Part shown: positions 1 through 23,534 of the stretch, one piece after another
How positions within the stretch are numbered: position 1 is the first letter of the stretch
How the letters are laid out: each line of letters opens with the position of its first letter
Virus record (IMG/VR): IMGVR_UViG_2563366895_000003
Span: 1-23,534 of that record
Strand: one strand, 5' to 3'
Length of the DNA: 23,534 nucleotides
Source: a virus
Taxonomy: Duplodnaviria > Heunggongvirae > Uroviricota > Caudoviricetes
The notes under the pieces: generated by a model
The model's input: the letters and a program-made list of their open reading frames with translations, nothing else
What the model was told of the DNA's origin: nothing
Databases searched by the model: none
Position numbers and translations under genes: made by a program

Positions 1-1236
1 CTACGATAACCGCGCATTCAACATGGCTACCTGTTCGTCGTTCATGTCATCAATCCACATACCGTAAATTTCATACACCATCTGCGCAGTTTCATGCCCC
101 ATCTGGCTGGCTATAAACGCCGGGTTCGCTCCTGCCGTCAACAGCCAGCAGGCAAAAGTATGCCGCGTATGGTACGGATTACGGCGGCGAATACCAGCAC
201 GTTTTACTGCTGCATTCCATCTCGCACCCAAACTGCTTACCGAGTAATAAGGTTTCTGTTTTCCGTTACACACTCTGGGCATGAAAACAAAATGCAGTTT
301 TTGCTTTTCGGTTCTGCCGTACTCCCGATGATAAAAAGTGATTTCGCTTTTGCGATGATGCCCGGTCAGTTTGTATTGCTCCTTCAGTGCTTCAAGAGCA
401 GGCTGCAGTAGTGTTACCGTCCGGATCCCCGCATTTGTTTTTGGGGGACCGAACATATCAAGTATCGTCAGGTTTCTTCTGACATTCACAACTCCCTTCT
501 CGAAATCCACATCCTCCCACGCCAGAGCAGCCAGTTCCCCGTGACGAAGCCCGGAGTATACGGCAAATTTCCACAAGTTCTGGCTCTGTCCTTTTTCACT
601 TTCCATTAATGCATTGAATTCTGTTTTAGATAACGGGTCAGGCTTTATTCTGTTTCTCTGTAATTTTTTTACTCCTTCAAATGGTTTGGTTGATATAAAT
701 CCCGACTGATACGCAAAACGTAACAACGAACAGAGCAGGGCGATATAATTATCAACTGTGCGCACGGTTCTTCCTTTTTTGTTGGATCTTGGATTATCTA
801 GGTAAAGCGTTTCTCCATGCAGCAGTTCATTCCGGTAGTTTAAGATATCGCTATAACGAATATGCGATATCGGGGTACTCTCACAAATTATTATCCTGAG
901 TGTTTTTAATTGTGATTTCGTTTTCTTCATTGTGTTTGTTGTTAACTCTGTTTCTTTAATTTTTGTCCAGATATCACAAAGCTCCCCGAACGTTTTTATG
1001 ACCCTCGTTGTCACCATTTTTGCCCCAGTGCTGGACTGGGGAAAACGTCTTAAATACTCAAACTCACCGGAATTGATTTCATGAACTATCAACGCTCTTA
1101 AATTCCCGGCTTTTTTAATGTTACTGTTAGTAACCTCCCAGCCTTTCAATGTTTCCCGACATCGTTTTCCTCGAAACATGAACCAGATGCGAATGTATTT
1201 ACCTCGAATCTCGACACCTGTTGGTAATTTAGACAT
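1..1236 (-). CDS. intR: Phage tyrosine integrase (Rac IntR-like), 411 aa, complete
   Basis: Full-length ORF (TAG at 1-3, ATG at 1234-1236). Translation begins MSKLPTGVEIRGKYIRIWF and carries the tyrosine-recombinase C-terminal signature (HTRHTFACWL ... Y). Matches my recollection of Rac IntR. Confidence 0.9.
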   Translation of the reverse strand: MSKLPTGVEIRGKYIRIWFMFRGKRCRETLKGWEVTNSNIKKAGNLRALIVHEINSGEFEYLRRFPQSSTGAKMVTTRVIKTFGELCDIWTKIKETELTTNTMKKTKSQLKTLRIIICESTPISHIRYSDILNYRNELLHGETLYLDNPRSNKKGRTVRTVDNYIALLCSLLRFAYQSGFISTKPFEGVKKLQRNRIKPDPLSKTEFNALMESEKGQSQNLWKFAVYSGLRHGELAALAWEDVDFEKGVVNVRRNLTILDMFGPPKTNAGIRTVTLLQPALEALKEQYKLTGHHRKSEITFYHREYGRTEKQKLHFVFMPRVCNGKQKPYYSVSSLGARWNAAVKRAGIRRRNPYHTRHTFACWLLTAGANPAFIASQMGHETAQMVYEIYGMWIDDMNDEQVAMLNARLS

Positions 1237-1237
1237 A

Positions 1238-1453
1238 TCATGAGTCTTTGATAAACTGATTTATCTTTGGATAGTTGTACCAGATAATTCCTCGCTTACT
1301 GTCTGGCTTCCCTAAAGGAGATACTCGTTTGAAGTGGAAGCCTTCCACCCAACAGTTCTGGCGGTATGCTTCAATTTGTCTGGCCCCCAGACCAGTGCGA
1401 AGCATCAGGCCGTATTCAACCATCCACTCTTCATTAAAGATTACTTGTGCCAT
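1238..1453 (-). CDS. xisR: Excisionase-like small protein (Rac XisR/YdaQ-like), 71 aa
   Basis: Small ORF immediately upstream of int on the same strand. Start chosen at [10 protein letters not shown] (GAGGTG Shine-Dalgarno 6 nt upstream) rather than the longer ORF start at 1477. Confidence 0.7.
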
Positions 1454-1552
1454 CGCATCACCTCTGGCAGGCGCCAATGTTAGACTTAGATTGACGCCCG
1501 ATGTTGATTATTAATAATCAGCTATGAAGTTTTAATTTGAATACAATGCAAT

Positions 1553-1741
1553 TCACGAGGACTGAAGTTTCTCGCAATTAAAATTTATCAGTTTTACTTT
1601 CTGCTCTCTGGAAACGCCTGCTTCTTTTTTACCTGAGAGCATTTTTTCGCATTCTGATTTAGTTAGTTTATATTTTGAATATCTTGTCCAGTTAGTAGGA
1701 GTGCCACCTTCCTTTTCAATAGTAGCGGTAATTTTATACAT
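1553..1741 (-). CDS. ydaC: Small Rac prophage protein YdaC-like, 62 aa
   Basis: ORF in the int-xis-ydaC-lar order. Start chosen at MYKITATIEKEGG with a GGAGGTG Shine-Dalgarno; it overlaps the lar stop by a few nt. Confidence 0.6.
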   Translation of the reverse strand: MYKITATIEKEGGTPTNWTRYSKYKLTKSECEKMLSGKKEAGVSREQKVKLINFNCEKLQSS

Positions 1742-1940
1742 GAACACCTCCATTATTATTTCCAGTGGTTCGTTTATTCCATCTTTCGAGTGCTTCTTTT
1801 TCACTTCCACCATAACCGGTTCGGGATTCGCATCCGTTACACTTCGCTCGGTAATATCCTGAAATGGCTTTCACCGTTACTGATGGACAACCACAAAATG
1901 GACATGGTTTAACATTGTCATATCTCATAATTTTTCTCAT
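1734..1940 (-). CDS. ralR: Restriction alleviation protein Lar/RalR-like, 68 aa
   Basis: Translation MRKIMRYDNVKPCPFCGCPSVTVKAISGYYRAKCNGCESRTGYGG; four-Cys zinc-ribbon-like motif (CPFC ... CNGC). The longer ORF start at 1967 (MHRQLEIFF) is also possible. Confidence 0.75.
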   Translation of the reverse strand: MRKIMRYDNVKPCPFCGCPSVTVKAISGYYRAKCNGCESRTGYGGSEKEALERWNKRTTGNNNGGVHV

Positions 1941-1984
1941 AAAAAATATTTCAAGTTGGCGGTGCATTACACCGCCAGGCTGAA

Positions 1985-2794
1985 TTATTCCTCTGAATTA
2001 TCGATTACACTGTATTCCCCGGTTAATACAGAGGAATCTGCAGGATCGATTGTCAGTGGTTCCTTTTCATCCATTGATACTGCACGCTGGATCTCAATTG
2101 ATACGGGCAGATATTTGAACAGGCGACGAATAGCCGTTTTTTTTGCCATTTCTTCCCAGTGAGTTACCCACGGCCCGTTATTACCAGCTTTACTCTGGCT
2201 GCGCACCAGCTCAATCTGTTTGCGCGTCATAACTTCAAACTGAGTACCTCCGTCTTTCAGTCTTGCGACAGCATAGACGTGGGTAACCGGGGCATCTTCG
2301 TTTTCTCCTGGGCGGTGTATTAACTTTTCATCAAGGCCAAATTCGAAATTAAACTCGTCACCTTCACGGACAACACGGGCTGACAGGCTGGCGATTTGAC
2401 CTGAACGGCGAGCCAGATCAATCATGCCGCGATAGCCAATGATTAGCTGAACGTTTTTTTTACCGCTCTTTTCGTTTTTATTACCAAAAGGCAGTAAATA
2501 TGCATGACCGAGGGCGCTACCGGGCTCAAGTCCGAGCTGTGAACACTGTACGATTGCACTGACAAAACTCATAGTGTCACAGTTTCCTAACGCCGGAACT
2601 TTACGAATTTCTGTGGTGGCGATACGGATCATACGTTCAGCCGTCATATGCCGTGGAAGAGCTGCTGCCAGTTGCTCTTTCATTGATGGCTGGTTAATAA
2701 AACTAATCACGTCGTTATTTTTAATTGCTGCTGGTGCACGGTTTCCCTGAGTTTTTTGCAGATCGGCTTTTGCGATTGGGGGTTGCTTAGTCAT
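1985..2794 (-). CDS. recT: Recombinase RecT (single-strand annealing protein), 269 aa
   Basis: Translation from [28 protein letters not shown] matches RecT as I recall it. Its ATG overlaps the recE stop (ATGACTAA), the arrangement I recall for recE-recT. Confidence 0.92.
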
Positions 2795-5387
2795 TTGCAT
2801 ATTCCTTAGCCCAGCGGGGCAGTGATAACGTCTTAATAGCTGGCCATTCATCGGTATTGAGGCAGTCAGCCAGGGTTCGCAGATTGCGGTGATATTCCAG
2901 CTGACCTGCCAGTTTTGCTTCTTCGCCCATCATGAAAATTTCAACCGGATAACGTCCGCATTCAATAGTTGTGCTGGCAACCAGAAAAACGAAAGTTGGC
3001 TGCACTCCAAACTGTGCTTCATAACCGTCACTGTAGAATGCATCCTGAACGTGATAGCGGTAGTCGTAATAAGCGGTTTTGAATCGTTGAATATCCGCCG
3101 TAGTTTTCACGTCCATGATCCAGTGAAATTCAGGGATAATTTTGTCCGGACGGCACCGACACAAAATTCCTGTTTCAGGATCTTCCCAGTAAATTGATGA
3201 TTCAGCGTGTCCGGCGCTTTCAACAAGCCATTGCCCCAGCGGCAAAGCCATAACGCTTTGATACATGAGTTCAATTTTCCGGCCTTCTTCCGCAGTGATA
3301 ACCGTTTTTCCTGTGCTTGCGCATTCCATCAGAAACGCTTTCTCCTCTTCTTTTCCGGCGTTTGTACGGCGGTTAAATTCAGGTGCTACGATAAAGCGGT
3401 TACTGAATTCTTCCGGTTCAAGTACCCGGCAGTGGAAAGCGGTTCCTAAATCGAGCGTTTTTGTCTTTGTGGTGTCCACGGGGGCATTTTTACGCCACAA
3501 ATACAATGCCGGAGTATCAGCAATGTCATCGAGCTGAGACTTACTGACACCGGGACCCGCGTGGTAATTCTCATTCGAAATTCCGTAATAAATACCTGGC
3601 TCTATGTCTTCTACGATTACGGGATCTGCGACTTTGCCAGTTTCATCACTGCAATCGCGATGCGGATCGCTGCCAGCATTCTCATTGTGCGGATGTTCAG
3701 CGCCTTCCATTTCCTCCGGATCATTTTCCTTAGCTTCAACCTGACTCTCTTCATCGAATGTTTCCTGGTATGTTGCGTCGCCCATCACCGCACCACAGTC
3801 AGGGCAGTTATCCCCGCCAGTCTGGCCGCAGGCATTGCAGGCTATTTCCGGTTCCTGTTGCACTACTGGCTCAGGTTGATTCATATCCGGGCTGGTTTTT
3901 TCCGTTTCTGGCTGGTTCTGGTACACAGAATCGCGAGTCTGGATCCCCTTTACCCATTTCGGATCGTTCGGGTCGCTAATTCCGTCAACAAATTCACCAC
4001 GTGATGCAGCAAGCAATTTATTGGCATCGACAGGATTTTTTGATGGAATGTTTTTCCGGGCTTCATGGAGTTCTGCCCGCAGTTCCTGATATTTCGCATC
4101 AACAGAATTTACCTGTGACTGAGCATCCAGCGGCTGCGTGTCCTGATGATGTTCAGTTGCGTCCGGTTCCATTGTTTCAGTCTCTCCCTGTTCAACTGCC
4201 GTTGTTCCAGATGGTTGCGGTTTTTCTTCATCATCCTGTTTTCCTTCTTCTGTTACTCGCTGCGGCATCGGGGCAGAGGAGCGACCGCAGGCAATATCCA
4301 CGATTTCCGGATCAGGGTTGGCATGATCGGTTTCAGTCAGTACTTTGTTCAGATATTCAGTGACGTGCGCGGGGATGATCTCGATCCCAATTGGTGCTTC
4401 TTTTACGGAAGCAACCACGATGGCGCGGGAATAATCCAGCCCGCCAGGCATGGTGATGAATTTGTCGCGGAAAACAGAAAAGGGCGGTTTATTTTCAGCG
4501 ATAATTTCCTCAATGCGTTTAGCGTGTGCCGGATGAATGTTATAGATGTCCAGATCCATTGAACGGGCCAGTACGCCAGTGGCTACGTCGCGCGCCAGTG
4601 ACGTCAGATCGTGTACGAAACCTTTGCCGCGATCGGTGAGGTTTCCGCCGCCAGCATTAGCACCGGAAGCCGTGCGAGTGATGTGTGAAACACGATTACC
4701 CTTCATCCACTCTTTTGTCAGCAGTCCTCGATCGGTGTAGTCAGCGTTCAGGTATGCTTCGAAAAAAGCAGTTATCAGTCCCAGGTTTGAATTACCAGGA
4801 TTAGGGAAAACTTTGTCAGTGTCACGAACCAGTTTGTGGAGATCGCGAATTTCCAGCGGGTCGAGCAGGCTGGTTTTGTGGGAAACAGCCAGGGCAGTAA
4901 CAGCCGGTAGTTCTTCAGCCCGAGCAATGTGTAATGCCTGGAGTCCGTCGCGTGAAACGTGCGTTACCGGTTTTTCGCTGCCGTGTTGAGCAAGCCAACG
5001 AATGGGCAGTTCCTGGCCAGAAATTGGGAGTAGCATATTCTCCTCAATCTCAGTCATGTCTTCGCCGTTGACGTTGGTATTGCCTTGATAGTGAGCGTTG
5101 TCTGGTGCTGCTCCCGGTTTTAGTTCCCATGTCATGGAGTCTTTGCTGAGTTGATAGCGTTCACTCCAGGTAAAATCGATCTCACCTTCAGCGGGCAGGT
5201 CATTAACGACAGGAAAATTCGTGGCAACAGCTTTAAAATAGCTGCTCAGTTTTTTACCTGACTTAACGATCAGGTAGTCCAGAGTGGCACAGGTCGATTC
5301 AAAATCGTCGCTTGCCCACAGGACGACGTCAGGTTCACCGGATGATTTTTTCGCTTTCCGTAACAGGAAGAGTGGTTTTGTGCTCAT
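2787..5387 (-). CDS. recE: Exodeoxyribonuclease VIII RecE, 866 aa
   Basis: 866-aa ORF. Acidic, repeat-poor N-terminal two thirds and a C-terminal nuclease-type region; GAGG Shine-Dalgarno before the ATG; immediately upstream of recT on the same strand. Confidence 0.92.
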
Positions 5388-5459
5388 TGTTTTTTAACCT
5401 CAACTCAGATTAAAATTCGTTTTGTTCAGTGAATGATCTTGCCGGATACACACTGTTCA

Positions 5460-5490
5460 TAGCCTGCGCCATACGCAGGCTATTTCTTTC
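5460..5490. other. Perfect 9-bp stem-loop (TAGCCTGCG-CCATA-CGCAGGCTA) plus TTTCTTTC in the racC-recE intergenic region
   Basis: Read directly from the sequence. The T-rich tail is on the plus strand, so it is not a canonical terminator for the minus-strand operon; possibly an RNA processing or stability element. Confidence 0.4.
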
Positions 5491-5764
5491 AGATTTCACC
5501 TTTTAATTTCATTGCAATTAGAGTTGCCAGAAATTCGGCTTTTTTTTCTGCGGGCAGATTCTTTCCGGTATGCACCAGGCACATTTTTTTGACACCTTCG
5601 TGAAGTGTTTTAACGTTGCCTGATGGACCGTCGATATCAACCACAGTGAATGGGGTTTCTTTATTTTCTGTTTTAATCACGTAGCCAATACGCTTTCCTT
5701 CCAGATTAACTTCGTGAACAATGTCATCAGTAGTTACAACAGTGGCTTCATAACTGGTAATCAT
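5489..5764 (-). CDS. racC: RacC, 91 aa
   Basis: Start chosen at MITSYEATVV with an AAGGAG Shine-Dalgarno 6 nt upstream; the longer ORF start at 5812 has no such support. Confidence 0.8.
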   Translation of the reverse strand: MITSYEATVVTTDDIVHEVNLEGKRIGYVIKTENKETPFTVVDIDGPSGNVKTLHEGVKKMCLVHTGKNLPAEKKAEFLATLIAMKLKGEI

Positions 5765-5838
5765 GTTTTTCTCCTTAATTAAGGTTGAGCGAATCCCTGC
5801 CATTGCTGGCATAAATTCAGTTTCGCATAGTCAGTTAA

Positions 5839-6009
5839 TTAAAGTTCGTGTGCCATCTGGTCTTTTTCGGCACATATTTCACTACAATATTTTTTCATTT
5901 CCGTCGTTGGGATAACTCCACGCATGAAATGAAGTGGTCTTTTAATGCTTTTGCTTTCTTTAACTTCTTTATCGCAAAGATGGTAAGCACATTTTATTTT
6001 CTTAGTCAT
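5839..6009 (-). CDS. ydaE: YdaE-like Cys-rich small protein, 56 aa (below the ORF-track cutoff)
   Basis: Hand translation: [56 protein letters not shown]. The ATG at 6007-6009 overlaps the kilR stop (ATGA), suggesting translational coupling. Confidence 0.65.
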   Translation of the reverse strand: MTKKIKCAYHLCDKEVKESKSIKRPLHFMRGVIPTTEMKKYCSEICAEKDQMAHEL

Positions 6010-6230
6010 CACCATGACTCCGCCTTTACAGGTAAACCATCACGACCGAGGAAGACTTTAATCATGCAGTCAGTAATGCATGTTTTTGTGGTCAGGTTAC
6101 GAATATAAAGTTTTCGCTTTTTAATATTGTTTGCCGAGGCAATATATGTCCGGCCGTTATGAAGAATATAATCACCAGGAGTCACACACTGACGAGGTAT
6201 TTCATCAGTTCCGAAGTGATGAGCAATCAT
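6009..6230 (-). CDS. kilR: Cell-division inhibitor KilR, 73 aa
   Basis: Translation [46 protein letters not shown]; GGAGAT Shine-Dalgarno 4 nt upstream of the chosen ATG. Confidence 0.8.
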
Positions 6231-6321
6231 AATTATCTCCATTTTCACAAATGAACTTTGTTGATGCGGTGCCTGGTGCCTCCAGGTGACGTTAACCAGT
6301 TAACAATTAACGCCGGATACC

Positions 6322-6660
6322 GTGGCTGATGTCATGAGTGCTCTACACGCTAGCTATGACGACGGGCAATCAGGCGAAAAATTTTTGCGGGAACTGTGCC
6401 AAGTGGATCTGCTGGTTCTTGATGAAATTGGCATTCAGCGCGAGACAAAAAACGAGCAGGTGGTGCTGCACCAGATTGTTGATCGCCGGACAGCGTCGAT
6501 GCGCAGCGTGGGGATGCTGACAAACCTGAACTATGAGGCCATGAAAACATTGCTCGGCGAGAGGATTATGGATCGCATGACCATGAACGGCGGGCGATGG
6601 GTGAATTTTAACTGGGAGAGCTGGCGTCCGAATGTCGTCCAGCTAGGAATTGCGAAGTGA
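6322..6660 (+). pseudogene. 5'-truncated DnaC-like helicase-loader remnant (C-terminal ~112 aa only)
   Basis: The ORF begins inside the AAA+ domain: a Walker-B-like DLLVLDEIG sits at residues ~29-37 and no Walker A/P-loop precedes it. No plausible start or Shine-Dalgarno. Confidence 0.6.
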
Positions 6661-6682
6661 TTTTTACCGGGAGGAAATTTTA

Positions 6683-7444
6683 ATGGAAACCGTTTTTGAT
6701 GCACTGAAAGCAATGGGAAAAGCCACGTCGGTAGAACTGGCTGCGCGACTTGATATCAGTCGTGAAGAAGTGCTGAACGAGCTGTGGGAACTGAAAAAGG
6801 CTGGATTCGTTGATAAAAGCGTATACACCTGGCGTGTGGCCGATAACAACGTTCAGCAGGAACATCCAGTGCCGGAAGAACAGCCGGAAGAAATCGCCAC
6901 AGCAACAGTGACGAAAATATCGGAGTGCGATTTAACCGCGACGATTGAACAACGTGGTCCACTAACTGCGGATGAACTGGCTACGTTGTTCGGTACCACA
7001 TCACGCAAAGTGGCTTCAACGCTGGCAATGGCAATCAGCAAGGGGCGTCTGATTCGCGTAAATCAGAACGGTAAATTTCGTTACTGCATGCCGGGCGATA
7101 ATTTACCAGCAGAACCGAAAGCTGCATTGGTAACGAAAAATGATGGTAAAGCCTTTCCTCAGCCAGCCGGTGCTGCGTTACCAGTACAGGAAGCGGCAAC
7201 ACAGGAAGATATTAAAACAGAAACTGTGGCGGACATTGTGCAGTCGCTGCCATCGTTTACTGAAACGCAAGCGGATGACTTGGTTTTACCATCGCTGCAT
7301 ATAGCAAACCGCGAACTGCGTCGGGCGAAAAATCATGTCCAGAAGTGGGAGCGTGTCTGCGCCGCGCTGCGGGAGCTGAACAAGCACCGGGATATTGTTC
7401 GACAGATTGTCGATTCCTCCAGTCGTATTGTGTCGGAAAAGTGA
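6683..7444 (+). CDS. Tandem winged-helix (wHTH) protein, 253 aa, function unknown
   Basis: GGGAGG Shine-Dalgarno before the ATG at 6683. Two internally similar segments ([30 protein letters not shown] and [31 protein letters not shown]) each resemble a wHTH recognition unit. Confidence 0.65.
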
Positions 7445-7459
7445 TTGCCGGAGGCGCTT

Positions 7460-7882
7460 ATGGCAAAAGTTTTTACACAGGAAGAGCGTGAAAAAATTAA
7501 GGAGCAGGTTGTTGAGCTGGTACGCCAGAGTGGGCGCGAGACGTTAAGGCAACTGGAGGCCAAGACAGGGGCGACAAGATATCTGATGAACATTCTTGCC
7601 AGAGAGTTGGTTGCCAGTGGCGATGTATACAACTCTGGCTATGGGTTATTTACCTCTGAACAGGCTCGTAAGGACTGGAATAACGCCCGCAAAAAACTAT
7701 CCAGGGCAAAGGTGAAAAAAACGGTTGTGGTTGATCCTGACCTTATCTGGTCATTACCAGACGGAGAAATACGCCGATATGACGGGCGTCTGAATATAAT
7801 CTGTAGCGAGTGCCGTAAGAGCGAAGTTATGAAGCGTGTACTGATGTTTTATCGAGGAAGTATCCAGGAATTTATTCGGTAA
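7460..7882 (+). CDS. Hypothetical prophage protein, 140 aa
   Basis: GGAGG Shine-Dalgarno 5 nt before the ATG at 7460; follows the previous gene after a 15-nt gap; no recognisable motif. Confidence 0.6.
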   Translation: MAKVFTQEEREKIKEQVVELVRQSGRETLRQLEAKTGATRYLMNILARELVASGDVYNSGYGLFTSEQARKDWNNARKKLSRAKVKKTVVVDPDLIWSLPDGEIRRYDGRLNIICSECRKSEVMKRVLMFYRGSIQEFIR

Positions 7883-8018
7883 GCAAAATCAAAATGTAAT
7901 CGCTCAAGTTTAAGTTGGTGTATCTACGGCGCAGAGCCATCGCCTCATCTGGCACTGCGCTAAAATCAAATTTAGTTCCACTCTTTATTTCGTATCTGCT
8001 AAAACGCTACATAAAATT

Positions 8019-8291
8019 TTACTTTTTTAAAGAATAAGGGAATATGTGCACCATATTGGAGGCTAGTGGATATATTCCTATGCTACGAGTTGTCTTTTTT
8101 AGTTGATCTATGCTTGCTTCTTTATCGGGAGCCCGGCCTCCCCACACTGTAACTCCCTCAGGTATATCGATTGGGCGACTTTTGTTTTCATCTGTGATTT
8201 CAATCGTTTCCCCATTATTAAGCGTAATAATCAACGATGACACGTCCAGGTGTTGTGTATTCCCATTTTTATTTTTAATGTCTATTTTCAT
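8019..8291 (-). CDS. Hypothetical small protein, 90 aa, AT-rich
   Basis: ORF only; no convincing Shine-Dalgarno. Composition differs from neighbours. May be spurious. Confidence 0.3.
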   Translation of the reverse strand: MKIDIKNKNGNTQHLDVSSLIITLNNGETIEITDENKSRPIDIPEGVTVWGGRAPDKEASIDQLKKTTRSIGIYPLASNMVHIFPYSLKK

Positions 8292-8561
8292 GGCTATTTC
8301 ATTATATGTTATCTGTGCTGGAGTAATAAGTTTACAGTATTAAGAAGCATTTTGACGAAACAATCAACTGACTTATCAGCTAAGGTGGCATTGTAATGCG
8401 ATCTGATTGGTATCATCAGGACGCTGTTCAAAAAAGGGGGATTAGTTGATCTTGAAATCTTGCTCAAAATGTGTAGCCTCTCGTTTAACTGCCAACTTTT
8501 TGGGGCAGTACACTCTGATGCTACACAACTTGCAAGTTTCATTACCCCGACGTAAACATTT

Positions 8562-9230
8562 ATGACAGTTGCTGATTTCAAACGTCCTAAGTTGGAGCTC
8601 CCAAACGGGGCAAACAAACTACTATTACACTCTTGTTGTGCACCATGTTCCGGTGAAGTGATGGAGGCTCTTCAGGCCTCAGGAATCGACTACACCATCT
8701 TCTTCTATAATCCGAACATTCATCCTCAGAAAGAGTATTTGATTCGTAAGAATGAGAATATTCGATTTGCTGAACAACATGGTGTACCGTTTATCGATGC
8801 TGATTACGACACTGACAACTGGTTTGAGCGAGCCAAAGGAATGGAATGGGAGCCCGAACGTGGGAGGCGTTGTACTATGTGTTTTGACATGCGTTTTGAA
8901 CGGACGGCGCTGTACGCCGCTGAAAATGGTTTCAGTGTGATCAGCAGTTCACTGGGCATTTCACGCTGGAAAAATATGCAGCAGGTTAACGACAGCGGAC
9001 GGCGAGCTGTCGCACATTATCCGGGCATGGTGTACTGGGATTATAACTGGCGCAAGCAGGGAGGCTCGTCCCGCATGATTGAAATCAGCAAACGCGAACA
9101 ATTCTATCAGCAGGAATATTGTGGTTGCGTGTATTCACTTCGCGATACCAATTTACACCGCAAATCCCAGGGACGCCCTCTTATCAAAATTGGTCAACTC
9201 CACTACGGTAAAGAAGAAGGGCAGGAATGA
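8562..9230 (+). CDS. queH: DUF208/QueH-like protein (putative epoxyqueuosine reductase), 222 aa
   Basis: N-terminal [11 protein letters not shown] plus [10 protein letters not shown] and YCGCVYS motifs, which I recall as the conserved Cys signature of the QueH/DUF208 family. Single-gene unit with its own flanking non-coding DNA. Confidence 0.65.
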
Positions 9231-9770
9231 TTTTTACATTACGTCAACAGAGTGTCACAACGTTTCTATATATGGTATGCCGACCGTAATTTTCGAATCA
9301 TCATGACTAATAGGCAGGTCACCTATGCCAGCAATGACCTGCTCATCTTGAAATTAGCAGAAATCTTGTAGCTATGATGTAGCTCAAAATAGTTTTTCAT
9401 TCTTTTACCTGATGTCTGTTCCTGGCTGAAAACAGACTGTATTATTTGATTACGCACCACTGACACTTGTGTATTGAAGTAGTGAGTACAAAGCCACATA
9501 TTTATCAGTGTATGTATACGTCAAAAACAGAAGATTGTTGTGCTGGTTCTGAAGTGTGCGTTAGCAATAGTGGCTGTGGTGGCAATTTATTGCCTTGTTG
9601 TTGTTCTTATGGAGCGACTTTCTGATTGATTACATACTGGCTAAAAAAAAGCGTTTGCCTGGCTTATCTTTGTCCGGCAAGGTGCGCTCATTAATCTGAA
9701 GTAAATTTATTTCTTAAGTATTCAGATTACTTCTTATGGTCGAAGTCTCCTGGCAATGTAGAACCAAAAT

Positions 9771-9813
9771 ATTTACAAAAACGAGACCCGTCGAGGATAG
9801 CTCTGCCGGGTCT
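9771..9813 (-). terminator. Intrinsic terminator candidate for the YeaR-like gene
   Basis: 7-bp stem AGACCCG/CGGGTCT with a 16-nt loop; on the minus strand it is followed by CGTTTTTGTAAAT. Confidence 0.45.
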
Positions 9814-9842
9814 GATTGTTAAAGTATTTTTAATATGATCAT

Positions 9843-10181
9843 CTATTTTTTGGTGCTATAAACTTTTTCGCCTGAGAAGTCTGGAGCGACCCAAAAGTTA
9901 ATATTAAACTGAGCATCATCGCTTAGTTCAACACGGTGCCAGTATTGTGGTGGGCTTGTTGCAAAAGAGCCAGCATTAATAACTACTTTTATCTCTGGTT
10001 CAGTAGTATTCTCATCAGCAAAACCATAATATGTTACAGTGCCTTCCATTACGCACAACTGCCCAAAAACACCTGCTGCTGTATTATGATGTGTTAATAA
10101 CGCTGAAGGTACGTTCTCTTTTGTGAAGAACGGAGTTGAGCGTTTGATTACCCAATCTTTAGGAATTCTCTTGTGTGTCAT
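9843..10181 (-). CDS. YeaR/DUF1971-like small protein, 112 aa (tentative family call)
   Basis: ATG at 10181 with GGAGGTG 5 nt upstream. The family call rests on my recollection of YeaR-type proteins and is tentative. Confidence 0.55.
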   Translation of the reverse strand: MTHKRIPKDWVIKRSTPFFTKENVPSALLTHHNTAAGVFGQLCVMEGTVTYYGFADENTTEPEIKVVINAGSFATSPPQYWHRVELSDDAQFNINFWVAPDFSGEKVYSTKK

Positions 10182-11052
10182 AACCACCTCCTATAAAACA
10201 TGTATTATAAATGCACCTTTTGAGGGGTTATGTCAAGCTCTTATGAAACACATAATTGATATGTTGATTAGAGGAGAAGATAGAATAAATATGGTTGTTT
10301 TTCGTATAACTACTTGTTTTGCTTTTGGTTTATGCATTCTATGTGTTAGGAATAAGTTATTAAAGCTTAATCAAGAAATCTCGATGTATTCCACATAGAT
10401 TACTGTTACTGAACCTTATTGTGTGCATTAGTTGTGTTCTGAAATTTCAGCTTAATTATTTATGATATATTTTTTAACGATAAATGTTTTCCCAGGTAAA
10501 AGACAGTTGGGAATAAGATAAGTAATATATCATTAATCTTGATTATTCCCAGGGTACCTTTACTGTGCATATAAATAAATCATATATGCATCAAATAATG
10601 TAAAGGCATCCTTTTAGATATGTCTTATCAAATGTTAATGACTTGAGTGGGAAACATGATTCCAGCAACTTATCATGTGGCTACTTTATAAAAATAATGC
10701 CCATATAAAACAACAAGCAAAAAGGATTACGGATAAAAAAGGAGCGAGATGTGCAAACTTGTTATTTTCCATGTTTAACCACCTTAAATAATTGATGATG
10801 ACGGGATGATTGCATCTGTAATGCTTTTATTGAAATGTTATGATAAAAAAGAACTTTTTCATAACATTAAAATGTAATTTAGCTAATCGTTTTTAATAAT
10901 AAGTGTCGTATTTCTATCCTTGTACCAGCTATTTGATATGTAGTGTTTGTTCATGCTATGTGGGGCTTTACACCATAGCCAGTTTATTTATACTTTATTC
11001 GTCAGCCTGAACAACTGGCATCTGCTGCACTGCGCCATAGAGAGATTGAGAA

Positions 11053-11652
11053 ATGGCGCATATACAACTGGTCAAACAAACTTCTTCTGGTTTACTTCTC
11101 CCGGCGACGCCGGAGAGTTGTGATTTTCTGCATCAAATTAAAATAGGCGAGTGGATACACGCTGATTTTAAGCGTGTGCGTAACTACGCATTCCACAAGC
11201 GTTTTTTCAAACTCCTGCAACTGGGATTCGATTACTGGACTCCGGTCGGTGGGGCGATCACGCCTCGCGAACGAGAACTGCTGTCTGGTTTCGTTGATTA
11301 CCTGTGCGAATCAGTTGGTCGGGAACACACGCCAGCCCTGAGTGATGCCGCAGAGCAATATCTGAATACAGTTGCGACACGCAGAACCCGGGATACGGCA
11401 TTGCTAAAGTCGTTTGAGGCTTTTCGCGAGTGGGTAACCATTCAGGCTGGATTTTACACCGAACATTTTTATCCGGACGGTAGCCATGGGCGTCGGGCGA
11501 AATCCATCGCTTTTGCGAATATGGACGAAACCGAGTTTCAGCAGGTTTATAAATCTGTTCTGAATGTGCTGTGGAACTGGATTCTGTTCCGTAAATTTTC
11601 CTCTCTGGAACAAGTCGAAAATGTGGCCGCGCAGCTGCTGGAGTTTGCGTAA
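11053..11652 (+). CDS. Lambdoid Nin-region protein (DUF1367-like), 199 aa
   Basis: ORF upstream of, and stop/start-overlapping (TAATG), the next gene; typical Nin-region position ahead of the Q candidate. Confidence 0.65.
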   Translation: MAHIQLVKQTSSGLLLPATPESCDFLHQIKIGEWIHADFKRVRNYAFHKRFFKLLQLGFDYWTPVGGAITPRERELLSGFVDYLCESVGREHTPALSDAAEQYLNTVATRRTRDTALLKSFEAFREWVTIQAGFYTEHFYPDGSHGRRAKSIAFANMDETEFQQVYKSVLNVLWNWILFRKFSSLEQVENVAAQLLEFA

Positions 11653-11942
11653 TGGTGGATTTACGTAAAGCGGCGCGGGGGCAGATGTGCACCGTCAGAA
11701 TTCCTGGCTACTGCAATCACGATCCGGAAACGTCTGTGCTGGCGCATTACCGACTGGCGGGAACGTGCGGAACAGCGACAAAACCACACGATATGCAGGC
11801 GGCGATTGCCTGTAGCTCATGCCACGATCTAATCGACGGGCGGGTAAAAACCAGCGATTACACCAAAGAAGAATTACGCCTGATGCATGCAGAAGGTGTT
11901 TTTCGCACACAAGAAATCTGGAGAAAGGAGGGATATTTGTGA
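11652..11942 (+). CDS. DUF1364/YbcO-like Cys-rich putative nuclease, 96 aa
   Basis: Cys motifs CTVRIPGYCNHD and CSSCHDLIDGR; position between a Nin protein and the Q candidate, as for ybcO in DLP12-type prophages. Confidence 0.65.
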   Translation: MVDLRKAARGQMCTVRIPGYCNHDPETSVLAHYRLAGTCGTATKPHDMQAAIACSSCHDLIDGRVKTSDYTKEELRLMHAEGVFRTQEIWRKEGYL

Positions 11943-12481
11943 TTTACCCAACGAATACAGGAAAAAGCGGAGAACACCTTCGTCTCGCCACGCTGGAAAG
12001 TGTCTGGATTCAGGGCAAACTGCGTATGTGGGGGCGCTGGTCGTATATTGGCGGTGGCAGGTCAGGAAATATGTTCAATCAGTTGTTGGCATCCCAAAAA
12101 TTGACGAAAACAGCCATCAATGAAGCCCTGCGCAGAATGAAAAAAGCGGGAATAGAGAAAGCTGAGCTGGAAGCGTTTTTGAGAGAGATGATCAACGGCA
12201 AGCAAAAGAGCTGGCTGGCGCATTGTACTGATGCAGAGGCGTTATGTATTGATCGAGTCATAAGTGAGGTGCTGGCAGAGCATCCAGGATTGATTAGCGT
12301 CCTTCGGCAACGGTATGAGGGGCGGGGAATGACCAAACGCAAAATGGCTGAATTGCTAAATGATGCACACCCAGAGTGGTGTTTTAGCACATGCGAAAAG
12401 CGAATTGCTAATTGGTTGGCCGTTGCTGAGTATGCGCTATACATTCCCATGCGAGAATCATTCGCTCAAAAAACGGCTTGA
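11939..12481 (+). CDS. Late-gene antiterminator Q candidate (positional), ~180 aa, GTG start
   Basis: GGAGGG Shine-Dalgarno 6 nt before a GTG that overlaps the preceding stop (GTGA). Last gene before a strong terminator, tRNAs and the lysis cassette. I did not recognise a Q-type zinc-finger motif, so the call is by position only. Confidence 0.45.
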   Translation: MIYPTNTGKSGEHLRLATLESVWIQGKLRMWGRWSYIGGGRSGNMFNQLLASQKLTKTAINEALRRMKKAGIEKAELEAFLREMINGKQKSWLAHCTDAEALCIDRVISEVLAEHPGLISVLRQRYEGRGMTKRKMAELLNDAHPEWCFSTCEKRIANWLAVAEYALYIPMRESFAQKTA

Positions 12482-12566
12482 TTTTTTACGCATAAACTGC
12501 TTCAATTTTGCTACGCTTCGCAAAGCTGTATCGCGTGGCGAATCAAGCGCAATTAAACTTTAATAG

Positions 12567-12597
12567 AACCCGCATCGAGCGGGTTTTGTTGTTTTTG
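12567..12597 (+). terminator. Strong rho-independent terminator (tR'-like position)
   Basis: Stem AACCCGC, loop ATCGA, stem GCGGGTT, then TTTTGTTGTTTTTG. Confidence 0.7.
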
Positions 12598-12833
12598 TGG
12601 GGTGATATAAGAAACGACATTTAATAATTGCCTTCAAAATAAATTTGTTTATATATTGTCGCGTATATTTTAAATGAAGGTGAAATGTTCACATAAAATA
12701 AAAATACATAAATAAATTTACATAACTTGACGAAAAGTGTTGTTGCGATTGGAATATTAAATCGTATTATCGAAAACGGTTCTGAGGGGGAACTCTTCTT
12801 TGATCGGTGATATCGCTCCCCTGAAGAACCAAT

Positions 12834-12909
<76 letters not shown>

Positions 12910-12912
12910 TAT

Positions 12913-12987
<75 letters not shown>

Positions 12988-13352
12988 GCATTTGAAACAA
13001 GCCTTATTGTATTGCGGCACTGGCGTATTTTTTATTACGTGGGAGCAGGTTGTTTTGGAAAAGCATTCTGTTCTCTGGCTATGATTTGAGGCCAGGTGTA
13101 GCCTCAGTGCTGATTTTTTTACGACAGCAGAATGGTGCATTATCGGTGGAGATTTTGTATTTCCTGGCAGGGTCGGTGATGCATCATTCTGGTGTTGTAA
13201 AAGCACCACAGAGGTGTTCCTCAGTGCGAGGGTAGTTTATATAGTGGTTTAGCGGGGAATCACAATATTTGTTGTAGGGACAGATATTTCGGGAGGCACC
13301 CGACACCTCGATTTTTATTACAATTAAAATGATTTATCTTATACATTGACCA

Positions 13353-13378
13353 ACCGCCATATCTGGCGGTTTTTTTTA
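13353..13378 (+). terminator. Rho-independent terminator after the tRNA pair
   Basis: Stem ACCGCCA, loop TATC, stem TGGCGGT, followed by T8. Confidence 0.6.
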
Positions 13379-13765
13379 TACCTGCATCAGACAAAAAAAG
13401 ACACGAGCATCCAGGAATACTCGTGGGACAACGTCCGTTAGATAGCAATTTGCGAGAGGGTGAAAAGTAGCGCGGTCGTCGGATTAAGACCGCGGGACAA
13501 AGTCCATGAAGAATAATAAGTATTGGCCCCCTTCTGGGGACATGTTCATACTACTAAGCTTCAGAAGTGGTTTAAATCATCAAATTAACCTTAATTTTCG
13601 ATAAGTCTTATTTCATTTCTTTGCGCCACATCTGGCGCGCATCAAATAACGCCACGCAAAGGGCATATGCGGATGCCGGTGCTTTTGACGGGGTGTTTTT
13701 TACGGGCCGCTGGTGGCCATTTTTTGTTTCCGTTACACAGCGCCCGCATCTGCGAGGTGGGGGTT

Positions 13766-13981
13766 ATGAAATCCATGGATAAGTTAACAACGGGTGTCGC
13801 CTATGGCACCTCCGCAGGCAGTGCTGGCTACTGGTTTTTACAGCTGCTCGATAAAGTCACGCCCTCACAGTGGGCAGCAATAGGTGTGCTGGGTAGCTTG
13901 GTATTTGGCCTGCTGACGTACCTGACAAACCTTTATTTCAAGATTAAAGAAGATAAGCGCAAGGCTGCGAGAGGTGAATAA
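13766..13981 (+). CDS. Class II holin (phage 21 S-like pinholin), 71 aa
   Basis: GAGGTGGGGG Shine-Dalgarno; dual-start motif MKSM; translation [50 protein letters not shown] ... KRKAARGE resembles S21 as I recall it. Stop overlaps the next start (TAATG). Confidence 0.85.
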
Positions 13982-14478
13982 TGCCTCCATCATTACGAAA
14001 AGCCGTTGCTGCTGCTATTGGTGGCGGAGCAATTGCTATAGCATCAGTGTTAATCACTGGCTCAAGTGGTAACGATGGTCTGGAGGGTGTCAGCTACATA
14101 CCATACAAAGATATTGTTGGTGTATGGACTGTATGTCACGGGCATACAGGAAAAGACATCATGCTCGGTAAAACGTATACCAAAGCAGAATGCAAGGCAC
14201 TCTTGAATAAAGACCTTGCCACTGTCGCCAGACAAATTAACCCGTACATCAAAGTCGATATACCGGAAACAACGCGCGGCGCTCTTTACTCATTCGTTTA
14301 CAACGTGGGTGCTGGCAATTTCAGAACATCGACGCTTCTTCGCAAAATAAACCAGGGCGATATCAAAGGGGCATGTGATCAGCTACGTCGCTGGACATAT
14401 GCTGGCGGTAAGCAATGGAAAGGTCTCATGACTCGTCGTGAGATTGAGCGTGAAATCTGTTTGTGGGGTCAGCAATGA
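13981..14478 (+). CDS. SAR (signal-anchor-release) endolysin, lysozyme-type, 165 aa
   Basis: Gly/Ala-rich N-terminal SAR segment ([23 protein letters not shown]) followed by a lysozyme-like domain; the position and holin pairing fit the R21 type. Confidence 0.85.
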
Positions 14479-14939
14479 ACAGAGTAACCGCGATTATCTC
14501 CGCTCTGATTATCTGCATCATCGTCTGCCTGTCATGGGCTGTTAATCATTACCGTGATAACGCCATTACCTATAAAGCCCAGCGCGACAAAAATGCCAGA
14601 GAACTGAAGCTGGCGAACGCGGCAATTACTGACATGCAGATGCGTCAGCGTGATGTTGCTGCGCTCGATGCAAAATACACGAAGGAGTTAGCTGATGCGA
14701 AAGCTGAAAATGATGCTCTGCGTGATGATGTTGCCGCTGGTCGTCGTCGGTTGCACATCAAAGCAGTCTGTCAGTCAGTGCGTGAAGCCACCACCGCCTC
14801 CGGCGTGGATAATGCAGCCTCCCCCCGACTGGCAGACACCGCTGAACGGGATTATTTCACCCTCCGGGAACGACTGGTAATGATGCAGGCCCAACTTGAA
14901 GGAGCTCAGCAATACATAACCGAACAGTGTTTAAAGTAA
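14475..14939 (+). CDS. rzpR: Spanin inner-membrane subunit Rz, 154 aa
   Basis: ATG overlaps the endolysin stop (ATGA); N-terminal TM helix then coiled-coil-like region; contains an embedded +1-frame Rz1. Confidence 0.8.
14695..14880 (+). CDS. rzoR: Spanin outer-membrane lipoprotein Rz1, embedded in Rz, 61 aa
   Basis: GAAGGAG Shine-Dalgarno 7 nt upstream; signal peptide with lipobox-like VVGC; proline-rich mature part ([15 protein letters not shown]). Confidence 0.75.
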
Positions 14940-15076
14940 AATCTTAACTACAATATGATTTATTTTGATGATTGTTTCATAAGGAACAGTGAAGTAAGAT
15001 CTAAGAGGAGTTAAATTTTATACAGTATAATCATAATATTGCAGCAAGGTGGTTATAATTGAAAGAATATTTAGAT

Positions 15077-16534
15077 ATGAATACATCTCATGTAAGAGTT
15101 GTTACTCATATGTGTGGGTTCCTGGTTTGGCTCTATAGTCTTTCAATGTTGCCACCAATGGTTGTAGCATTGTTTTATAAAGAAAAAAGCCTGTTCGTTT
15201 TCTTTATAACCTTCGTTATATTTTTTTGCATTGGTGGCGGAGCGTGGTATACAACTAAGAAATCTGGCATTCAATTACGTACCCGTGATGGGTTTATTAT
15301 AATTGTAATGTTTTGGATTTTGTTTTCTGTTATTAGTGCATTCCCTTTATGGATTGACTCAGAACTTAATTTAACGTTCATTGATGCTCTTTTTGAAGGG
15401 GTTTCTGGAATAACAACAACAGGAGCAACTGTAATTGATGATGTTAGTTCATTACCTCGGGCATATTTGTACTATCGGTCACAGTTAAATTTTATAGGTG
15501 GTTTAGGAGTTATTGTTCTGGCGGTTGCTGTATTGCCATTATTGGGTATTGGTGGTGCAAAGCTTTATCAGTCAGAAATGCCGGGGCCATTTAAGGATGA
15601 CAAACTCACTCCCCGCCTGGCCGATACGTCACGGACACTGTGGATAACTTATTCTTTATTAGGTATTGCTTGTATTGTCTGTTATAGACTTGCAGGAATG
15701 CCTTTGTTTGATGCTATTTGTCACGGGATTTCCACAGTTTCGCTTGGTGGTTTCTCAACTCATAGCGAGAGTATCGGATATTTTAATAACTATTTGGTTG
15801 AGCTGGTGGCTGGTTCTTTTTCCCTGCTATCGGCTTTCAACTTCACTCTTTGGTATATTGTTATTAGCAGGAAAACGATAAAGCCTTTAATCAGAGATAT
15901 TGAACTTCGTTTCTTTCTGTTAATAGCCTTAGTGGTGATCATTGTTACCTCTTTCCAGGTCTGGCATATAGGTATGTATGACTTGCATGGAAGTTTTATT
16001 CATTCGTTTTTTCTTGCCAGCTCCATGCTCACTGATAATGGTTTAGCTACGCAGGATTATGCAAACTGGCCCACGCACACGATAGTGTTTTTGCTGTTGT
16101 CAAGTTTCTTTGGGGGATGTATAGGTTCAACTTGTGGTGGAATTAAGTCACTTCGATTTCTTATACTTTTCAAACAAAGCAAACACGAGATAAATCAGCT
16201 TTCTCATCCCAGAGCGTTGTTGAGTGTAAATGTAGGAGGGAAGATAGTTACAGATCGTGTAATGAGGTCTGTATGGAGTTTCTTTTTTCTTTATACTCTC
16301 TTCACGGTGTTTTTTATACTGGTGTTAAATGGTATGGGATATGATTTTCTTACATCATTTGCAACAGTGGCTGCATGTATTAATAATATGGGATTAGGTT
16401 TTGGGGCTACTGCATCGTCATTCGGAGTGCTTAATGACATTGCAAAATATTTAATGTGCATAGCTATGATTCTTGGTCGCCTTGAAATTTATCCTGTTAT
16501 TATATTGTTTTCAGGTTTTTTTTGGCGCTCCTAA
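15077..16534 (+). CDS. trkG: Trk-system K+ uptake membrane protein TrkG, 485 aa
   Basis: Polytopic membrane protein; translation from MNTSHVRVVTHMCGFLVWLYS matches TrkG as I recall it. Markedly AT-rich, no obvious Shine-Dalgarno, TATAAT-like boxes at 15026-15031 and 15054-15059. Confidence 0.88.
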   Translation: MNTSHVRVVTHMCGFLVWLYSLSMLPPMVVALFYKEKSLFVFFITFVIFFCIGGGAWYTTKKSGIQLRTRDGFIIIVMFWILFSVISAFPLWIDSELNLTFIDALFEGVSGITTTGATVIDDVSSLPRAYLYYRSQLNFIGGLGVIVLAVAVLPLLGIGGAKLYQSEMPGPFKDDKLTPRLADTSRTLWITYSLLGIACIVCYRLAGMPLFDAICHGISTVSLGGFSTHSESIGYFNNYLVELVAGSFSLLSAFNFTLWYIVISRKTIKPLIRDIELRFFLLIALVVIIVTSFQVWHIGMYDLHGSFIHSFFLASSMLTDNGLATQDYANWPTHTIVFLLLSSFFGGCIGSTCGGIKSLRFLILFKQSKHEINQLSHPRALLSVNVGGKIVTDRVMRSVWSFFFLYTLFTVFFILVLNGMGYDFLTSFATVAACINNMGLGFGATASSFGVLNDIAKYLMCIAMILGRLEIYPVIILFSGFFWRS

Positions 16535-16620
16535 TATATGGCTGATTTATAATTGTGAGTTTAATATTATATTGACTCACTCATTGATCCAATACCTAAC
16601 TTTACCAGCAACACCTCCGC

Positions 16621-16656
16621 CCCCAGTAGCACTGGCTGCTGGGGTGCGTTTTATTC
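16621..16656 (+). terminator. Terminator candidate downstream of trkG
   Basis: Stem CCCCAG ... CTGGGG followed by TGCGTTTTATTC; the T-run is interrupted. Confidence 0.4.
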
Positions 16657-16671
16657 ATAAAGCAAGGCTGT

Positions 16672-17259
16672 ATGAGCGAGAAATTAAAGATAGTCTATCG
16701 CCCATTACAAGAATTGTCACCGTATGCGCACAACGCCAGGACGCACAGTACTGAGCAGGTGGCACAACTGGTAGAAAGTATTAAGCAATTCGGCTGGACT
16801 AATCCGGTGCTGATTGACGAAAAGGGCGAAATTATTGCGGGTCACGGTCGTGTTATGGCGGCTGAAATGCTCAAAATGGATTCTGTTCCGGTCATTGTTC
16901 TGTCTGGCCTGACGGATGAGCAGAAAAAGGCGTACCGCTTGGCAGATAATCGCCTACCGATGAATGCTGGCTGGGATGAAGATCTGTTGCGGATGGAGCT
17001 GTCGGTCCTAATCAATGCTGATTTTGATGTCTCCCTGACAGGCTTCGGCCCGACAGAAATTGATGAACTGTTGACGGATGTTTTGCCCGGTACAGGAAAT
17101 AAGGAGGAGCCGTATACGACGAAAATTGATACGCCTGTTTATGAGCCGTCGGGCGGTAAACCGGATATCAGTGAACTGTACGACGATACGAAAACTCAGG
17201 AGCTGATCAGCCGGATACGTTCGGCGTCCCTTGAACCCGCCAGTAAAAGATCGCGTTAA
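16672..17259 (+). CDS. ParB-like nuclease-domain protein (YnaK-like), 195 aa
   Basis: ParB N-terminal-domain-type motifs (GHGRVMAA ... KKAYRLADN) with an acidic C-terminal tail; lies immediately upstream of the terminase remnant. Confidence 0.65.
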   Translation: MSEKLKIVYRPLQELSPYAHNARTHSTEQVAQLVESIKQFGWTNPVLIDEKGEIIAGHGRVMAAEMLKMDSVPVIVLSGLTDEQKKAYRLADNRLPMNAGWDEDLLRMELSVLINADFDVSLTGFGPTEIDELLTDVLPGTGNKEEPYTTKIDTPVYEPSGGKPDISELYDDTKTQELISRIRSASLEPASKRSR

Positions 17260-17488
17260 CTCAATGAATGCAATGTTCTGCAATGCCAATGGTGAGCGTC
17301 GCTATAAAGTTAATGTGAAGCGTTGTCCGGTATATGCCGAATCACTGGAGCAACAGGTCTGGGATGATAAGGGGGAGCCTGATAAAAAATCTGGCAATGA
17401 TCACCCGAATGATGCCGGAGGTTATTTCATCGTTAAGCAATTCCCTATTGTCAAACCGACCGGAAGAGTCACATCACTTCGGATTTAA
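17231..17488 (+). pseudogene. Terminase large-subunit C-terminal remnant (YdaY-like), ~85 codons
   Basis: Short ORF overlapping the 3' end of the ParB-like gene and ending 3 nt before the putative portal start; call is by position and a weak C-terminal resemblance (GNDHPNDAGGYF). Confidence 0.4.
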
Positions 17489-17490
17489 TT

Positions 17491-18897
17491 ATGGCTGATA
17501 TATCAACACCCAACCTCGACTATAACGATATGCTGGAAGCGTGGGATATTAACGACGCATTGATGGGCGGTACGCTTGAAATGCGCAGGCAGGGGGAAAA
17601 TTATCTCCCCAAATGGCCTAATGAAGATGAAGACGCTTATAAAAAACGCCTGTCTGTGGCTACGCTACTTCCTGTGTATGAAGAAAGCATCAAACAAAAT
17701 ATTGGGCGCATATTTGCAGAGCCGACAGTATTGAGTGAGGAAACGCCGGAAAAAATCAGGGAATATGCAGAAAATATCGACATGGAGGGGAGCCGACTGG
17801 ATGTGTGGGCGCAGCAATTTTTCAGTCTCGCATTTCAGTATGGTGTGGCACATGCGCTGGTGGACTATCCACGAACGGATATGAACGAGATTCGGACAAA
17901 AGCCGATGAAAACGCGGCCGGTGGTCGCCCGTACGTTACGATGCTGAATCCACGCCAGGTTATTGGATGGAAATCGAAAGTTGAAAAAGGGAAAGTTGTT
18001 CTCACTGATTTGCGTATAAAAGAGGTCATCATTATTGATGGTGATGATTTCGGGCAGAAGAAGGTGGAGCAGATCCGCCATATTATGCCCCGTCGAGTAG
18101 AAATTTATCGACGCAGCGAAGGTACTAATGGCGAATCTGTCTGGATGCTTCATGAGTCATGGAATACCAGCCGTGATGATATTCCTCTGGTAACACTGTA
18201 TACGAAGAAAACAGGGTTTATGCGTGGTACACCGCCATTGCTTAATCTTGGCTTGCTGAATATCAAGCACTGGCAAAGCCAGAGCGAGCAGGACAATATT
18301 CTTCATGTTGCCCGCGTTCCATTGCTGGTGGCCTACGGGCTGGACAGGAATGAAGAACTGACGGTTGGTGCATCCACCGCTACGATTTTTGAGGACAGAA
18401 CAAAAAATGGCCTCGAATATGTTGAACATAGTGGCGCAGCGATAGAATCTGGCGAAACATCACTTGAGAAGCTGGAAAATCAGATGCGTCATGCCGGCGC
18501 TAAACTTCTGCGGGCTGAAAATACATCCACCAAATCTGTTGATCAGACTAATGAAGAGCGGATGCAGGAACACTCGCCGCTTTATACAATGGCGAACTCC
18601 CTCGAAGATGCCCTCGATAATATTCTCCAGATAATGGCGGAATGGAGCGGAGAGAGTTGCGGTGGCAATGTGGATGTGCGCACTGAACTGGATGTATCTG
18701 CCCAGGTGTTTGACTCATCCTCCGCGCTGGCTGTTCAGTCATTGCGTCAGGGCGGTGATATACGTCAGATTGATGCGGTTCGGGTGTTGCAGGCGTTGAA
18801 ATTTATCGATCAGGATTCCCGTCCAGAGGAAGTGATCGATGAATTAAAAAATCAGAGTGTAATGCTGATGGAAATCAATGATGCAAACCGTGAATGA
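17491..18897 (+). CDS. Putative phage portal protein (positional call), 468 aa
   Basis: Large ORF directly after the terminase remnant and overlapping the next ORF; size and acidic C-terminus are compatible with a portal. No motif-level confirmation. Confidence 0.5.
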   Translation: MADISTPNLDYNDMLEAWDINDALMGGTLEMRRQGENYLPKWPNEDEDAYKKRLSVATLLPVYEESIKQNIGRIFAEPTVLSEETPEKIREYAENIDMEGSRLDVWAQQFFSLAFQYGVAHALVDYPRTDMNEIRTKADENAAGGRPYVTMLNPRQVIGWKSKVEKGKVVLTDLRIKEVIIIDGDDFGQKKVEQIRHIMPRRVEIYRRSEGTNGESVWMLHESWNTSRDDIPLVTLYTKKTGFMRGTPPLLNLGLLNIKHWQSQSEQDNILHVARVPLLVAYGLDRNEELTVGASTATIFEDRTKNGLEYVEHSGAAIESGETSLEKLENQMRHAGAKLLRAENTSTKSVDQTNEERMQEHSPLYTMANSLEDALDNILQIMAEWSGESCGGNVDVRTELDVSAQVFDSSSALAVQSLRQGGDIRQIDAVRVLQALKFIDQDSRPEEVIDELKNQSVMLMEINDANRE

Positions 18898-19813
18898 ACG
18901 GCTGCGTGATGAATCAATTGCTCATGCAGTCTGGATATCCCGCTATAGCACTGGTGTGGCTGCCAGAATGGTGAAGATACTGAATGACAGCGATGCGGAG
19001 CTTACAGCTCGCCTGCTGGTAGCACTGGACAGCCTCGATCCTGGTAGTTTTACCGTTACGCGCCTGGAGTCACTTCTGGCGAGTGTCAGAGAGGTTAACG
19101 GGGCTAAAGCGCAGGCGCTCACTATCAACAGGAATGAGGTTAACTCAACCGTTGATTTAACCCTTACAAAGCAATCAGGGACTGGCAATCGTTTTGTTTT
19201 ACAGAACTCAGGTAATGCAGAACTACCGTTTTCTGTCAGGGTGTGGGGTTCCAGTACTCGACAAAACGTTTTTGAGGTTGGAACGTCTGCTGCGTATCTG
19301 TTTTATGCTCAAAAAACATCTTCAGGTCAGCTGTTTGATGTAAACGGTGCTATTAACTGTACAACACTGAATCAGTTATCAGACCGCGAGCTGAAAGACA
19401 ATATTCAGATTATCAGTGACGCAACCGAAGCTATCCGTAAAATGAACGGGTACACCTACACACTTAAGGAAAACGGACTACCTTACGCTGGTGTTATTGC
19501 ACAGGAAGCAATGGAGGCAATACCGGAAGCGGTAGGCTCATTCACTCATTACGGTAAAGAGTTGCAGGGACCAACGGTTGACGGCAATGAATTACGTGAA
19601 GAAACACGTTATCTGAATGTTGACTACGCCGCCGTGACGGGGTTACTTGTTCAGGTCGCCCGTGAAACAGATGATCGCGTTACCGCGCTGGAAGAGGAAA
19701 ATACAACGTTACGTGAAAATCTGGCAACAGCAGGCACCCGGATCACCACTCTGGAAAATCAGGTAAGCGAACTGGTTGCACTTGTCCGGCAGTTAACAGG
19801 AAGCGAACATTGA
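18878..19813 (+). CDS. Chimeric ORF ending in a tail-fibre/tailspike C-terminal intramolecular chaperone (Peptidase S74-like) domain, 311 aa
   Basis: C-terminal half carries LSDRELKDNI ... NGYTYTLKENGLPYAGVIAQEAMEAIPEAV, which I recall as the self-cleaving chaperone motif of fibre proteins. The N-terminal ~90 aa look unrelated to a fibre shaft. Confidence 0.65.
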   Translation: MMQTVNERLRDESIAHAVWISRYSTGVAARMVKILNDSDAELTARLLVALDSLDPGSFTVTRLESLLASVREVNGAKAQALTINRNEVNSTVDLTLTKQSGTGNRFVLQNSGNAELPFSVRVWGSSTRQNVFEVGTSAAYLFYAQKTSSGQLFDVNGAINCTTLNQLSDRELKDNIQIISDATEAIRKMNGYTYTLKENGLPYAGVIAQEAMEAIPEAVGSFTHYGKELQGPTVDGNELREETRYLNVDYAAVTGLLVQVARETDDRVTALEEENTTLRENLATAGTRITTLENQVSELVALVRQLTGSEH

Positions 19814-19852
19814 TATCCTTCAAGCCCTGAAGGAGGCTGTTCCTGGTACGTT

Positions 19853-19996
19853 CAGACTGTTGTTGAGCTGGAGATCGCAACGGAGGAAGAAACCTTGTTG
19901 CTGGAAGCCTGGAAAAAGTATCGGGTGTTGCTGAACCGTGTTGATACATCAACTGCACCTGATATTGAGTGGCCTGCTGTCCCTGTTATGGAGTAA
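19853..19996 (+). pseudogene. Tail fibre assembly protein (Tfa) C-terminal remnant, ~47 codons
   Basis: Reads ...[43 protein letters not shown], in the same frame as and directly after the TGA of the preceding ORF. Resembles Tfa C-termini as I recall them; no start codon of its own. Confidence 0.5.
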
Positions 19997-20011
19997 TCGT
20001 TTTGAGATACG

Positions 20012-20047
20012 CCGCATACACGTTGTATGCAATAACGTGCTGCGGCT
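20012..20047. repeat. Left copy of a 36-bp imperfect direct repeat that is also a palindromic stem-loop
   Basis: CCGCATACACGTTGTATGCAATAACGTGCTGCGGCT; 32 of 36 positions identical to the copy at 22482-22517. Internal stems GCCGCA/TGCGGC and CACGTT/AACGTG. Confidence 0.6.
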
Positions 20048-20099
20048 TGGTAAATTTTAGCTAGTTTCAGCAGGAGACATAAAAAACTTCAATATAAGA

Positions 20100-20888
20100 T
20101 TAAGCATCACGTATTGCCAATCTGATTTTTGACTGATACCAATTGGGGCCTTCTGCAATTATTTCTTCCTCAACATGCATGATGGGATGCATTTCAATTT
20201 CAGAGTTTTTGACTTTCAGATCTAGTCCATGTTTTTTTGAAATTTGTAAAACTTCATTTTTGAAATCCTTATCTGCGAAAGGTGAAATCCTTATTTCTTC
20301 CAACAGATTATTAAGAGATACAGGGACTAGTTTTCCCTTTACAGGTGGAGTGTTAAAGGTATTCTCTTGAAAAATAGCTCTAAACTCTTTTTCGTATTCG
20401 AAAGATGGTCTCTTGTTAAAGAATACATCTGATTCTGGATTGTATTGTTTTATCCAGAAATTTTTGACGTATTTTACGTGTTTTAATTGTAGTTTGTTTA
20501 GATTATTATTTTCAAGTTGGCTTTGGAGGTTTTTTTTCTTTGATTTTATGACAACGCCTTTAGCGGGGTTTTTACAATACAGCTTCCACATAGCTTCAGA
20601 TTCATGTTCGTTACAATGCCAGCAACTTATATATGTCCTCTCGCTTATTTCCTTAAGTGTCTTTAAATTGAATGCCATGAAAGGATCTAAGTCCATGCCG
20701 GCACCATAAGTAGCGCATAGTTTTTCCTGTGTCTCAATGAATTTTTTATAGCCAGTATGTCCCCAAGCAAATTCACCTTCGAACGGATCTTCAAAATTTT
20801 TTGCTGAGCAAAAAAATAAAGCATTTTGTTCGAGTAACATAGAGAATTTCTCTATGTCAAGGTATCGCCATATATACTCAGTGTGCAT
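20100..20888 (-). CDS. DUF2971-family protein, 262 aa, very AT-rich
   Basis: AAGGAG Shine-Dalgarno 5 nt before the ATG at 20888. N-terminal IWRYLDIEKFSMLLEQNALFFCSAKNFEDPFEGEF, then ISCWHCNEHESEAMWKLYC and LKHVKYV, matching the DUF2971 pattern as I recall it. Confidence 0.7.
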   Translation of the reverse strand: MHTEYIWRYLDIEKFSMLLEQNALFFCSAKNFEDPFEGEFAWGHTGYKKFIETQEKLCATYGAGMDLDPFMAFNLKTLKEISERTYISCWHCNEHESEAMWKLYCKNPAKGVVIKSKKKNLQSQLENNNLNKLQLKHVKYVKNFWIKQYNPESDVFFNKRPSFEYEKEFRAIFQENTFNTPPVKGKLVPVSLNNLLEEIRISPFADKDFKNEVLQISKKHGLDLKVKNSEIEMHPIMHVEEEIIAEGPNWYQSKIRLAIRDA

Positions 20889-21017
20889 GATAGCTCCTTG
20901 CAATATAACTATTTCTATCTGTTCATTTGTACTTAAAAAGGATTGAGTAGCCTGAACAGTTCTATCCGTAAATATACCAGATAGAAGAGTTGTACAATAA
21001 CAAATCCTCCGTATAAG

Positions 21018-21056
21018 AACCAGCCATAATAGTCTGGTTCTTAAGGTTTTTTTTGT
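21018..21056 (+). other. Stem-loop GAACCAG-N10-CTGGTTC followed by a plus-strand T8 run, between the two cassette genes
   Basis: Read directly. Terminator-like for plus-strand (antisense) transcription only; on the coding strand it is preceded by an A-run, not followed by a U-run. Confidence 0.4.
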
Positions 21057-21101
21057 TCTAGGGGGGGTTAACCTACGATTCGTCCCCATATCGACGATAA
21101 A

Positions 21102-22304
21102 TCAGGCCTGTACCAACGCTTCTGTTTCTGTGAGTGAAATCTGATAGCGTTTTACTGCCTCAGCAAAGGCGTGCGCGGCATCTGCATTTGATACCATATA
21201 TTCTTCAGTTACCCCTGTTTGAGAATGGAAAGTAATATTTCCATAAATGCAAATAGGGATTTGGTAGTTATCTTTAAAACGACGGTCTGGTGAGCCATTC
21301 TTATTCGTTTTCGCCCATGTATAACCATCTATGCGTGAGTCACTGGGAACACCTTCTTCCTCATGGAATCTTAGATATTCTGAACTAATTTGTAATTCGC
21401 GTAAATCAATCAGAGCGAATGCTCCATCAGCTCGTGGTATGACTGCAACTCCAGGATAAAGCAAAATATCGTCTCCATTCACATTTTCAAACCTCATCGC
21501 ACGCCCTGTAAATTGAATGAGATCCGTTGAACTAAAATCAAAGGTAACTGGGTGACGATTAACAGACCGGGTTGCTAATGTTCTTTCAGCAAACTGGTCT
21601 GTAGCTTTATCTGCAGTAATATCCCATTTTTTGACACTCGATTTTAACATATCAAATGCATGGACCATCGCTGCATATGCGCGCTGTGAAGCATCACTGC
21701 TCTCGAATGTTATGGCTATTTTTGTGCTGTCTTCCCATGAAACTAGGCGAGATATCTCAGCTTGGGTTAGGGGGAGTAGTGTCTCAAGTTCTGCGATGCG
21801 TCGTTTGTAAAACCAACGGAATAGACTTGATTTGCGTCGAGCCAACTCGCTTTTTTGTTTTGATTCTTCGGCAAGAGCCTCTTGAAGATCTGCTTTTATT
21901 TCTGCTCTTTGTTCTCGTGCTTTAGCAATCAAATCTCGTAAAGGTAAAAGGGAGGTACTTGTAAGGACTTCTACCGAAGCGCTGGATATTTCATTCATGC
22001 CAGCTACAGGCATATATATTTTAGCGTTCGATGGTGTATTTTCTGGAGATGACCCAGACCCCAAATGAGGTTCTGTAGGGGCTGGATTTAATGGATTGGT
22101 AACTGAGTATCCATCATCATAGGGCAAGGTAGGTGTAGTATAAGATAAGCCTGTGCCCGGTAATCCGACAGTTGCTCTAACCCCTTTTTTACCAACATTG
22201 ACAGTTGCGCCAGGCACGCCAATGCTTGCACTTATTCCACGCTTGCCAATGTTGAGTCGAACGCCAGGAAATAGAGTAAAGGTTTGTCTGAAACGAAGAG
22301 ACAT
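21102..22304 (-). CDS. DUF4236 N-terminal-domain protein with coiled-coil middle and unassigned C-terminal domain, 400 aa
   Basis: N-terminal FTLFPGVRLNIGKRGISASIGVPGATVNVGKKGVRATVGLPGTGLSYTT is the Gly/basic DUF4236-type repeat pattern as I recall it; a coiled-coil-like stretch follows; C-terminal ~200 aa unrecognised. Confidence 0.7.
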   Translation of the reverse strand: MSLRFRQTFTLFPGVRLNIGKRGISASIGVPGATVNVGKKGVRATVGLPGTGLSYTTPTLPYDDGYSVTNPLNPAPTEPHLGSGSSPENTPSNAKIYMPVAGMNEISSASVEVLTSTSLLPLRDLIAKAREQRAEIKADLQEALAEESKQKSELARRKSSLFRWFYKRRIAELETLLPLTQAEISRLVSWEDSTKIAITFESSDASQRAYAAMVHAFDMLKSSVKKWDITADKATDQFAERTLATRSVNRHPVTFDFSSTDLIQFTGRAMRFENVNGDDILLYPGVAVIPRADGAFALIDLRELQISSEYLRFHEEEGVPSDSRIDGYTWAKTNKNGSPDRRFKDNYQIPICIYGNITFHSQTGVTEEYMVSNADAAHAFAEAVKRYQISLTETEALVQA

Positions 22305-22430
22305 AAAGTTATCCCTATGTAGTTTTGTACACCAAAGTTCGAAATGTTTTTATATGAATATTGAGCTGATTCGTAAGATTATTCCTAGCTCATCTTCATT
22401 CCGCCATGATACAACGGTTTGCTTGCAGGT

Positions 22431-22468
22431 GAAGAAAAACGAAAAAGCCCAATCATGATTGGTGGGCT
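22431..22468 (-). terminator. Rho-independent terminator of the sit operon
   Basis: On the minus strand: stem AGCCCA ... TGGGCT around a palindromic ATCATGAT centre, followed by TTTTTCGTTTTTC. Confidence 0.55.
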
Positions 22469-22481
22469 GGTGGAGTTGAAA

Positions 22482-22517
22482 CCGCAGACACGTCATATGC
22501 AAAAACGTGCTGCGGCT
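22482..22517. repeat. Right copy of the 36-bp imperfect direct repeat/stem-loop
   Basis: CCGCAGACACGTCATATGCAAAAACGTGCTGCGGCT; the four differences from the left copy fall in the loop or bulge positions, leaving both stems intact. Confidence 0.6.
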
Positions 22518-22676
22518 AACTGGTGAACTTTCGATAGTGCGGGTATTGAATGATTTCTAGGCGTTATCGATTTTACGTATTTTTTGCATGATAGAATTCG
22601 TACCTCCTCCCAACGACCTTCCATGGCTTTCCGGACTTCTGTAGGCCGGCGGACGATGTTGTCCTCGGATGTTGTG

Positions 22677-23534
22677 CTAATTGGGTGATAACAGATCCTG
22701 TGTATGGGAGTTTCCCTTTGTGCGTGCGTTGATGCTGGTAACGGTAAACGTCATGATGAACACGACCGCGAATAAGACGACAATCGTCGGAGCTGGTGCG
22801 CTGTCGATAAAAAAGGACAGCCAGACACCAGTCATTGACACTATTACCGATATGCCAGTCGCCAGTAGGAGCGCAATATGAAAGCGTTGTGTCAGGAGTA
22901 CCGCAATGGCGCCAGGCGCAATGAGCAGAGAAATGGAGAGAATGATACCTACCGCTTTCAGCGTCGCCACAATGGTCAGAGAGACCATGCACAGCAGCCC
23001 ATAATGCAGCCATCTCGTATGCAAACCGCTTACCTGCGCCTGTTGATAATCAAAGCTGAACAGCAAAAAATCCCGCCATTTTACGCTAATAACAAGTGTA
23101 ACCAGCCCGGCAATAATCATCGTCTGGATTATATCGCCGATGGTTATCCCGAGCATGTCGCCGAAAAGAATATGGTCAAGATGTACGTCTGGTTTGACCG
23201 CAATATACAAGATCAAACCTGCGGCAAACATGCCAGAAAAAACAATCCCCATCACTGTATCTTGCTTGATTCGGCTGTTGTCTTTCAGGTATCCCGTCGC
23301 CACCGCGCAGAATACTCCGGCGACGAATGCCCCTGTAGCCAAAGGTAACCCCAGAATCCAGGCAAGCACGATGCCAGGAAAAACCGCATGACTCATCGCG
23401 TCACCCATCAGTGCCCAACCTTTCAGGACCAGAAAGACCGACAGCAGCGCACAGGGTATGGAAACTACCAGTGAAATCAGCAGTGCGTGACTCATAAAGG
23501 TGAACTGCAGTGGCTCCAGTAATAATGCCATCAT
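22677..23534 (-). CDS. sitD: ABC-3 family Mn/Fe transporter permease, last gene of a sit-type operon (SitD-like), 285 aa; start coincides with the window edge
   Basis: Polytopic hydrophobic protein with the ZnuB/MntB/SitD-like pattern; followed downstream by a terminator. The MM start is at the last bases of the window, so the N-terminus could extend off-window. Confidence 0.8.
   Translation of the reverse strand: MMALLLEPLQFTFMSHALLISLVVSIPCALLSVFLVLKGWALMGDAMSHAVFPGIVLAWILGLPLATGAFVAGVFCAVATGYLKDNSRIKQDTVMGIVFSGMFAAGLILYIAVKPDVHLDHILFGDMLGITIGDIIQTMIIAGLVTLVISVKWRDFLLFSFDYQQAQVSGLHTRWLHYGLLCMVSLTIVATLKAVGIILSISLLIAPGAIAVLLTQRFHIALLLATGISVIVSMTGVWLSFFIDSAPAPTIVVLFAVVFIMTFTVTSINARTKGNSHTQDLLSPN

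Follow-up and report, generated by a model that had tools for sequence, protein, structure and literature searches.

In E. coli WL164, a cryptic prophage of the Rac family has undergone a single deletion of 3,364 bp, which begins 89 bp upstream of kilR and takes in the first 135 codons of ydaV. Our best overall explanation of the region, to which we assign a probability of about 0.78, is that it represents a deletion scar next to which kilR was orphaned without a promoter. The repressor and the promoters that it repressed would have been lost together, and the kilR operon would be kept silent by lack of transcription rather than by repression.

The stretch of DNA analysed here (the window) is 23,534 nucleotides long. 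A 2.1-kb query taken from it (window 5400-7500) matched the chromosome of E. coli WL164 (NZ_CP128642.1) over its full length with 100% identity. By its position and gene content the window is a Rac-family cryptic prophage of WL164, adjoining ttcA. In the PGAP annotation of the WL164 record ttcA, intR and xisR are found directly to the left of, or in, the window, as is characteristic of the Rac integration site. The early-left operon typical of Rac (recE/recT, racC, ydaE and kilR) and the trkG cargo gene were recognized from Pfam, PGAP and identity to K-12. The left-end gene order is intR, xisR, a DUF1187 gene, ralR, recT, recE, a racC-like gene, ydaE and kilR (PGAP). The integrase has Arm-DNA-bind_2 and Phage_integrase domains (Pfam). 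Five genes of the left operon are intact on the minus strand: recT (1985-2794), recE (2787-5387), the racC-like gene (5489-5764), ydaE (5839-6009), all four identified by Pfam and PGAP, and kilR (6009-6230), which encodes a protein of 73 amino acids (WP_000560211.1, PGAP). To the right of kilR, PGAP annotates an ATP-binding pseudogene followed by genes for DUF1627, DUF977, QueH, DUF1971, DUF1367, DUF1364 and DUF1133, then tRNA-Thr, tRNA-Gly, essD, rrrD, a lysis gene and trkG, and finally more truncated phage genes. Pfam scans agreed with PGAP for Exonuc_VIII/DUF3799, RecT, the integrase, DUF1627, DUF977 and QueH.

The gene order of K-12 Rac is intR-xisR-ralR-recT-recE-racC-ydaE-kilR-sieB-ydaF-ydaG-racR-ydaS-ydaT-ydaU-ydaV-...-trkG. 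The WL164 prophage occupies the same site by ttcA, its intR-to-kilR arm (window 1-6309) is collinear with K-12 Rac at 97.6% identity, and the 3′ half of ydaV and trkG are 93% and 99% identical, respectively. Unlike K-12 Rac, it lacks everything from sieB through the first 135 codons of ydaV, and it has more late-region genes: QueH, DUF1367, DUF1364, DUF1133, two tRNAs and a lysis cassette. No immunity module (repressor, divergent cro-like gene, ydaT) was found in the window in the PGAP annotation of the identical record. Because this module is absent in comparison with the prophage of E. coli SCU-109, the WL164 prophage is, judged by its gene content, a deletion derivative of the Rac family and not an intact member.

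The preliminary description of the region had placed a deletion junction within 6231-6321, and had proposed that the deletion took the repressor and replication-initiator module and left kilR beside a truncated DnaC-like gene. The alignment to an intact relative that it had suggested displays the breakpoint directly and bears out both statements. The intact sister prophage of SCU-109 (NZ_CP051733.1, locus L003) is near-identical to the window on both flanks; the protein accessions of recE, kilR, DUF1627 and QueH are the same in the two prophages, and SCU-109 has seven extra genes between kilR and DUF1627. In blastn alignments the left arm (window 1679-6319) corresponds to L003 1-4641 with 99.96% identity, and the right arm (window 6315-13968) to L003 8001-15653 with 99.56% identity. 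In most genomes the sole match to the 2.1-kb query was its right 56%, from window 6315-6318 onwards. The left arm, which consists of DNA upstream of kilR, ends at 6319, the right arm, which comes from the interior of ydaV, starts at 6320 (junction feature 6318-6320, no strand), and relative to SCU-109 the window lacks 3,364 bp at 6319|6320. Base-by-base comparison revealed that the dinucleotide TA at 6318-6319 is common to both parents (GGaTA/GGtTA): the left parent reads ...GCCGGATA|ATCCACC, the right parent ...TGTGGTTA|CCGTGGC, and the window ...GCCGGATA|CCGTGGC. Because of this exact 2-bp microhomology, the junction bears the sequence signature of a single illegitimate recombination rather than of a site-specific or homologous exchange.

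The exact junction occurs in only one of 5,426 complete E. coli genomes, that of WL164. The junction 40-mer had no match in the GTDB species-representative genomes or in the JGI metagenome contigs, and the junction was absent from all 88 other kilR loci collected from IMG/VR and GTDB. These counts bear on the alternative, raised already in the preliminary description, that the gene order is the native mosaic architecture of another phage lineage and that nothing was deleted. Lambdoid phages are mosaic, and 11 IMG/VR loci have kilR behind a wholly different leader up to the Shine-Dalgarno sequence. However, in WL164 the break in ydaV falls in the middle of a domain, the AAA+ fold, both flanks are >99.5% identical to one intact prophage, and the arrangement is confined to a single one of the genomes compared. 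A native origin of the gene order did not withstand this comparison and we consider it extremely improbable.

In 3 of the 5,426 genomes kilR and the 3′ end of ydaV were close enough to each other to be joined by the search. The other two, DP051 (NZ_CP156034.1) and the near-duplicate record NZ_OZ546963.1, carry an independent deletion of ~3.18 kb, with one endpoint a short way upstream of ydaG, the other near codon 212 of ydaV, and a TGG microhomology. As in WL164, the repressor, cro, ydaT, ydaU and most of ydaV are gone, and kilR and a stub of ydaV are left. Unlike in WL164, the endpoints lie elsewhere, the region of the KilS small RNA as well as sieB, ydaF and ydaG are kept, and only ~36 codons of ydaV remain. 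Events of this kind, at small homologies, have thus eliminated the immunity and replication module on two or more occasions. That the WL164 junction is present in one assembly only could be taken as a sign of an assembly artefact, but the breakpoints contain no repeat and share only 2 bp, leaving nothing for an assembler to collapse, and the WL164 record is a closed chromosome. The independent loss of the same module in DP051, with other endpoints, demonstrates that such deletions occur. An artefact therefore appears very unlikely. The DP051 prophage also has a second deletion of ~3.3 kb, which fuses xisR to the middle of recE; the positions of its two deletions are L002 5215-5216 and 8074-8085.

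On the right side of the junction lies a 5′-truncated ydaV (6319-6660, plus strand; alignment, Pfam, PGAP), encoding a homolog of DnaC/IstB-like AAA+ helicase loaders. The open reading frame starts with a GTG at 6322 and stops at 6660; it begins 89-91 bp beyond the start codon of the retained kilR gene, in agreement with the ~90 bp noted in the preliminary description. In-frame homology to YdaV extends from 6319; 113 of 113 residues agree with positions 136-248 of the SCU-109 protein, which has 248 amino acids, and the match to the Pfam profile IstB_IS21 (PF01695) is limited to profile positions 129-216 of 238. The frame thus begins inside the AAA+ domain, as had been read from the sequence. 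The Walker B motif DLLVLDEIG, which conforms to the pattern hhhhDE, is present at residues 30-38 of the fragment, whereas the Walker A motif (P-loop, pattern GxxGxGK[ST/N]) GKPGTGKN, residues 107-114 of full-length YdaV, is missing. Only 113 of the 248 codons are left and the native start is gone, as is the partner gene ydaU. The sequence before the stub contains no Shine-Dalgarno sequence, a consensus scan found no plus-strand promoter-like site for it, and PGAP flags 6319-6660 as a pseudogene ('incomplete; missing N-terminus'). Because Walker A, start context and partner are all lacking, the stub does not qualify on its sequence as a functional DnaC/IstB-like loader and is to be regarded as a dead pseudogene. 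The possibility that correction of a sequencing error might recover a full-length gene could be dismissed, since the DNA upstream of 6319 is the native kilR leader and not ydaV. The DUF1627 gene (6683-7444) and the DUF977 gene (7460-7882), both on the plus strand and identified by Pfam and PGAP, are retained 3′ of ydaV, cut off from PR.

The content of the lost block can be read from SCU-109 (L003 4642-8005). Starting from the kilR side it comprises the distal part of the kilR leader including a KilS homolog and a terminator-like hairpin (~L003 4718-4814), ydaF (DUF1391), a ydaG-like gene of 44 codons, the gene of a 139-aa HTH_3 repressor (L003 5551-5970), the gene of an 84-aa cro-like HTH protein, ydaT, ydaU (DUF1376), and ydaV codons 1-135 including Walker A. 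Pfam assigned the deleted genes to DUF1391, HTH_3, HTH_17, YdaT_toxin, DUF1376 and IstB_IS21. Two minus-strand promoter-like sites were also lost: TTTACA-17-CATTAT at L003 5460-5432, situated between the repressor gene and the ydaG-like gene in a cluster of AGTACAT-type motifs, and a second site at L003 6006-5978. The deletion removed the whole immunity and replication module: a PL/OL-like region, the repressor, the presumed PRM/PR, the cro-like gene, ydaT (cII analog) and ydaU (O analog), and in the same event the Walker A half of ydaV (P/DnaC analog). The preliminary description had expected the lost region to be of the lambdoid N/repressor/cro/O type; repressor, cro-like gene and O analog were indeed in the block, but not N, a gene that Rac lacks.

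Between L003 5427 and 6294 the DNA is not homologous to racR/ydaS of K-12, whereas the flanks of this segment are homologous. Such a pattern is expected of a lambdoid immunity cassette with its own OL/PL and OR/PR. Judged from SCU-109, the ancestor of the WL164 prophage differed from K-12 Rac in immunity type: it had the 139-aa HTH_3 repressor and the 84-aa cro-like protein, whose genes share no DNA homology with racR/ydaS, and it had no sieB. The only two exact AGTACATT motifs of the locus overlap the two promoter-like sites, both in the deleted block. The AGTACATT operator motif was not enriched over the whole locus (18 found, 14 expected), and is suggestive only by its clustering in the immunity block. 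By position, by the sharing and clustering of motifs, and by analogy with lambda and K-12 Rac, we infer that the site at L003 5460-5432 is a candidate PL.

KilR is an inhibitor of FtsZ and MreB (PMC12482147). In K-12, titration or silencing of RacR derepresses ydaG, ydaF, kilR, ydaE, racC, recE and recT, and ralR, xisR, intR and ydaS/ydaT are derepressed together with this left operon (PMC11014345; bioRxiv 10.64898/2026.09.06.749655), which indicates that transcription of the left operon originates in the region under repressor control. The K-12 small RNA KilS corresponds to the 5′UTR of kilR and is transcribed from a separate start site, 273 nt ahead of the kilR ATG (PMC8175672). The KilS unit ends in a GC-rich hairpin and a T-run; alignment showed it to be conserved in SCU-109 and to lie wholly inside the deleted block. 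In WL164 only 89 bp of native DNA are left upstream of the kilR start, followed by the antisense strands of ydaV, DUF1627 and DUF977. A consensus scan detected no sigma-70-like site on either strand between 5800 and 7000, and between 6231 and 8700 it detected a single weak match (9/12), which lies 2 kb away within an ORF of the minus strand; the scans register consensus matches only, and a non-consensus or stress-sigma promoter is possible in the 89-bp leader or in antisense ydaV/DUF1627.

The preliminary description had asked how kilR is kept silent in a prophage without a repressor. The premise was right for the window, but the paradox is mostly illusory: with the repressor-controlled leftward promoter region and the KilS unit deleted, no repression would be needed. 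The deletion would leave kilR, ydaE, racC, recE and recT without native promoters, and likewise ralR, xisR and intR further downstream. Thus we infer from the sequence that promoter loss has silenced kilR, recET and int/xis in WL164. In K-12 kilR is silenced by Rho and NusG (PMC5793797; PMC12482147). Any antisense transcripts straying in from the ydaV/DUF1627 side would not be translated, which would make them a target of Rho/NusG. The outcome would be a locked-in prophage remnant, capable of neither induction nor replication.

The absence of a cognate repressor from the window, claimed in the preliminary description, was confirmed, and the check for a copy elsewhere in the genome that it had proposed gave none in the WL164 chromosome either. 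The 2.1-kb junction region and the reverse-complemented repressor/cro cassette of SCU-109 were combined into one query and compared with the WL164 chromosome by blastn in 'distant' mode; the chimeric design puts WL164 at the top of the ranking and prevents its two parts from merging into one place. No further copy of the cognate immunity cassette was found in the WL164 chromosome at ~65-70% identity or better: the query hit one place, the junction itself, whereas it hit three in SCU-109, the positive control. Several lambdoid prophages are often present in one E. coli genome, and the 2.1-kb query matched three places in the median genome, so that a cognate repressor acting in trans to keep kilR and recET off might be considered. 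Against it stand the single place matched in WL164 and the deletion of the candidate operators OL/OR, which leaves such a repressor nothing to bind. We assess control in trans as highly improbable.

The main rival to promoter loss is that kilR is still transcribable, for example from a weak cryptic promoter or by antisense transcription running on from the gene at 8019-8291 (minus strand), and that it is held back by Rho/NusG only, with a stress checkpoint of the OxyS-NusG-KilR type preserved in the absence of any repressor. Such a reading would be consistent with K-12, where kilR expression is described as read-through that is released when NusG falls (PMC5793797). Also in its favour, kilR has been preserved together with its Shine-Dalgarno sequence and the two leader hairpins, and there is a minus-strand ORF 1.8 kb upstream. 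However, no minus-strand promoter-like site was detected between 6231 and 8200, a terminator-like hairpin is located on the minus strand at 6914-6894, and the deletion took PL and the native promoter of KilS, from which transcripts in K-12 are known or likely to arise. On balance we find persistent transcription of this kind unlikely, and prefer silence through promoter loss.

The retained part of the kilR leader (6231-6319, minus strand, 89 nt; K-12/SCU-109 alignment and folding) contains the Shine-Dalgarno sequence GGAG and two hairpins, recognized by folding. Hairpin 1 (6288-6314, minus strand), also supported by the leader alignment, is GGCGUUAAuu-guuaacu-ggUUAACGUC; hairpin 2 (6272-6286, minus strand), CCUGG-aggca-CCAGG, is followed by the Shine-Dalgarno sequence. 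The junction lies 4-5 nt from the base of hairpin 1 and leaves it intact. The preliminary description had associated a triple TTAAC repeat with the junction zone. The repeat is there (TTAAC-N3-TTAAC-N2-TTAAC at 6292-6311, one match against none expected in shuffles), but it forms the stem of the native leader hairpin and, as it is also present in intact prophages, it is not a product of the junction. K-12-type prophages have GACUGUAA...UUGCAGUC at the position of hairpin 1. Over 13 distinct leader sequences 99% of the cells were paired, compared with 17-47% in slid-register controls. Two base pairs of hairpin 1 are changed on both sides (U-A to G-C, G-C to U-A) between the K-12-type and WL164-type Rac haplotypes, and two more are changed on one side and still paired. 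Because all variation resides in one haplotype switch, this covariation amounts to effectively one evolutionary event. The fold energy of the leader was not significant (z = -0.77), and Rfam identified no known RNA family in 6231-6682. From its sequence, hairpin 1 is a possible leader element. It is quite doubtful whether one can go further, and regard the 89-nt leader as a functional cis-regulatory RNA, kilR as driven only by Rho-sensitive antisense read-through, and the deletion as a step of domestication instead of mere decay. Were it so, WL164 would keep a repressor-free, stress-inducible KilR division checkpoint.

Two interpretations of the sequence around the leader were rejected. One was a mosaic boundary at 6309, where blastn alignments to K-12 and DP051 ended inside the TTAAC motif; SCU-109 is collinear with K-12 across 6309, hence the boundary is explained by end-trimming beside a short hypervariable stretch. 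The other was a recombination hot spot at the junction, suggested by several kilR loci that diverge directly upstream of TCCGGCG, the very position of the WL164 junction. All of these loci regain the conserved KilS/terminator sequence after a variable segment of 20-60 nt, and antisense ydaV is found in the window only.

The variable segment itself occurs in at least five unrelated versions (L003, L032, L038, L045 and others). It is located ~90-150 nt ahead of the kilR ATG and has conserved sequence on either side, the KilS/terminator region on one and hairpin 1 on the other. In eleven IMG/VR contigs, including L060, L062, L066, L071, L073, L076, L080, L086, L090 and L093, kilR (~96% amino acid identity) stands behind wholly different upstream sequence joined at the Shine-Dalgarno sequence (TTAAGGAGATAATTATG), which constitutes a mosaic boundary at the ribosome-binding site. 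SCU-109 has a plus-strand promoter-like site, TTAACC-18-GATAAT (9/12; L003 4614-4643, window 6292-6321), overlapping the TTAAC motif. The junction turns its -10 hexamer into GATACC. This site may be a chance occurrence, as there is no plus-strand gene close downstream in SCU-109.

The WL164 allele has an engineered parallel. In K-12, racR alone could not be deleted, whereas a deletion from sieB to ydaU, which removed racR, ydaS, ydaT and their shared intergenic region and kept kilR intact, gave viable cells (Krishnamurthi et al. 2017, PMC5700373). In the same study, among 154 genomes ydaS never occurred without racR, and kilR was present in 48% compared with 34% for ydaS/racR (PMC5700373). By analogy, the engineered deletion is the laboratory counterpart of the natural allele. 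The latter differs in that it starts 89 bp upstream of kilR, reaches into ydaV, and was formed at a 2-bp microhomology and not by recombineering. WL164 agrees with the published rule that racR is lost only together with ydaS/ydaT and their promoter region.

The sbcA mutations of Rac are lesions upstream of recET that cause constitutive recE/recT expression by derepression or promoter fusion. The WL164 deletion resembles them in affecting the regulatory region upstream of the recET operon. It differs in that the candidate promoters were deleted with the repressor and no promoter-like sequence was fused in: neither the candidate PL nor the promoter region of KilS nor the operators have been retained, and the sequence scan revealed no consensus promoter joined to the recET operon. 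For this reason the predicted recET phenotype is silence, not activation.

The event is ordinary prophage decay, and loss of the immunity/replication block from a cryptic lambdoid prophage is already well known. WL164 offers a clean, base-resolved natural example of prophage lock-in, in which one microhomology deletion took the repressor and the replication genes and, with them, probably the two promoters of the switch. A toxin gene without its repressor ceases to be paradoxical once its promoter has been lost as well. The annotation of 6319-6660 as a pseudogene should be kept, and recET, kilR, int and xis of WL164 should not be assumed to be inducible. Beyond annotation the case carries little weight.

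Several other features of the prophage were noted. The RalA/ralR type I toxin-antitoxin pair is intact, at window 1557-1735 (plus strand) and 1734-1928 (minus strand; L001 4335-4529), with the RalA antitoxin sRNA (Rfam RF02694, 212 bits) opposite the ralR toxin gene. YdaE (window 5839-6015, minus strand) gave a sub-threshold match to the Rtr1/RPAP2 zinc-finger profile of Pfam (32.1 bits, cutoff 33 bits). A QueH epoxyqueuosine reductase gene is located at 8562-9230 (plus strand; Pfam E = 1e-65), where K-12 Rac has none. Genes for tRNA-Thr(TGT) and tRNA-Gly(TCC), 3 nt apart, are found at 12834-12987 (plus strand); they belong to the late region and precede the lysis cassette.

Decay continues to the right of trkG (window ~16670-20000), where ynaK is truncated and a remnant of the terminase is present. 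After the terminase remnant an intact portal-like DUF4055 gene (17491-18897) abuts a gene with a tail-fibre domain and a stub of a tail-fibre-assembly gene. Hardly any of the morphogenesis genes are thus left. The right boundary of the prophage differs from that of K-12 Rac, whose right end (pinR, ynaE, ttcC, uspF) is not present. Instead, the tail-fibre remnant is followed on the minus strand (window ~20100-23534) by DUF2971 and DUF4236 genes and then by sitD of the sitABCD cluster.

Follow-up and report, generated by a model that had tools for sequence, protein, structure and literature searches.

The region between positions 8019 and 10181 of the window (the whole 23,534-nt stretch analysed here) is likely a mosaic in which four or more accessory cassettes, or "morons", each acquired on its own, occupy the junction between replication genes and late regulators in a defective lambdoid prophage. 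The window as a whole represents this prophage, which is of the Rac type and sits at ttcA in E. coli. Positions 7800–11100 are 100% identical to E. coli strain WL164, whose prophage at ttcA contains intR, xisR, ralR, recET and kilR. Most of the replication genes, the immunity region and PR are gone from this prophage, in which kilR lies directly against a truncated DnaC-like gene; the same element contains terminase and tail pseudogenes. To the left the island is flanked by the truncated DnaC-like gene, DUF1627 and DUF977, and to the right by DUF1367, YbcO/DUF1364 and a DUF1133 Q-like antiterminator. These neighbours put it at the position of the nin region, as the preliminary description had it (between the replication and Nin modules), and no member of the NinB family is present at that position in the window.

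The three genes described there are all intact in the open reading frame list and alternate in strand: a 90-aa orphan gene (8019–8291, minus), a QueH gene (8562–9230, plus) and a DUF1971 gene (9843–10181, minus). The AT-rich character of the region was likewise borne out, G+C content being 37–46% over most of 8019–10181, below that of the surroundings; the replication and nin-like modules have 48–53%, a local peak of 51% occurs inside QueH, and the 871-bp gap at 10182–11052 drops to 28–30%. The proposal that every gene has its own non-coding flank held only in part, since the 612-bp spacer separating QueH and DUF1971 contains a conserved 29-aa ORF (9540–9629, plus). A scan of 7400–13800 against Rfam by E-value gave no match within the island; outside it there were two tRNAs and a sub-threshold STnc100-like match.

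The evidence for independent acquisition comes from the distribution of the genes. Among 5,426 complete E. coli genomes, the 90-aa cassette is present in 48, QueH in 1,047 (19%) and DUF1971 in 457, a roughly 20-fold difference in frequency, and only 43 genomes have all three. Related prophages tell the same story: QueH is found without DUF1971 in EC958, E4 and phage HannyBb, and DUF1971 without QueH in 30COLEC and phage vB_EcoS-666R9, so that each of the three genes varies independently. Moreover, the closest relatives of each gene come from different chromosomal loci in different lineages. These frequencies favour accumulated cargo, as first suggested, over capture of one contiguous host chromosomal segment containing all three genes, for instance by aberrant excision or recombination. 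Such a capture would be in keeping with the existence of close chromosomal, non-prophage relatives for each gene. However, these relatives reside in separate loci: DUF1971 in dsbB-ycgN or norVW contexts, queH beside purL or tmcA, and the 90-aa gene on its own. Co-occurrence of the trio in non-prophage chromosomes had been named beforehand as the observation that would argue for a captured segment, and it was found at no locus examined. In a set of 80 species-level DUF1971 loci, neither QueH nor the 90-aa gene was found within 6 kb of the DUF1971 orthologue at any of the 79 non-prophage loci; the other two genes were not near chromosomal queH at the three loci examined, and neither QueH nor DUF1971 was nearby at the loci examined for 90-aa homologues. 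Together with the spread in frequency, this makes capture of a single segment extremely improbable.

The mosaic reading places the island among the morons of lambdoid phages, a concept reportedly introduced by Juhala and Hendrix, of which lambda bor and lom and HK97 gp15 are examples, as are DLP12 ybcL and ybcM, which occupy the same genomic position as the island. Like these, the cassettes are extra genes between neighbours of related phages (DUF977 directly precedes QueH in EC958 and E4), differ in composition from the phage backbone, are often on the reverse strand and vary independently among relatives. Lambdoid morons may possess their own promoter or operator and terminator. At DUF1971 there are an operator and a −10 hexamer, and a hairpin followed by a U tail lies downstream. 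QueH points the same way as the early operon and has no recognisable promoter of its own. The promoter scan, in which sigma-70-like sites were fewer than expected by chance, gave no convincing promoter for either QueH or the 90-aa gene. The classic definition of a moron includes expression in the lysogen; the likeness drawn here is one of sequence and arrangement.

QueH (222 aa) belongs to the cobalamin-independent, Fe-S type of epoxyqueuosine reductase (DUF208), a function that Zallot et al. reportedly assigned to this family in 2017. The QueH-like identity originally proposed is supported by a match to Pfam PF02677 (E 1.1e-65; 221.5 bits against a cutoff of 23.5), in which residues 20–194 cover profile positions 1–174 of 175, and by a match to PHROGs phrog_3217 (8.8e-134). 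All six of C24/C25, C104/C107 and C186/C188 align with cysteines of Thermotoga maritima QueH (7lc5), supplying the CC, CxxC and CGC motifs of the Fe-S cluster and adjacent iron; structures of the T. maritima enzyme are 7lc5 and 9dco. Unlike T. maritima QueH, the prophage enzyme has Cys at the Asp position of the CCAPD motif and is extended by about 25 aa at its C-terminus. By domain match and cysteine pattern, it is predicted to be a bona fide cobalamin-independent epoxyqueuosine reductase. It is 79–86% identical to QueH of Erwinia, Providencia and Photorhabdus, and the three enterobacterial queH loci examined are housekeeping contexts, with queH adjoining purL or tmcA in Erwinia and Providencia. 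From such a chromosomal queH of other Enterobacterales the prophage gene would appear to have been recruited, and it runs in line with the early-right operon of the phage. Alleles from different prophages give dN/dS of 0.03–0.06 at dS of 0.27–0.46 and, judged by these ratios, are under strong purifying selection.

If expressed, QueH would need no vitamin B12 to turn oQ34 of tRNA Asp, Asn, His and Tyr into Q34. QueG depends on cobalamin and QueH on iron, and the coexistence of the two in Staphylococcus aureus has been read as cofactor-dependent redundancy (PMC13443448). The prophage gene is set apart from QueH elsewhere by sitting in a species that already has QueG, whose B12-dependent activity it would duplicate. 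A literature search returned nothing relevant on prophage QueH.

In all prophages examined QueH follows DUF977 on the strand of the early-right operon. Only about 48 bp of conserved sequence lie upstream of it, with no recognisable promoter, and the promoter scan found no sigma-70-like site on the plus strand of 8292–8561. Given this orientation, QueH need not be an independent transcription unit, as the preliminary description had proposed for the three genes; the deletions described above account for the want of an identifiable upstream phage promoter in this prophage. Downstream, a hairpin with a weak U tail (9313–9343, plus; −13.6 kcal/mol) is a possible terminator; with a z of −1.5 it is not significant by itself, and it is kept in the HannyBb and E4 copies. 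The invariable placement behind DUF977, the lack of a promoter and the recognition of QueH as a phage family in PHROGs would also fit a role for QueH, and perhaps for the 29-aa peptide, in the lytic programme, in which QueH, expressed from the early-right operon, would finish Q34 on host tRNAs and favour decoding of phage NAU and NAC codons. We know of no established difference between oQ and Q in decoding, and the phage-borne tRNAs, Thr-UGU and Gly-UCC, are not Q substrates. A lytic role is thus conceivable but doubtful.

The 90-aa gene (WP_000686865.1) is the rarest of the cassettes. It is bracketed by an imperfect 25-nt direct repeat on the plus strand (7889–7913 and 8464–8488; 72% identity, spacing 575). 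In EC958 the cassette is absent and QueH comes directly after DUF977; the EC958 spacer between these two genes aligns to the window on both sides of the cassette. We infer that a cassette of about 575 bp with a leftward 90-aa gene was inserted into the DUF977–QueH spacer. The protein belongs to a small family that has no Pfam match, and its homologues occur singly, in chromosomal, plasmid or IS surroundings that are unrelated to one another; a remote one has ArdC and partition genes nearby on a plasmid-like contig. AF2 modelling on 11 close homologues was unusable (pLDDT 49) and became confident with an alignment of 26 sequences. A fold search with the confident model found no match in the PDB or BFVD. 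Giant adhesins with LapA repeats, which the 90-aa profile also matched, were set aside as a beta-strand repeat likeness that spans about 25 residues and not whole-domain homology. The product is probably a cytoplasmic all-beta protein that is carried around by mobile elements.

The DUF1971 gene encodes a 112-aa TehB-N/YeaR-like cupin, with the ATG start used by PGAP. Its membership of DUF1971 is clear (PF09313, E 2.7e-26; 91.8 bits against a cutoff of 23.1), as the preliminary description had it. Within the family it is not an orthologue of E. coli YeaR: the match to PDB 3dl3, the "TehB" of Vibrio fischeri (E 2.6e-59; about 80% identity as read off the alignment), is far stronger than that to E. 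coli YeaR, 3bb6 (E 3.2e-25), and identity is 40–43% to the E. coli chromosomal copies and about 41–45% to YeaR. Orthologues are flanked by dsbB and ycgN in Klebsiella, Citrobacter and Kluyvera and follow norVW in Vibrionaceae. The prophage protein shares with YeaR, the product of the NsrR/NarL-regulated yeaR-yoaG operon, the DUF1971 cupin-like domain and an NsrR-type operator in the promoter, but it is nearer to 3dl3 and the dsbB-ycgN gene of Kluyvera, Klebsiella and Citrobacter (~80%), and the open reading frame list shows no yoaG partner downstream. These comparisons make the gene found at the dsbB-ycgN locus in other Enterobacteriaceae its orthologue, with yeaR in a paralogous lineage.

DNA homology to the chromosomal orthologues is limited to 9840–10223. 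Judging from these boundaries, DUF1971 was captured as a unit of about 380 bp complete with an NsrR-type operator; the donor was probably the dsbB-ycgN locus of a Kluyvera- or Leclercia-like enterobacterium, from which operator, Shine-Dalgarno sequence and coding sequence would have come together. In the prophage the captured unit is followed by a probable intrinsic terminator, a G+C-rich hairpin with a U-rich tail directly 3′ of the stop codon (9777–9817, minus; −15.4 kcal/mol, z −2.6). Further along, a hairpin with a U8 run (9641–9689, minus; −11.9 kcal/mol) resembles a second stop for leftward transcription; its energy is not better than that of shuffled sequences, and it is common to prophages that have DUF1971 only. 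An sRNA between these two minus-strand terminators (9690–9780) was considered and rejected: flank divergence there is comparable to or above the synonymous divergence of the coding sequences, so that no constraint is seen.

The operator is an 11-1-11 inverted repeat, AAGGTGCATTTATAATACATGTT (10197–10219, minus), 15 nt 5′ of the ATG, which overlaps a perfect TATAAT (−10) at 10204–10209. A perfect TTGACA hexamer, invariant in 11/11 prophage variants, lies 21 nt 5′ of the TATAAT (10231–10236, minus), a spacing too long for a standard sigma-70 promoter. The DUF1971 promoter region thus contains an inverted repeat like AAGATGYATTTNAAATRCATCTT, as in the NsrR regulon. Experimentally based NsrR sites include those of ygbA, AAGGTGCATTTATATTACAACTT, and ytfE, AAGATGCATTTAAAATGCATCTT (PMC5320621 Table 4), and E. 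coli yeaR is a known NsrR- and NO-responsive gene (PMC5320621). Compared with the ytfE-type palindrome, AAGGTGCATTTATAATACATGTT has three mismatches and is the sole site in the window with six or fewer; a search for the full palindrome with a fixed-base consensus and three mismatches missed it, and a degenerate consensus found it. Across species, a box with 0–4 mismatches is present 15–27 nt 5′ of the start codon at 53/80 DUF1971 loci, a level of conservation reached by 0.1% of shuffled upstream regions. The loci that lack the box are mostly of the Vibrionaceae type, in which DUF1971 follows norV-norW on the same strand. In the prophages it is kept in all 11 variants with 1–5 mismatches and is among the more variable stretches between copies, which is compatible with relaxed constraint. 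Since the unit has an NsrR-type operator over the −10 region, DUF1971 is probably under NsrR control and NO-inducible; in a lysogen, host NsrR would probably keep it repressed until nitric oxide relieves the repression, with no need of phage regulators.

Upstream of this operator is an AT-rich spacer (10220–11052; 28–30% G+C). Within 10182–11052 the left ~500 bp occur only with DUF1971, and the right ~370 bp (10685–11052) co-occur with DUF1367 in many more prophages. A promoter-like TTTACA-16-TATACT is found on the plus strand at 10967–10994.

The 29-aa ORF, MLVLKCALAIVAVVAIYCLVVVLMERLSD, starts with GTG and is intact in 120/120 copies (the window and the fetched loci, mostly viral contigs). 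Most copies have AGGAGG or AGGAGA 5–6 nt 5′ of the GTG, and that of the window has a weakened form (AGAAGA). Of 17 variable columns, counted outside the search pattern from the variability string, 11 fall at third codon positions, a third-position bias. The block with this ORF is found in 1,902 of the 5,426 E. coli genomes (35%). Among the 40 matches listed none has a RefSeq feature under the block; some GenBank records label the ORF "membrane protein". A Cys-rich ORF of 52 or 37 aa in frame 0 (9467–9625) was rejected, as substitutions hit codon positions one and two of that frame and relatives do not preserve it together with a start codon; the genuine ORF is the one in the +1 frame. The 29-aa ORF, preceded by a Shine-Dalgarno sequence of its own, is likely a separate mobile mini-module, and its hydrophobic product is probably a single-pass membrane peptide. 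No similarity to known families was found by sequence, and a literature search with the peptide sequences gave nothing relevant. In Qin-type prophages the ORF is directly upstream of hokD. Like HokD, Ldr, Ibs and TisB, type I toxins or small membrane proteins, the peptide has one hydrophobic helix and is prophage-borne; unlike them, it has an acidic C-terminus, and it shows no family similarity. No antisense promoter or terminator overlaps it, the minus-strand terminator ending ~10 nt past the stop codon.

Type I toxins are typically small hydrophobic peptides, and the interval from the replication genes to Q is a known site of variable cargo in lambdoid prophages. The island could accordingly be pictured as a hotspot of anti-phage defence or anti-defence, with the 90-aa and 29-aa products acting as superinfection-exclusion, abortive-infection or anti-restriction factors, a picture that the ArdC neighbourhood of the remote 90-aa homologue and the proximity to hokD would suit. 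Against this, none of the four products (90-aa protein, QueH, DUF1971, 29-aa peptide) matched PADLOC at E ≤ 0.1, the Rfam scan of the island detected neither an antisense RNA nor a known RNA family, and the 90-aa fold is without a structural match in the PDB or BFVD. We regard a dedicated defence island as quite improbable.

Lastly, the genes might have no function and simply be drifting as the cryptic prophage decays, in an arrangement of no consequence to this host. The defects of the prophage (the immunity and replication deletion and the pseudogenes), the failure of the scan to find a promoter for QueH, the weakened Shine-Dalgarno sequence of the 29-aa ORF and the near-clonal state of the trio (at least 99% identity across the 43 genomes) are what drift would lead one to expect. 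However, all four ORFs are intact and the QueH ratios are low across prophages; the nucleotide identity of DUF1971 is 95% or higher in 457/457 genomes, its flanks being more divergent; and the 90-aa family retains full length at 61–76% identity across genera. Drift is therefore unlikely. As far as such comparisons go, they show selection acting in the gene pool, and not necessarily in this particular host.

In summary, the island is of an ordinary class: morons fill a site of variable cargo in a lambdoid prophage, and prophage morons are well known. The DUF1971 cassette is an example of a moron captured along with the host operator that probably controls it. It also strengthens the link between NO stress and the DUF1971 family, which is uncharacterised, through the NsrR box at most enterobacterial loci and the norVW linkage of the Vibrionaceae type. 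The 29-aa membrane ORF is very common, yet systematically absent from RefSeq annotation. QueH, present in prophages of 19% of complete E. coli genomes, would offer a simple case of a prophage that alters the tRNA modification capacity of its host under scarce cobalamin. A bolder joint reading, which we offer as speculative and improbable, is that prophage QueH frees about one fifth of E. coli strains from B12 for queuosine, that the DUF1971 cassette is wired to the NO response of the host, and that the 29-aa and 90-aa products are new toxin or anti-defence factors. If true, Rac- and Qin-type prophages would reprogramme both the tRNA modification and the nitrosative-stress physiology of gut E. 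coli.

The island at 8019–10181 comprises a 90-aa ORF (8019–8291, −) with no Pfam family, a QueH gene (8562–9230, +; PF02677, E 1.1e-65) and a DUF1971 gene (9843–10181, −; PF09313, E 2.7e-26) whose ATG start lies behind GGAGG. The ORF listing and Pfam searches thus bear out the coordinates and strands of the preliminary description, and PGAP already annotates all three. G+C content across the island is mostly 37–46%, with a local peak of 51% within QueH; the flanking phage modules are at ~50%, and the 871-bp gap ahead of the next gene drops to 28–30%. Positions 7800–11100 match the E. coli WL164 chromosome at 100% identity and belong there to a Rac-type prophage at ttcA. The island there is preceded, in order, by intR, xisR, ralR, recT, recE, kilR, a truncated DnaC-like pseudogene, DUF1627 and DUF977, and to its right lie DUF1367, DUF1364/YbcO, a DUF1133 Q-like antiterminator, tRNA-Thr and tRNA-Gly, lysis genes, trkG and structural-gene remnants. 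This prophage is defective, being without its immunity region, PR and most replication genes. At 6230–6660 of the window, kilR (−) is followed within ~90 bp by a DnaC-like gene without its N-terminus; racR, ydaS and ydaT (the whole Rac immunity region), PR and the O-like gene are all deleted at this junction, and the rightward operon is therefore without its phage promoter. Rfam also gives a sub-threshold match to the STnc100 sRNA at 13184–13381, past the tRNAs and ahead of the lysis genes (27.4 bits, gathering score 47, E 0.005). The prophage's right end carries two further non-phage-looking genes, DUF2971 and DUF4236 (20100–22304, −), just ahead of sitD, which may mark a second cargo site.

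The trio had been described as accumulated cargo between the replication and Nin modules. Each island piece was used as its own query against 5,426 complete E. coli genomes. The 90-aa cassette (7883–8561) was found in 48, DUF1971 in 457 and QueH in 1,047, with at least 80% of the whole stretch present in 43. Copies at least 99% identical came from 43 records for each gene, matching the 43 genomes with the whole stretch, which fits a single near-clonal variant. Moreover, the comparison with related prophages that had been proposed as a check yielded alternative combinations. In EC958 and E4, as in phage HannyBb, DUF977 is followed directly by QueH and then hokD, without the 90-aa gene or DUF1971, and strain 30COLEC and phage vB_EcoS-666R9 carry DUF1971, the AT-rich gap and DUF1367 without QueH. 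Alternatively, the prophage could have captured one contiguous host block, in which case the trio might be found together in a non-prophage chromosome. This was examined from the side of each gene. Among 80 species-level loci encoding the DUF1971 orthologue, 79 are non-prophage, and none of these 79 has either QueH or the 90-aa gene within 6 kb; the sole exception is a Shigella prophage, which has a 29-aa ORF and DUF1367 instead. Chromosomal queH in Photorhabdus, Providencia and Erwinia has housekeeping neighbours (e.g. purL or tmcA/purC). The 90-aa gene's homologues in Citrobacter, Enterobacter and others stand alone in unrelated surroundings, with remoter relatives on plasmid-like or IS-rich contigs. 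The trio was thus not encountered outside a prophage in the DUF1971, queH and 90-aa loci examined. Therefore, block capture is not supported, and the differing genome counts, alternative combinations and locus checks support mosaic accumulation, that is, moron cargo of a well-known kind at a variable slot of lambdoid prophages.

The 612-bp spacer between QueH and DUF1971 had been taken as non-coding flank, which did not hold. Rightward matches from QueH and leftward matches from DUF1971 overlap on 9470–9641, a block present in 1,902 genomes. Among the 40 matches listed, none has a RefSeq feature over this block, barring the BL21(DE3) DUF977 gene that overlaps a match edge. In that genome (NC_012971.2; locus L214, 3206–3982) DUF977 is annotated as 120 aa, not ~140, and runs into the start of the block; with QueH missing and hokD next in line, the locus looks like a QueH deletion from an E4-like arrangement. 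Substitutions in the alignment of the block avoid one reading frame, encoding a 29-aa peptide (9540–9629, +; GTG start at 9540): MLVLKCALAIVAVVAIYCLVVVLMERLSD. This ORF is intact in 120/120 copies (the window and fetched loci, mostly viral contigs), and AGGAGG or AGGAGA lies 5–6 nt upstream of the start in most, the window copy having a weakened AGAAGA. Outside the part fixed by the search pattern, third codon positions account for 11 of 17 variable columns in a count made on the variability string. The ORF's frame has 18 synonymous and 12 non-synonymous distinct codon variants; for the two remaining frames the corresponding ratios are 7:21 and 4:25. In Qin-type prophages the ORF lies just upstream of hokD. 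It is a fourth gene, overlooked earlier. Several GenBank records, including REL606, label it "membrane protein" or "conserved hypothetical protein"; it is therefore not new to databases, though uncharacterised.

The 90-aa ORF is also a real gene, with full length and 36 invariant residues kept across 11 sequences of 61–99% identity. A profile search of 1.84 billion representatives returned only 24 proteins at E ≤1e-10, and the matches include ~90-aa single-domain and tandem two-domain forms. Partial matches to LapA-type adhesin repeats were regarded as local beta-strand resemblance and rejected. Relative to EC958, the cassette is an interruption of the DUF977–QueH spacer, and imperfect 25-nt repeats of this spacer flank it (7889–7913 and 8464–8488). 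Our best guess, held with low confidence, is that the protein is a mobile-element accessory factor.

The DUF1971 protein is closest to PDB 3dl3 (E 2.6e-59, ~80% identity as read from the printed alignment) and more distant from E. coli YeaR (3bb6, E 3.2e-25). As it also shares just 40–43% identity with E. coli chromosomal copies, derivation from yeaR was rejected. Chromosomal orthologues at 75–83% identity lie between dsbB and ycgN at 29 loci (Klebsiella, Citrobacter, Kluyvera, Leclercia and others). At 19 Vibrionaceae-type loci (L189, L204 and 17 more) norV and norW lie in the region ~2.7 kb upstream of the DUF1971 match, and DUF1971 comes immediately after them in the same orientation, an unexploited functional link between this family and NO reduction. 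Nucleotide homology between the prophage gene and its orthologues is confined to 9840–10223, i.e. the CDS, Shine-Dalgarno sequence and operator, and therefore the gene was captured as a minimal regulated unit. In the gap beyond (10182–11052), the left ~500 bp occur only alongside DUF1971, and the right ~370 bp (10685–11052) precede DUF1367 in many other prophages at 74–78% identity. The right part, which travels with DUF1367, holds a promoter-like TTTACA-16-TATACT (10967–10994) and an AT-rich inverted repeat with 19-nt arms (10829–10873; ~−10 kcal/mol, z −2.7); Rfam gave no RNA family match in the gap.

The predicted operator, AAGGTGCATTTATAATACATGTT (10197–10219, −), lies 15 nt before the DUF1971 ATG. 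It forms an 11-1-11 palindrome that differs from the ytfE-type NsrR site by 3 mismatches, and no other position in the 23.5-kb window comes within 6. A box with 0–4 mismatches occurs 15–27 nt ahead of the start codon at 53/80 DUF1971 loci; among shuffled upstream regions, just 0.1% get down to 4 mismatches. Its position is fixed, with 1–5 mismatches, in 11/11 sequence variants (23 prophage copies). A CFT073 study combining ChIP-seq with a PSWM lists closely similar sites for ytfE, hcp and ygbA, and the known NsrR target yeaR responds to nitrate/NO conditions with strong induction (PMC5320621). Past the DUF1971 stop codon comes a G+C-rich hairpin with a U tail (−15.4 kcal/mol, z −2.6). We infer that DUF1971 would be NsrR-repressed, NO-induced and independent of phage regulators. 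However, the TTGACA and TATAAT hexamers, both perfect, are separated by 21 nt, and the box is among the more variable stretches between prophage copies.

The entire domain of prophage QueH can be aligned with the T. maritima enzyme (7lc5), all six cysteines being in register. Its nearest relatives outside E. coli prophages (79–86% identity) are in Erwinia, Providencia, Proteus, Photorhabdus, Gibbsiella and others. Prophage alleles show dN/dS of 0.03–0.06 at dS 0.27–0.46; selection thus maintains the enzyme across the prophage gene pool. Downstream, a small hairpin (9380–9400), AGCTA...TAGCT in the window and AGCCAT...ATGGCT in HannyBb and E4, keeps its pairing by compensatory changes as read from the alignment, which hints at a structured RNA element. 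The two phage-borne tRNAs downstream of the Q-like antiterminator (12834–12987), Thr (UGU) and Gly (UCC), are not queuosine substrates. E. coli is not known to make cobalamin de novo. The enzyme used by E. coli is QueG (PMC9508795); QueG is cobalamin-dependent and QueH iron-dependent, and their coexistence in S. aureus has been read as cofactor-dependent redundancy (PMC13443448). Prophage QueH would supply a B12-independent route for the last queuosine-synthesis step, which we consider the most economical mechanism. The weakness of this reading lies in expression: QueH runs in the same direction as the early-right operon, but PR is lost from this prophage, only ~48 bp upstream of the gene are conserved between prophage types, and a promoter scan detected none for QueH.

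In sum, the analysis adds figures for the mosaicism, an overlooked 29-aa gene, a predicted NsrR operator captured with DUF1971, and a fold-orphan 90-aa family. Their interest would be greater if the small proteins prove to be new toxins or anti-defence factors, or if prophage QueH proves to make queuosine formation in E. coli independent of B12.

What the first reader, a model, noticed from the sequence alone, without database searches (positions are those of the whole stretch)
8562..9230. QueH/DUF208-like epoxyqueuosine reductase carried as prophage cargo
The ORF has the Cys-rich signature I associate with QueH ([25 protein letters not shown]), the non-orthologous alternative to QueG for the last step of queuosine formation on tRNA. 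It sits as an isolated unit in the accessory zone between the early and Nin regions. A prophage-borne tRNA-modification enzyme, in a prophage that also carries its own tRNAs, would be unusual.
Basis: partly seen in the sequence, partly recalled or inferred. Interest (0 to 1): 0.55.

Follow-up and report, generated by a model that had tools for sequence, protein, structure and literature searches.

The report
QueH tRNA enzyme on cryptic prophage
The ORF is a genuine, intact QueH (the vitamin-B12-independent enzyme that finishes the tRNA base queuosine) carried by a decayed Rac-type prophage of E. coli; databases already name it and about one E. coli genome in five has it, so it is ordinary apart from an untested idea that it frees the host from needing B12 for this step.

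Summary
Observation confirmed. Window 8562-9230 (+) encodes a 222-aa protein that matches Pfam QueH end to end (E 1e-65) and T. maritima QueH by sequence (E 3e-22) and by fold (TM 0.87). All six structural Cys align. T. maritima Asp13 is Cys here, as in 114 of 120 family representatives.

The window is E. coli WL164: a defective Rac-type prophage at ttcA that has lost its immunity region and most morphogenesis genes.

The gene is not rare. RefSeq already names it "epoxyqueuosine reductase QueH". It occurs in 995 of 5426 complete E. coli genomes, in lambdoid prophages just after the DUF977 gene in every context examined. It also occurs in one isolated phage (HannyBb), in at least 187 IMG/VR contigs, and on Klebsiella IncF conjugative plasmids. 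Every E. coli genome also has the B12-dependent queG.

dN/dS among mobile copies is 0.03-0.06. About 65 nt of 5' flank travels with the gene.

Best reading: a host-benefit moron that gives B12-independent oQ-to-Q reduction. Identity is shown; expression and benefit are inferred. The prophage tRNAs (Thr-UGU, Gly-UCC) are not queuosine substrates.

No paper in the searchable library describes this cargo, and PHROGs lists the family as "unknown function". Interest is modest.

The parts
8562..9230 (+). queH CDS, 222 aa (RefSeq WP_001595668.1, 'epoxyqueuosine reductase QueH').
   Evidence: ORF. Pfam PF02677 E 1.1e-65. PDB QueH E 3e-22. AF2 model pLDDT 83.7 and Foldseek TM 0.87 to 7LC7/7LC5. RefSeq annotation.
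8634..8648 (+). Codons for Cys25-Cys26-Ala-Pro-Cys29. These align with T. maritima C9, C10 and D13, the residues mutated in PDB entries 9D86 (C9S) and 9DCO (D13N).
   Evidence: Alignments. PDB entry titles.
8871..8882 (+). Codons for Cys104-x-x-Cys107, aligned with T. maritima C87 and C90.
9120..9128 (+). Codons for Cys187-Gly-Cys189, aligned with T. maritima C169 and C171.
8497..8561 (+). About 65 nt of 5' flank that moves with the gene between prophage and plasmid contexts. It contains CTGATGCTACAC (8515-8526), invariant in the seven mobile copies checked, and an extended -10-like TGCTACACA (8519-8527). Most other copies have TGCTACACT. This is a putative own promoter; there is no Shine-Dalgarno sequence.
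   Evidence: Alignments A1, A3, A5. Motif search. Upstream comparison. IMG/VR loci: TACACT in 76 of 79. The simple promoter scan found no canonical sigma-70 site on the + strand, so promoter function is inferred only.
9231..9640 (+). 3' flank shared only with the HannyBb and E. coli B copies. It holds a hairpin, GCAGGTCA (9314-9321) pairing with TGACCTGC (9335-9342), a 29-aa hydrophobic ORF (9540-9629) and terminator-like sites (9581-9618). Whether it belongs to the queH unit is uncertain.
   Evidence: Alignment A2, ORF list, terminator scan, no Rfam match.
7445..7882 (+). DUF977 gene, the last gene of the replication module. queH lies downstream of it in every prophage context examined.
   Evidence: Pfam. 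Contexts.
9843..10187 (-). DUF1971 (YeaR/TehB-N-like) gene, a separate accessory gene next to queH. It was seen only in the window-allele contexts examined.
   Evidence: Pfam E 2.7e-26, phrog_34268, annotation.
12834..12987 (+). tRNA-Thr(UGU) and tRNA-Gly(UCC). These are context only and are not QueH substrates.
   Evidence: ARAGORN, Rfam.
1..20000 (.). Defective Rac-type prophage at ttcA: intR, xisR, ralR/RalA, recT, recE, kilR, then the deletion, then a ydaV remnant, DUF1627, DUF977, queH, nin-like genes, tRNAs, lysis genes, trkG, and partial terminase and tail genes. The right-hand limit is approximate.
   Evidence: 100% match to E. coli WL164 with its RefSeq annotation. Comparison with the fuller versions L001 and L018.

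Best explanation
The ORF encodes a canonical, catalytically competent QueH. QueH is the cobalamin-independent iron-sulfur epoxyqueuosine reductase that converts epoxyqueuosine (oQ) to queuosine (Q) at position 34 of tRNA-Asn, -Asp, -His and -Tyr.

The gene was captured from an Enterobacterales chromosome. It now circulates as a small self-contained cassette (about 65 nt of 5' flank plus the CDS) in the mobilome of Enterobacteriaceae: lambdoid prophages in E. coli and IncF plasmids in Klebsiella. In this window it sits in a decayed Rac-type prophage.

All E. coli already have QueG, which needs cobalamin, and E. coli cannot make cobalamin de novo. The most likely role is therefore a host-benefit 'moron': it makes the last step of Q synthesis independent of external B12, so carriers keep Q rather than oQ when B12 is scarce.

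Shown here: identity, fold, ligand residues, purifying selection, mobile distribution, and co-residence with queG.

Inferred: expression from its own promoter in the lysogen, activity in E. coli, and any fitness benefit.
For: Identity:
- Pfam QueH E 1.1e-65 over the full length of the profile.
- PDB QueH E 3e-22.
- AF2 model matches 7LC7/7LC5 with TM 0.87 and rmsd 2.2.
- All six T. maritima Cys align with Cys.
- The Asp13 position is Cys in 120 of 120 close homologues and in 114 of 120 representatives of 50%-identity clusters. All 64 representatives that cover every position keep all seven.

Origin:
- The protein is 79-86% identical to QueH of Erwinia, Providencia, Proteus, Photorhabdus, Gibbsiella and others.
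- In the relatives examined the gene sits in ordinary chromosomal neighbourhoods with no phage genes, for example purL-queH-glrK.

Selection:
- dN/dS is 0.026-0.065 at dS 0.27-1.6 among prophage, phage and plasmid alleles.
- 79 of 80 IMG/VR copies are intact with all Cys motifs.
- The gene is intact in decayed prophages (this window; E. coli B).

Host-level rather than phage-level role:
- The same gene (92% aa identity) lies on conjugative IncF plasmids of Klebsiella, sharing only about 65 nt upstream and about 50 nt downstream.
- Here the immunity region of the prophage is deleted (compare).

Redundancy with a B12-dependent enzyme:
- queG is in 5426 of 5426 E. coli genomes and queH in 995.
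- The last step via QueG depends on cobalamin, and K-12 yjeS (queG) knock-outs accumulate oQ (PMC4646009).
- E. coli's cobamide-dependent enzymes include QueG (PMC11841063).
- Co-occurring QueG and QueH in S. aureus have been read as cofactor-availability backup (PMC13443448).

Own regulatory flank: TGCTACACT lies about 40 nt upstream in 76 of 79 IMG/VR copies and in the closest chromosomal relative.
Against: - No expression data exist. The simple sigma-70 scan found no + strand promoter upstream.
- The window allele has TACACA instead of TACACT at the putative -10, and there is no Shine-Dalgarno sequence.
- No phenotypic difference between oQ and Q is established, so the size of any benefit is unknown.
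- The gene is dispensable. About 82% of E. coli genomes lack it. BL21(DE3) has lost it by a clean 1.36-kb deletion relative to E. coli B-StaR. E. coli IncF plasmids carry only decayed fragments.
- Its orientation and position in the early-right operon would also suit expression during lytic growth.
Confidence: 0.6

Rival explanations
1. The gene serves the phage. QueH is expressed from the early-right transcript during lytic growth to push host tRNAs fully to Q and so tune decoding of NAU/NAC codons in phage genes.
For: The gene has the same orientation as the replication and nin genes and directly follows the replication module in every prophage context examined. An isolated phage, HannyBb, carries it intact. 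At least 187 IMG/VR viral contigs encode it.
Against: The same cassette is on conjugative plasmids that have no lytic cycle. It is kept intact in prophages that can no longer grow lytically, and here the immunity region, where the early promoters would lie, is deleted. No difference in decoding between oQ and Q is known. The phage-borne tRNAs are not Q-tRNAs.
Confidence: 0.15
2. The gene is a redundant passenger. QueH is active but selectively neutral in E. coli because QueG suffices, and it simply hitch-hikes with successful prophages and plasmids.
For: queG is universal. Most E. coli lack queH. It was lost without obvious cost in BL21(DE3) and has decayed to fragments on E. coli IncF plasmids.
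Against: dN/dS is 0.03-0.06 across alleles that have accumulated 0.3-1.6 synonymous substitutions per site while on mobile elements. 79 of 80 IMG/VR copies are intact. The gene survives in prophages whose neighbouring genes are pseudogenes.
Confidence: 0.17
3. The enzyme has a different substrate or a conflict role. It might act on a 7-deazaguanine derivative in DNA, or alter the Q34 state of tRNA to escape or trigger an anticodon nuclease or defence system.
For: Phages do use 7-deazaguanine pathways for DNA modification (PMC6884629, PMC10516641). The accessory zone and the right end of the element hold other unknown or defence-candidate genes.
Against: No DpdA/TGT, QueC, QueD or QueE genes are in the element. 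The protein is 79-86% identical to chromosomal QueH of other Enterobacterales, with all active-site positions unchanged. It has no PADLOC match.
Confidence: 0.04

Closest known systems
QueH of Thermotoga maritima (PDB 7LC5, 7LC7, 9DEU; Pfam PF02677, formerly DUF208)
   Same: Same family and fold: E 3e-22, about 30% identity, TM 0.87. Same six Cys. Same adenine-nucleotide-alpha-hydrolase-like core.
   Different: Asp13 of the T. maritima enzyme is Cys29 here, which is the majority state of the family. The E. coli protein has a 19-aa N-terminal extension and a basic C-terminal extension of about 28 aa, both shared with other Enterobacterales QueH.
Chromosomal QueH of other Enterobacterales (Erwinia, Providencia, Proteus, Photorhabdus, Gibbsiella, Ewingella)
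   Same: 79-86% identical, same length, all conserved residues present. The closest chromosomal relative found (86% identical, named Erwinia sp. by NCBI) has the upstream TGCTACACT motif.
   Different: Those copies lie in ordinary chromosomal neighbourhoods with no phage genes. This one is on a prophage, alongside a chromosomal queG.
[quoted passage not shown]
   Same: Same reaction, EC 1.17.99.6, oQ-tRNA to Q-tRNA (PMC5372724).
   Different: Non-orthologous, with an unrelated fold and cofactor set. QueG needs cobalamin (PMC4646009). queG is core (5426 of 5426 genomes) and queH is accessory (995 of 5426).
Firmicutes that encode both QueG and QueH (S. aureus; S. pyogenes and S. suis)
   Same: Two non-orthologous reductases for the same step co-reside, which has been interpreted as insurance against cofactor shortage (PMC13443448, PMC12632869).
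   Different: In those papers the second enzyme is not reported to be on a mobile element. Here it is supplied by the mobilome and varies from strain to strain.
Phage 7-deazaguanine DNA-modification clusters (DpdA plus FolE/QueD/QueE/QueC)
   Same: Phage-borne genes drawn from the queuosine/archaeosine pathway.
   Different: Those clusters modify phage DNA and lack the tRNA-specific late enzymes. The survey that defined them stated that no QueA, QueG or QueH homologues were found in the viruses analysed (PMC6884629). Here a lone late-step enzyme is present with no DpdA.
Lambdoid 'morons' / lysogenic-conversion genes
   Same: A single gene inserted between conserved modules, with different base composition from its flanks and its own short 5' flank. 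It is polymorphic for presence or absence among related prophages.
   Different: Autonomous expression in the lysogen has not been shown, and no canonical terminator directly follows the gene.

Membership tests
QueH (PF02677, epoxyqueuosine reductase) | Significant full-length match to the family profile. | tested here: met
   E 1.1e-65, 221.5 bits against a cut-off of 23.5, profile positions 1-174 of 175. The NCBIfam library held no model that matched.
QueH (PF02677, epoxyqueuosine reductase) | Six conserved Cys (CC...CxxC...CxC) at the positions of T. maritima C9, C10, C87, C90, C169 and C171. From memory of Li et al. 2021, which could not be read here, these bind the [4Fe-4S] cluster and the adjacent iron. 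| tested here: met
   C25, C26, C104, C107, C187 and C189 align one-to-one. They are conserved in 96-100% of the representatives that cover each position.
QueH (PF02677, epoxyqueuosine reductase) | A metal-ligating or catalytic residue at the T. maritima Asp13 position (probed by the D13N structure 9DCO). | tested here: met
   Cys29 here. Among 120 representatives the position is Cys in 114 and Asp in 4, and it is Cys in 120 of 120 close homologues. Chemical equivalence of Cys and Asp at this site is inferred.
QueH (PF02677, epoxyqueuosine reductase) | QueH fold. | tested here: met
   AF2 pLDDT 83.7, pTM 0.84. Foldseek top five hits are all T. maritima QueH: E 1.6e-13, target-normalised TM 0.87, rmsd 2.2 Å. 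The next hits are TtuA-type enzymes at E of about 1e-5.
QueH (PF02677, epoxyqueuosine reductase) | Catalyses oQ-tRNA to Q-tRNA without cobalamin. | not testable with these tools
   Needs LC-MS of tRNA from queG/queH mutants or an in vitro assay.
QueH (PF02677, epoxyqueuosine reductase) | The substrate pathway (tgt, queA) is present in the host, so oQ-tRNA exists. | not tested
   This is established for E. coli K-12 (PMC5372724, PMC9508795). Only queG was checked across genomes here.
Prophage moron / lysogenic-conversion gene | A discrete insertion between conserved phage modules, with presence or absence varying among related prophages. | tested here: met
   The gene follows DUF977 in every prophage context examined. 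Homology between contexts breaks about 65 nt upstream and 0-50 nt downstream. It is absent from the BL21(DE3) Qin-like prophage.
Prophage moron / lysogenic-conversion gene | Own promoter and terminator. | tested here: inconclusive
   A conserved extended -10-like TGCTACAC(T/A) lies 40 nt upstream. However, the consensus scan found no + strand promoter, and the only terminator-like sites are about 350 nt downstream.
Prophage moron / lysogenic-conversion gene | Expressed in the lysogen and changes the host phenotype. | not testable with these tools
   Requires transcriptomics and Q/oQ measurement.
Phage 7-deazaguanine DNA-modification system | A DpdA/TGT-like transglycosylase plus preQ0 synthesis genes in the element. 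| tested here: not met
   None appears among the annotated genes of this element or of the fuller versions.

The most novel reading that the evidence does not exclude
Mobile elements (lambdoid prophages in E. coli, IncF plasmids in Klebsiella) spread a 'cofactor-independence cassette'. Carriers finish queuosine without vitamin B12. The Q/oQ state of four tRNAs would then become a strain-variable, mobilome-determined trait in Enterobacteriaceae that otherwise depend on scavenged cobalamin. This could matter in B12-poor niches such as urine or blood, since ST131 and O157:H7 strains are among the carriers.
Probability: 0.4. Interest if true: 0.5.

Novelty: already known. Interest (0 to 1): 0.3.

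Why it matters
The gene's identity is already recorded: RefSeq names this exact protein QueH. What is not described in any paper I could search is its distribution. A late-step queuosine enzyme is common mobile cargo in about 18% of complete E. coli genomes, in an isolated phage and on Klebsiella plasmids, and it always sits alongside the B12-dependent QueG.

If it is expressed, E. coli strains would differ in whether their tRNAs carry Q or oQ in B12-free conditions. That is relevant to tRNA mass-spectrometry studies, to comparisons between strains, and to the idea that mobile elements buffer cofactor dependence.

There is also a practical annotation gain. PHROGs family 3217 ('unknown function') and the HannyBb gene ('hypothetical protein') can be named QueH.

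Tried and rejected
- NCBIfam scan: no model matched. This is uninformative, because PGAP still names the protein.
- Rfam at gathering threshold over the whole window, and at E<=1 over 7800-11100: nothing near queH.
- Simple promoter scan: no + strand sigma-70 site upstream of queH.
- PADLOC: no defence-family match for QueH or its two neighbours.
- Ten literature searches (QueH, DUF208, COG1636, epoxyqueuosine reductase, combined with prophage, phage, BL21, or protein accessions) found no paper on prophage- or plasmid-borne QueH in E. coli.
- The key papers were not held: Zallot 2017, Li 2021, Miles 2011 and Frey 1988. Ligand assignments for T. maritima QueH therefore rest on PDB entry titles and memory.
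- I expected BL21(DE3) to carry the gene because an E. coli B derivative does. It does not: a 1.36-kb deletion removed it.
- A functional link to the prophage tRNAs was rejected because their anticodons are UGU and UCC.
- A DNA-modification role was rejected because the element has no DpdA or preQ0 genes.
- Codon-usage (NAU/NAC) analysis was considered but not run, because no decoding difference between oQ and Q is known that would make it interpretable.

Full report
**1. The observation**

An ORF runs from ATG 8562 to TGA 9228-9230 on the + strand and encodes 222 aa.

The gene stands alone. It has 270 nt of spacer upstream and 612 nt downstream, and both flanking genes are on the other strand. 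It lies in a low-GC accessory zone: the gene is 47% GC, its immediate flanks are 38-40%, and GC falls to 29% further right.

**2. What the protein is**

- Pfam PF02677 (QueH) matches at E 1.1e-65, 221.5 bits against a 23.5-bit cut-off, covering profile positions 1-174 of 175.
- The only solved relatives by sequence are the T. maritima QueH entries, at E 3e-22.
- An AlphaFold2 model (pLDDT 83.7, pTM 0.84) has T. maritima QueH as its five best Foldseek hits in the PDB: E 1.6e-13, target-normalised TM 0.87, rmsd 2.2 Å. TtuA-type enzymes follow only at E of about 1e-5.
- All six Cys of the T. maritima protein (C9, C10, C87, C90, C169, C171, counted from the alignment) align with Cys here.
- T. maritima Asp13, probed by the deposited D13N structure 9DCO, corresponds to Cys29.
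- This is the majority state of the family, not a deviation. Position 29 is Cys in 120 of 120 close homologues. It is Cys in 114 and Asp in 4 of 120 representatives of 50%-identity clusters. All 64 representatives that cover every position keep all seven.
- Against 120 close homologues the window allele departs from a consensus of at least 90% at only two positions, I142V and C145S. Neither is a ligand position.

Which Cys binds the cluster and which binds the extra iron I can state only from memory of Li et al. 2021. That paper was not held in the library.

**3. Where it sits**

The window is 100% identical to E. coli WL164 chromosome, NZ_CP128642.1 2427914-2451447. RefSeq annotation shows a Rac-type prophage at ttcA. 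In order it contains:

- intR, xisR, ralR (with the RalA sRNA), recT, recE and kilR;
- a truncated ydaV-like gene, then DUF1627 and DUF977;
- a hypothetical gene on the minus strand, then queH, then DUF1971 on the minus strand;
- DUF1367, DUF1364 and DUF1133, then tRNA-Thr and tRNA-Gly, then the lysis genes;
- trkG, followed by partial ynaK, terminase and tail-fibre-assembly genes;
- then DUF2971, DUF4236 and sitD.

Fuller versions of the element exist in strains SCU-109 and 746. Compared with them, this copy has lost the repressor, cro, ydaT, ydaU and the ydaV N-terminus, and it has no capsid genes. So the element is a cryptic remnant, and queH has stayed intact within it.

**4. How common it is**

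- The CDS is found in 995 of 5426 complete E. coli genomes. In 43 it is at least 99% identical (this allele). In 952 it is 90-95% identical (a second allele group). Every listed hit is annotated 'epoxyqueuosine reductase QueH'.
- The contexts inspected were E. coli B-StaR, O157:H7, ST131 and a 'plasmid'-labelled prophage. All are lambdoid prophages, with queH just after the DUF977 gene and before hokD or the nin region.
- An isolated phage, HannyBb, carries it at 97% aa identity, annotated 'hypothetical protein'.
- IMG/VR holds at least 187 viral contigs that encode it. Of 80 fetched, 79 have an intact 221-222-aa ORF with all Cys motifs.
- PHROGs family 3217 matches at E 8.8e-134 but is labelled 'unknown function', and its model starts only at residue 34.
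- About 100 plasmid records, mostly from Klebsiella, carry an intact copy at 90-93% aa identity. In the record inspected it lies just after the IncFII repA of a conjugative plasmid.
- E. coli IncF plasmids carry only unannotated fragments.

**5. Origin and selection**

The nearest non-mobile relatives, at 79-86% identity, are QueH of Erwinia, Providencia, Proteus, Photorhabdus, Gibbsiella, Sodalis, Ewingella and others. In the relatives examined the gene sits in ordinary chromosomal neighbourhoods with no phage genes, for example purL-queH-glrK-glrR-glnB, or near tmcA and purC.

Among mobile alleles (window, HannyBb, E. coli B, O157/ST131, Klebsiella IncF) dN/dS is 0.026-0.065, while dS ranges from 0.27 to 1.6. 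The protein has therefore been under strong purifying selection while on mobile elements.

**6. The unit that moves**

Alignments of different contexts (A1-A5) show that homology begins about 65 nt upstream of the ATG. It ends at the stop codon or within about 50 nt of it. The exception is the HannyBb and E. coli B copies, which share about 400 nt more.

The 5' flank contains CTGATGCTACAC, invariant in the seven mobile copies checked (window 8515-8526). Within it lies an extended -10-like TGCTACACT about 40 nt before the ATG. This motif is present in 76 of 79 IMG/VR copies and in the closest chromosomal relative. The window allele has TGCTACACA instead.

This is compatible with a native promoter carried along with the gene. 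However, the consensus scan found no + strand promoter and there is no Shine-Dalgarno sequence, so expression remains inferred.

**7. Why a mobile element would carry it**

- queG is present in all 5426 genomes, so queH is always a second, non-orthologous enzyme for the same step.
- QueG is cobalamin-dependent. The last step of Q synthesis in E. coli was shown to need cobalamin, and K-12 yjeS (queG) knock-outs accumulate oQ (PMC4646009, citing Frey 1988 and Miles 2011). QueG is one of E. coli's cobamide-dependent enzymes (PMC11841063).
- E. coli does not synthesise cobalamin de novo (established knowledge).
- QueH uses iron cofactors instead (PMC9508795, PMC13443448).

The simplest mechanism is that carriers reduce oQ to Q regardless of B12 supply. 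Three observations favour a benefit to the host over a benefit to phage growth:

- the same cassette lies on conjugative plasmids;
- the gene is retained in defective prophages;
- it is under strong purifying selection.

A role in lytic growth is not excluded, because the gene's orientation and position fit the early-right operon and a viable phage carries it.

The gene is also dispensable. Most strains lack it, and BL21(DE3) lost it through a clean 1.36-kb deletion relative to E. coli B-StaR.

**8.

- The tRNAs in the element are Thr(UGU) and Gly(UCC). Queuosine occurs only in the GUN-anticodon tRNAs for Asn, Asp, His and Tyr (PMC10570037), so there is no functional link.
- The gene is not unusual in E. 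coli.
- The element is a decayed remnant, not an intact prophage.

**9. Comparison with what is known, and novelty**

This is a plain member of QueH, and RefSeq already calls it that, so I rate it 'already known'.

The mobile distribution is what appears undescribed. Ten full-text searches found nothing on it. The survey of 7-deazaguanine genes in viruses stated that no QueA, QueG or QueH homologues were found in the viruses it analysed (PMC6884629).

Co-residence of QueG and QueH is known in S. aureus and some streptococci, where it has been interpreted as cofactor backup (PMC13443448, PMC12632869). In those papers the second enzyme is not reported to be on a mobile element.

**10. Verdict**

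The finding is ordinary in kind. It carries a modestly interesting and directly testable hypothesis: mobilome-supplied B12 independence of queuosine maturation.

- Interest: 0.3.
- Confidence in protein identity: about 0.95.
- Confidence in the full explanation, including the physiological role: about 0.6.

Noticed in passing
window 5400-6700: Compared with fuller Rac-type prophages (L001, L018), this copy has lost the whole immunity and early replication region: ydaF, repressor, cro, ydaT, ydaU and the ydaV N-terminus. kilR (6009-6230, minus strand) now abuts a ydaV remnant (6319-6660, plus strand). The prophage is cryptic.
   Followed up: partly
window 20100-22304 (minus strand): A DUF2971 protein (20100-21089) matches the PADLOC candidate defence family PDC-S31 (E 2.6e-20). 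It is followed by a DUF4236 protein (21102-22304). The pair lies at the right edge of the prophage remnant, next to sitD, and may be a defence island.
   Followed up: partly
window 9843-10187 (minus strand): A DUF1971 (YeaR/TehB-N-terminal-like) gene lies next to queH (Pfam E 2.7e-26; phrog_34268, 'unknown function'). It was seen only in the window-allele contexts examined and looks like a second independent accessory gene.
   Followed up: partly
window 9231-9640: A conserved non-coding stretch after queH is shared with phage HannyBb and E. coli B. It contains a hairpin (9314-9321 pairing with 9335-9342) and a 29-aa hydrophobic ORF (9540-9629, MLVLKCALAIVAVVAIYCLVVVLMERLSD) that looks like a type I toxin. 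In other prophages hokD lies just beyond this region. There is no Pfam or Rfam match, and the stretch is unannotated in every genome listed.
   Followed up: partly
window 10300-10900: A stretch of about 600 nt at 29% GC has no ORF longer than 40 aa and no Rfam match. It lies between the DUF1971 gene and the nin-like genes.
   Followed up: no
L020 (BL21(DE3) NC_012971.2 1591003-1591939) versus L003 (E. coli B-StaR): BL21(DE3) has a clean 1361-bp deletion that removes the 3' end of the DUF977 gene, a methyltransferase fragment, queH and about 290 nt downstream. E. coli B lineages therefore differ in whether they carry queH.
   Followed up: yes
plasmid records, e.g. NC_013942.1 54958-55134 and NZ_CP045828.1 2314-2490; L008 7001-7669: Many E. 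coli IncF plasmids carry unannotated QueH fragments (aa 107-165, 61% identity). Klebsiella IncF plasmids carry an intact queH just downstream of repA. This suggests an old plasmid-borne copy that decayed in E. coli.
   Followed up: partly
window 1557-1928: The RalR/RalA type I toxin-antitoxin pair of Rac is intact: RalA sRNA at 1557-1735 (Rfam, 212 bits) and ralR at 1734-1928 on the minus strand.
   Followed up: no
PHROGs phrog_3217; L002 6028-6714: The phage-protein family that holds this QueH is labelled 'unknown function', and its model starts at residue 34. Some member gene calls may therefore begin at Met34 and omit the CCAPC motif. The HannyBb gene is annotated 'hypothetical protein'.
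   Followed up: partly
window 15077-16534 and 22677-23534: The host-type transporter gene trkG lies inside the prophage, as in K-12 Rac. The sitABCD iron/manganese transporter operon lies immediately to the right of the remnant.
   Followed up: no

Follow-up and report, generated by a model that had tools for sequence, protein, structure and literature searches.

An apparently intact phage 21/DLP12-type lysis cassette, very probably spared by recent deletions, in a Rac-type prophage of Escherichia coli

The window, by which we mean the whole 23,534-nt stretch of DNA analysed here, differs from the chromosome of E. coli WL164 (NZ_CP128642.1) by a single synonymous change over its entire length (position 14370, Gly130 of the endolysin R), so that the WL164 annotation can be applied to it. 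According to this annotation, the prophage extends from intR, which adjoins ttcA, to sitD, and it belongs to the Rac family, having intR next to ttcA, a left arm composed of xisR-ralR-recT-recE-kilR, and trkG after the lysis genes. The lysis genes occupy positions 13766–14939 of the + strand and comprise S (13766–13981, 71 aa), R (13981–14478, 165 aa), Rz (14475–14939, 154 aa), and Rz1 (14695–14880, 61 aa), the last lying wholly inside Rz in the +1 frame; directly 3′ of the cassette is the cargo gene trkG (15077–16534, + strand, PGAP annotation of WL164), encoding a K+ transporter. ORF calling and translation give all four lysis ORFs as full length and translationally coupled, the S stop and R start sharing TAATG in GAATAATGCC, and the R stop and Rz start sharing ATGA in CAGCAATGAAC. 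Shine–Dalgarno-like sequences precede S (GAGGTGGGGG), R (GAGAGGTG), and Rz1 (AAGGAG), and the corresponding sequence of Rz (TGGGG) is weaker than these three. The Pfam matches are far above chance for all four products (PF04971, P21 holin S, 2e-35; PF00959, phage lysozyme, 1.3e-45; PF03245, Rz, 3.5e-53; PF06085, Rz1, 2e-19), and the PHROG lysis families concur with these assignments. Searched against Rfam, the cassette itself gave no structured-RNA hit above threshold. The earlier note on this DNA had described four full-length lysis ORFs with start/stop overlaps and good ribosome-binding sites, forming a pinholin/SAR endolysin/Rz-Rz1 cassette in a Rac-type prophage; the ORFs and their overlaps are as described, the identification is borne out by the family matches and by near-identical reference proteins, and the statement on ribosome-binding sites holds for the purine-rich sequences of S, R, and Rz1 and less well for the weaker one of Rz. 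As judged from its sequence, the cassette is thus intact and of the phage 21/DLP12 type, a lysis gene set of an already known kind, for which essD/rrrD annotations exist in hundreds of genomes.

S is a class II holin of the phage 21 pinholin type (PF04971, 121 bits against a cut-off of 26), identical at 71 of 71 positions to K-12 EssD and to the antiholin/holin of phage 434, and matching holins in 41 phage records at an identity of at least 99%. Its N-terminus, MKSMDK, holds the dual-start motif (Met1-Lys2-Ser3-Met4), whose role in S21 68/71 has been described (PMC9636201); translation from position 13766 gives the S71 antiholin, carrying an extra N-terminal positive charge, and translation from 13775 (Met4) gives the S68 holin, the same two starts being annotated in the phage 434 record. 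The first membrane segment (residues ~11–30) contains 45% Gly/Ala/Ser/Thr and falls below the hydropathy threshold, and the second (~36–57) forms the sole strong hydropathy peak (1.72). By analogy with phage 21, S is predicted to form small, heptameric pinholes that depolarise the membrane.

R is a SAR endolysin of the R21/RrrD type with a GH24 lysozyme domain (PF00959), identical at 163 of 165 positions both to the R protein of phage 434 and to K-12 RrrD, the two differences from each being S28P and I159V. It matches the solved structures of RrrD (PDB 4ZPU, 9e-111) and R21 (3HDE, 4e-110) over its full length, and its N-terminal SAR segment (residues 8–27; 65% Gly/Ala/Ser/Thr, hydropathy peak 2.11) is identical to the RrrD/R21 sequence in these entries. 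The Glu-Asp-Thr triad is kept as E35, D44, and T50, which we take, from the numbering of R21, to be the catalytic residues. Given this degree of identity and the matches to solved structures, R would be released and activated upon collapse of the proton-motive force.

The spanin is encoded by Rz, the inner-membrane subunit with its predicted periplasmic coiled-coil domain (PF03245; phrog_13 over the full length), and Rz1, the outer-membrane lipoprotein subunit (PF06085). Rz has an N-terminal membrane anchor (residues 1–29, hydropathy peak 2.64) and two cysteines, Cys99 and Cys152, and Rz1 has a lipobox (LVVVG-C20) followed by Thr21-Ser22, Cys29, and a proline-rich PPPPP stretch. Rz differs from the DLP12/434 reference at 13 of 154 positions; its final ~75 nt are Rac-specific and common to the K-12 rzpR pseudogene. 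The DNA of Rz1 is 100% identical to that of several relatives. In two genomes in which PGAP omits Rz, a lesion in this gene was considered and rejected, since translation gave an intact Rz.

Upstream of the cassette lies a gene for a Q-like late-gene antiterminator (11939–12481, + strand, 180 aa; phrog_753, “anti-termination protein Q-like”, 2.4e-78), which PGAP names a DUF1133 family protein in the WL164 record and which is full length in all of the Rac-type relatives checked, its start codon being GTG in the window and ATG in the relatives. It is followed by a presumed late-promoter leader (12482–12600, + strand) with a tR′-like intrinsic terminator, a hairpin of 13 pairs at 12561–12591 and then a T tract (RNA fold −36.8 kcal/mol, z = −3.6). 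A consensus scan between Q and this hairpin gave no convincing −35/−10 pair, and the late promoter placed by analogy in the Q-to-terminator interval is accordingly termed putative. Two tRNA genes predicted by ARAGORN stand on the + strand in the Q-to-S interval, tRNA-Thr (UGU) at 12834–12909 (Rfam tRNA, 72.2 bits), also found in the prophages of AR_0374 and 683R6, and tRNA-Gly (UCC) at 12913–12987 (65.6 bits). The ~780 nt immediately 5′ of S hold no convincing ORF, terminator-like hairpins between Q and S begin at 12561, 13086, 13352, and 13705, and a host promoter may lie somewhere in 13372–13765. The gene order Q, tRNA-Thr, tRNA-Gly, S, R, Rz, trkG, ParB, terminase recurs in 683R6 and AR_0374. 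In 666R9, a Rac-type prophage with a different holin and endolysin, homology to the window stops at 12594, just past the tR′-like hairpin, and restarts exactly at the Rz start (14475). That it ends right after the hairpin suggests that recombination moves Q together with its promoter and terminator as a single unit, and the gap defines S and R as an exchangeable module placed between this unit and the Rz-trkG unit.

The Rac prophage of K-12 is alike in its integration side, with intR next to ttcA, in its left arm from int through xis, ralR (with the RalA sRNA), recT, and recE to kilR (97.6% identical, window 1–6309), and in the segment containing the 3′ end of Rz, rzoR/Rz1, trkG, and ynaK (99.1% identical, window 14495–16925). 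The two prophages have lost different parts: racR-ydaS-ydaT-ydaU-ydaV are kept in K-12, whereas this immunity/replication block is missing from the window, and the region from ydaW to about codon 8 of Rz, including Q, the tRNAs, S, and R, is gone in K-12 but kept in the window. Homology to K-12 jumps from window position 7132 (in ydaW) to 14495 (at about Rz codon 8), corresponding to one deletion of which the rzpR pseudogene is the leftover. The earlier note had proposed alignment with the K-12 Rac lysis region as a check of intactness; the alignment was run, and K-12 Rac proved to lack S, R, and the initial ~7 codons of Rz, so that it is unable to test the intactness of the cassette. Being a deletion derivative that lost the cassette, K-12 Rac is the wrong reference, and essD-rrrD-rzpD/rzoD of DLP12, phage 434, and the solved R21/RrrD structures were used in its place. 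Nothing specific on Rac variants carrying lysis genes was found in the literature. Matching “phages” designated vB_EcoS-xxx were described in a study that located phages within genomes of clinical isolates, and they appear to be predicted prophages.

A close characterised counterpart is the module essD-rrrD/ybcS-rzpD/rzoD of the K-12 prophage DLP12, which has the same four-gene architecture and overlaps and whose products are identical to those of the window at 71/71 (EssD), 163/165 (RrrD), 141/154 (RzpD), and 56/61 (RzoD) positions, with 96.7% identity of the DNA over 1,116 bp; PGAP likewise names the window genes essD and rrrD. The settings of the two copies are different. DLP12 is located at argU, whereas the prophage of the window is of the Rac type and located at ttcA; DLP12 has QuuD in place of the DUF1133-type Q; it has nmpC where the window has the tRNAs and an sRNA-like element; and its cassette is followed by borD, whereas that of the window is followed by trkG and has Rz/Rz1 C-termini of the Rac type. 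Homology to DLP12 and to phage 434 is confined to 13749–14864, beginning 17 nt upstream of the S start, and because the upstream region of DLP12 is not shared, the regulation reported for DLP12 is not transferable to the Rac-linked copy. Compared with the cassettes of phages 21 and 434, the window copy has a holin identical to that of 434, an endolysin near-identical to R21/RrrD (3HDE, 4ZPU), and a spanin gene embedded in the same way, but its Rz diverges over the final ~75 nt and its Rz1 at the end, and it resides in a crippled prophage lacking repressor, replication, packaging, and virion genes. WL164 itself also holds DLP12, with quuD, an identical EssD, an RrrD with two residue differences, and an RzpD annotated as intact. 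The Rac and DLP12 cassettes of this strain differ at 32 of 1,161 nt, which excludes recent gene conversion, and conversion from the DLP12 copy was therefore rejected as the cause of intactness.

The state of the prophage becomes clear from comparison with the ~47-kb Rac-type prophage at ttcA of E. coli AR_0374 (NZ_CP027126.1), which is complete by annotation. It carries genes for a repressor and a cro-like protein, ydaT, ydaU, ydaV, Q, the same tRNAs, EssD, RrrD, Rz, and trkG, further ParB, terS, terL, portal, head, and tail genes, and its sole pseudogene flag is on a stray tail-fibre-assembly fragment at the right end. The window has identical protein accessions for EssD, RrrD, TrkG, IntR, and RecE and aligns with it in three blocks totalling 19.1 kb, namely 1–6319 (99.9%), 6315–17234 (99.7%), and 17230–19099 (99.6%), but the immunity, replication, packaging, head, and tail genes kept in AR_0374 are missing. 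At the first junction (6315–6319), 3,364 bp are missing relative to AR_0374, containing ydaF, the repressor gene, the cro-like gene, ydaT, ydaU, and the 5′ part of ydaV; at the second (17230–17234), 3,470 bp are missing, containing the 3′ part of the ParB-like gene, two hypothetical genes, terS, and most of terL. Both show imperfect microhomology of only 5 bp. At the third (19099–19100), where homology to AR_0374 and to 666R9 alike stops at 19099, the start of a minor-head gene is fused to the C-terminus of a tail fibre, all head and tail genes after the portal gene are missing, and a chimeric ORF (18878–19813) has resulted whose N-terminus matches head morphogenesis proteins and whose C-terminus matches tail fibres. 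Queries spanning the junctions found each of the three joined in one of 5,426 complete E. coli genomes, that of WL164. Junctions confined to a single genome, together with near-identity to AR_0374, indicate that the decay is specific to one strain lineage and very recent. In the WL164 annotation the remnant contains four pseudogenes, each cut short where a deletion or rearrangement took place or immediately beside such a site; frameshifts and internal stops are absent from all four. The earlier note had called the prophage otherwise decayed, which is correct in that whole blocks are missing relative to a complete relative, but not in that the retained genes would be fragmented, only the four cut at these sites being so; since the rest of the genes still present are full length, too, the lysis cassette does not stand out among them. 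Of the two explanations suggested there for the retention of the module, recent decay is strongly supported by this comparison of sequences, given the 99.6–99.9% identity to the AR_0374 prophage and the occurrence of all three junctions in a single genome. Domesticated use is not supported here, as the decay is recent and strain-specific, other Rac remnants lose the cassette yet keep trkG, and an intact DLP12 copy is present.

It is therefore most likely, and we hold this with considerable confidence from the sequence comparisons, that the cassette is the native late-operon cassette of a Rac-family lambdoid prophage and is intact because three strain-specific deletions are recent and spared it. 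Lysis in phage 21 begins with depolarisation of the membrane by the pinholin; this frees and activates the tethered SAR endolysin, and the spanin then breaches the outer membrane (PMC9636201). From near-identity to the characterised proteins, a similar course is predicted here: S, if transcribed, would be made as the S71 antiholin and the S68 pinholin, of which S68 would build up in the inner membrane and then suddenly open small pinholes, at which the proton-motive force would collapse; R, until then tethered to the membrane, would be freed into the periplasm, refold, and cut peptidoglycan, and the Rz/Rz1 spanin complex would then disrupt the outer membrane. In the whole phage, Q-modified RNA polymerase starting at the late promoter would pass the tR′-like terminator and the other hairpins before reaching S, by analogy to which the cassette is presumed to depend on Q. 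In lambdoid phages, the early rightward promoter lies in a region like that lost here with the repressor. The first deletion would thus have removed immunity, early replication, and the region of the early rightward promoter, the second would have removed packaging, and the third event morphogenesis, the cassette being missed by chance. Loss of the early promoter region probably leaves Q, and hence the cassette, without expression, in which case its retention would carry no cost; because of the hairpins between Q and S, little transcription should reach S without Q. A repressorless prophage with intact Q, S, R, and Rz would persist only if Q is not made, which fits the first deletion.

Rac loci in other strains were surveyed through trkG, which together with the Rac-type 3′ end of Rz is present in 1,541 of 5,426 genomes, in nearly all of them at an identity of at least 99%, and is attached to this type of cassette in 702 of the 1,541. 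A small sample of 16 trkG-bearing genomes, evenly spaced along the ranking, was inspected individually. The full cassette is present in seven, with all four ORFs intact in six, which include older and heavily decayed Rac remnants, and with IS3 within R in the seventh; a different holin/endolysin pair precedes the same Rz in four; and the cassette is partly or wholly deleted in about five (three with the ydaW::Rz junction of K-12, one with a recE::R fusion, and one with a recE::Rz fusion). All 16 genomes carry trkG, and the gene is damaged only in L008, by a frameshift, next to lysis ORFs that are all intact. Thus the cassette is deleted or IS-interrupted in about 6 of the 16 loci, and these counts from a small sample give no sign that it is kept more often than neutral decay would predict. 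The pN/pS ratios are 0–0.10 for S, 0.04–0.31 for R, and 0.10–0.45 for Rz; pS in S and R (0.03–0.29) is 3–25 times that in the adjacent trkG (~0.012), indicating that alleles have been acquired by exchange with the general pool of lambdoid phages, in which purifying selection acts on the lysis function of the phage. Low pN/pS was consequently rejected as evidence for or against domestication, the signal originating from allele exchange with that pool.

These observations bear on whether the Rac-linked S-R-Rz/Rz1 genes have been kept as a domesticated module for peptidoglycan turnover, vesicle control, biofilm formation, or toxin release. There is a published precedent in the near-identical DLP12 operon of K-12, which is transcribed and stress-regulated, is reported to be under the control of Q, RpoE, and Hha, and whose deletion raises the production of outer membrane vesicles about 4-fold, its authors arguing for domestication (PMC7918800); the six intact cassettes in the sample, badly decayed remnants included, and the low pN/pS (0–0.45) point in the same direction. 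Yet we consider this explanation unlikely for the window, since decay that is unique to one strain and very recent leaves no retention to be explained, S and R are lost by deletion or IS insertion from other Rac remnants while trkG stays, and the high pS of S and R relative to trkG reflects recombination with the phage pool. Moreover, the regulatory region of DLP12 is not shared, homology starting only 17 nt upstream of S, and the intact DLP12 cassette of WL164, with its identical EssD, makes the Rac copy redundant for any role of the DLP12 type. In a wider form, this explanation would hold that of its Rac-type prophages E. coli tends to retain the whole block of Q, the tRNAs, the sRNA-like element, S-R-Rz/Rz1, and trkG, whose lysis genes would serve alongside DLP12 in regulated autolysis, the control of vesicles, or peptidoglycan turnover, and that the three deletions of this strain spared the block because cells without it were at a disadvantage. 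The basis for it is mainly the six of seven intact cassettes found in older remnants, which may leave some room for selection in those lineages, and we give it only a small chance of being correct.

Protection by a neighbour rather than by a function of its own is also improbable in our judgement. The cassette lies within 140 bp of trkG, a beneficial cargo gene that would constrain deletions on one side, and the spread of trkG with the Rac-type Rz end over 1,541 genomes, its presence in every remnant examined, even those with the fewest phage genes, and the joint movement of the S-R-Rz-trkG block into prophages at other attachment sites are all in keeping with such hitch-hiking. But proximity to trkG protects only the Rz side, as the K-12, recE::R, and recE::Rz deletions readily approach from the left side, with endpoints within Rz or shortly ahead of it, one sampled genome combines a frameshifted trkG with intact lysis ORFs, and the effect is unneeded for the window, its decay being recent. 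It is less probable still, to the point of being nearly negligible, that the intactness is apparent only and that missense changes or the loss of regulatory signals have abolished the function of the cassette. S28P and I159V in R, the 13 differing positions of Rz, the GTG start of Q, and deletion of the early promoter region might be read in this way, but viable phages have a holin identical to S, the AR_0374 prophage that is complete by annotation has EssD and RrrD under the same accessions, the catalytic, lipobox, and cysteine features are all kept, and the C-terminal differences of Rz represent a Rac-type allele common to complete Rac-type prophages. The reading that remains well ahead in probability is that of a native late-operon cassette spared by recent deletions: until very recently the prophage was whole, the three deletions happened to miss the 1.2 kb of the cassette, and its intactness is therefore the null expectation.

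The locus adds little new biology as regards its proteins, which are identical or near-identical to well-studied ones, and the idea of domestication has already been published for the DLP12 copy. Its interest lies rather in how the decay of a prophage may be read, as a near-identical complete relative, combined with a count of the genomes sharing the deletion junctions, provides a direct dating of the decay. The locus is also a possible natural “orphaned” lysis cassette, with Q present and the repressor and early promoter gone. Finally, because decay here took the form of large deletions that left the untouched parts pristine, finding the lysis genes of a crippled prophage intact does not in itself argue for domestication.

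The gene for the Q-like late antiterminator starts at window position 11939 with a GTG codon, overlapping the preceding DUF1364 gene as GTGA, whereas the start codon is ATG in all five relatives checked, so that translation of Q may be lowered in this prophage. Downstream of the Q terminator and ahead of the holin gene S lie genes on the plus strand for tRNA-Thr(UGU) and tRNA-Gly(UCC) (12834-12987), close to a promoter-like site at 12743-12770, and the same tRNA pair is kept in the prophages of AR_0374, an E. coli strain carrying a near-identical and complete-looking Rac-type element, and of 683R6, another relative. In Stx phages, the equivalent site is where tRNAs and toxin genes are carried. 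Further along the Q-to-S interval, positions 13184-13381 (plus strand) match the prophage sRNA family STnc100 (RF02076) along its full length, but at 27.4 bits the match is below the gathering score of 47 (local-search E 0.0003), and the element is closed by a terminator hairpin and T run at 13352-13371. Two related Rac-type loci (L007 and L010) contain a clear STnc100 (86.6 bits) in the corresponding interval. The PasA, PasC, and PasD sRNAs are reported to adjoin holin/lysozyme operons, with STnc100, which is related to PasD, located nearby (2026 preprint, 10.64898/2026.05.13.724894). The element at 13184-13381 may be a divergent member of this PasA/C/D-STnc100 group.

The block formed by S, R, Rz, trkG, and ynaK, comprising lysis genes and a potassium transporter gene, also occurs in lambda-like prophages integrated at ybhC/bioA in E. 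coli wlxctx60 (L009) and ET474 (L012), both having other Q genes, of the QuuD type; therefore, trkG and the lysis genes travel together among prophage backbones. In a heavily decayed Rac remnant of E. coli EC7072022BGR (L008), none of the four lysis genes (S, R, Rz, and Rz1) is shortened and it is trkG that is frameshifted, the opposite of what is usually seen. The rzpR "pseudogene" of K-12 Rac is the outcome of a single deletion, in which ydaW became fused to Rz near codon 8 (window 7132 / 14495; 13201-13202 in the K-12 Rac locus, L002). About 7.4 kb was removed by it, and with this stretch went Q, the tRNAs, S, and R. In an even sample of 16 genomes that carry trkG, about 3 have this ydaW::Rz form, and several of these are laboratory strains of K-12. 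K-12 Rac also lacks the epoxyqueuosine reductase (QueH) gene that the window (8562-9230, plus strand) and AR_0374 prophages share as cargo in the nin region. The RalA antitoxin sRNA (1557-1735, plus strand; RF02694, 212 bits) is intact, as is ralR, the gene for the toxin, on the minus strand, and thus the window keeps the type I toxin-antitoxin pair of Rac.

At the right end of the window, the segment 19100-22476 encodes a tail-fibre C-terminus and a tail-fibre-assembly fragment, followed by DUF2971 and DUF4236 genes (20100-21089 and 21102-22304, minus strand) and then sitD. Except for a 127-nt stretch (19851-19977, 87% identical), it has no counterpart at that position in AR_0374, which instead carries an MFS transporter gene.

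In a set of 5,426 complete genomes of E. coli, the deletion junctions at 6315-6319, 17230-17234, and 19099 each occur in only one. Two of the three come from clean deletions (3,364 bp and 3,470 bp) and show microhomology of 5 bp that is imperfect. The third deletion produced a chimeric ORF of 311 aa (18878-19813, plus strand), whose residues 1-80 match a head-morphogenesis protein and residues 72-298 a tail-fibre C-terminus; PGAP treats this ORF as intact and names it "tail fiber domain-containing protein". Immunity/replication, packaging, and morphogenesis functions were lost by three separate hits in one lineage. Such a triple hit within a single lineage is unusual, and selection against a derepressed prophage could lie behind the three deletions.

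Follow-up and report, generated by a model that had tools for sequence, protein, structure and literature searches.

A head-fibre gene fusion and probable deletion scars in the collapsed morphogenesis region of a Rac-family prophage from one Escherichia coli clone

Genes and Features at the Locus

The DNA analysed here, referred to as the window, is a stretch of 23,534 nt (IMG/VR record IMGVR_UViG_2563366895_000003). It represents an entire Rac-type prophage at ttcA and is 100% identical to E. coli WL164. The RefSeq annotation of the identical record shows a Rac prophage on the ttcA side, with the genes intR, xisR, recET, kilR, trkG, and ynaK, followed by sitABCD, and an Rfam search of the window detected the RalA sRNA. 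Integration beside ttcA and the intR-xisR-ralR-recET-kilR ... trkG-ynaK backbone place the element in the Rac family. With the cryptic prophage Rac of K-12 and Rac-like prophages at ttcA it shares the site, intR, xisR, ralR/RalA, recET, kilR, the lysis genes, trkG, and ynaK. As in K-12 Rac, morphogenesis genes have been lost, which makes the prophage defective. The deletion pattern differs, however, since only the tail of terL, the portal gene, and a fusion of head and fibre genes are left in the window. The two also differ in the side fibre (S74 type in the window, StfR/TfaR in K-12 Rac), in the immunity region racR-ydaSTU, which is also deleted in the window prophage, and in the right arm, where the window carries DUF2971/DUF4236 genes and sitABCD. 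The cargo adjoining the portal and the fusion includes PDC-S31, a candidate defence gene. Independent decay of the same prophage type was observed in EcPF15, where the portal gene has been joined to the gene for the tape measure and the tail genes contain an IS element.

As reference we used L003, a structurally complete Rac-like prophage from strain 7.1994/NIST0056. A blastn comparison of the window with L003 returned three collinear blocks (98.8%, 99.9%, and 89.9% identity), which meet at two junctions, designated J1 and J2. The features are listed in Table 1. A preliminary description of this DNA had reported a head and tail gene set collapsed to about 2.7 kb; all of the elements that it named were found in place, with scores far above chance.

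Table 1. Features of the collapsed morphogenesis region, in window positions.
Feature	Position	Strand	Evidence
ParB/YnaK-like ORF, 195 aa, cut by J1	16672..17259	+	ParB_N and phrog_620 matches
Junction J1	17230..17234	.	blastn and three-way alignment against L003
Large terminase remnant, last ~85 of 433 codons, part of the RNaseH-like nuclease domain	17230..17488	+	
Intact portal, 468 aa, DUF4055	17491..18897	+	phrog_145
Chimeric ORF, 311 aa	18878..19813	+	Native start of the minor head gene
Head-derived segment, chimera residues 1-74, Mu-F-type minor head N-terminus	18878..19099	+	
Junction J2	19094..19099	.	Three-block blastn and alignment against L003
Fibre-derived segment, chimera residues 73-311, last 239 residues of an S74-type side tail fibre	19094..19813	+	
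Peptidase_S74 core, chimera residues 168-219	19379..19534	+	PF13884
Spacer and Tfa remnant (older than the collapse)	19814..19996	+	Caudo_TAP, lambda tfa homology

Junction J1 and the Terminase Remnant

Relative to L003, J1 is a deletion of 3,464 bp (L003 16539-19997) that leads from the ParB-like gene into terL, out of frame. The genes lost are those for a TET-associated glycosyltransferase, a small ORF, and terS, along with the ~348 codons at the start of terL. At this joint the microhomology is imperfect (T[T/C]GA). The ParB-like ORF of the relative encodes 262 aa, and the window ORF departs from it after ...RSASL: agreement with that ORF extends over about 186 residues, and the final ~9 codons come from terminase DNA, read in another frame. 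PGAP annotates the ParB-like gene as a pseudogene. This upstream junction is the true second deletion of the collapse and had been missed in the preliminary description.

The terminase remnant recognised earlier was recovered with both profile collections: window positions 17231-17488 matched positions 91-154 of 155 of the Pfam profile Terminase_6C (E = 2.7e-6) and positions 148-227 of 228 of phrog_10250, terminase large subunit (E = 3.3e-27). The parent TerL carries both the Terminase_6N and 6C domains; in the Pfam and PHROG searches the remnant had no ATPase domain and an incomplete nuclease domain and does not qualify as a large terminase. It has no real start, an 85-aa "ORF" beginning with TTG being the reading frame of the remnant and not a gene, and PGAP labels it a pseudogene.

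The portal, previously called putative, is intact. It aligned with phrog_145 over residues 1-467 (profile positions 7-481 of 493, E = 4.5e-165), which amounts to full length, had a match to DUF4055 (E = 7e-45), and is the same protein as in the structurally complete prophage (RefSeq WP_000763709.1).

Junction J2 and the Parents of the Chimeric ORF

The 5' end of the 311-aa ORF overlaps the 3' end of the portal gene by 20 nt; the PGAP version starts at 18881 and has 310 aa (WP_244599421.1). The breakpoint, the parent genes, and the frame could be read directly from the alignments. At J2, the reading frame passes without a break from codon 74 of the minor head gene into codon 894 of a 1,132-codon side tail fibre gene, and the joint lies at a perfect 6-nt microhomology (GTTAAC). 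The junction is a deletion of 19,174 bp relative to L003 (L003 21868-41035), a figure that refers to a proxy because the exact undeleted parent is found in none of the complete E. coli genomes.

On the head side, residues 2-76 agree with the start of the L003 minor head protein at 74 of 75 positions (99%), the DNA at 19000-19099 is 100% identical to the minor head gene, and residues 1-80 matched phrog_241, head morphogenesis (E = 3e-26). As in the Mu F/SPP1 gp7-type minor head protein of the intact prophage, the first 74 residues, the gene position, and the overlap with the portal stop are all present. Unlike these proteins, however, the chimera does not have the defining Mu F domain: the domain spans residues 153-273 of the parent protein in a Pfam search and is deleted from the chimera, in which PF04233 had no match.

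On the fibre side, residues 73-311 are 87% identical to residues 671-909 of the fibre of another prophage (L007), and residues 72-298 matched phrog_6578, tail fibre (E = 6e-112). The fibre segment is composed of one knob-like domain (residues ~75-166), the S74 intramolecular chaperone domain, and a coiled coil at the C-terminus. Structures of the T4 gp34 fibre (4uxe, 5nxf) can be aligned to residues 111-166. No meaningful match to the chimera, the portal, or the remnants came from an NCBIfam scan.

The preliminary description had proposed that an internal deletion fused distant genes, and that the N-terminus sits where a head-morphogenesis gene overlapping the portal would be expected. Both proposals hold. 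The N-terminus that it considered unknown is that of the minor head protein, and the breakpoint lies at residue 73/74 in the alignments to both parents, not at about residue 100. The outcome that it had named as a refutation, an N-terminus aligning to the same tail-fibre proteins as the C-terminus, did not occur: the first 74 residues show no alignment to fibre proteins.

The S74 Chaperone Domain

The C-terminus had been assigned a self-cleaving chaperone domain of the S74 type. In agreement with this, PF13884 matched with 51.9 bits (cut-off 22; E = 9e-14) over profile positions 1-57 of 58. The motif SDRELK aligns with SDRRIK of PDB 6f45 and contains the putative nucleophile Ser168 (19379-19381) with Lys173 (19394-19396) five residues on, the same spacing as Ser1264 and Lys1269 in T5 pb1 (PMC4690869).

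Compared with S74 fibres and spikes (the K1F endosialidase, T5 pb1, and the side fibres of mEp460 and Ayreon), the C-terminal 239 residues of the chimera are collinear, and the PF13884 domain, the Ser-x4-Lys motif, and the C-terminal coiled coil are in common. In contrast to these proteins, the chimera does not have the ~890 N-terminal residues that include the virion-attachment domain and carries 74 head-protein residues instead. Neither an N-terminal virion-attachment domain nor a long trimeric shaft was found in it; just 95 fibre residues precede Ser168, and the parent fibres comprise 909-1,204 aa. Because the attachment domain is gone and head-protein residues have taken its place, the chimera cannot be a virion fibre. 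An AF2 run on the single chimera sequence gave a poor model, with a mean pLDDT of 44.5 and confidence only in the C-terminal helix.

If the chimera were transcribed and translated, its complete C-terminal chaperone domain would probably trimerise, and cleavage between Leu167 and Ser168 would probably follow, releasing an N-terminal fragment of 167 residues and a chaperone fragment of 144 residues. By analogy with T5 pb1, the chimera may be capable of self-cleavage: the N-terminally truncated pb1(970-1396) retains both folding and self-cleavage in E. coli, the latter via Ser1264/Lys1269 (PMC4690869). Counting against this capacity, the reaction depends on a properly folded trimer ahead of the serine, where the chimera offers ~95 fibre residues fused to foreign sequence.

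The Tfa Remnant

A Tfa C-terminus had been noticed behind the TGA of the chimera, in the same frame, and had been taken to suggest a second junction. The homology is real: the 60 codons past the TGA (19814-19993), read in the frame of the chimera, matched positions 87-130 of 131 of Caudo_TAP (PF02413; E = 7e-20). Homology to the 3' DNA of lambda tfa begins at ~19851, and the pseudogene annotated by PGAP covers 19862-19996. The remnant DNA is 91% identical to lambda 22412-22606 (lambda tfa occupies 21973-22557). When compared with lambda Tfa (orf-194) and the tfa pseudogene fragments of E. coli prophages, it consists of the last ~146 nt of tfa and 49 nt of downstream DNA. Unlike lambda Tfa, it keeps profile positions 87-130 only, which is not a full-length Tfa domain, and no start codon was found between the TGA and the Tfa homology.

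The second junction did not stand. The same succession of fibre stop, 48 nt, and 135-nt remnant was found in other prophages (L003/L005, L006, L007, and L014) and in phage mEp460; full-length prophages at three other chromosomal sites have the scar with the same spacing and frame, as does the mEp460 genome, and phage Ayreon has a similar match. Because full-length prophages and mEp460 have the same arrangement, the remnant is not a junction of this collapse. It pre-dates the collapse and is, from its distribution, a much older scar. The shared reading frame is an inherited coincidence without significance. Read-through of the TGA into the remnant was also considered and was rejected, because the stop, the spacer, and the frame are the same behind full-length fibres and in mEp460.

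In the window, the remnant adjoins a fibre end that needs no separate Tfa, and the mEp460 genome carries the same state. We suggest that in an ancestral lambdoid phage a fibre end of the S74 type, with its own chaperone, replaced an Stf/Tfa end through a crossover that left the last ~48 codons of tfa, and that this scar has since moved along with the fibre cassette.

Distribution

Queries across J1 (221 nt) and across J2 were each covered in one of 5,426 complete genomes. At least 18 draft contigs, which come from independent NCBI assemblies, share this architecture, as does KTE203. These contigs have the gene order trkG-ParB-portal-chimera-DUF2971-DUF4236-sitDCBA and encode the exact chimera protein. 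Six of the loci were read, and they differ from the window by 0-2 mismatches (99.89-100% identity); for five of them the comparison spans 8.3-8.5 kb. The carriers are one clone, in which the locus is inherited clonally. Because they are near-identical and belong to one clone, the intactness of the ORFs tells nothing about selection, and we rejected it as evidence for selection.

Discussion

The reduction of the head and tail genes to 2.7 kb by two deletions is ordinary prophage decay and not a new system. We consider it very probable that the region as a whole is a set of scars left by deletion in a Rac-family prophage at ttcA that is decaying, immobilised, and confined to one E. coli clone. 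Two illegitimate recombination events at very short microhomologies would have removed ~22.6 kb of the late operon. The event at J1 would have attached the 3' part of the ParB-like gene to the 85-codon end of terL in a different frame; that at J2 would have joined the minor head gene to the side fibre gene and, by a one-in-three chance, have kept the frame and produced the ORF of 311 codons. The portal gene, sitting between the two deletions, would have been left untouched.

The history of the region may also include module exchange. The nearest match to the right-hand module (96% identity) lies at another chromosomal site, yejM/tRNA-Pro. We consider it unlikely, though less so than the other alternatives, that J2 was itself made during import of the fibre end and the cargo from a lambdoid prophage of this type, by one homologous and one illegitimate crossover. 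The module from the fibre to DUF4236 is 96-98% identical to the yejM/tRNA-Pro prophage (98.3% for window positions 19800-22578 and 96.0% for 19094-22400), the fibre part is just 90% identical to that of the Rac-like reference, and an undeleted Rac prophage with this module is absent among the complete genomes. However, lambdoid prophages swap fibre ends and downstream cargo routinely, and a swap followed by deletion fits these values equally well. Synteny with sitABCD is kept, and a conserved 36-nt repeat, shared with the Rac-like references, marks the end of the cargo. Both histories lead to one and the same product, which is interpreted as a scar in either case.

Because the Mu F domain and the virion-attachment N-terminus of the fibre are missing, the chimera could serve neither as a head protein nor as a fibre, and it is most likely a functionless by-product. 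We regard it as improbable that the portal and the chimera form a functional minimal module, either of a satellite-like or domesticated element with a repurposed fibre tip, or as a poison against superinfection, which would act by co-trimerising with the near-identical S74 fibres of superinfecting lambdoid phages or by competing for the receptor. Neither ORF is disrupted in any member of the clone, but with near-zero divergence this is uninformative. The chimera has the native translation signals of the minor head gene, its start among them, along with a complete chaperone domain; yet a promoter scan returned sites at chance level only. The same scan placed one terminator-like hairpin between trkG and the ParB-like gene. 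A free fibre-tip fragment of T5 blocks infection by competition (PMC4690869), but a fibre tip in the cytoplasm could not compete for a surface receptor unless it were released. The candidate defence gene PDC-S31 lies in the adjacent cargo, yet PADLOC matched neither the portal nor the chimera. In addition, the flanking DNA matches an ordinary prophage at 99.9% identity, nothing beyond microhomology marks the joints, and the architecture is limited to one clone. More doubtful still is the specific proposal that the chimera, if made, is a dominant-negative subunit that co-trimerises with the S74 side fibres (87-95% identical) of lambdoid phages, whether these superinfect the host or share it. 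If this were true, trimers without attachment domains would lower the infectivity of the progeny, and the scar would be an accidental anti-phage gene kept by the clone.

That the 311-aa ORF is a fibre gene truncated at its 5' end, with an N-terminus that is also fibre-derived, is refuted by the junction alignment and by the separate parents of its two halves. RefSeq names the protein only by its tail fibre domain, and phrog_5481 (tail fibre) formally aligns across residues 14-308 (E = 2e-22), but significant alignment to fibre proteins begins only at residue 73, and the first 74 residues match the minor head protein at the identities given above. Just as little can be said for both junctions being assembly artefacts of a collapsed or mis-joined prophage: each occurs in a single complete genome, but the identical architecture recurs across independent assemblies, which refutes this reading.

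The finding matters little outside annotation. The RefSeq label "tail fiber domain-containing protein" omits the head-gene origin of the first 74 residues, so that domain-based surveys of prophages or receptor-binding proteins could miscount the chimera. A Tfa fragment behind an S74 fibre should be read as a travelling scar of the fibre cassette and not be taken for local decay. J1 and J2 together provide a handy marker for this E. coli clone, and the locus offers a clean, datable case in which microhomology deletions immobilise a prophage while its cargo (trkG, sitABCD, and the candidate defence gene) stays.

Prophage identity and backbone

In a megablast search of 5,426 complete E. coli genomes, the WL164 chromosome was the sole full-length, 100% identical match to positions 16500-20100. 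According to the RefSeq annotation of the WL164 record, the window is an entire Rac-type prophage adjoining ttcA. The annotated order is intR, xisR, ralR, recT, recE, kilR, a ydaV remnant, queH, DUF1367/1364/1133, tRNA-Thr and tRNA-Gly, essD-rrrD-Rz, trkG, and pseudogenes of ynaK and the terminase; the right end holds a DUF4055 protein, a "tail fiber domain-containing protein", a tail fibre assembly pseudogene, DUF2971, DUF4236, and sitD. The sRNA RalA, antitoxin of the ralR/RalA type I toxin-antitoxin system, and the two tRNA genes are ordinary Rac-family features.

Coordinates of features in the window and of the collinear blastn blocks in the Rac-like reference prophage
Feature	Window (strand)	Reference	Details
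RalA sRNA	1557-1735		212 bits (Rfam)
Immunity region deletion joint	~6309-6319		~3.5 kb lost; ~5 nt overlap
tRNA-Thr, tRNA-Gly	12834-12984		Between Q-like gene and lysis cassette (Rfam, RefSeq)
Block 1	16400-17234	15704-16538	98.8% identity
Terminator-like hairpin	16621-16644		10-bp stem, 7 GC pairs, then T-rich tail
ParB-like ORF	16672-17259		
Block 2	17230-19099	19998-21867	99.9% identity
Terminase remnant	17231-17488		Nuclease-domain end only: Terminase_6C 91-154 of 155; phrog_10250, E 3e-27
Antisense ORF	17665-18153 (-)		162 aa
Portal			468 aa, full length; DUF4055; phrog_145, E 4.5e-165
Chimera	18878-19813 (+)		311 aa; overlaps portal end by 20 nt
Block 3	19094-19931	41036-41873	89.9% identity
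Palindrome, copy 1	20012-20047		36 nt
Cargo gene	20100-21089 (-)		Low GC, ~0.35 (pair)
Cargo gene	21102-22304 (-)		Low GC, ~0.35 (pair)
Palindrome, copy 2	22482-22517		89% identical to copy 1

Deletion junctions

We used a structurally complete Rac-like prophage (strain 7.1994/NIST0056) as a proxy for the undeleted parent. After trkG and ynaK, this reference carries a TET-associated glycosyltransferase, a small ORF, terS, terL, portal, a minor head gene, scaffold/capsid genes, and tail genes, ending with J, lom, a 1,132-aa side fibre, and a Tfa pseudogene. In a blastn comparison, window 16400-20200 resolved into three collinear blocks, and three-way alignments at the joints defined two deletions. 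The first, J1, removed 3,464 bp at an imperfect microhomology (T[T/C]GA) and is out of frame: the ParB-like ORF runs nine foreign codons past the joint to a stop at 17259, and the terL tail behind it has no genuine start. The second, J2, removed 19,174 bp at a perfect microhomology (GTTAAC), joins the minor head gene to the S74 side fibre, and keeps the frame of both parents. The preliminary description was thus correct in proposing an internal deletion that fused distant genes.

Each element that it had listed (terminase remnant, portal, chimeric ORF, and Tfa piece) is present by profile matches. The portal is the only complete family member in the region, while the terminase and Tfa remnants are too partial to count as members of their families. 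RefSeq has no annotation at the ORF antisense to the portal, which is probably spurious.

The PADLOC MTase_II profile (E 3e-38) and the phrog_498 DNA methyltransferase family both align, through their N-terminal regions, with the ParB-like ORF. Among the reference genes removed by J1, the glycosyltransferase (16757-17689; PF20691, E 4e-35) lies between the ParB-like gene and terS. Together, these matches hint that a DNA-modification module, now decayed, lay upstream of the packaging genes.

With the EcPF15 prophage as reference, a third deletion removed ydaF, racR, ydaS, ydaT, and ydaU between kilR and a 5'-truncated ydaV. The immunity region is therefore deleted, the repressor and its controlled toxins having been lost together.

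Distribution of the junctions

Each 221-nt query spanning J1 or J2 was covered in just one of the 5,426 complete genomes. By exact look-up, the 311-aa chimera was found on three contigs (e.g., KTE203), and its 310-aa form on 19. Eighteen contigs were examined for gene context; at the six loci displayed, the common order, within contig reach, is trkG, ParB, portal, chimera, DUF2971, DUF4236, sitDCBA, uspF, and ompN. These loci differ from the window by 0-2 mismatches (99.89-100% identity), and five of them span 8.3-8.5 kb. This near-identity on further contigs rules out misassembly as the source of the junctions; it also makes the intactness of the ORFs uninformative on selection. The architecture is real, inherited, and restricted to one clone. 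The EcPF15 prophage, of the same type, decayed independently (20173-33725 of its locus): ParB is joined with a remnant of terS, the portal and tape measure genes are fused, ISEc31 lies among the tail assembly genes, and the fibre genes are broken into fragments, with sitABCD still at the right end.

The Tfa scar

The 60 codons past the TGA of the chimera share its frame and match Caudo_TAP (87-130 of 131, E 7e-20). A fibre stop, 48 nt, and then a pseudogene annotated "tail fiber assembly protein, missing N-terminus" (135 nt; 159 nt in 7.1994/NIST0056) also follow full-length S74 fibres in four other prophages: the Rac-like reference and those on the ompT side, at the yejM/tRNA-Pro site, and upstream of the ykgL-ykgM-fdeC region. 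Window 19060-20120 is at least 80% covered in 671 genomes. In phage mEp460, whose side fibre has 1,202 aa, the match extends 160 nt beyond the fibre stop, and phages Ayreon and PhiR70_1 are similar at the scar. The DNA from 19851 onward is 91% identical to lambda 22412-22606, which comprises the last ~146 nt of tfa (21973-22557) and 49 nt downstream.

An S74 fibre end brings its own chaperone and does not need Tfa. The simplest reading is an ancestral crossover inside tfa, by which an S74-type fibre end would have taken the place of a Stf/Tfa-type end; the scar, its coincidental frame included, would then have moved along with the fibre cassette. Because the same layout stands behind full-length fibres in other prophages and phages, the Tfa remnant predates the collapse. 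It had been proposed as a second junction of the collapse; it is a junction, but one foreign to the collapse of this prophage, the real second deletion being J1, upstream.

The right-hand module

The fibre end, Tfa scar, DUF2971, and DUF4236 share 96-98% identity with a prophage located at a different site in the chromosome, against only 90% with the Rac-like reference. Among the complete genomes searched, no undeleted Rac carried this module; the deletion size therefore holds relative to the proxy parent. The module was swapped in either before the deletion or, less likely, together with it.

Against PADLOC, the DUF2971 protein hit PDC-S31, a candidate defence family (E 2.6e-20), and the DUF4236 protein had no match; phrog_34615 also matches the former. 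For one cargo ORF the gene calls disagree (mechanical, 329 aa; RefSeq, 246 aa; other callers, 246-329 aa). An imperfect palindrome, CCGCATACACGTTGTATGCAATAACGTGCTGCGGCT, flanks this 2.4-kb cargo, and likewise the homologous cargo of the prophage at the yejM/tRNA-Pro site. In lambda, the pair flanks ea47, with copies 16 nt past the tfa stop and between ea47 and ea31; in Rac-like relatives whose cargo is Bcr/CflA, only the sitD-side copy is present. The palindrome folds into a hairpin (about -21 kcal/mol) and matched no Rfam family. These palindromes may be the borders of a slot for exchangeable cargo behind lambdoid fibre genes.

Content and possible activity of the chimera

The profile matches of the chimera form two sets, head and fibre, reported as non-overlapping: phrog_241 (head morphogenesis, E 3e-26) covers residues 1-80, and phrog_6578 (tail fibre, E 6e-112) covers residues 72-298, within which Peptidase_S74 occupies 168-219. 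Residues 2-76 are identical to the minor head protein of the reference at 74 of 75 positions, and residues 73-311 correspond over their whole length to the final 239 residues of an S74 side fibre (87% identity to that of the yejM/tRNA-Pro prophage). These alignments place the split at residue 73/74, rather than at about residue 100 as first estimated. A simple truncated fibre would have an N-terminus aligning with fibres; this one is minor head protein.

The chimera keeps the native minor head start, overlapping the portal stop, and lacks the Mu F domain (parent residues 153-273), so it does not classify as a Mu F protein. About 890 fibre residues are missing, the attachment domain included, and the fibre architecture is incomplete. 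One knob-like domain is left; residues 111-166 align with T4 gp34 fibre structures. The entire S74 domain is retained, with the motif S168-D-R-E-L-K173, as is a C-terminal coiled coil, the only part modelled confidently by AF2. Fragment 970-1396 of T5 pb1 folds and self-cleaves in E. coli via Ser1264/Lys1269, which requires correct trimer formation upstream (PMC4690869). By analogy with T5 pb1, the chimera might form trimers and cleave itself between L167 and S168.

A promoter scan found no signal above chance. The hairpin that follows the trkG stop and precedes the ParB-like gene could reduce read-through into what is left of the late genes. With promoter signals at chance level, this hairpin after trkG, and the immunity region deleted, expression of the chimera is uncertain. 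The chimera is most likely an inert by-product, and the locus adds one more decayed cryptic prophage to the well-known Rac family.

What the first reader, a model, noticed from the sequence alone, without database searches (positions are those of the whole stretch)
20012..22517. Two-gene DUF4236 + DUF2971 cassette at the prophage tail-fibre end: candidate undescribed accessory or defence module
A 400-aa DUF4236-N-domain protein and a 262-aa DUF2971 protein sit on the same strand between a tail-fibre-assembly remnant and the sit operon terminator. Neither belongs to phage morphogenesis or to the transporter operon. The region just beyond stf-tfa in lambdoid prophages is a known site for accessory cargo, including anti-phage systems. 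I do not recognise this pair as a named system. Weaknesses: the genes are 213 bp apart with a hairpin between them, and their base composition differs (DUF2971 gene much more AT-rich), so they may be two independent acquisitions.
Basis: partly seen in the sequence, partly recalled or inferred. Interest (0 to 1): 0.8.

Follow-up and report, generated by a model that had tools for sequence, protein, structure and literature searches.

The report
Two unrelated prophage cargo genes
Two neighbouring genes at the end of a decayed E. coli prophage are real, but they are two independent passenger genes, not a two-gene system: one is a DarT-like ADP-ribosyltransferase from a family already listed as a single-gene anti-phage candidate, and the other belongs to a widespread protein family of unknown function that stands alone in other bacteria.

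Summary
Window 21102-22304 (-) encodes a 400-aa protein with an N-terminal DUF4236 domain. Window 20100-20888 (-) encodes a 262-aa DUF2971 protein. The gap between them is 213 nt and contains a hairpin.

The interpretation as one undescribed two-gene module is not supported.
- The pair occurs only as one near-identical ~2.8-kb DNA segment in 122 of 5,426 complete E. coli genomes.
- Outside that lineage, every locus examined for either family lacks the other. This covers 34 full-length DUF4236-family loci and 33 DUF2971 loci in viral contigs, plus the genomic places looked up in Klebsiella, Serratia, Phaeobacter, Paracoccus, Bacteroidota, Enterobacter and Pseudomonas.
- The DUF4236 gene carries its own terminator hairpin, which is conserved in Klebsiella. 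Homology with Klebsiella ends just after it.
- DUF2971 is frameshifted in about a quarter of E. coli carriers, while DUF4236 stays intact.

The DUF2971 protein models confidently (pLDDT 92) as a DarT-like ADP-ribosyltransferase with a conserved ExE motif. It matches PADLOC's untested single-gene candidate PDC-S31 and shares its Pfam domain with the validated lactococcal system Aristaios.

The DUF4236 family protein has no structural or profile match to anything characterised.

Verdict: juxtaposed morons. One is a new member of a known candidate defence kind. Interest is low to moderate.

The parts
21102..22304 (-). Gene for a 400-aa DUF4236-family protein. Domains: beta-rich N-domain aa 7-61, disordered linker 64-98, long helical hairpin 117-193 with a conserved FRWFYKRR tip, and an alpha/beta C-domain 196-400.
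   Evidence: ORF. Pfam DUF4236 E 3e-21. phrog_17982 over the full length. Full-length homologues at 65-93% identity in Proteobacteria and 30-36% in Bacteroidota and a cyanophage. AF2 model pLDDT 81, C-domain about 90. No PADLOC or NCBIfam hit.
22305..22481 (-). Upstream region of the DUF4236 gene, with a promoter-like site (TTCACC-16-TATCAT, 22433-22406) and an AGGGA ribosome-binding site.
   Evidence: Consensus scan, which found no more sites than shuffles give, and the sequence itself. Function is inferred, not shown.
21015..21042 (.). Hairpin AAGAACCAG-N10-CTGGTTCTT between the two genes. It has an A8 run on one side and a T-rich stretch on the other, so it looks like a bidirectional intrinsic terminator that ends the DUF4236 transcription unit.
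   Evidence: Sequence. RNA fold. The hairpin is conserved downstream of DUF4236 orthologues in Klebsiella L003 and IMG/VR L028, where a T7 run follows it. Homology with those loci ends just after it.
20100..20888 (-). Gene for a 262-aa DUF2971 protein, a DarT-like ADP-ribosyltransferase fold. Invariant residues in the alignment: D34, E37, C89, W90, M100, W101, Y140, K159, E166, E168 (the ExE motif) and R170.
20530..20537 (-). A8 homopolymer inside the DUF2971 gene. Loss of one A gives a stop at codon 130 in a subset of E. coli carriers.
   Evidence: Alignment of L022, L026 and L027 with the window. In one search, 11 of 40 evenly spaced rows span 787 or 788 nt instead of 789.
20012..20047 (.). 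Left copy of the 36-nt hairpin direct repeat, immediately downstream of the tfa remnant and of the DUF2971 stop codon.
   Evidence: Conserved in L021 and L022.
22482..22517 (.). Right copy of the 36-nt hairpin direct repeat, upstream of the DUF4236 gene.
   Evidence: RNA fold z-score -4.8. Conserved in L021 and L022. A single copy sits at the empty tfa-sitD junction in 395 genomes. The element is present in 5,111 of 5,426 genomes.
19862..19996 (+). Tail-fibre-assembly (tfa) gene remnant that always accompanies the module in E. coli.
   Evidence: RefSeq annotation of the identical record. The same remnant is present in L021, L022 and L023.

Best explanation
The segment holds two independent prophage passenger genes (morons). 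They became neighbours in one E. coli prophage lineage and have since been carried together by recombination between lambdoid prophages.

**Gene 1, DUF2971 (20100-20888).** It encodes a stand-alone DarT-like ADP-ribosyltransferase. I infer that it works as a single-gene, abortive-infection-type anti-phage protein. It would stay inactive in the uninfected lysogen. On infection it would use NAD+ to ADP-ribosylate a nucleic acid, or an essential replication or transcription component, through its ExE catalytic motif, and so block phage gene expression. Shown here: the fold, the conserved motif, the solo occurrence at prophage cargo sites, and the match to a defence-candidate profile. Inferred: the enzyme activity, the target, the trigger and the defence phenotype.

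**Gene 2, DUF4236 family (21102-22304).** It is a separate transcription unit with its own terminator. It encodes a soluble protein with a beta N-domain, a helical hairpin and an alpha/beta C-domain, from a large and strongly conserved family that has no fixed gene partner. Its function is unknown. My best guess, with low confidence, is a lysogen-expressed accessory protein that acts on a conserved host or phage component on its own.
For: **Independence of the two genes**
- In E. coli both genes occur in the same 122 of 5,426 genomes. They are at >=99% (DUF4236) and >=95% (DUF2971) DNA identity, so this is one DNA lineage.
- DUF4236 orthologues stand alone in four settings. In Klebsiella (93% identity) the gene is convergent with an S74 tail-fibre gene at a prophage end. 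In Serratia (87%) it lies between lptG and a beta-lactamase gene. It is also solo in Phaeobacter and Paracoccus (67-68%) and in Bacteroidota.
- DUF2971 homologues also stand alone. They lie after ogr at a P2-like prophage end in Enterobacter soli (81%), in an island (82%), and in Pseudomonas (54%).
- HMM census of IMG/VR loci: of 38 full-length DUF4236-family loci, only the 4 with the E. coli allele have DUF2971. Of 37 DUF2971 loci, only those same 4 have a DUF4236 protein.
- No neighbour family is shared across most DUF2971 loci.
- The hairpin terminator after the DUF4236 gene is conserved in Klebsiella and IMG/VR, and homology ends after it.
- A frameshift in an A8 run inactivates DUF2971 in L022, L026 and L027 while DUF4236 is intact.

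**DUF2971 as an ADP-ribosyltransferase and defence candidate**
- AF2 model pLDDT 92.
- Invariant E166-x-E168.
- PADLOC PDC-S31 E 2.5e-20.
- Diverse DUF2971 alleles (24-81% identity) share at least five neighbouring ORF families with L103, whose neighbours are gpR/gpS and gpV/gpW/gpJ of a P2-like phage.
- Literature: DUF2971 is predicted to be a DarT/AbiGi-like ADP-ribosyltransferase (PMC12522546). Aristaios, a DUF2971 protein, is a validated single-gene Abi-like system that blocks phage transcription (PMC11381338, PMC13064643).
Against: - In E. coli the two genes are always together and share one insertion/deletion unit bounded by 36-nt direct repeats. A lineage-specific functional coupling therefore cannot be excluded by sequence alone.
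- Third-position GC is similar (30% against 32%), so composition does not argue for different donors.
- PDC-S31 is an untested candidate (bioRxiv 10.1101/2024.01.29.577857), and the best profile is matched only over positions 67-235 of 245.
- Similarity to DarT is structural only. There is no sequence-level hit to any solved structure.
- No relative was found on lactococcal plasmids, so kinship with Aristaios beyond the shared Pfam domain is unshown.
- Loss of DUF2971 by frameshift in about a quarter of carriers could mean it is costly or dispensable.
- Nothing here shows enzyme activity or any phenotype.
- For DUF4236 there is no positive functional evidence at all.
Confidence: 0.6

Rival explanations
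1. The two genes form a functional two-gene module in this E. coli lineage. For example, the DUF4236 protein could be a sensor, regulator or antitoxin for the DUF2971 ADP-ribosyltransferase effector, newly assembled from two solo parts.
For: - Strict co-occurrence in 122 E. coli genomes at three or more chromosomal sites.
- Same strand, 213 nt apart.
- Both lie in one insertion/deletion unit between 36-nt repeats, relative to 395 empty sites.
- DarT-type toxins normally need a partner, and toxin decay with the partner retained is a pattern seen in toxin-antitoxin loci.
Against: - The co-occurrence is one near-identical DNA segment, so it counts as one event.
- DUF2971 proteins 81-82% identical to this one stand alone.
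- DUF4236 orthologues at 87-93% identity stand alone.
- There is no adjacency in 67 other viral loci.
- A conserved terminator lies between the genes.
- The DUF4236 protein has no macrodomain or other known antitoxin fold.
Confidence: 0.08
2. The DUF2971 protein is not an anti-phage protein. It is instead an ADP-ribosylating toxin or effector with another role, such as inter-bacterial competition, a host-directed effector, or a phage-encoded modifier of host machinery that benefits the phage.
For: - The fold is an ADP-ribosyltransferase fold.
- PMC12522546 predicts about 18% of DUF2971 proteins to be secreted effectors.
- Phages encode ADP-ribosyltransferases that modify host proteins (general knowledge, for example T4 Alt, ModA and ModB).
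- The gene sits in phage genomes.
Against: - No signal peptide or transmembrane segment (highest 19-residue hydropathy 0.73).
- No secretion-system or immunity gene nearby.
- In the window it is transcribed against the late operon at a moron site.
- It matches profiles built from genes embedded in defence systems.
- The only tested family member is anti-phage (PMC11381338).
Confidence: 0.15
3. The DUF4236-family protein is itself a stand-alone anti-phage or superinfection-exclusion protein of a kind not yet described, independent of DUF2971.
For: - It sits at the terminal moron position of lambdoid prophages, transcribed opposite to the tail genes.
- It has its own promoter-like site and its own terminator.
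- It is strongly conserved (65-93% identity across Gamma- and Alphaproteobacteria).
- The family has 3,528 clusters at 50% identity.
- Some members are fused to an IetA-like AAA+ ATPase.
Against: - No hit in PADLOC.
- Many members lie in ordinary chromosomal contexts with no defence neighbours, for example Serratia, Paracoccus and Pontibacter.
- Such high conservation is unusual for defence genes.
- No informative fold match.
Confidence: 0.2
4. One or both genes are decaying, functionless remnants of the degraded Rac prophage.
For: - The surrounding prophage is heavily deleted: terminase, ParB-like and tfa pseudogenes, and a portal gene abutting a tail-fibre fragment.
- DUF2971 is frameshifted in about a quarter of carriers.
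Against: - Both ORFs are intact in the window.
- DUF4236 is >=99% identical in all 122 genomes, and 121 of them cover at least 80% of the gene.
- Both proteins are well conserved over long evolutionary distances, and both give confident structure models.
Confidence: 0.05

Closest known systems
DarT, the ADP-ribosyltransferase toxin of the DarTG toxin-antitoxin and defence system
   Different: Only 8-14% identity in the structural alignments. There is no Pfam or PDB sequence-level match to DarT. No DarG macrodomain antitoxin lies next to the gene, here or in homologous loci. The model has large helical inserts (aa 43-83). The substrate is unknown.
Aristaios, a lactococcal plasmid single-gene Abi-like system
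   Same: A protein with the same Pfam domain (DUF2971/PF11185). It acts as a single gene, has a predicted ADP-ribosyltransferase fold, and is carried on a mobile element (PMC11381338). It affects phage transcription (PMC13064643).
   Different: Aristaios is 316 aa and from a Gram-positive plasmid. The window protein is 262 aa and from an enterobacterial prophage. No lactococcal relative was found by tblastn in the plasmid collection, so they are distant members of one Pfam family at best. No phenotype is known for the E. coli protein.
PADLOC PDC-S31, a single-gene phage defence candidate
   Same: The window protein and its homologues hit all four PDC-S31 profiles, the best at E 2.5e-20.
   Different: PDC systems were predicted by 'guilt by embedding' and are untested (bioRxiv 10.1101/2024.01.29.577857). 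The best profile is matched over positions 67-235 of 245 only. The window gene is not embedded in a known defence system.
Lambdoid and P2-type prophage morons (promoter-gene-terminator cargo such as lambda lom and bor, or P2 old, tin and fun)
   Same: Each gene is a separate unit at a known cargo position: beyond stf-tfa in lambdoid prophages, and at the gpS-gpV site or after ogr in P2-like phages. In the window both are transcribed against the late operon. Both are AT-rich at third codon positions.
   Different: No sequence relationship to any named moron. Function is not established. That these sites are cargo sites comes from my own knowledge of phage biology, not from a test here.
phrog_17982 / Pfam DUF4236 proteins
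   Same: The 400-aa protein is a full-length member of phrog_17982 (E 3e-194) and carries the 55-aa DUF4236 domain.
   Different: Both are uncharacterised families. The DUF4236 domain alone is also fused to unrelated domains (FtsK_gamma, WYL, zinc ribbons, TM2 with SHOCT), so the domain name says nothing about the function of the 200-aa C-domain.

Membership tests
Conserved two-gene system (DUF4236 + DUF2971) | The two families are neighbours in many unrelated genomes. | tested here: not met
   Adjacency is seen only in the near-identical E. coli segment. It was absent from 34 other full-length DUF4236-family loci and 33 other DUF2971 loci in IMG/VR, and from the genomic places looked up for eleven homologues.
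Conserved two-gene system (DUF4236 + DUF2971) | Co-transcription or operon structure. | tested here: inconclusive
   The genes are 213 nt apart with a hairpin terminator at 21015-21042. In Klebsiella that hairpin ends the DUF4236 unit. The T-run is degraded in the window, so read-through cannot be excluded without RNA data.
DarTG toxin-antitoxin system | DarT-type ADP-ribosyltransferase fold. | tested here: met
DarTG toxin-antitoxin system | Adjacent DarG macrodomain antitoxin. | tested here: not met
   The neighbours are the DUF4236 protein and a tfa remnant, with no Macro domain. Homologues are solo.
DarTG toxin-antitoxin system | Sequence membership in the DarT family. | tested here: not met
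   Pfam reports only DUF2971. The profile of A2 finds no solved-structure sequence at E <= 10.
DarTG toxin-antitoxin system | NAD+-dependent ADP-ribosylation of ssDNA bases. | not testable with these tools
   This needs biochemistry.
Aristaios (DUF2971 single-gene Abi-like system) | DUF2971/PF11185 domain covering the protein. | tested here: met
   Pfam 30.7 bits against a cut-off of 22, at aa 100-170. The whole protein aligns with DUF2971-annotated homologues.
Aristaios (DUF2971 single-gene Abi-like system) | Acts as a single gene. | tested here: inconclusive
   Homologues have no conserved partner, which fits a single-gene function. Sufficiency needs an experiment.
Aristaios (DUF2971 single-gene Abi-like system) | Abortive-infection phenotype and a block of phage transcription. 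| not testable with these tools
   The phenotype is reported only for the lactococcal protein (PMC11381338, PMC13064643).
PADLOC PDC-S31 | Match to the PDC-S31 profiles. | tested here: met
   PDLC04993 E 2.5e-20, plus three further PDC-S31 profiles. PADLOC's own coverage cut-offs were not applied.
PADLOC PDC-S31 | Embedded in or next to known defence systems. | tested here: not met
   The window neighbours are prophage remnants and the sit operon. Only one homologous locus (L018) lies near genes with Mrr_cat, HD and N6-adenine methylase-type Pfam hits.
Pfam DUF4236 / phrog_17982 | N-terminal 55-aa glycine-rich beta domain, and for the PHROG family the full-length architecture. | tested here: met
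   E 3e-21 over profile positions 1-55. phrog_17982 positions 1-390 of 390.

The most novel reading that the evidence does not exclude
The 400-aa DUF4236-family protein is the founding example of an uncharacterised, very widespread stand-alone mobile-element protein. The family has about 3,500 clusters at 50% identity and is spread across Proteobacteria, Bacteroidota and cyanophages. Some members are fused to AAA+ ATPase, SH3 or peptidoglycan-binding domains. On this reading it has a new anti-phage or superinfection-exclusion activity. A less likely version is that in E. coli it has been recruited as the regulatory partner of the DarT-like DUF2971 enzyme.
Probability: 0.15. Interest if true: 0.65.

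Novelty: new member of a known kind. Interest (0 to 1): 0.3.

Why it matters
If the DUF2971 gene protects E. coli, it would be the first enterobacterial, prophage-borne example of the Aristaios/PDC-S31 type of single-protein ADP-ribosyltransferase defence. It would also be a partner-less counterpart to DarTG, which raises the question of how a DarT-like enzyme is kept harmless without an antitoxin.

The analysis also shows that strict adjacency within one species can be a single inherited DNA segment and not a system. That matters for guilt-by-association screens.

The DUF4236 family is large, well conserved and entirely uncharacterised, so it is a reasonable target for a function screen. Nothing here yet says what it does.

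Tried and rejected

2. **A conserved partner for the DUF4236 family.** A 214-aa Ion_trans_2 channel follows the gene in two Kapabacteria-type loci. The two channel proteins are 98% identical, and the partner is absent in Pontibacter, Proteobacteria and the phage loci. I rejected it as a general partner. An AAA gene lies upstream in Phaeobacter and AAA fusions exist, but neither is present in the window.

3. **The 36-nt flanking direct repeats as ends of a small mobile element** (an integron attC site or IS200/IS605-type hairpins). Rejected: the hairpin is a common prophage element in 5,111 of 5,426 genomes, one copy remains at empty sites, and the module has no recombinase. Recombination between prophages at a shared boundary sequence explains it.

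4. **Base composition as evidence for separate donors.** Weakened: third-position GC is 30% against 32%.

6. **Rfam scan of 19600-22800.** It found only a sub-threshold IS009 hit outside the module.

7. **Literature.** DUF4236 appears in one paper, only as an annotation in a Salmonella prophage remnant. 'PDC-S31' appears in none.

8. **Scans not run.** I did not run the expensive genome contigs or metagenome scans, because the viral-contig census and the locus look-ups already answered the co-occurrence question.
Full report
**What is there**

The window is the Rac prophage region of E. coli. It is 100% identical to strain WL164. It runs from intR through a heavily deleted late region to sitD.

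On the minus strand lie two intact ORFs.

The first is 21102-22304 and encodes 400 aa.
- It has Pfam DUF4236 at residues 3-56 (E 3e-21).
- It matches phrog_17982 over its full length (E 3e-194).
- It has no hit in PADLOC or NCBIfam.

The second is 20100-20888 and encodes 262 aa.
- It has Pfam DUF2971 at 30.7 bits against a cut-off of 22.
- It hits all four PADLOC PDC-S31 profiles, the best at E 2.5e-20.
- The 262-aa start is preceded by AAGGAG and matches the length of homologues.
- RefSeq's 246-aa start would remove the conserved WRY strand.

The gap between the genes is 213 nt. It holds a 9-bp stem hairpin at 21015-21042, flanked by an A8 run and a T-rich stretch.

**Is it a pair?**

In 5,426 complete E. 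coli genomes each gene is found in 122 genomes, always together. DUF4236 is at >=99% and DUF2971 at >=95% DNA identity.

The same ~2.8-kb segment, always with the same tfa remnant, sits at three or more chromosomal sites:
- the Rac/sit junction, seen only in WL164;
- an island at thrW;
- a lambdoid prophage at yejM/proL.

This is one DNA lineage moved by recombination, so it counts as one observation of adjacency.

Outside that lineage the two families are not neighbours.

DUF4236 orthologues stand alone:
- Klebsiella (93% identity): convergent with an S74 tail-fibre gene at the end of a prophage next to smpB.
- Serratia (87%): between lptG and a beta-lactamase gene.
- Phaeobacter and Paracoccus (67-68%) and Bacteroidota: also solo.

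DUF2971 homologues stand alone:
- Enterobacter soli (81% identity): right after ogr at the end of a P2-like prophage.
- An 82% homologue: in an island beside an integrase fragment.
- Pseudomonas (54%): solo.

I built HMMs of both families and scanned all fetched loci.
- Of 38 full-length DUF4236-family loci from IMG/VR, only the 4 carrying the E. coli allele have a DUF2971 gene.
- Of 37 DUF2971 loci, only the same 4 have any DUF4236 protein.
- No other neighbour family is shared across most DUF2971 loci.

**Transcription units**

The hairpin after the DUF4236 stop codon is conserved in Klebsiella (L003) and IMG/VR (L028). There a T7 run follows it, which makes it a canonical terminator. Nucleotide homology with the window ends just after it. 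The DUF4236 gene with its terminator is therefore a self-contained unit across genera, and the DUF2971 gene lies beyond it in unrelated DNA.

In L022, L026 and L027 the DUF2971 gene has lost one A from an A8 run (window 20530-20537), which gives a stop at codon 130. The DUF4236 gene in those loci is intact. In one search, 11 of 40 evenly spaced rows span 787 or 788 nt, so roughly a quarter of carriers have the lesion.

GC is 43% against 34%, but third-position GC is 30% against 32%.

**The flanking repeats**

The finding's limits coincide with two 36-nt imperfect direct repeats (89% identity), each of which folds as a hairpin. Both copies travel with the module.

In 395 genomes a single copy lies between the tfa remnant and sitD. 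That is an 'empty site' relative to which the module is a clean 2,470-bp insertion or deletion. That copy carries a compensatory C-G to A-T change in its stem.

The hairpin is present in 5,111 of 5,426 genomes, with a median of two copies. So it is a general lambdoid-prophage element downstream of tfa and not the sit terminator. I read the duplication as a mosaic junction produced by recombination between prophages. It is not the signature of a mobile element, and it is not evidence of functional linkage.

**The DUF2971 protein**

The alignment shows invariant D34, E37, C89, W90, M100, W101, Y140, K159, E166, E168 and R170. This includes the E-x-E motif, which a published survey reports for DUF2971 as motif III of a DarT/AbiGi-like ADP-ribosyltransferase family (PMC12522546).

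The lactococcal single-gene Abi-like system Aristaios is a DUF2971 protein (PMC11381338). It is reported to affect phage transcription (PMC13064643).

PDC-S31 is one of 145 untested candidates derived from genes embedded in known defence systems (bioRxiv 10.1101/2024.01.29.577857).

DUF2971 alleles of 24-81% identity share at least five neighbouring ORF families with L103, whose neighbours are gpR/gpS and gpV/gpW/gpJ of a P2-like phage. This is the pattern expected of exchangeable cargo.

There is no macrodomain or other candidate antitoxin nearby, and no transmembrane or signal segment.

My mechanistic reading is a partner-less, infection-activated, NAD+-dependent ADP-ribosyltransferase that aborts infection. 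This is inference from the fold, the motif, the context and the family precedent. Activity, target and trigger are untested.

**The DUF4236-family protein**

The full-length architecture is strikingly conserved: 65-93% identity from Enterobacterales to Rhodobacterales, and 30-36% in Bacteroidota and a Microcystis phage.

The model (pLDDT 81) has four parts:
- a beta N-domain;
- a disordered linker;
- a long helical hairpin whose tip carries the conserved FRWFYKRR motif;
- a well-predicted alpha/beta C-domain.

The C-domain profile finds 3,528 clusters at 50% identity. Some members add a C-terminal AAA+ ATPase (IetA-like), SH3 domains or a PG_binding_1 domain. The N-domain alone is fused in phages to FtsK_gamma, WYL, zinc ribbons or TM2 with SHOCT.

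No solved structure or curated family matches the protein, and no conserved partner gene exists. Its function remains open. The moron-like position, with its own promoter-like site and its own terminator, suggests a lysogen-expressed accessory role.

**Verdict**

The genes are real and the description is accurate. The 'two-gene cassette' is a juxtaposition of two independent cargo genes.

One is a new enterobacterial member of an already catalogued candidate or validated kind: a DUF2971 ADP-ribosyltransferase, as in PDC-S31 and Aristaios. The other is an uncharacterised solo gene.

A lineage-specific functional coupling is not excluded, but nothing supports it beyond adjacency. I put it at about 8%.

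Noticed in passing
window 20012-20047 and 22482-22517; L023 about 4165-4200: A 36-nt imperfect-palindrome hairpin downstream of tfa genes is present in 5,111 of 5,426 E. coli genomes, with a median of 2 and up to 8 copies. It brackets the module as direct repeats. One copy in an empty-site strain carries a compensatory C-G to A-T stem change. Its role (terminator, recombination boundary or protein site) is unknown.
   Followed up: partly
window 20530-20537: An A8 run inside the DUF2971 gene is the site of a -1 frameshift (stop at codon 130) in roughly a quarter of E. coli carriers. This could be slippage-prone inactivation of a costly gene, or simple decay.
   Followed up: partly
window 20841-20888: The RefSeq annotation of the identical record starts the DUF2971 protein at Met17 (246 aa). 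That removes the conserved N-terminal WRY strand. Homologues and the AAGGAG ribosome-binding site support the 262-aa start.
   Followed up: yes
window 19753-19953 (+): Sub-threshold Rfam hit to IS009 (RF02111; 95.6 bits against a gathering score of 117; E 6.7e-22). It covers the end of the tail-fibre gene and the tfa remnant.
   Followed up: no
window 16672-19996: The late region of this Rac prophage is collapsed. A truncated ParB-like gene and a terminase fragment are followed by an intact DUF4055 portal gene (17491-18897). That gene overlaps a 311-aa protein that keeps only the C-terminal S74 chaperone part of a tail fibre (18878-19813), and a 135-nt tfa remnant follows. This implies a large deletion that joined the head genes to the tail-fibre end.
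   Followed up: partly
L137 5001-6906; L140 5001-6905: In two different genomic contexts of Kapabacteria-type bacteria, the DUF4236-family gene is followed on the same strand by a 214-aa Ion_trans_2 (K+ channel-like) gene. The two channel proteins are 98% identical. The pairing is not seen in the other lineages examined.
   Followed up: partly
proteins P0334, P0399, P0411, P0432 (AAA+); P0371, P0327 (SH3); P0353 (PG_binding_1): Some members of the DUF4236-family core carry C-terminal extensions: an IetA-like AAA+ ATPase with AAA_lid_6, bacterial SH3 domains, or a peptidoglycan-binding domain. One has a TM2 insert. This hints at modular effector or localisation domains on a common core.
   Followed up: partly
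L103 3514-4302; L127-L136; L014-L017 6001-6789: DUF2971 genes of very different sequence (24-81% identity) lie in P2-like phages. L103 and seven or eight further loci share neighbouring structural genes (gpR/gpS and gpV/gpW/gpJ in L103). In Enterobacter soli the gene lies after ogr at the prophage end.
   Followed up: partly
L002 4998-6140 (Microcystis phage Mea-Yong924-1): The cyanophage homologue of the DUF4236-family protein is annotated 22 codons too short, so its DUF4236 N-domain is missed. It also has a hydrophobic stretch (YLIEILSYIMVFGFFW) at the tip of the helical hairpin, where the E. coli protein has FRWFYKRR.
   Followed up: no

Follow-up and report, generated by a model that had tools for sequence, protein, structure and literature searches.

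The window analyzed here, i.e., the whole stretch of 23,534 nt of the IMG/VR record IMGVR_UViG_2563366895_000003, carries a two-gene cassette between a tfa remnant and sitD, and a short repeat is found on both sides of this cassette. The question raised by this locus is what the repeats are and how the cassette came to lie between them. A preliminary description had reported a 36-bp direct repeat matching at 32 of 36 positions (89% identity), each copy of which could form a hairpin, and both points were confirmed by a repeat search and by folding. The search returned two copies with a spacing of 2470 nt and no further copy with up to three mismatches in the window. As the same search found nothing in 100 shuffles, and as the hairpin belongs to the large conserved family described below, chance similarity of the two copies was ruled out. 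On either strand, both copies folded with energies of −17.7 to −20.7 kcal/mol and z-scores of −2.4 to −4.0. The positions of all features are listed in Table 1.

Table 1. Features at and around the cassette, in coordinates of the window
Feature	Position	Strand	Basis and remarks
tfa remnant, 3′ end only	19862–19996	+	RefSeq pseudogene lacking the N-terminus; stop codon 19994–19996
Left hairpin copy	20011–20047		Repeat unit 20012–20047; 15 nt past the tfa stop codon
Cargo gene 2, DUF2971 protein	20100–21089	−	ORF of 329 aa; RefSeq start 20840, 246 aa
Cargo gene 1, DUF4236 protein, 400 aa	21102–22304	−	Pfam DUF4236, E = 3e-21
Promoter-like site TTCACC-16 nt-TATCAT, upstream of the DUF4236 gene	22406–22433	−	Consensus scan, 9/12
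Intrinsic-terminator-like hairpin	22431–22467	−	Palindrome CCAATCATGATTGG, then UUUUUCGUUUUUC on the minus strand; fold of 22425–22530
Right hairpin copy	22482–22517		Repeat and fold; 160 nt beyond the sitD stop
Conserved block, about 62 nt	22518–22581	−	Accompanies right-type hairpins; here downstream of sitD
sitD, last gene of sitABCD	22677–23534	−	RefSeq; transcribed toward the right hairpin

The left copy consisted of an outer stem (GCCGCA/TGCGGC), an inner stem of up to 8 bp and a 5-nt loop, and it folded with −20.0 kcal/mol on the plus strand and −19.0 kcal/mol on the minus strand. The right copy had an outer stem (CCGCAG/CUGCGG), a bulged A, an inner stem (CACGU/ACGUG) and an 11-nt loop, the corresponding energies being −17.7 and −20.7 kcal/mol. 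Against the covariance model of the family, the left copy scored 49.5 bits (E = 2.9e-12) and the right copy 57.2 bits (E = 1e-14). UUUCAAC lay 3′ of the stem on the minus strand of the right copy, and the left copy had no U-run on either strand (UUGG on plus, GUAUCUC on minus). All four differences between the copies had been placed in loop or bulge positions, which was correct for three of them. These three fall in the consensus loop and, in the left copy, lengthen the inner stem to 8 bp. The fourth, at repeat position 6, falls in the stem, where the left copy has T and the right copy G. The right copy and the family consensus (38 of 50 distinct copies) both form a G–C pair here, so this pair was lost from the left one. 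Moreover, the right copy matched the right copies of lambda and of H2 at 33 of 36 positions each, and the left copy matched the lambda right copy and the copy of SCU-104 at 32 of 36 each. As each window copy resembles copies of other phages at least as closely as its partner, a fresh duplication by insertion, of the target-site or att type, was rejected.

The hairpin family was present in 5125 of 5426 complete E. coli genomes, almost always on the chromosome, at a median of 2 places and at most 7 per genome. Its copies were tied to tfa ends, dinI-type 3′UTRs and prophage right ends, in a sample biased to those contexts since anchors within the block or tfa had served to collect half of the loci. 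When a degenerate pattern of the canonical hairpin was searched for, exact matches were confined to Escherichia, Shigella and Scandinavium, lambda contamination aside; most matches outside the Enterobacteriaceae in the contig scan were such contamination, and the scan therefore mainly shows taxonomic restriction. The conserved structured element that had been suspected from two copies was borne out by compensatory changes across about 50 distinct ones. In the family alignment, 89.6% of the cells were paired, compared with 21–51% for slid controls, and the covariation score was 0.155 against 0.102 in shuffled alignments (0 of 500), in agreement with the covariance-model alignment. Some stems were wholly replaced, as in CAGCGGTA/TACCGCTG, CCGCCG/CGGCGG and CTTGTC/GACAGG. 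The mean folding energy of the family was about −17.5 kcal/mol. When folding energy or G–U wobble was used to derive the functional strand, no bias appeared (38 vs 25 sequences, p = 0.15), the wobble counts on the covariance-model alignment being unreliable owing to misregistered bulge-less copies. With no strand preference in the folding energies, an RNA role is inseparable from a DNA role. An Rfam scan of 19800–22750 gave no match on either hairpin; its hits were a partial, sub-threshold match to IS009 in the tfa remnant (19800–19953) and two at chance level.

To describe the context of the hairpins, flanking A/T runs were counted on alignment columns in the 43 distinct non-tfa copies. AAA stood directly 5′ of the stem in 29 of them, and at least two of the three positions were A in 39. 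An A-run 5′ of the stem means a U-run on the minus strand, so that these 29 copies have UUU right after the stem. Most non-tfa copies also adjoined a near-invariant block of about 62 nt, which in most lambdoid phages is the dinI 3′UTR and ends at the dinI stop codon. Its column conservation was 0.8–0.99 over 74 distinct sequences, with part of the stretch having served as a search anchor. RNAalifold gave nothing convincing for the block, and no covarying structure was seen in it. A small ORF in the block was considered and rejected, since the frame that lambda keeps open on the minus strand meets a stop after 10 codons in the window. In the consensus scan, no promoter-like site adjoined either hairpin, the flanks differing between left and right copies, and the block gave no promoter match. 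Hairpin and block behaved together as a gene-linked 3′ module, as seen at dinI, ecpE and sitD. In the case of tfa, other variants of the gene carry canonical terminators at the same position, and the UTI89-type left copy extends into a stem that T6 follows. The hairpin and dinI-type block of the non-tfa copies would accordingly form a putative leftward terminator module. Termination by the two copies of the window may be weak, as the left copy lacks a U-run and the right copy has only UUU, with a separate canonical terminator 14 nt further on. The U-run hairpin at 22431–22467 had previously been taken for the terminator of the sit operon. Since it is missing from strains in which sitD directly follows tfa remnant and hairpin, and recurs by the right hairpin in prophages that have other cargo and no sit genes, this was a mis-assignment. 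Its palindrome also adjoined right-type hairpins at nine other loci with unrelated cargo.

The cargo of the window differs from its surroundings in base composition, with a GC content of 33–43% in the cassette (33–37% in the DUF2971 gene) compared with 48–50% in the flanks. The DUF2971 gene matched Pfam DUF2971 (E = 1.6e-6) and the PADLOC candidate defense family PDC-S31 (E = 2.6e-20). Full-length relatives of the DUF4236 protein among isolated phages were found in Microcystis phages only, at 32% identity. The promoter-like site upstream of its gene is weak evidence, as the count of such sites in the region was not above the shuffled expectation. The rightward late operon ends with the tfa remnant, whose 3′ end together with the left hairpin (19865–20045) was 93% identical to the lambda counterpart.

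The repeat is by no means confined to this cassette and the sit locus. In phage lambda, ea47 is flanked by the same pair of copies in direct orientation (2409–2450 and 3998–4039 of the lambda locus), one lying 12 nt after tfa and the other beyond ea47. The copies were direct in all 34 two-copy loci, and at least six unrelated cargos lay between paired copies, including Ea47, DUF2971 plus DUF4236, a SAM methyltransferase, PD-T4-3 (E = 2e-140), a ClpP-like protein and a 5.3-kb set. PD-T4-3 is a known defense gene. More cargos lay left of the right module. The cargo genes usually stood on the strand opposite to tfa, and none of those examined was a recombinase. Ea47 and the DUF4236 protein, which share the slot, were compared as possible diverged homologues and are unrelated (BLASTP E = 0.32). 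The hairpin pair delimits, on either side, a slot that follows the tail fiber genes and holds interchangeable accessory or defense genes in lambda-like prophages. In lambda-like phages of Escherichia, this slot is situated close to the prophage right end, between the rightward late operon, whose last gene is tfa, and the leftward accessory genes.

Sites that have no cassette were then compared with the window. In SCU-104 and in 335 E. coli genomes, tfa remnant, one hairpin and sitD followed each other in one unbroken alignment. The junction of the empty site is therefore marked by a single copy, as had been predicted, and both junctions of the window map onto it. From the hairpin onward, the sitD region was 95.8% identical to that of SCU-104. 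On the left, homology to SCU-104 and lambda stopped at 20045–20050; on the right, the match with SCU-104, lambda and the K-12 ecpE copy set in at 22482–22490. With lambda it extended to window position 22625, and homology to the thrW island reached 22645. Homology to the dinI-context prophage stopped at 22578–22581, the WL164 segment in common with it covering about 3.5 kb (19094–22578). With homology breaking at the hairpin edges and empty sites retaining one copy, the proposal that the repeat marks recombination junctions was upheld. In three independent comparisons, the switch of homology lay inside or at the edge of the 36–42-nt hairpin. Single-copy forms were clean hybrids of left and right copies with no bases gained or lost, and lambda-like as well as UTI89-like types exist. 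The crossover lay in the 5′ arm in one case (lambda vs locus L097) and at the 3′ end in another (UTI89 vs locus L020). These varying crossover points fit homologous exchange rather than a site-specific target, so the dedicated recombination target suggested earlier was not retained.

From these comparisons, the hairpins are probably terminator-type elements that insulate a cargo slot and at the same time serve as short homology patches for cassette exchange; the roles in termination and recombination are both inferred. The hairpin would be the core of factor-independent terminators. Right-type copies, with their minus-strand U-run after a dinI-type 3′UTR, would end leftward transcripts (dinI, ea31, sitD, and ecpE), and the copy just 3′ of tfa would terminate the late operon. 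Flanked by a copy on either side, a cassette with its own promoter would be transcriptionally insulated. As the copies would be the sole sequence common to otherwise different phages at the slot, homologous recombination between them could insert, delete and swap cassettes, through host RecA or through phage Red/RecET, which accept homologies of 30–50 nt; the prophage of the window encodes recET. In strain WL164, the DUF4236–DUF2971 cassette, which in other settings adjoins dinI or belongs to a thrW island, would thus have been brought beside sitD, the right-hand crossover falling within the right hairpin and block or immediately after them. Against the exchange role counts that RecA works poorly on a patch of 36–42 nt that contains about 10% mismatches.

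Illegitimate recombination, with functional phages selected afterward, can also place breakpoints at module edges. The hairpin might be a passive boundary, i.e., the terminator of a neighboring gene that is inherited with its module, while cassettes move by illegitimate or flank-mediated recombination and selection. This is rather unlikely, although hairpin and block do act as a module linked to dinI, ecpE and sitD, the two copies are old and diverged, and the segment shared with the dinI-context prophage offers longer flanking homology in the tail fiber region on the left. What speaks against passive inheritance is that homology switched at or inside the hairpin in all three comparisons, and that clean hybrid single copies are predicted by a crossover in the patch and unexpected from random joints.

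It is improbable that hairpin and 62-nt block form a dedicated portable module, be it a structure-specific site of cassette exchange, making the slot an integron-like defense slot, or a mobile 3′UTR-terminator RNA element that also lies behind ecpE and sitD. Two readings related to this were weighed. The first is a functional RNA, in which hairpin and block would be a 3′UTR-derived sRNA or an element of mRNA stability or regulation, the repeat being a side effect of its spread. A conserved stretch with a U-run terminator hairpin at a gene 3′ end is the typical layout of 3′UTR-derived sRNAs, and about 62 near-invariant nt beside such a hairpin, 3′ of unrelated genes with the core gene ecpE among them, resemble it. 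This reading is decidedly improbable, as the left copy has no block, Rfam gave no match, the block lacks covarying structure, the U-runs are short, and the invariance of the block comes partly from its use as a search anchor. The second is a dedicated structure- or site-specific recombination system, comparable to integron attC or a folded single-strand att, by which cassettes would enter as one-copy circles. The direct orientation of all 34 pairs, the presence of either one copy or cargo with two, and a structure kept while its sequence varies would suit such a system, as would the deposited annotation of HK633, in which hairpin and block are labeled attP. However, this label goes back to an 85% similarity with the K-12 ykgJ–ecpE spacer across 106 nt, with no identical core. 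No recombinase was consistently adjacent to the hairpins, the window having only intR and xisR at its far end and recE/recT, and the cargo genes being non-recombinase. Moreover, the crossover positions vary, the two copies have 4 mismatches in 36 positions and resemble foreign copies at least as much as one another, and the cargo, in contrast to integron cassettes, comes with a promoter-like site. A site-specific system is therefore very unlikely, and integron attC itself was rejected on the lack of intI in the annotation of the whole window and on the lack of a fixed crossover position, which was the 5′ arm or the 3′ end depending on the case. A REP/BIME-like extragenic palindrome moved by a RAYT transposase, which an imperfect palindrome outside genes and at their 3′ ends could recall, has negligible probability, being effectively refuted by the low copy number and opposed by the ties to phage contexts and the narrow taxonomic range given above.

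The terminator-and-patch reading was also set against known systems. Morons of lambdoid phages were reportedly described by Juhala, Hendrix and colleagues in a comparison of HK97 and HK022. Like a moron, the cassette is an extra unit between sequences that are adjacent in related phages (SCU-104, 335 genomes), and its base composition differs from that of the flanks. A putative promoter and terminator of its own would be the 9/12 promoter-like site (such sites not being enriched over shuffles) and the terminator-like U-run hairpin, and its predicted transcription is independent of the late operon. However, the moron concept needs no repeated boundary, whereas here a covarying hairpin lies on both sides and a single copy at empty sites. 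Conserved linkers are said to have been proposed as guides of lambdoid module exchange in the modular theory of Susskind and Botstein and by Clark et al. for HK620. The hairpin resembles them as a short conserved intergenic stretch at a module junction, with unrelated neighbors and a switch of homology; those proposals mainly concerned early-region junctions and had no structure kept by compensatory change. Intrinsic (Rho-independent) terminators between convergent operons are similar in their stable GC-rich stem-loop at gene 3′ ends, with a minus-strand U-run in most right-type copies here, but ordinary ones form no recognizable sequence family across modules, and the U-runs of the window copies are weak or absent. 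In the T4-type phages RB49 and phi1, promoter-early stem-loops (PeSL) are described as terminator stem-loops flanking non-essential variable genes in plastic regions, with modular shuffling through recombination between copies (PMC2839356). The likeness lies in a repeated stem-loop around variable genes with exchanges between copies (here 34 of 34 pairs direct, at least six cargos and hybrid single copies), and the difference in the strong conserved sigma-70 promoter and many copies per genome of PeSL, compared with no attached promoter and 1–2 copies per phage here. Defense hotspots of P2 and P4 are positions of genetic variation in phage and satellite genomes (PMC9122126), and they share with the present slot a fixed position in temperate phages with highly variable anti-phage cargo, here PD-T4-3 and the PDC-S31-like gene. 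They belong to another phage family and another position, and no repeated hairpin is mentioned in the abstract of that source. In the searchable literature, which does not include the older subscription papers on lambda sequences, no earlier description of the tfa-side hairpin pair or of a hotspot on the tail fiber side of lambdoid phages was found.

The finding reveals no new kind of mechanism. The covarying hairpin of about 40 nt and the 62-nt block provide a sequence handle with which a slot for variable cargo can be located in lambda-like E. coli prophages, a slot whose contents include PD-T4-3, a candidate defense gene (the PDC-S31-like DUF2971 gene), O-antigen-type acyltransferases, methyltransferases and the uncharacterized ea47 of lambda, and which also adjoins the sit iron/manganese transporter. 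This handle can be used for mining prophages for new accessory and defense genes. Moreover, the hypothesis that short structured boundary repeats insulate cassettes and mediate their exchange is testable in lambda, the best-studied phage.

The 36-nt direct repeat on either side of the two cargo genes was confirmed: its copies are identical at 32 of 36 positions, both fold into a hairpin on either strand (−17.7 to −20.7 kcal/mol; z-scores of −2.4 to −4.0), and with up to 3 mismatches no third copy was found in the window and none in 100 shuffles. The preliminary description had placed all four differences in loops or bulges; this needed correction, as position 6 (T vs. G) is G–C-paired in both the right copy and the family consensus. 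The left copy starts 15 nt past the stop codon of an annotated tfa remnant, and the right copy lies 160 nt beyond the sitD stop. The GC content of the cassette is 33–43%, compared with 48–50% in the flanks. The window is identical to E. coli WL164 and spans an entire defective Rac-like prophage, comprising intR, xisR, ralR, recT, recE, kilR, lysis genes, trkG, terminase and portal gene remnants, a tail-fibre gene, and the tfa remnant, beyond which sitDCBA, uspF, and ompN follow. A queH-like gene and, upstream of the lysis genes, two tRNA genes are also annotated within it. The tfa remnant gave a sub-threshold match to Rfam IS009 (RF02111; 90.5 bits, gathering score 117, model positions 65–199); because of this match, that "sRNA" family seems to have been built on the 3′ coding part of tfa. 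No Rfam family matched the hairpin.

Positions of the features discussed, in window coordinates unless another locus is named
Feature	Locus	Position	Strand	Remark
recE, recT, ralR, kilR	window	1985-5387		intact
queH-like gene	window	about 8562-9230
tRNA genes (Thr, Gly)	window	12834-12987
Match to Rfam IS009	window	19800-19953	+
tfa remnant	window	19862-19996
Left hairpin copy	window	20012-20047
DUF2971 protein gene	window	20100-21089	minus	between repeat copies
DUF4236 protein gene	window	21102-22304	minus	between repeat copies
Hairpin with U-run	window	22431-22467
CCAATCATGATTGG palindrome	window	22447-22467
Right hairpin copy	window	22482-22517
Conserved block	window	22518-22581 (to ~22645)
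Conserved block	K-12, NC_000913.3 302500-305500 (L293)	1715-1811
Conserved block	HK633 (L009)	2499-2598
sitD	window	22677-23534	minus
sitABCD	window	22677-23534 and beyond
sitABCD	L001	8978-12427
PD-T4-3 between two hairpins	L140	10670-12334

Hairpin copies were gathered independently of the hairpin sequence, using anchors in the 3′ end of tfa and in a conserved block downstream of right-type copies (those not directly behind tfa). Nearly all copies collected in this way showed the hairpin fold. Among the 52 distinct copies, standard pairs occupied 89.6% of pair cells, compared with 21–51% when the 3′ partner was slid, and changes on both sides were present at 6 of the 11 pairs. The covariation score was 0.155 vs. 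0.102 after shuffling, and none of 500 shuffles reached the observed value. A covariance-model alignment of 81 matches (50 distinct) agreed with this result. Wholly rebuilt stems were present in some copies (CAGCGGTA/TACCGCTG and CCGCCG/CGGCGG), and a new inner stem, CTTGTC/GACAGG, in some. These compensatory changes across the family show that the hairpin structure is conserved and under selection, which bears out its initial description as a conserved structured element. As the folding energy revealed no strand preference, the selected structure is assignable to plus-strand RNA, minus-strand RNA, or DNA alike.

Using a 44-nt query around the left copy, relatives were found in 5125 of 5426 complete E. 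coli genomes, with a median of 2 and a maximum of 7 hairpin places per genome, nearly all chromosomal. This low copy number rules out a REP element and contradicts the earlier suggestion of a REP-like dispersed element. In a UTI89 prophage, the hairpin lies immediately behind tfa, with a second one about 1 kb onward; in K-12, it lies between ynaM and uspF at the right end of Rac; and in SCU-104, a single hairpin lies between the tfa remnant and sitD. Phage lambda has two direct copies, one 12 nt past the stop of tfa (orf-194) and the other between ea47 and ea31, and its ea47 is bracketed exactly as the window cassette is, Ea47 and the DUF4236 protein being unrelated. The repeat is meaningful, as had been proposed, but it occurs generally in lambda-like prophages and is not peculiar to this cassette. 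When one genome per species was scanned for the exact pattern, the canonical hairpin was confined to Escherichia, Shigella, and Scandinavium. Matches in other taxa were rejected as lambda DNA contamination, with two copies 1589 nt apart and several on ~48.4-kb contigs. The contaminated assemblies included Chromatiales, Pseudomonas, Streptomyces, Bacillus, Shewanella, and others, some with low-coverage contigs (loci L249, L256, L265, L272, L281, L289, and L290 among them).

A 451-nt chimeric query was composed of the left flank, half of each copy, and the right flank. It gave one unbroken full-length alignment at 90.3% identity in all 30 best records listed, and in 335 genomes at least 80% of it was covered at one site, consisting of the tfa remnant, one hairpin, and sitD. 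A single copy marks the cassette-less junction, as the preliminary description had anticipated; in SCU-104, which was examined, both window junctions (19909–20050 and 22482–23534) map to the one hairpin (2903–3042 and 3005–4060 of that locus). The cassette lay beside sitD only in WL164 among the 30 best matches to the occupied form; in the others it lay by a dinI-like gene and tRNA-Pro or in a thrW island. Homology to lambda ends at window position 20045 and restarts at 22482. Base-by-base triplets revealed that single-copy forms are clean hybrids of left and right copies: an ea47-less lambda-like phage follows the lambda left flank to the first ~9 nt of the hairpin and then the lambda right copy, and in a UTI89-like phage lacking the methyltransferase, the sequence agrees with the left copy up to and including the loop, the switch coming at the 3′ end. 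Variable crossover points within a short shared patch are a signature of homologous recombination, not of fixed-site cleavage. Since the crossover points vary between cases, we infer that cassettes are exchanged by homologous recombination; breakpoints fall within the hairpin. A fresh duplication was rejected because foreign copies resemble the window copies at least as closely (33/36 for the lambda right copy) as these resemble each other (32/36).

WL164 probably arose when a tail-fibre/tfa/cassette segment recombined into a Rac-like, sit-carrying prophage, since window positions 19094–22578 are 95.9% identical to a dinI-context prophage and the sequence from 22482 on is 95.8% identical to sit-context strains. 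The right crossover would lie in or just past the right hairpin and block, and candidate agents are the prophage's own recET, lambda Red, or host RecA. The intact recE and recT constitute a short-homology recombination system, and the element that encodes it is also the one with short-patch exchanges in its cargo slot.

When 147 fetched hairpin-containing loci were surveyed for copy number and cargo, two copies were found in 34, direct in all 34. At least six unrelated contents occupied these intervals: lambda Ea47; the DUF2971 and DUF4236 pair; a class I SAM methyltransferase accompanied by another tfa remnant (23 loci); PD-T4-3, an experimentally defined defence gene (PADLOC, E = 2e-140); a ClpP-like protein; and a 5.3-kb set with 494-aa and 317-aa ORFs, by eye a putative hydrolase and omptin. 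At the locus of PD-T4-3, a GIY-YIG nuclease, the left copy lies behind a Pin-type invertase gene, not tfa. The DUF2971 protein matched the PADLOC candidate defence family PDC-S31 (E = 2.6e-20), and no PADLOC model matched the DUF4236 protein. Further cargos, one of them a 348-aa ORF that is acyltransferase-like by eye, occur in other prophages, where they are flanked by a different tfa/pin module and the right-hand module. The DUF2971 ORF has 329 aa from the first ATG vs. 246 aa in RefSeq (start 20840), so with the later start about 260 nt separating the two cargo genes are assigned to neither. The sit operon sits between a prophage-type hairpin/block and uspF; as the equivalent Rac-end hairpin of K-12 lies 416 nt from uspF without this operon, sit looks like cargo at the right end of the Rac-like prophage.

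An A-run usually precedes the stem on its 5′ side in copies not directly behind tfa (of 43 distinct copies, 29 have AAA and 39 have at least two A among the three bases), and on the minus strand a U-run thus follows the stem-loop of these copies. In the window, the U-run of the right copy is weak and the left copy has none. To the right of non-tfa copies lies a nearly invariant block of about 62 nt, which reaches the dinI stop codon in most phages and is therefore the dinI 3′UTR there; nothing convincing was found in it as a structure or ORF of its own. Hairpin and block also occur downstream of ea31 in lambda, sitD in the window, and the core gene ecpE in K-12, and the depositors of HK633 annotated them as attP. 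Other tfa variants have canonical intrinsic terminators at the position of the hairpin, and the UTI89-type left copy has a lengthened stem followed by T6. Together, the A-/U-runs, the dinI 3′UTR setting, these terminators, and the UTI89 T6 suggest that the hairpin is a terminator core where leftward and rightward transcription converge, with a putative terminator or insulator function.

A second window hairpin, 14 nt left of the right copy, is formed by the palindrome CCAATCATGATTGG with a minus-strand U-run. It had been taken for the sit terminator, a reading that was abandoned because it is absent where the tfa remnant, hairpin, and sitD are contiguous and moves with the cassette into sit-less contexts. 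Nine other loci, with neighbour genes unrelated to the cassette, also have it next to a right-type hairpin. The palindrome is perfect, is followed by (G)AGTTGA, and recurs immediately left of right-type hairpins (L143, L166, L183, L184, L199, L232, L244, L268, and L276). As the U-run is missing in several of these loci, the palindrome may be more than a terminator.

The cassette resembles a moron in being inserted between sequences that otherwise adjoin; its base composition deviates, and it carries a terminator-like hairpin and a promoter-like site of its own. An integron attC site was rejected, there being no integrase and no fixed crossover. The closest mechanistic analogue found for the hairpin pair is the PeSL system of T4-type phages, in which repeated promoter-stem-loop terminators flank variable genes, recombine, and shuffle them (PMC2839356). 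Unlike the PeSL elements described there, the hairpin has no conserved promoter and only one or two copies per phage. No published account of the hairpin pair or of a tail-fibre-side hotspot in lambdoid phages was found in the literature searched, and an earlier mention in older lambda sequence papers is possible. The hairpins were grouped with structured repeats that serve as boundaries or terminators at moron junctions. Their proposed role is testable in lambda, and they are useful chiefly as a handle by which cargo and defence genes can be mined.
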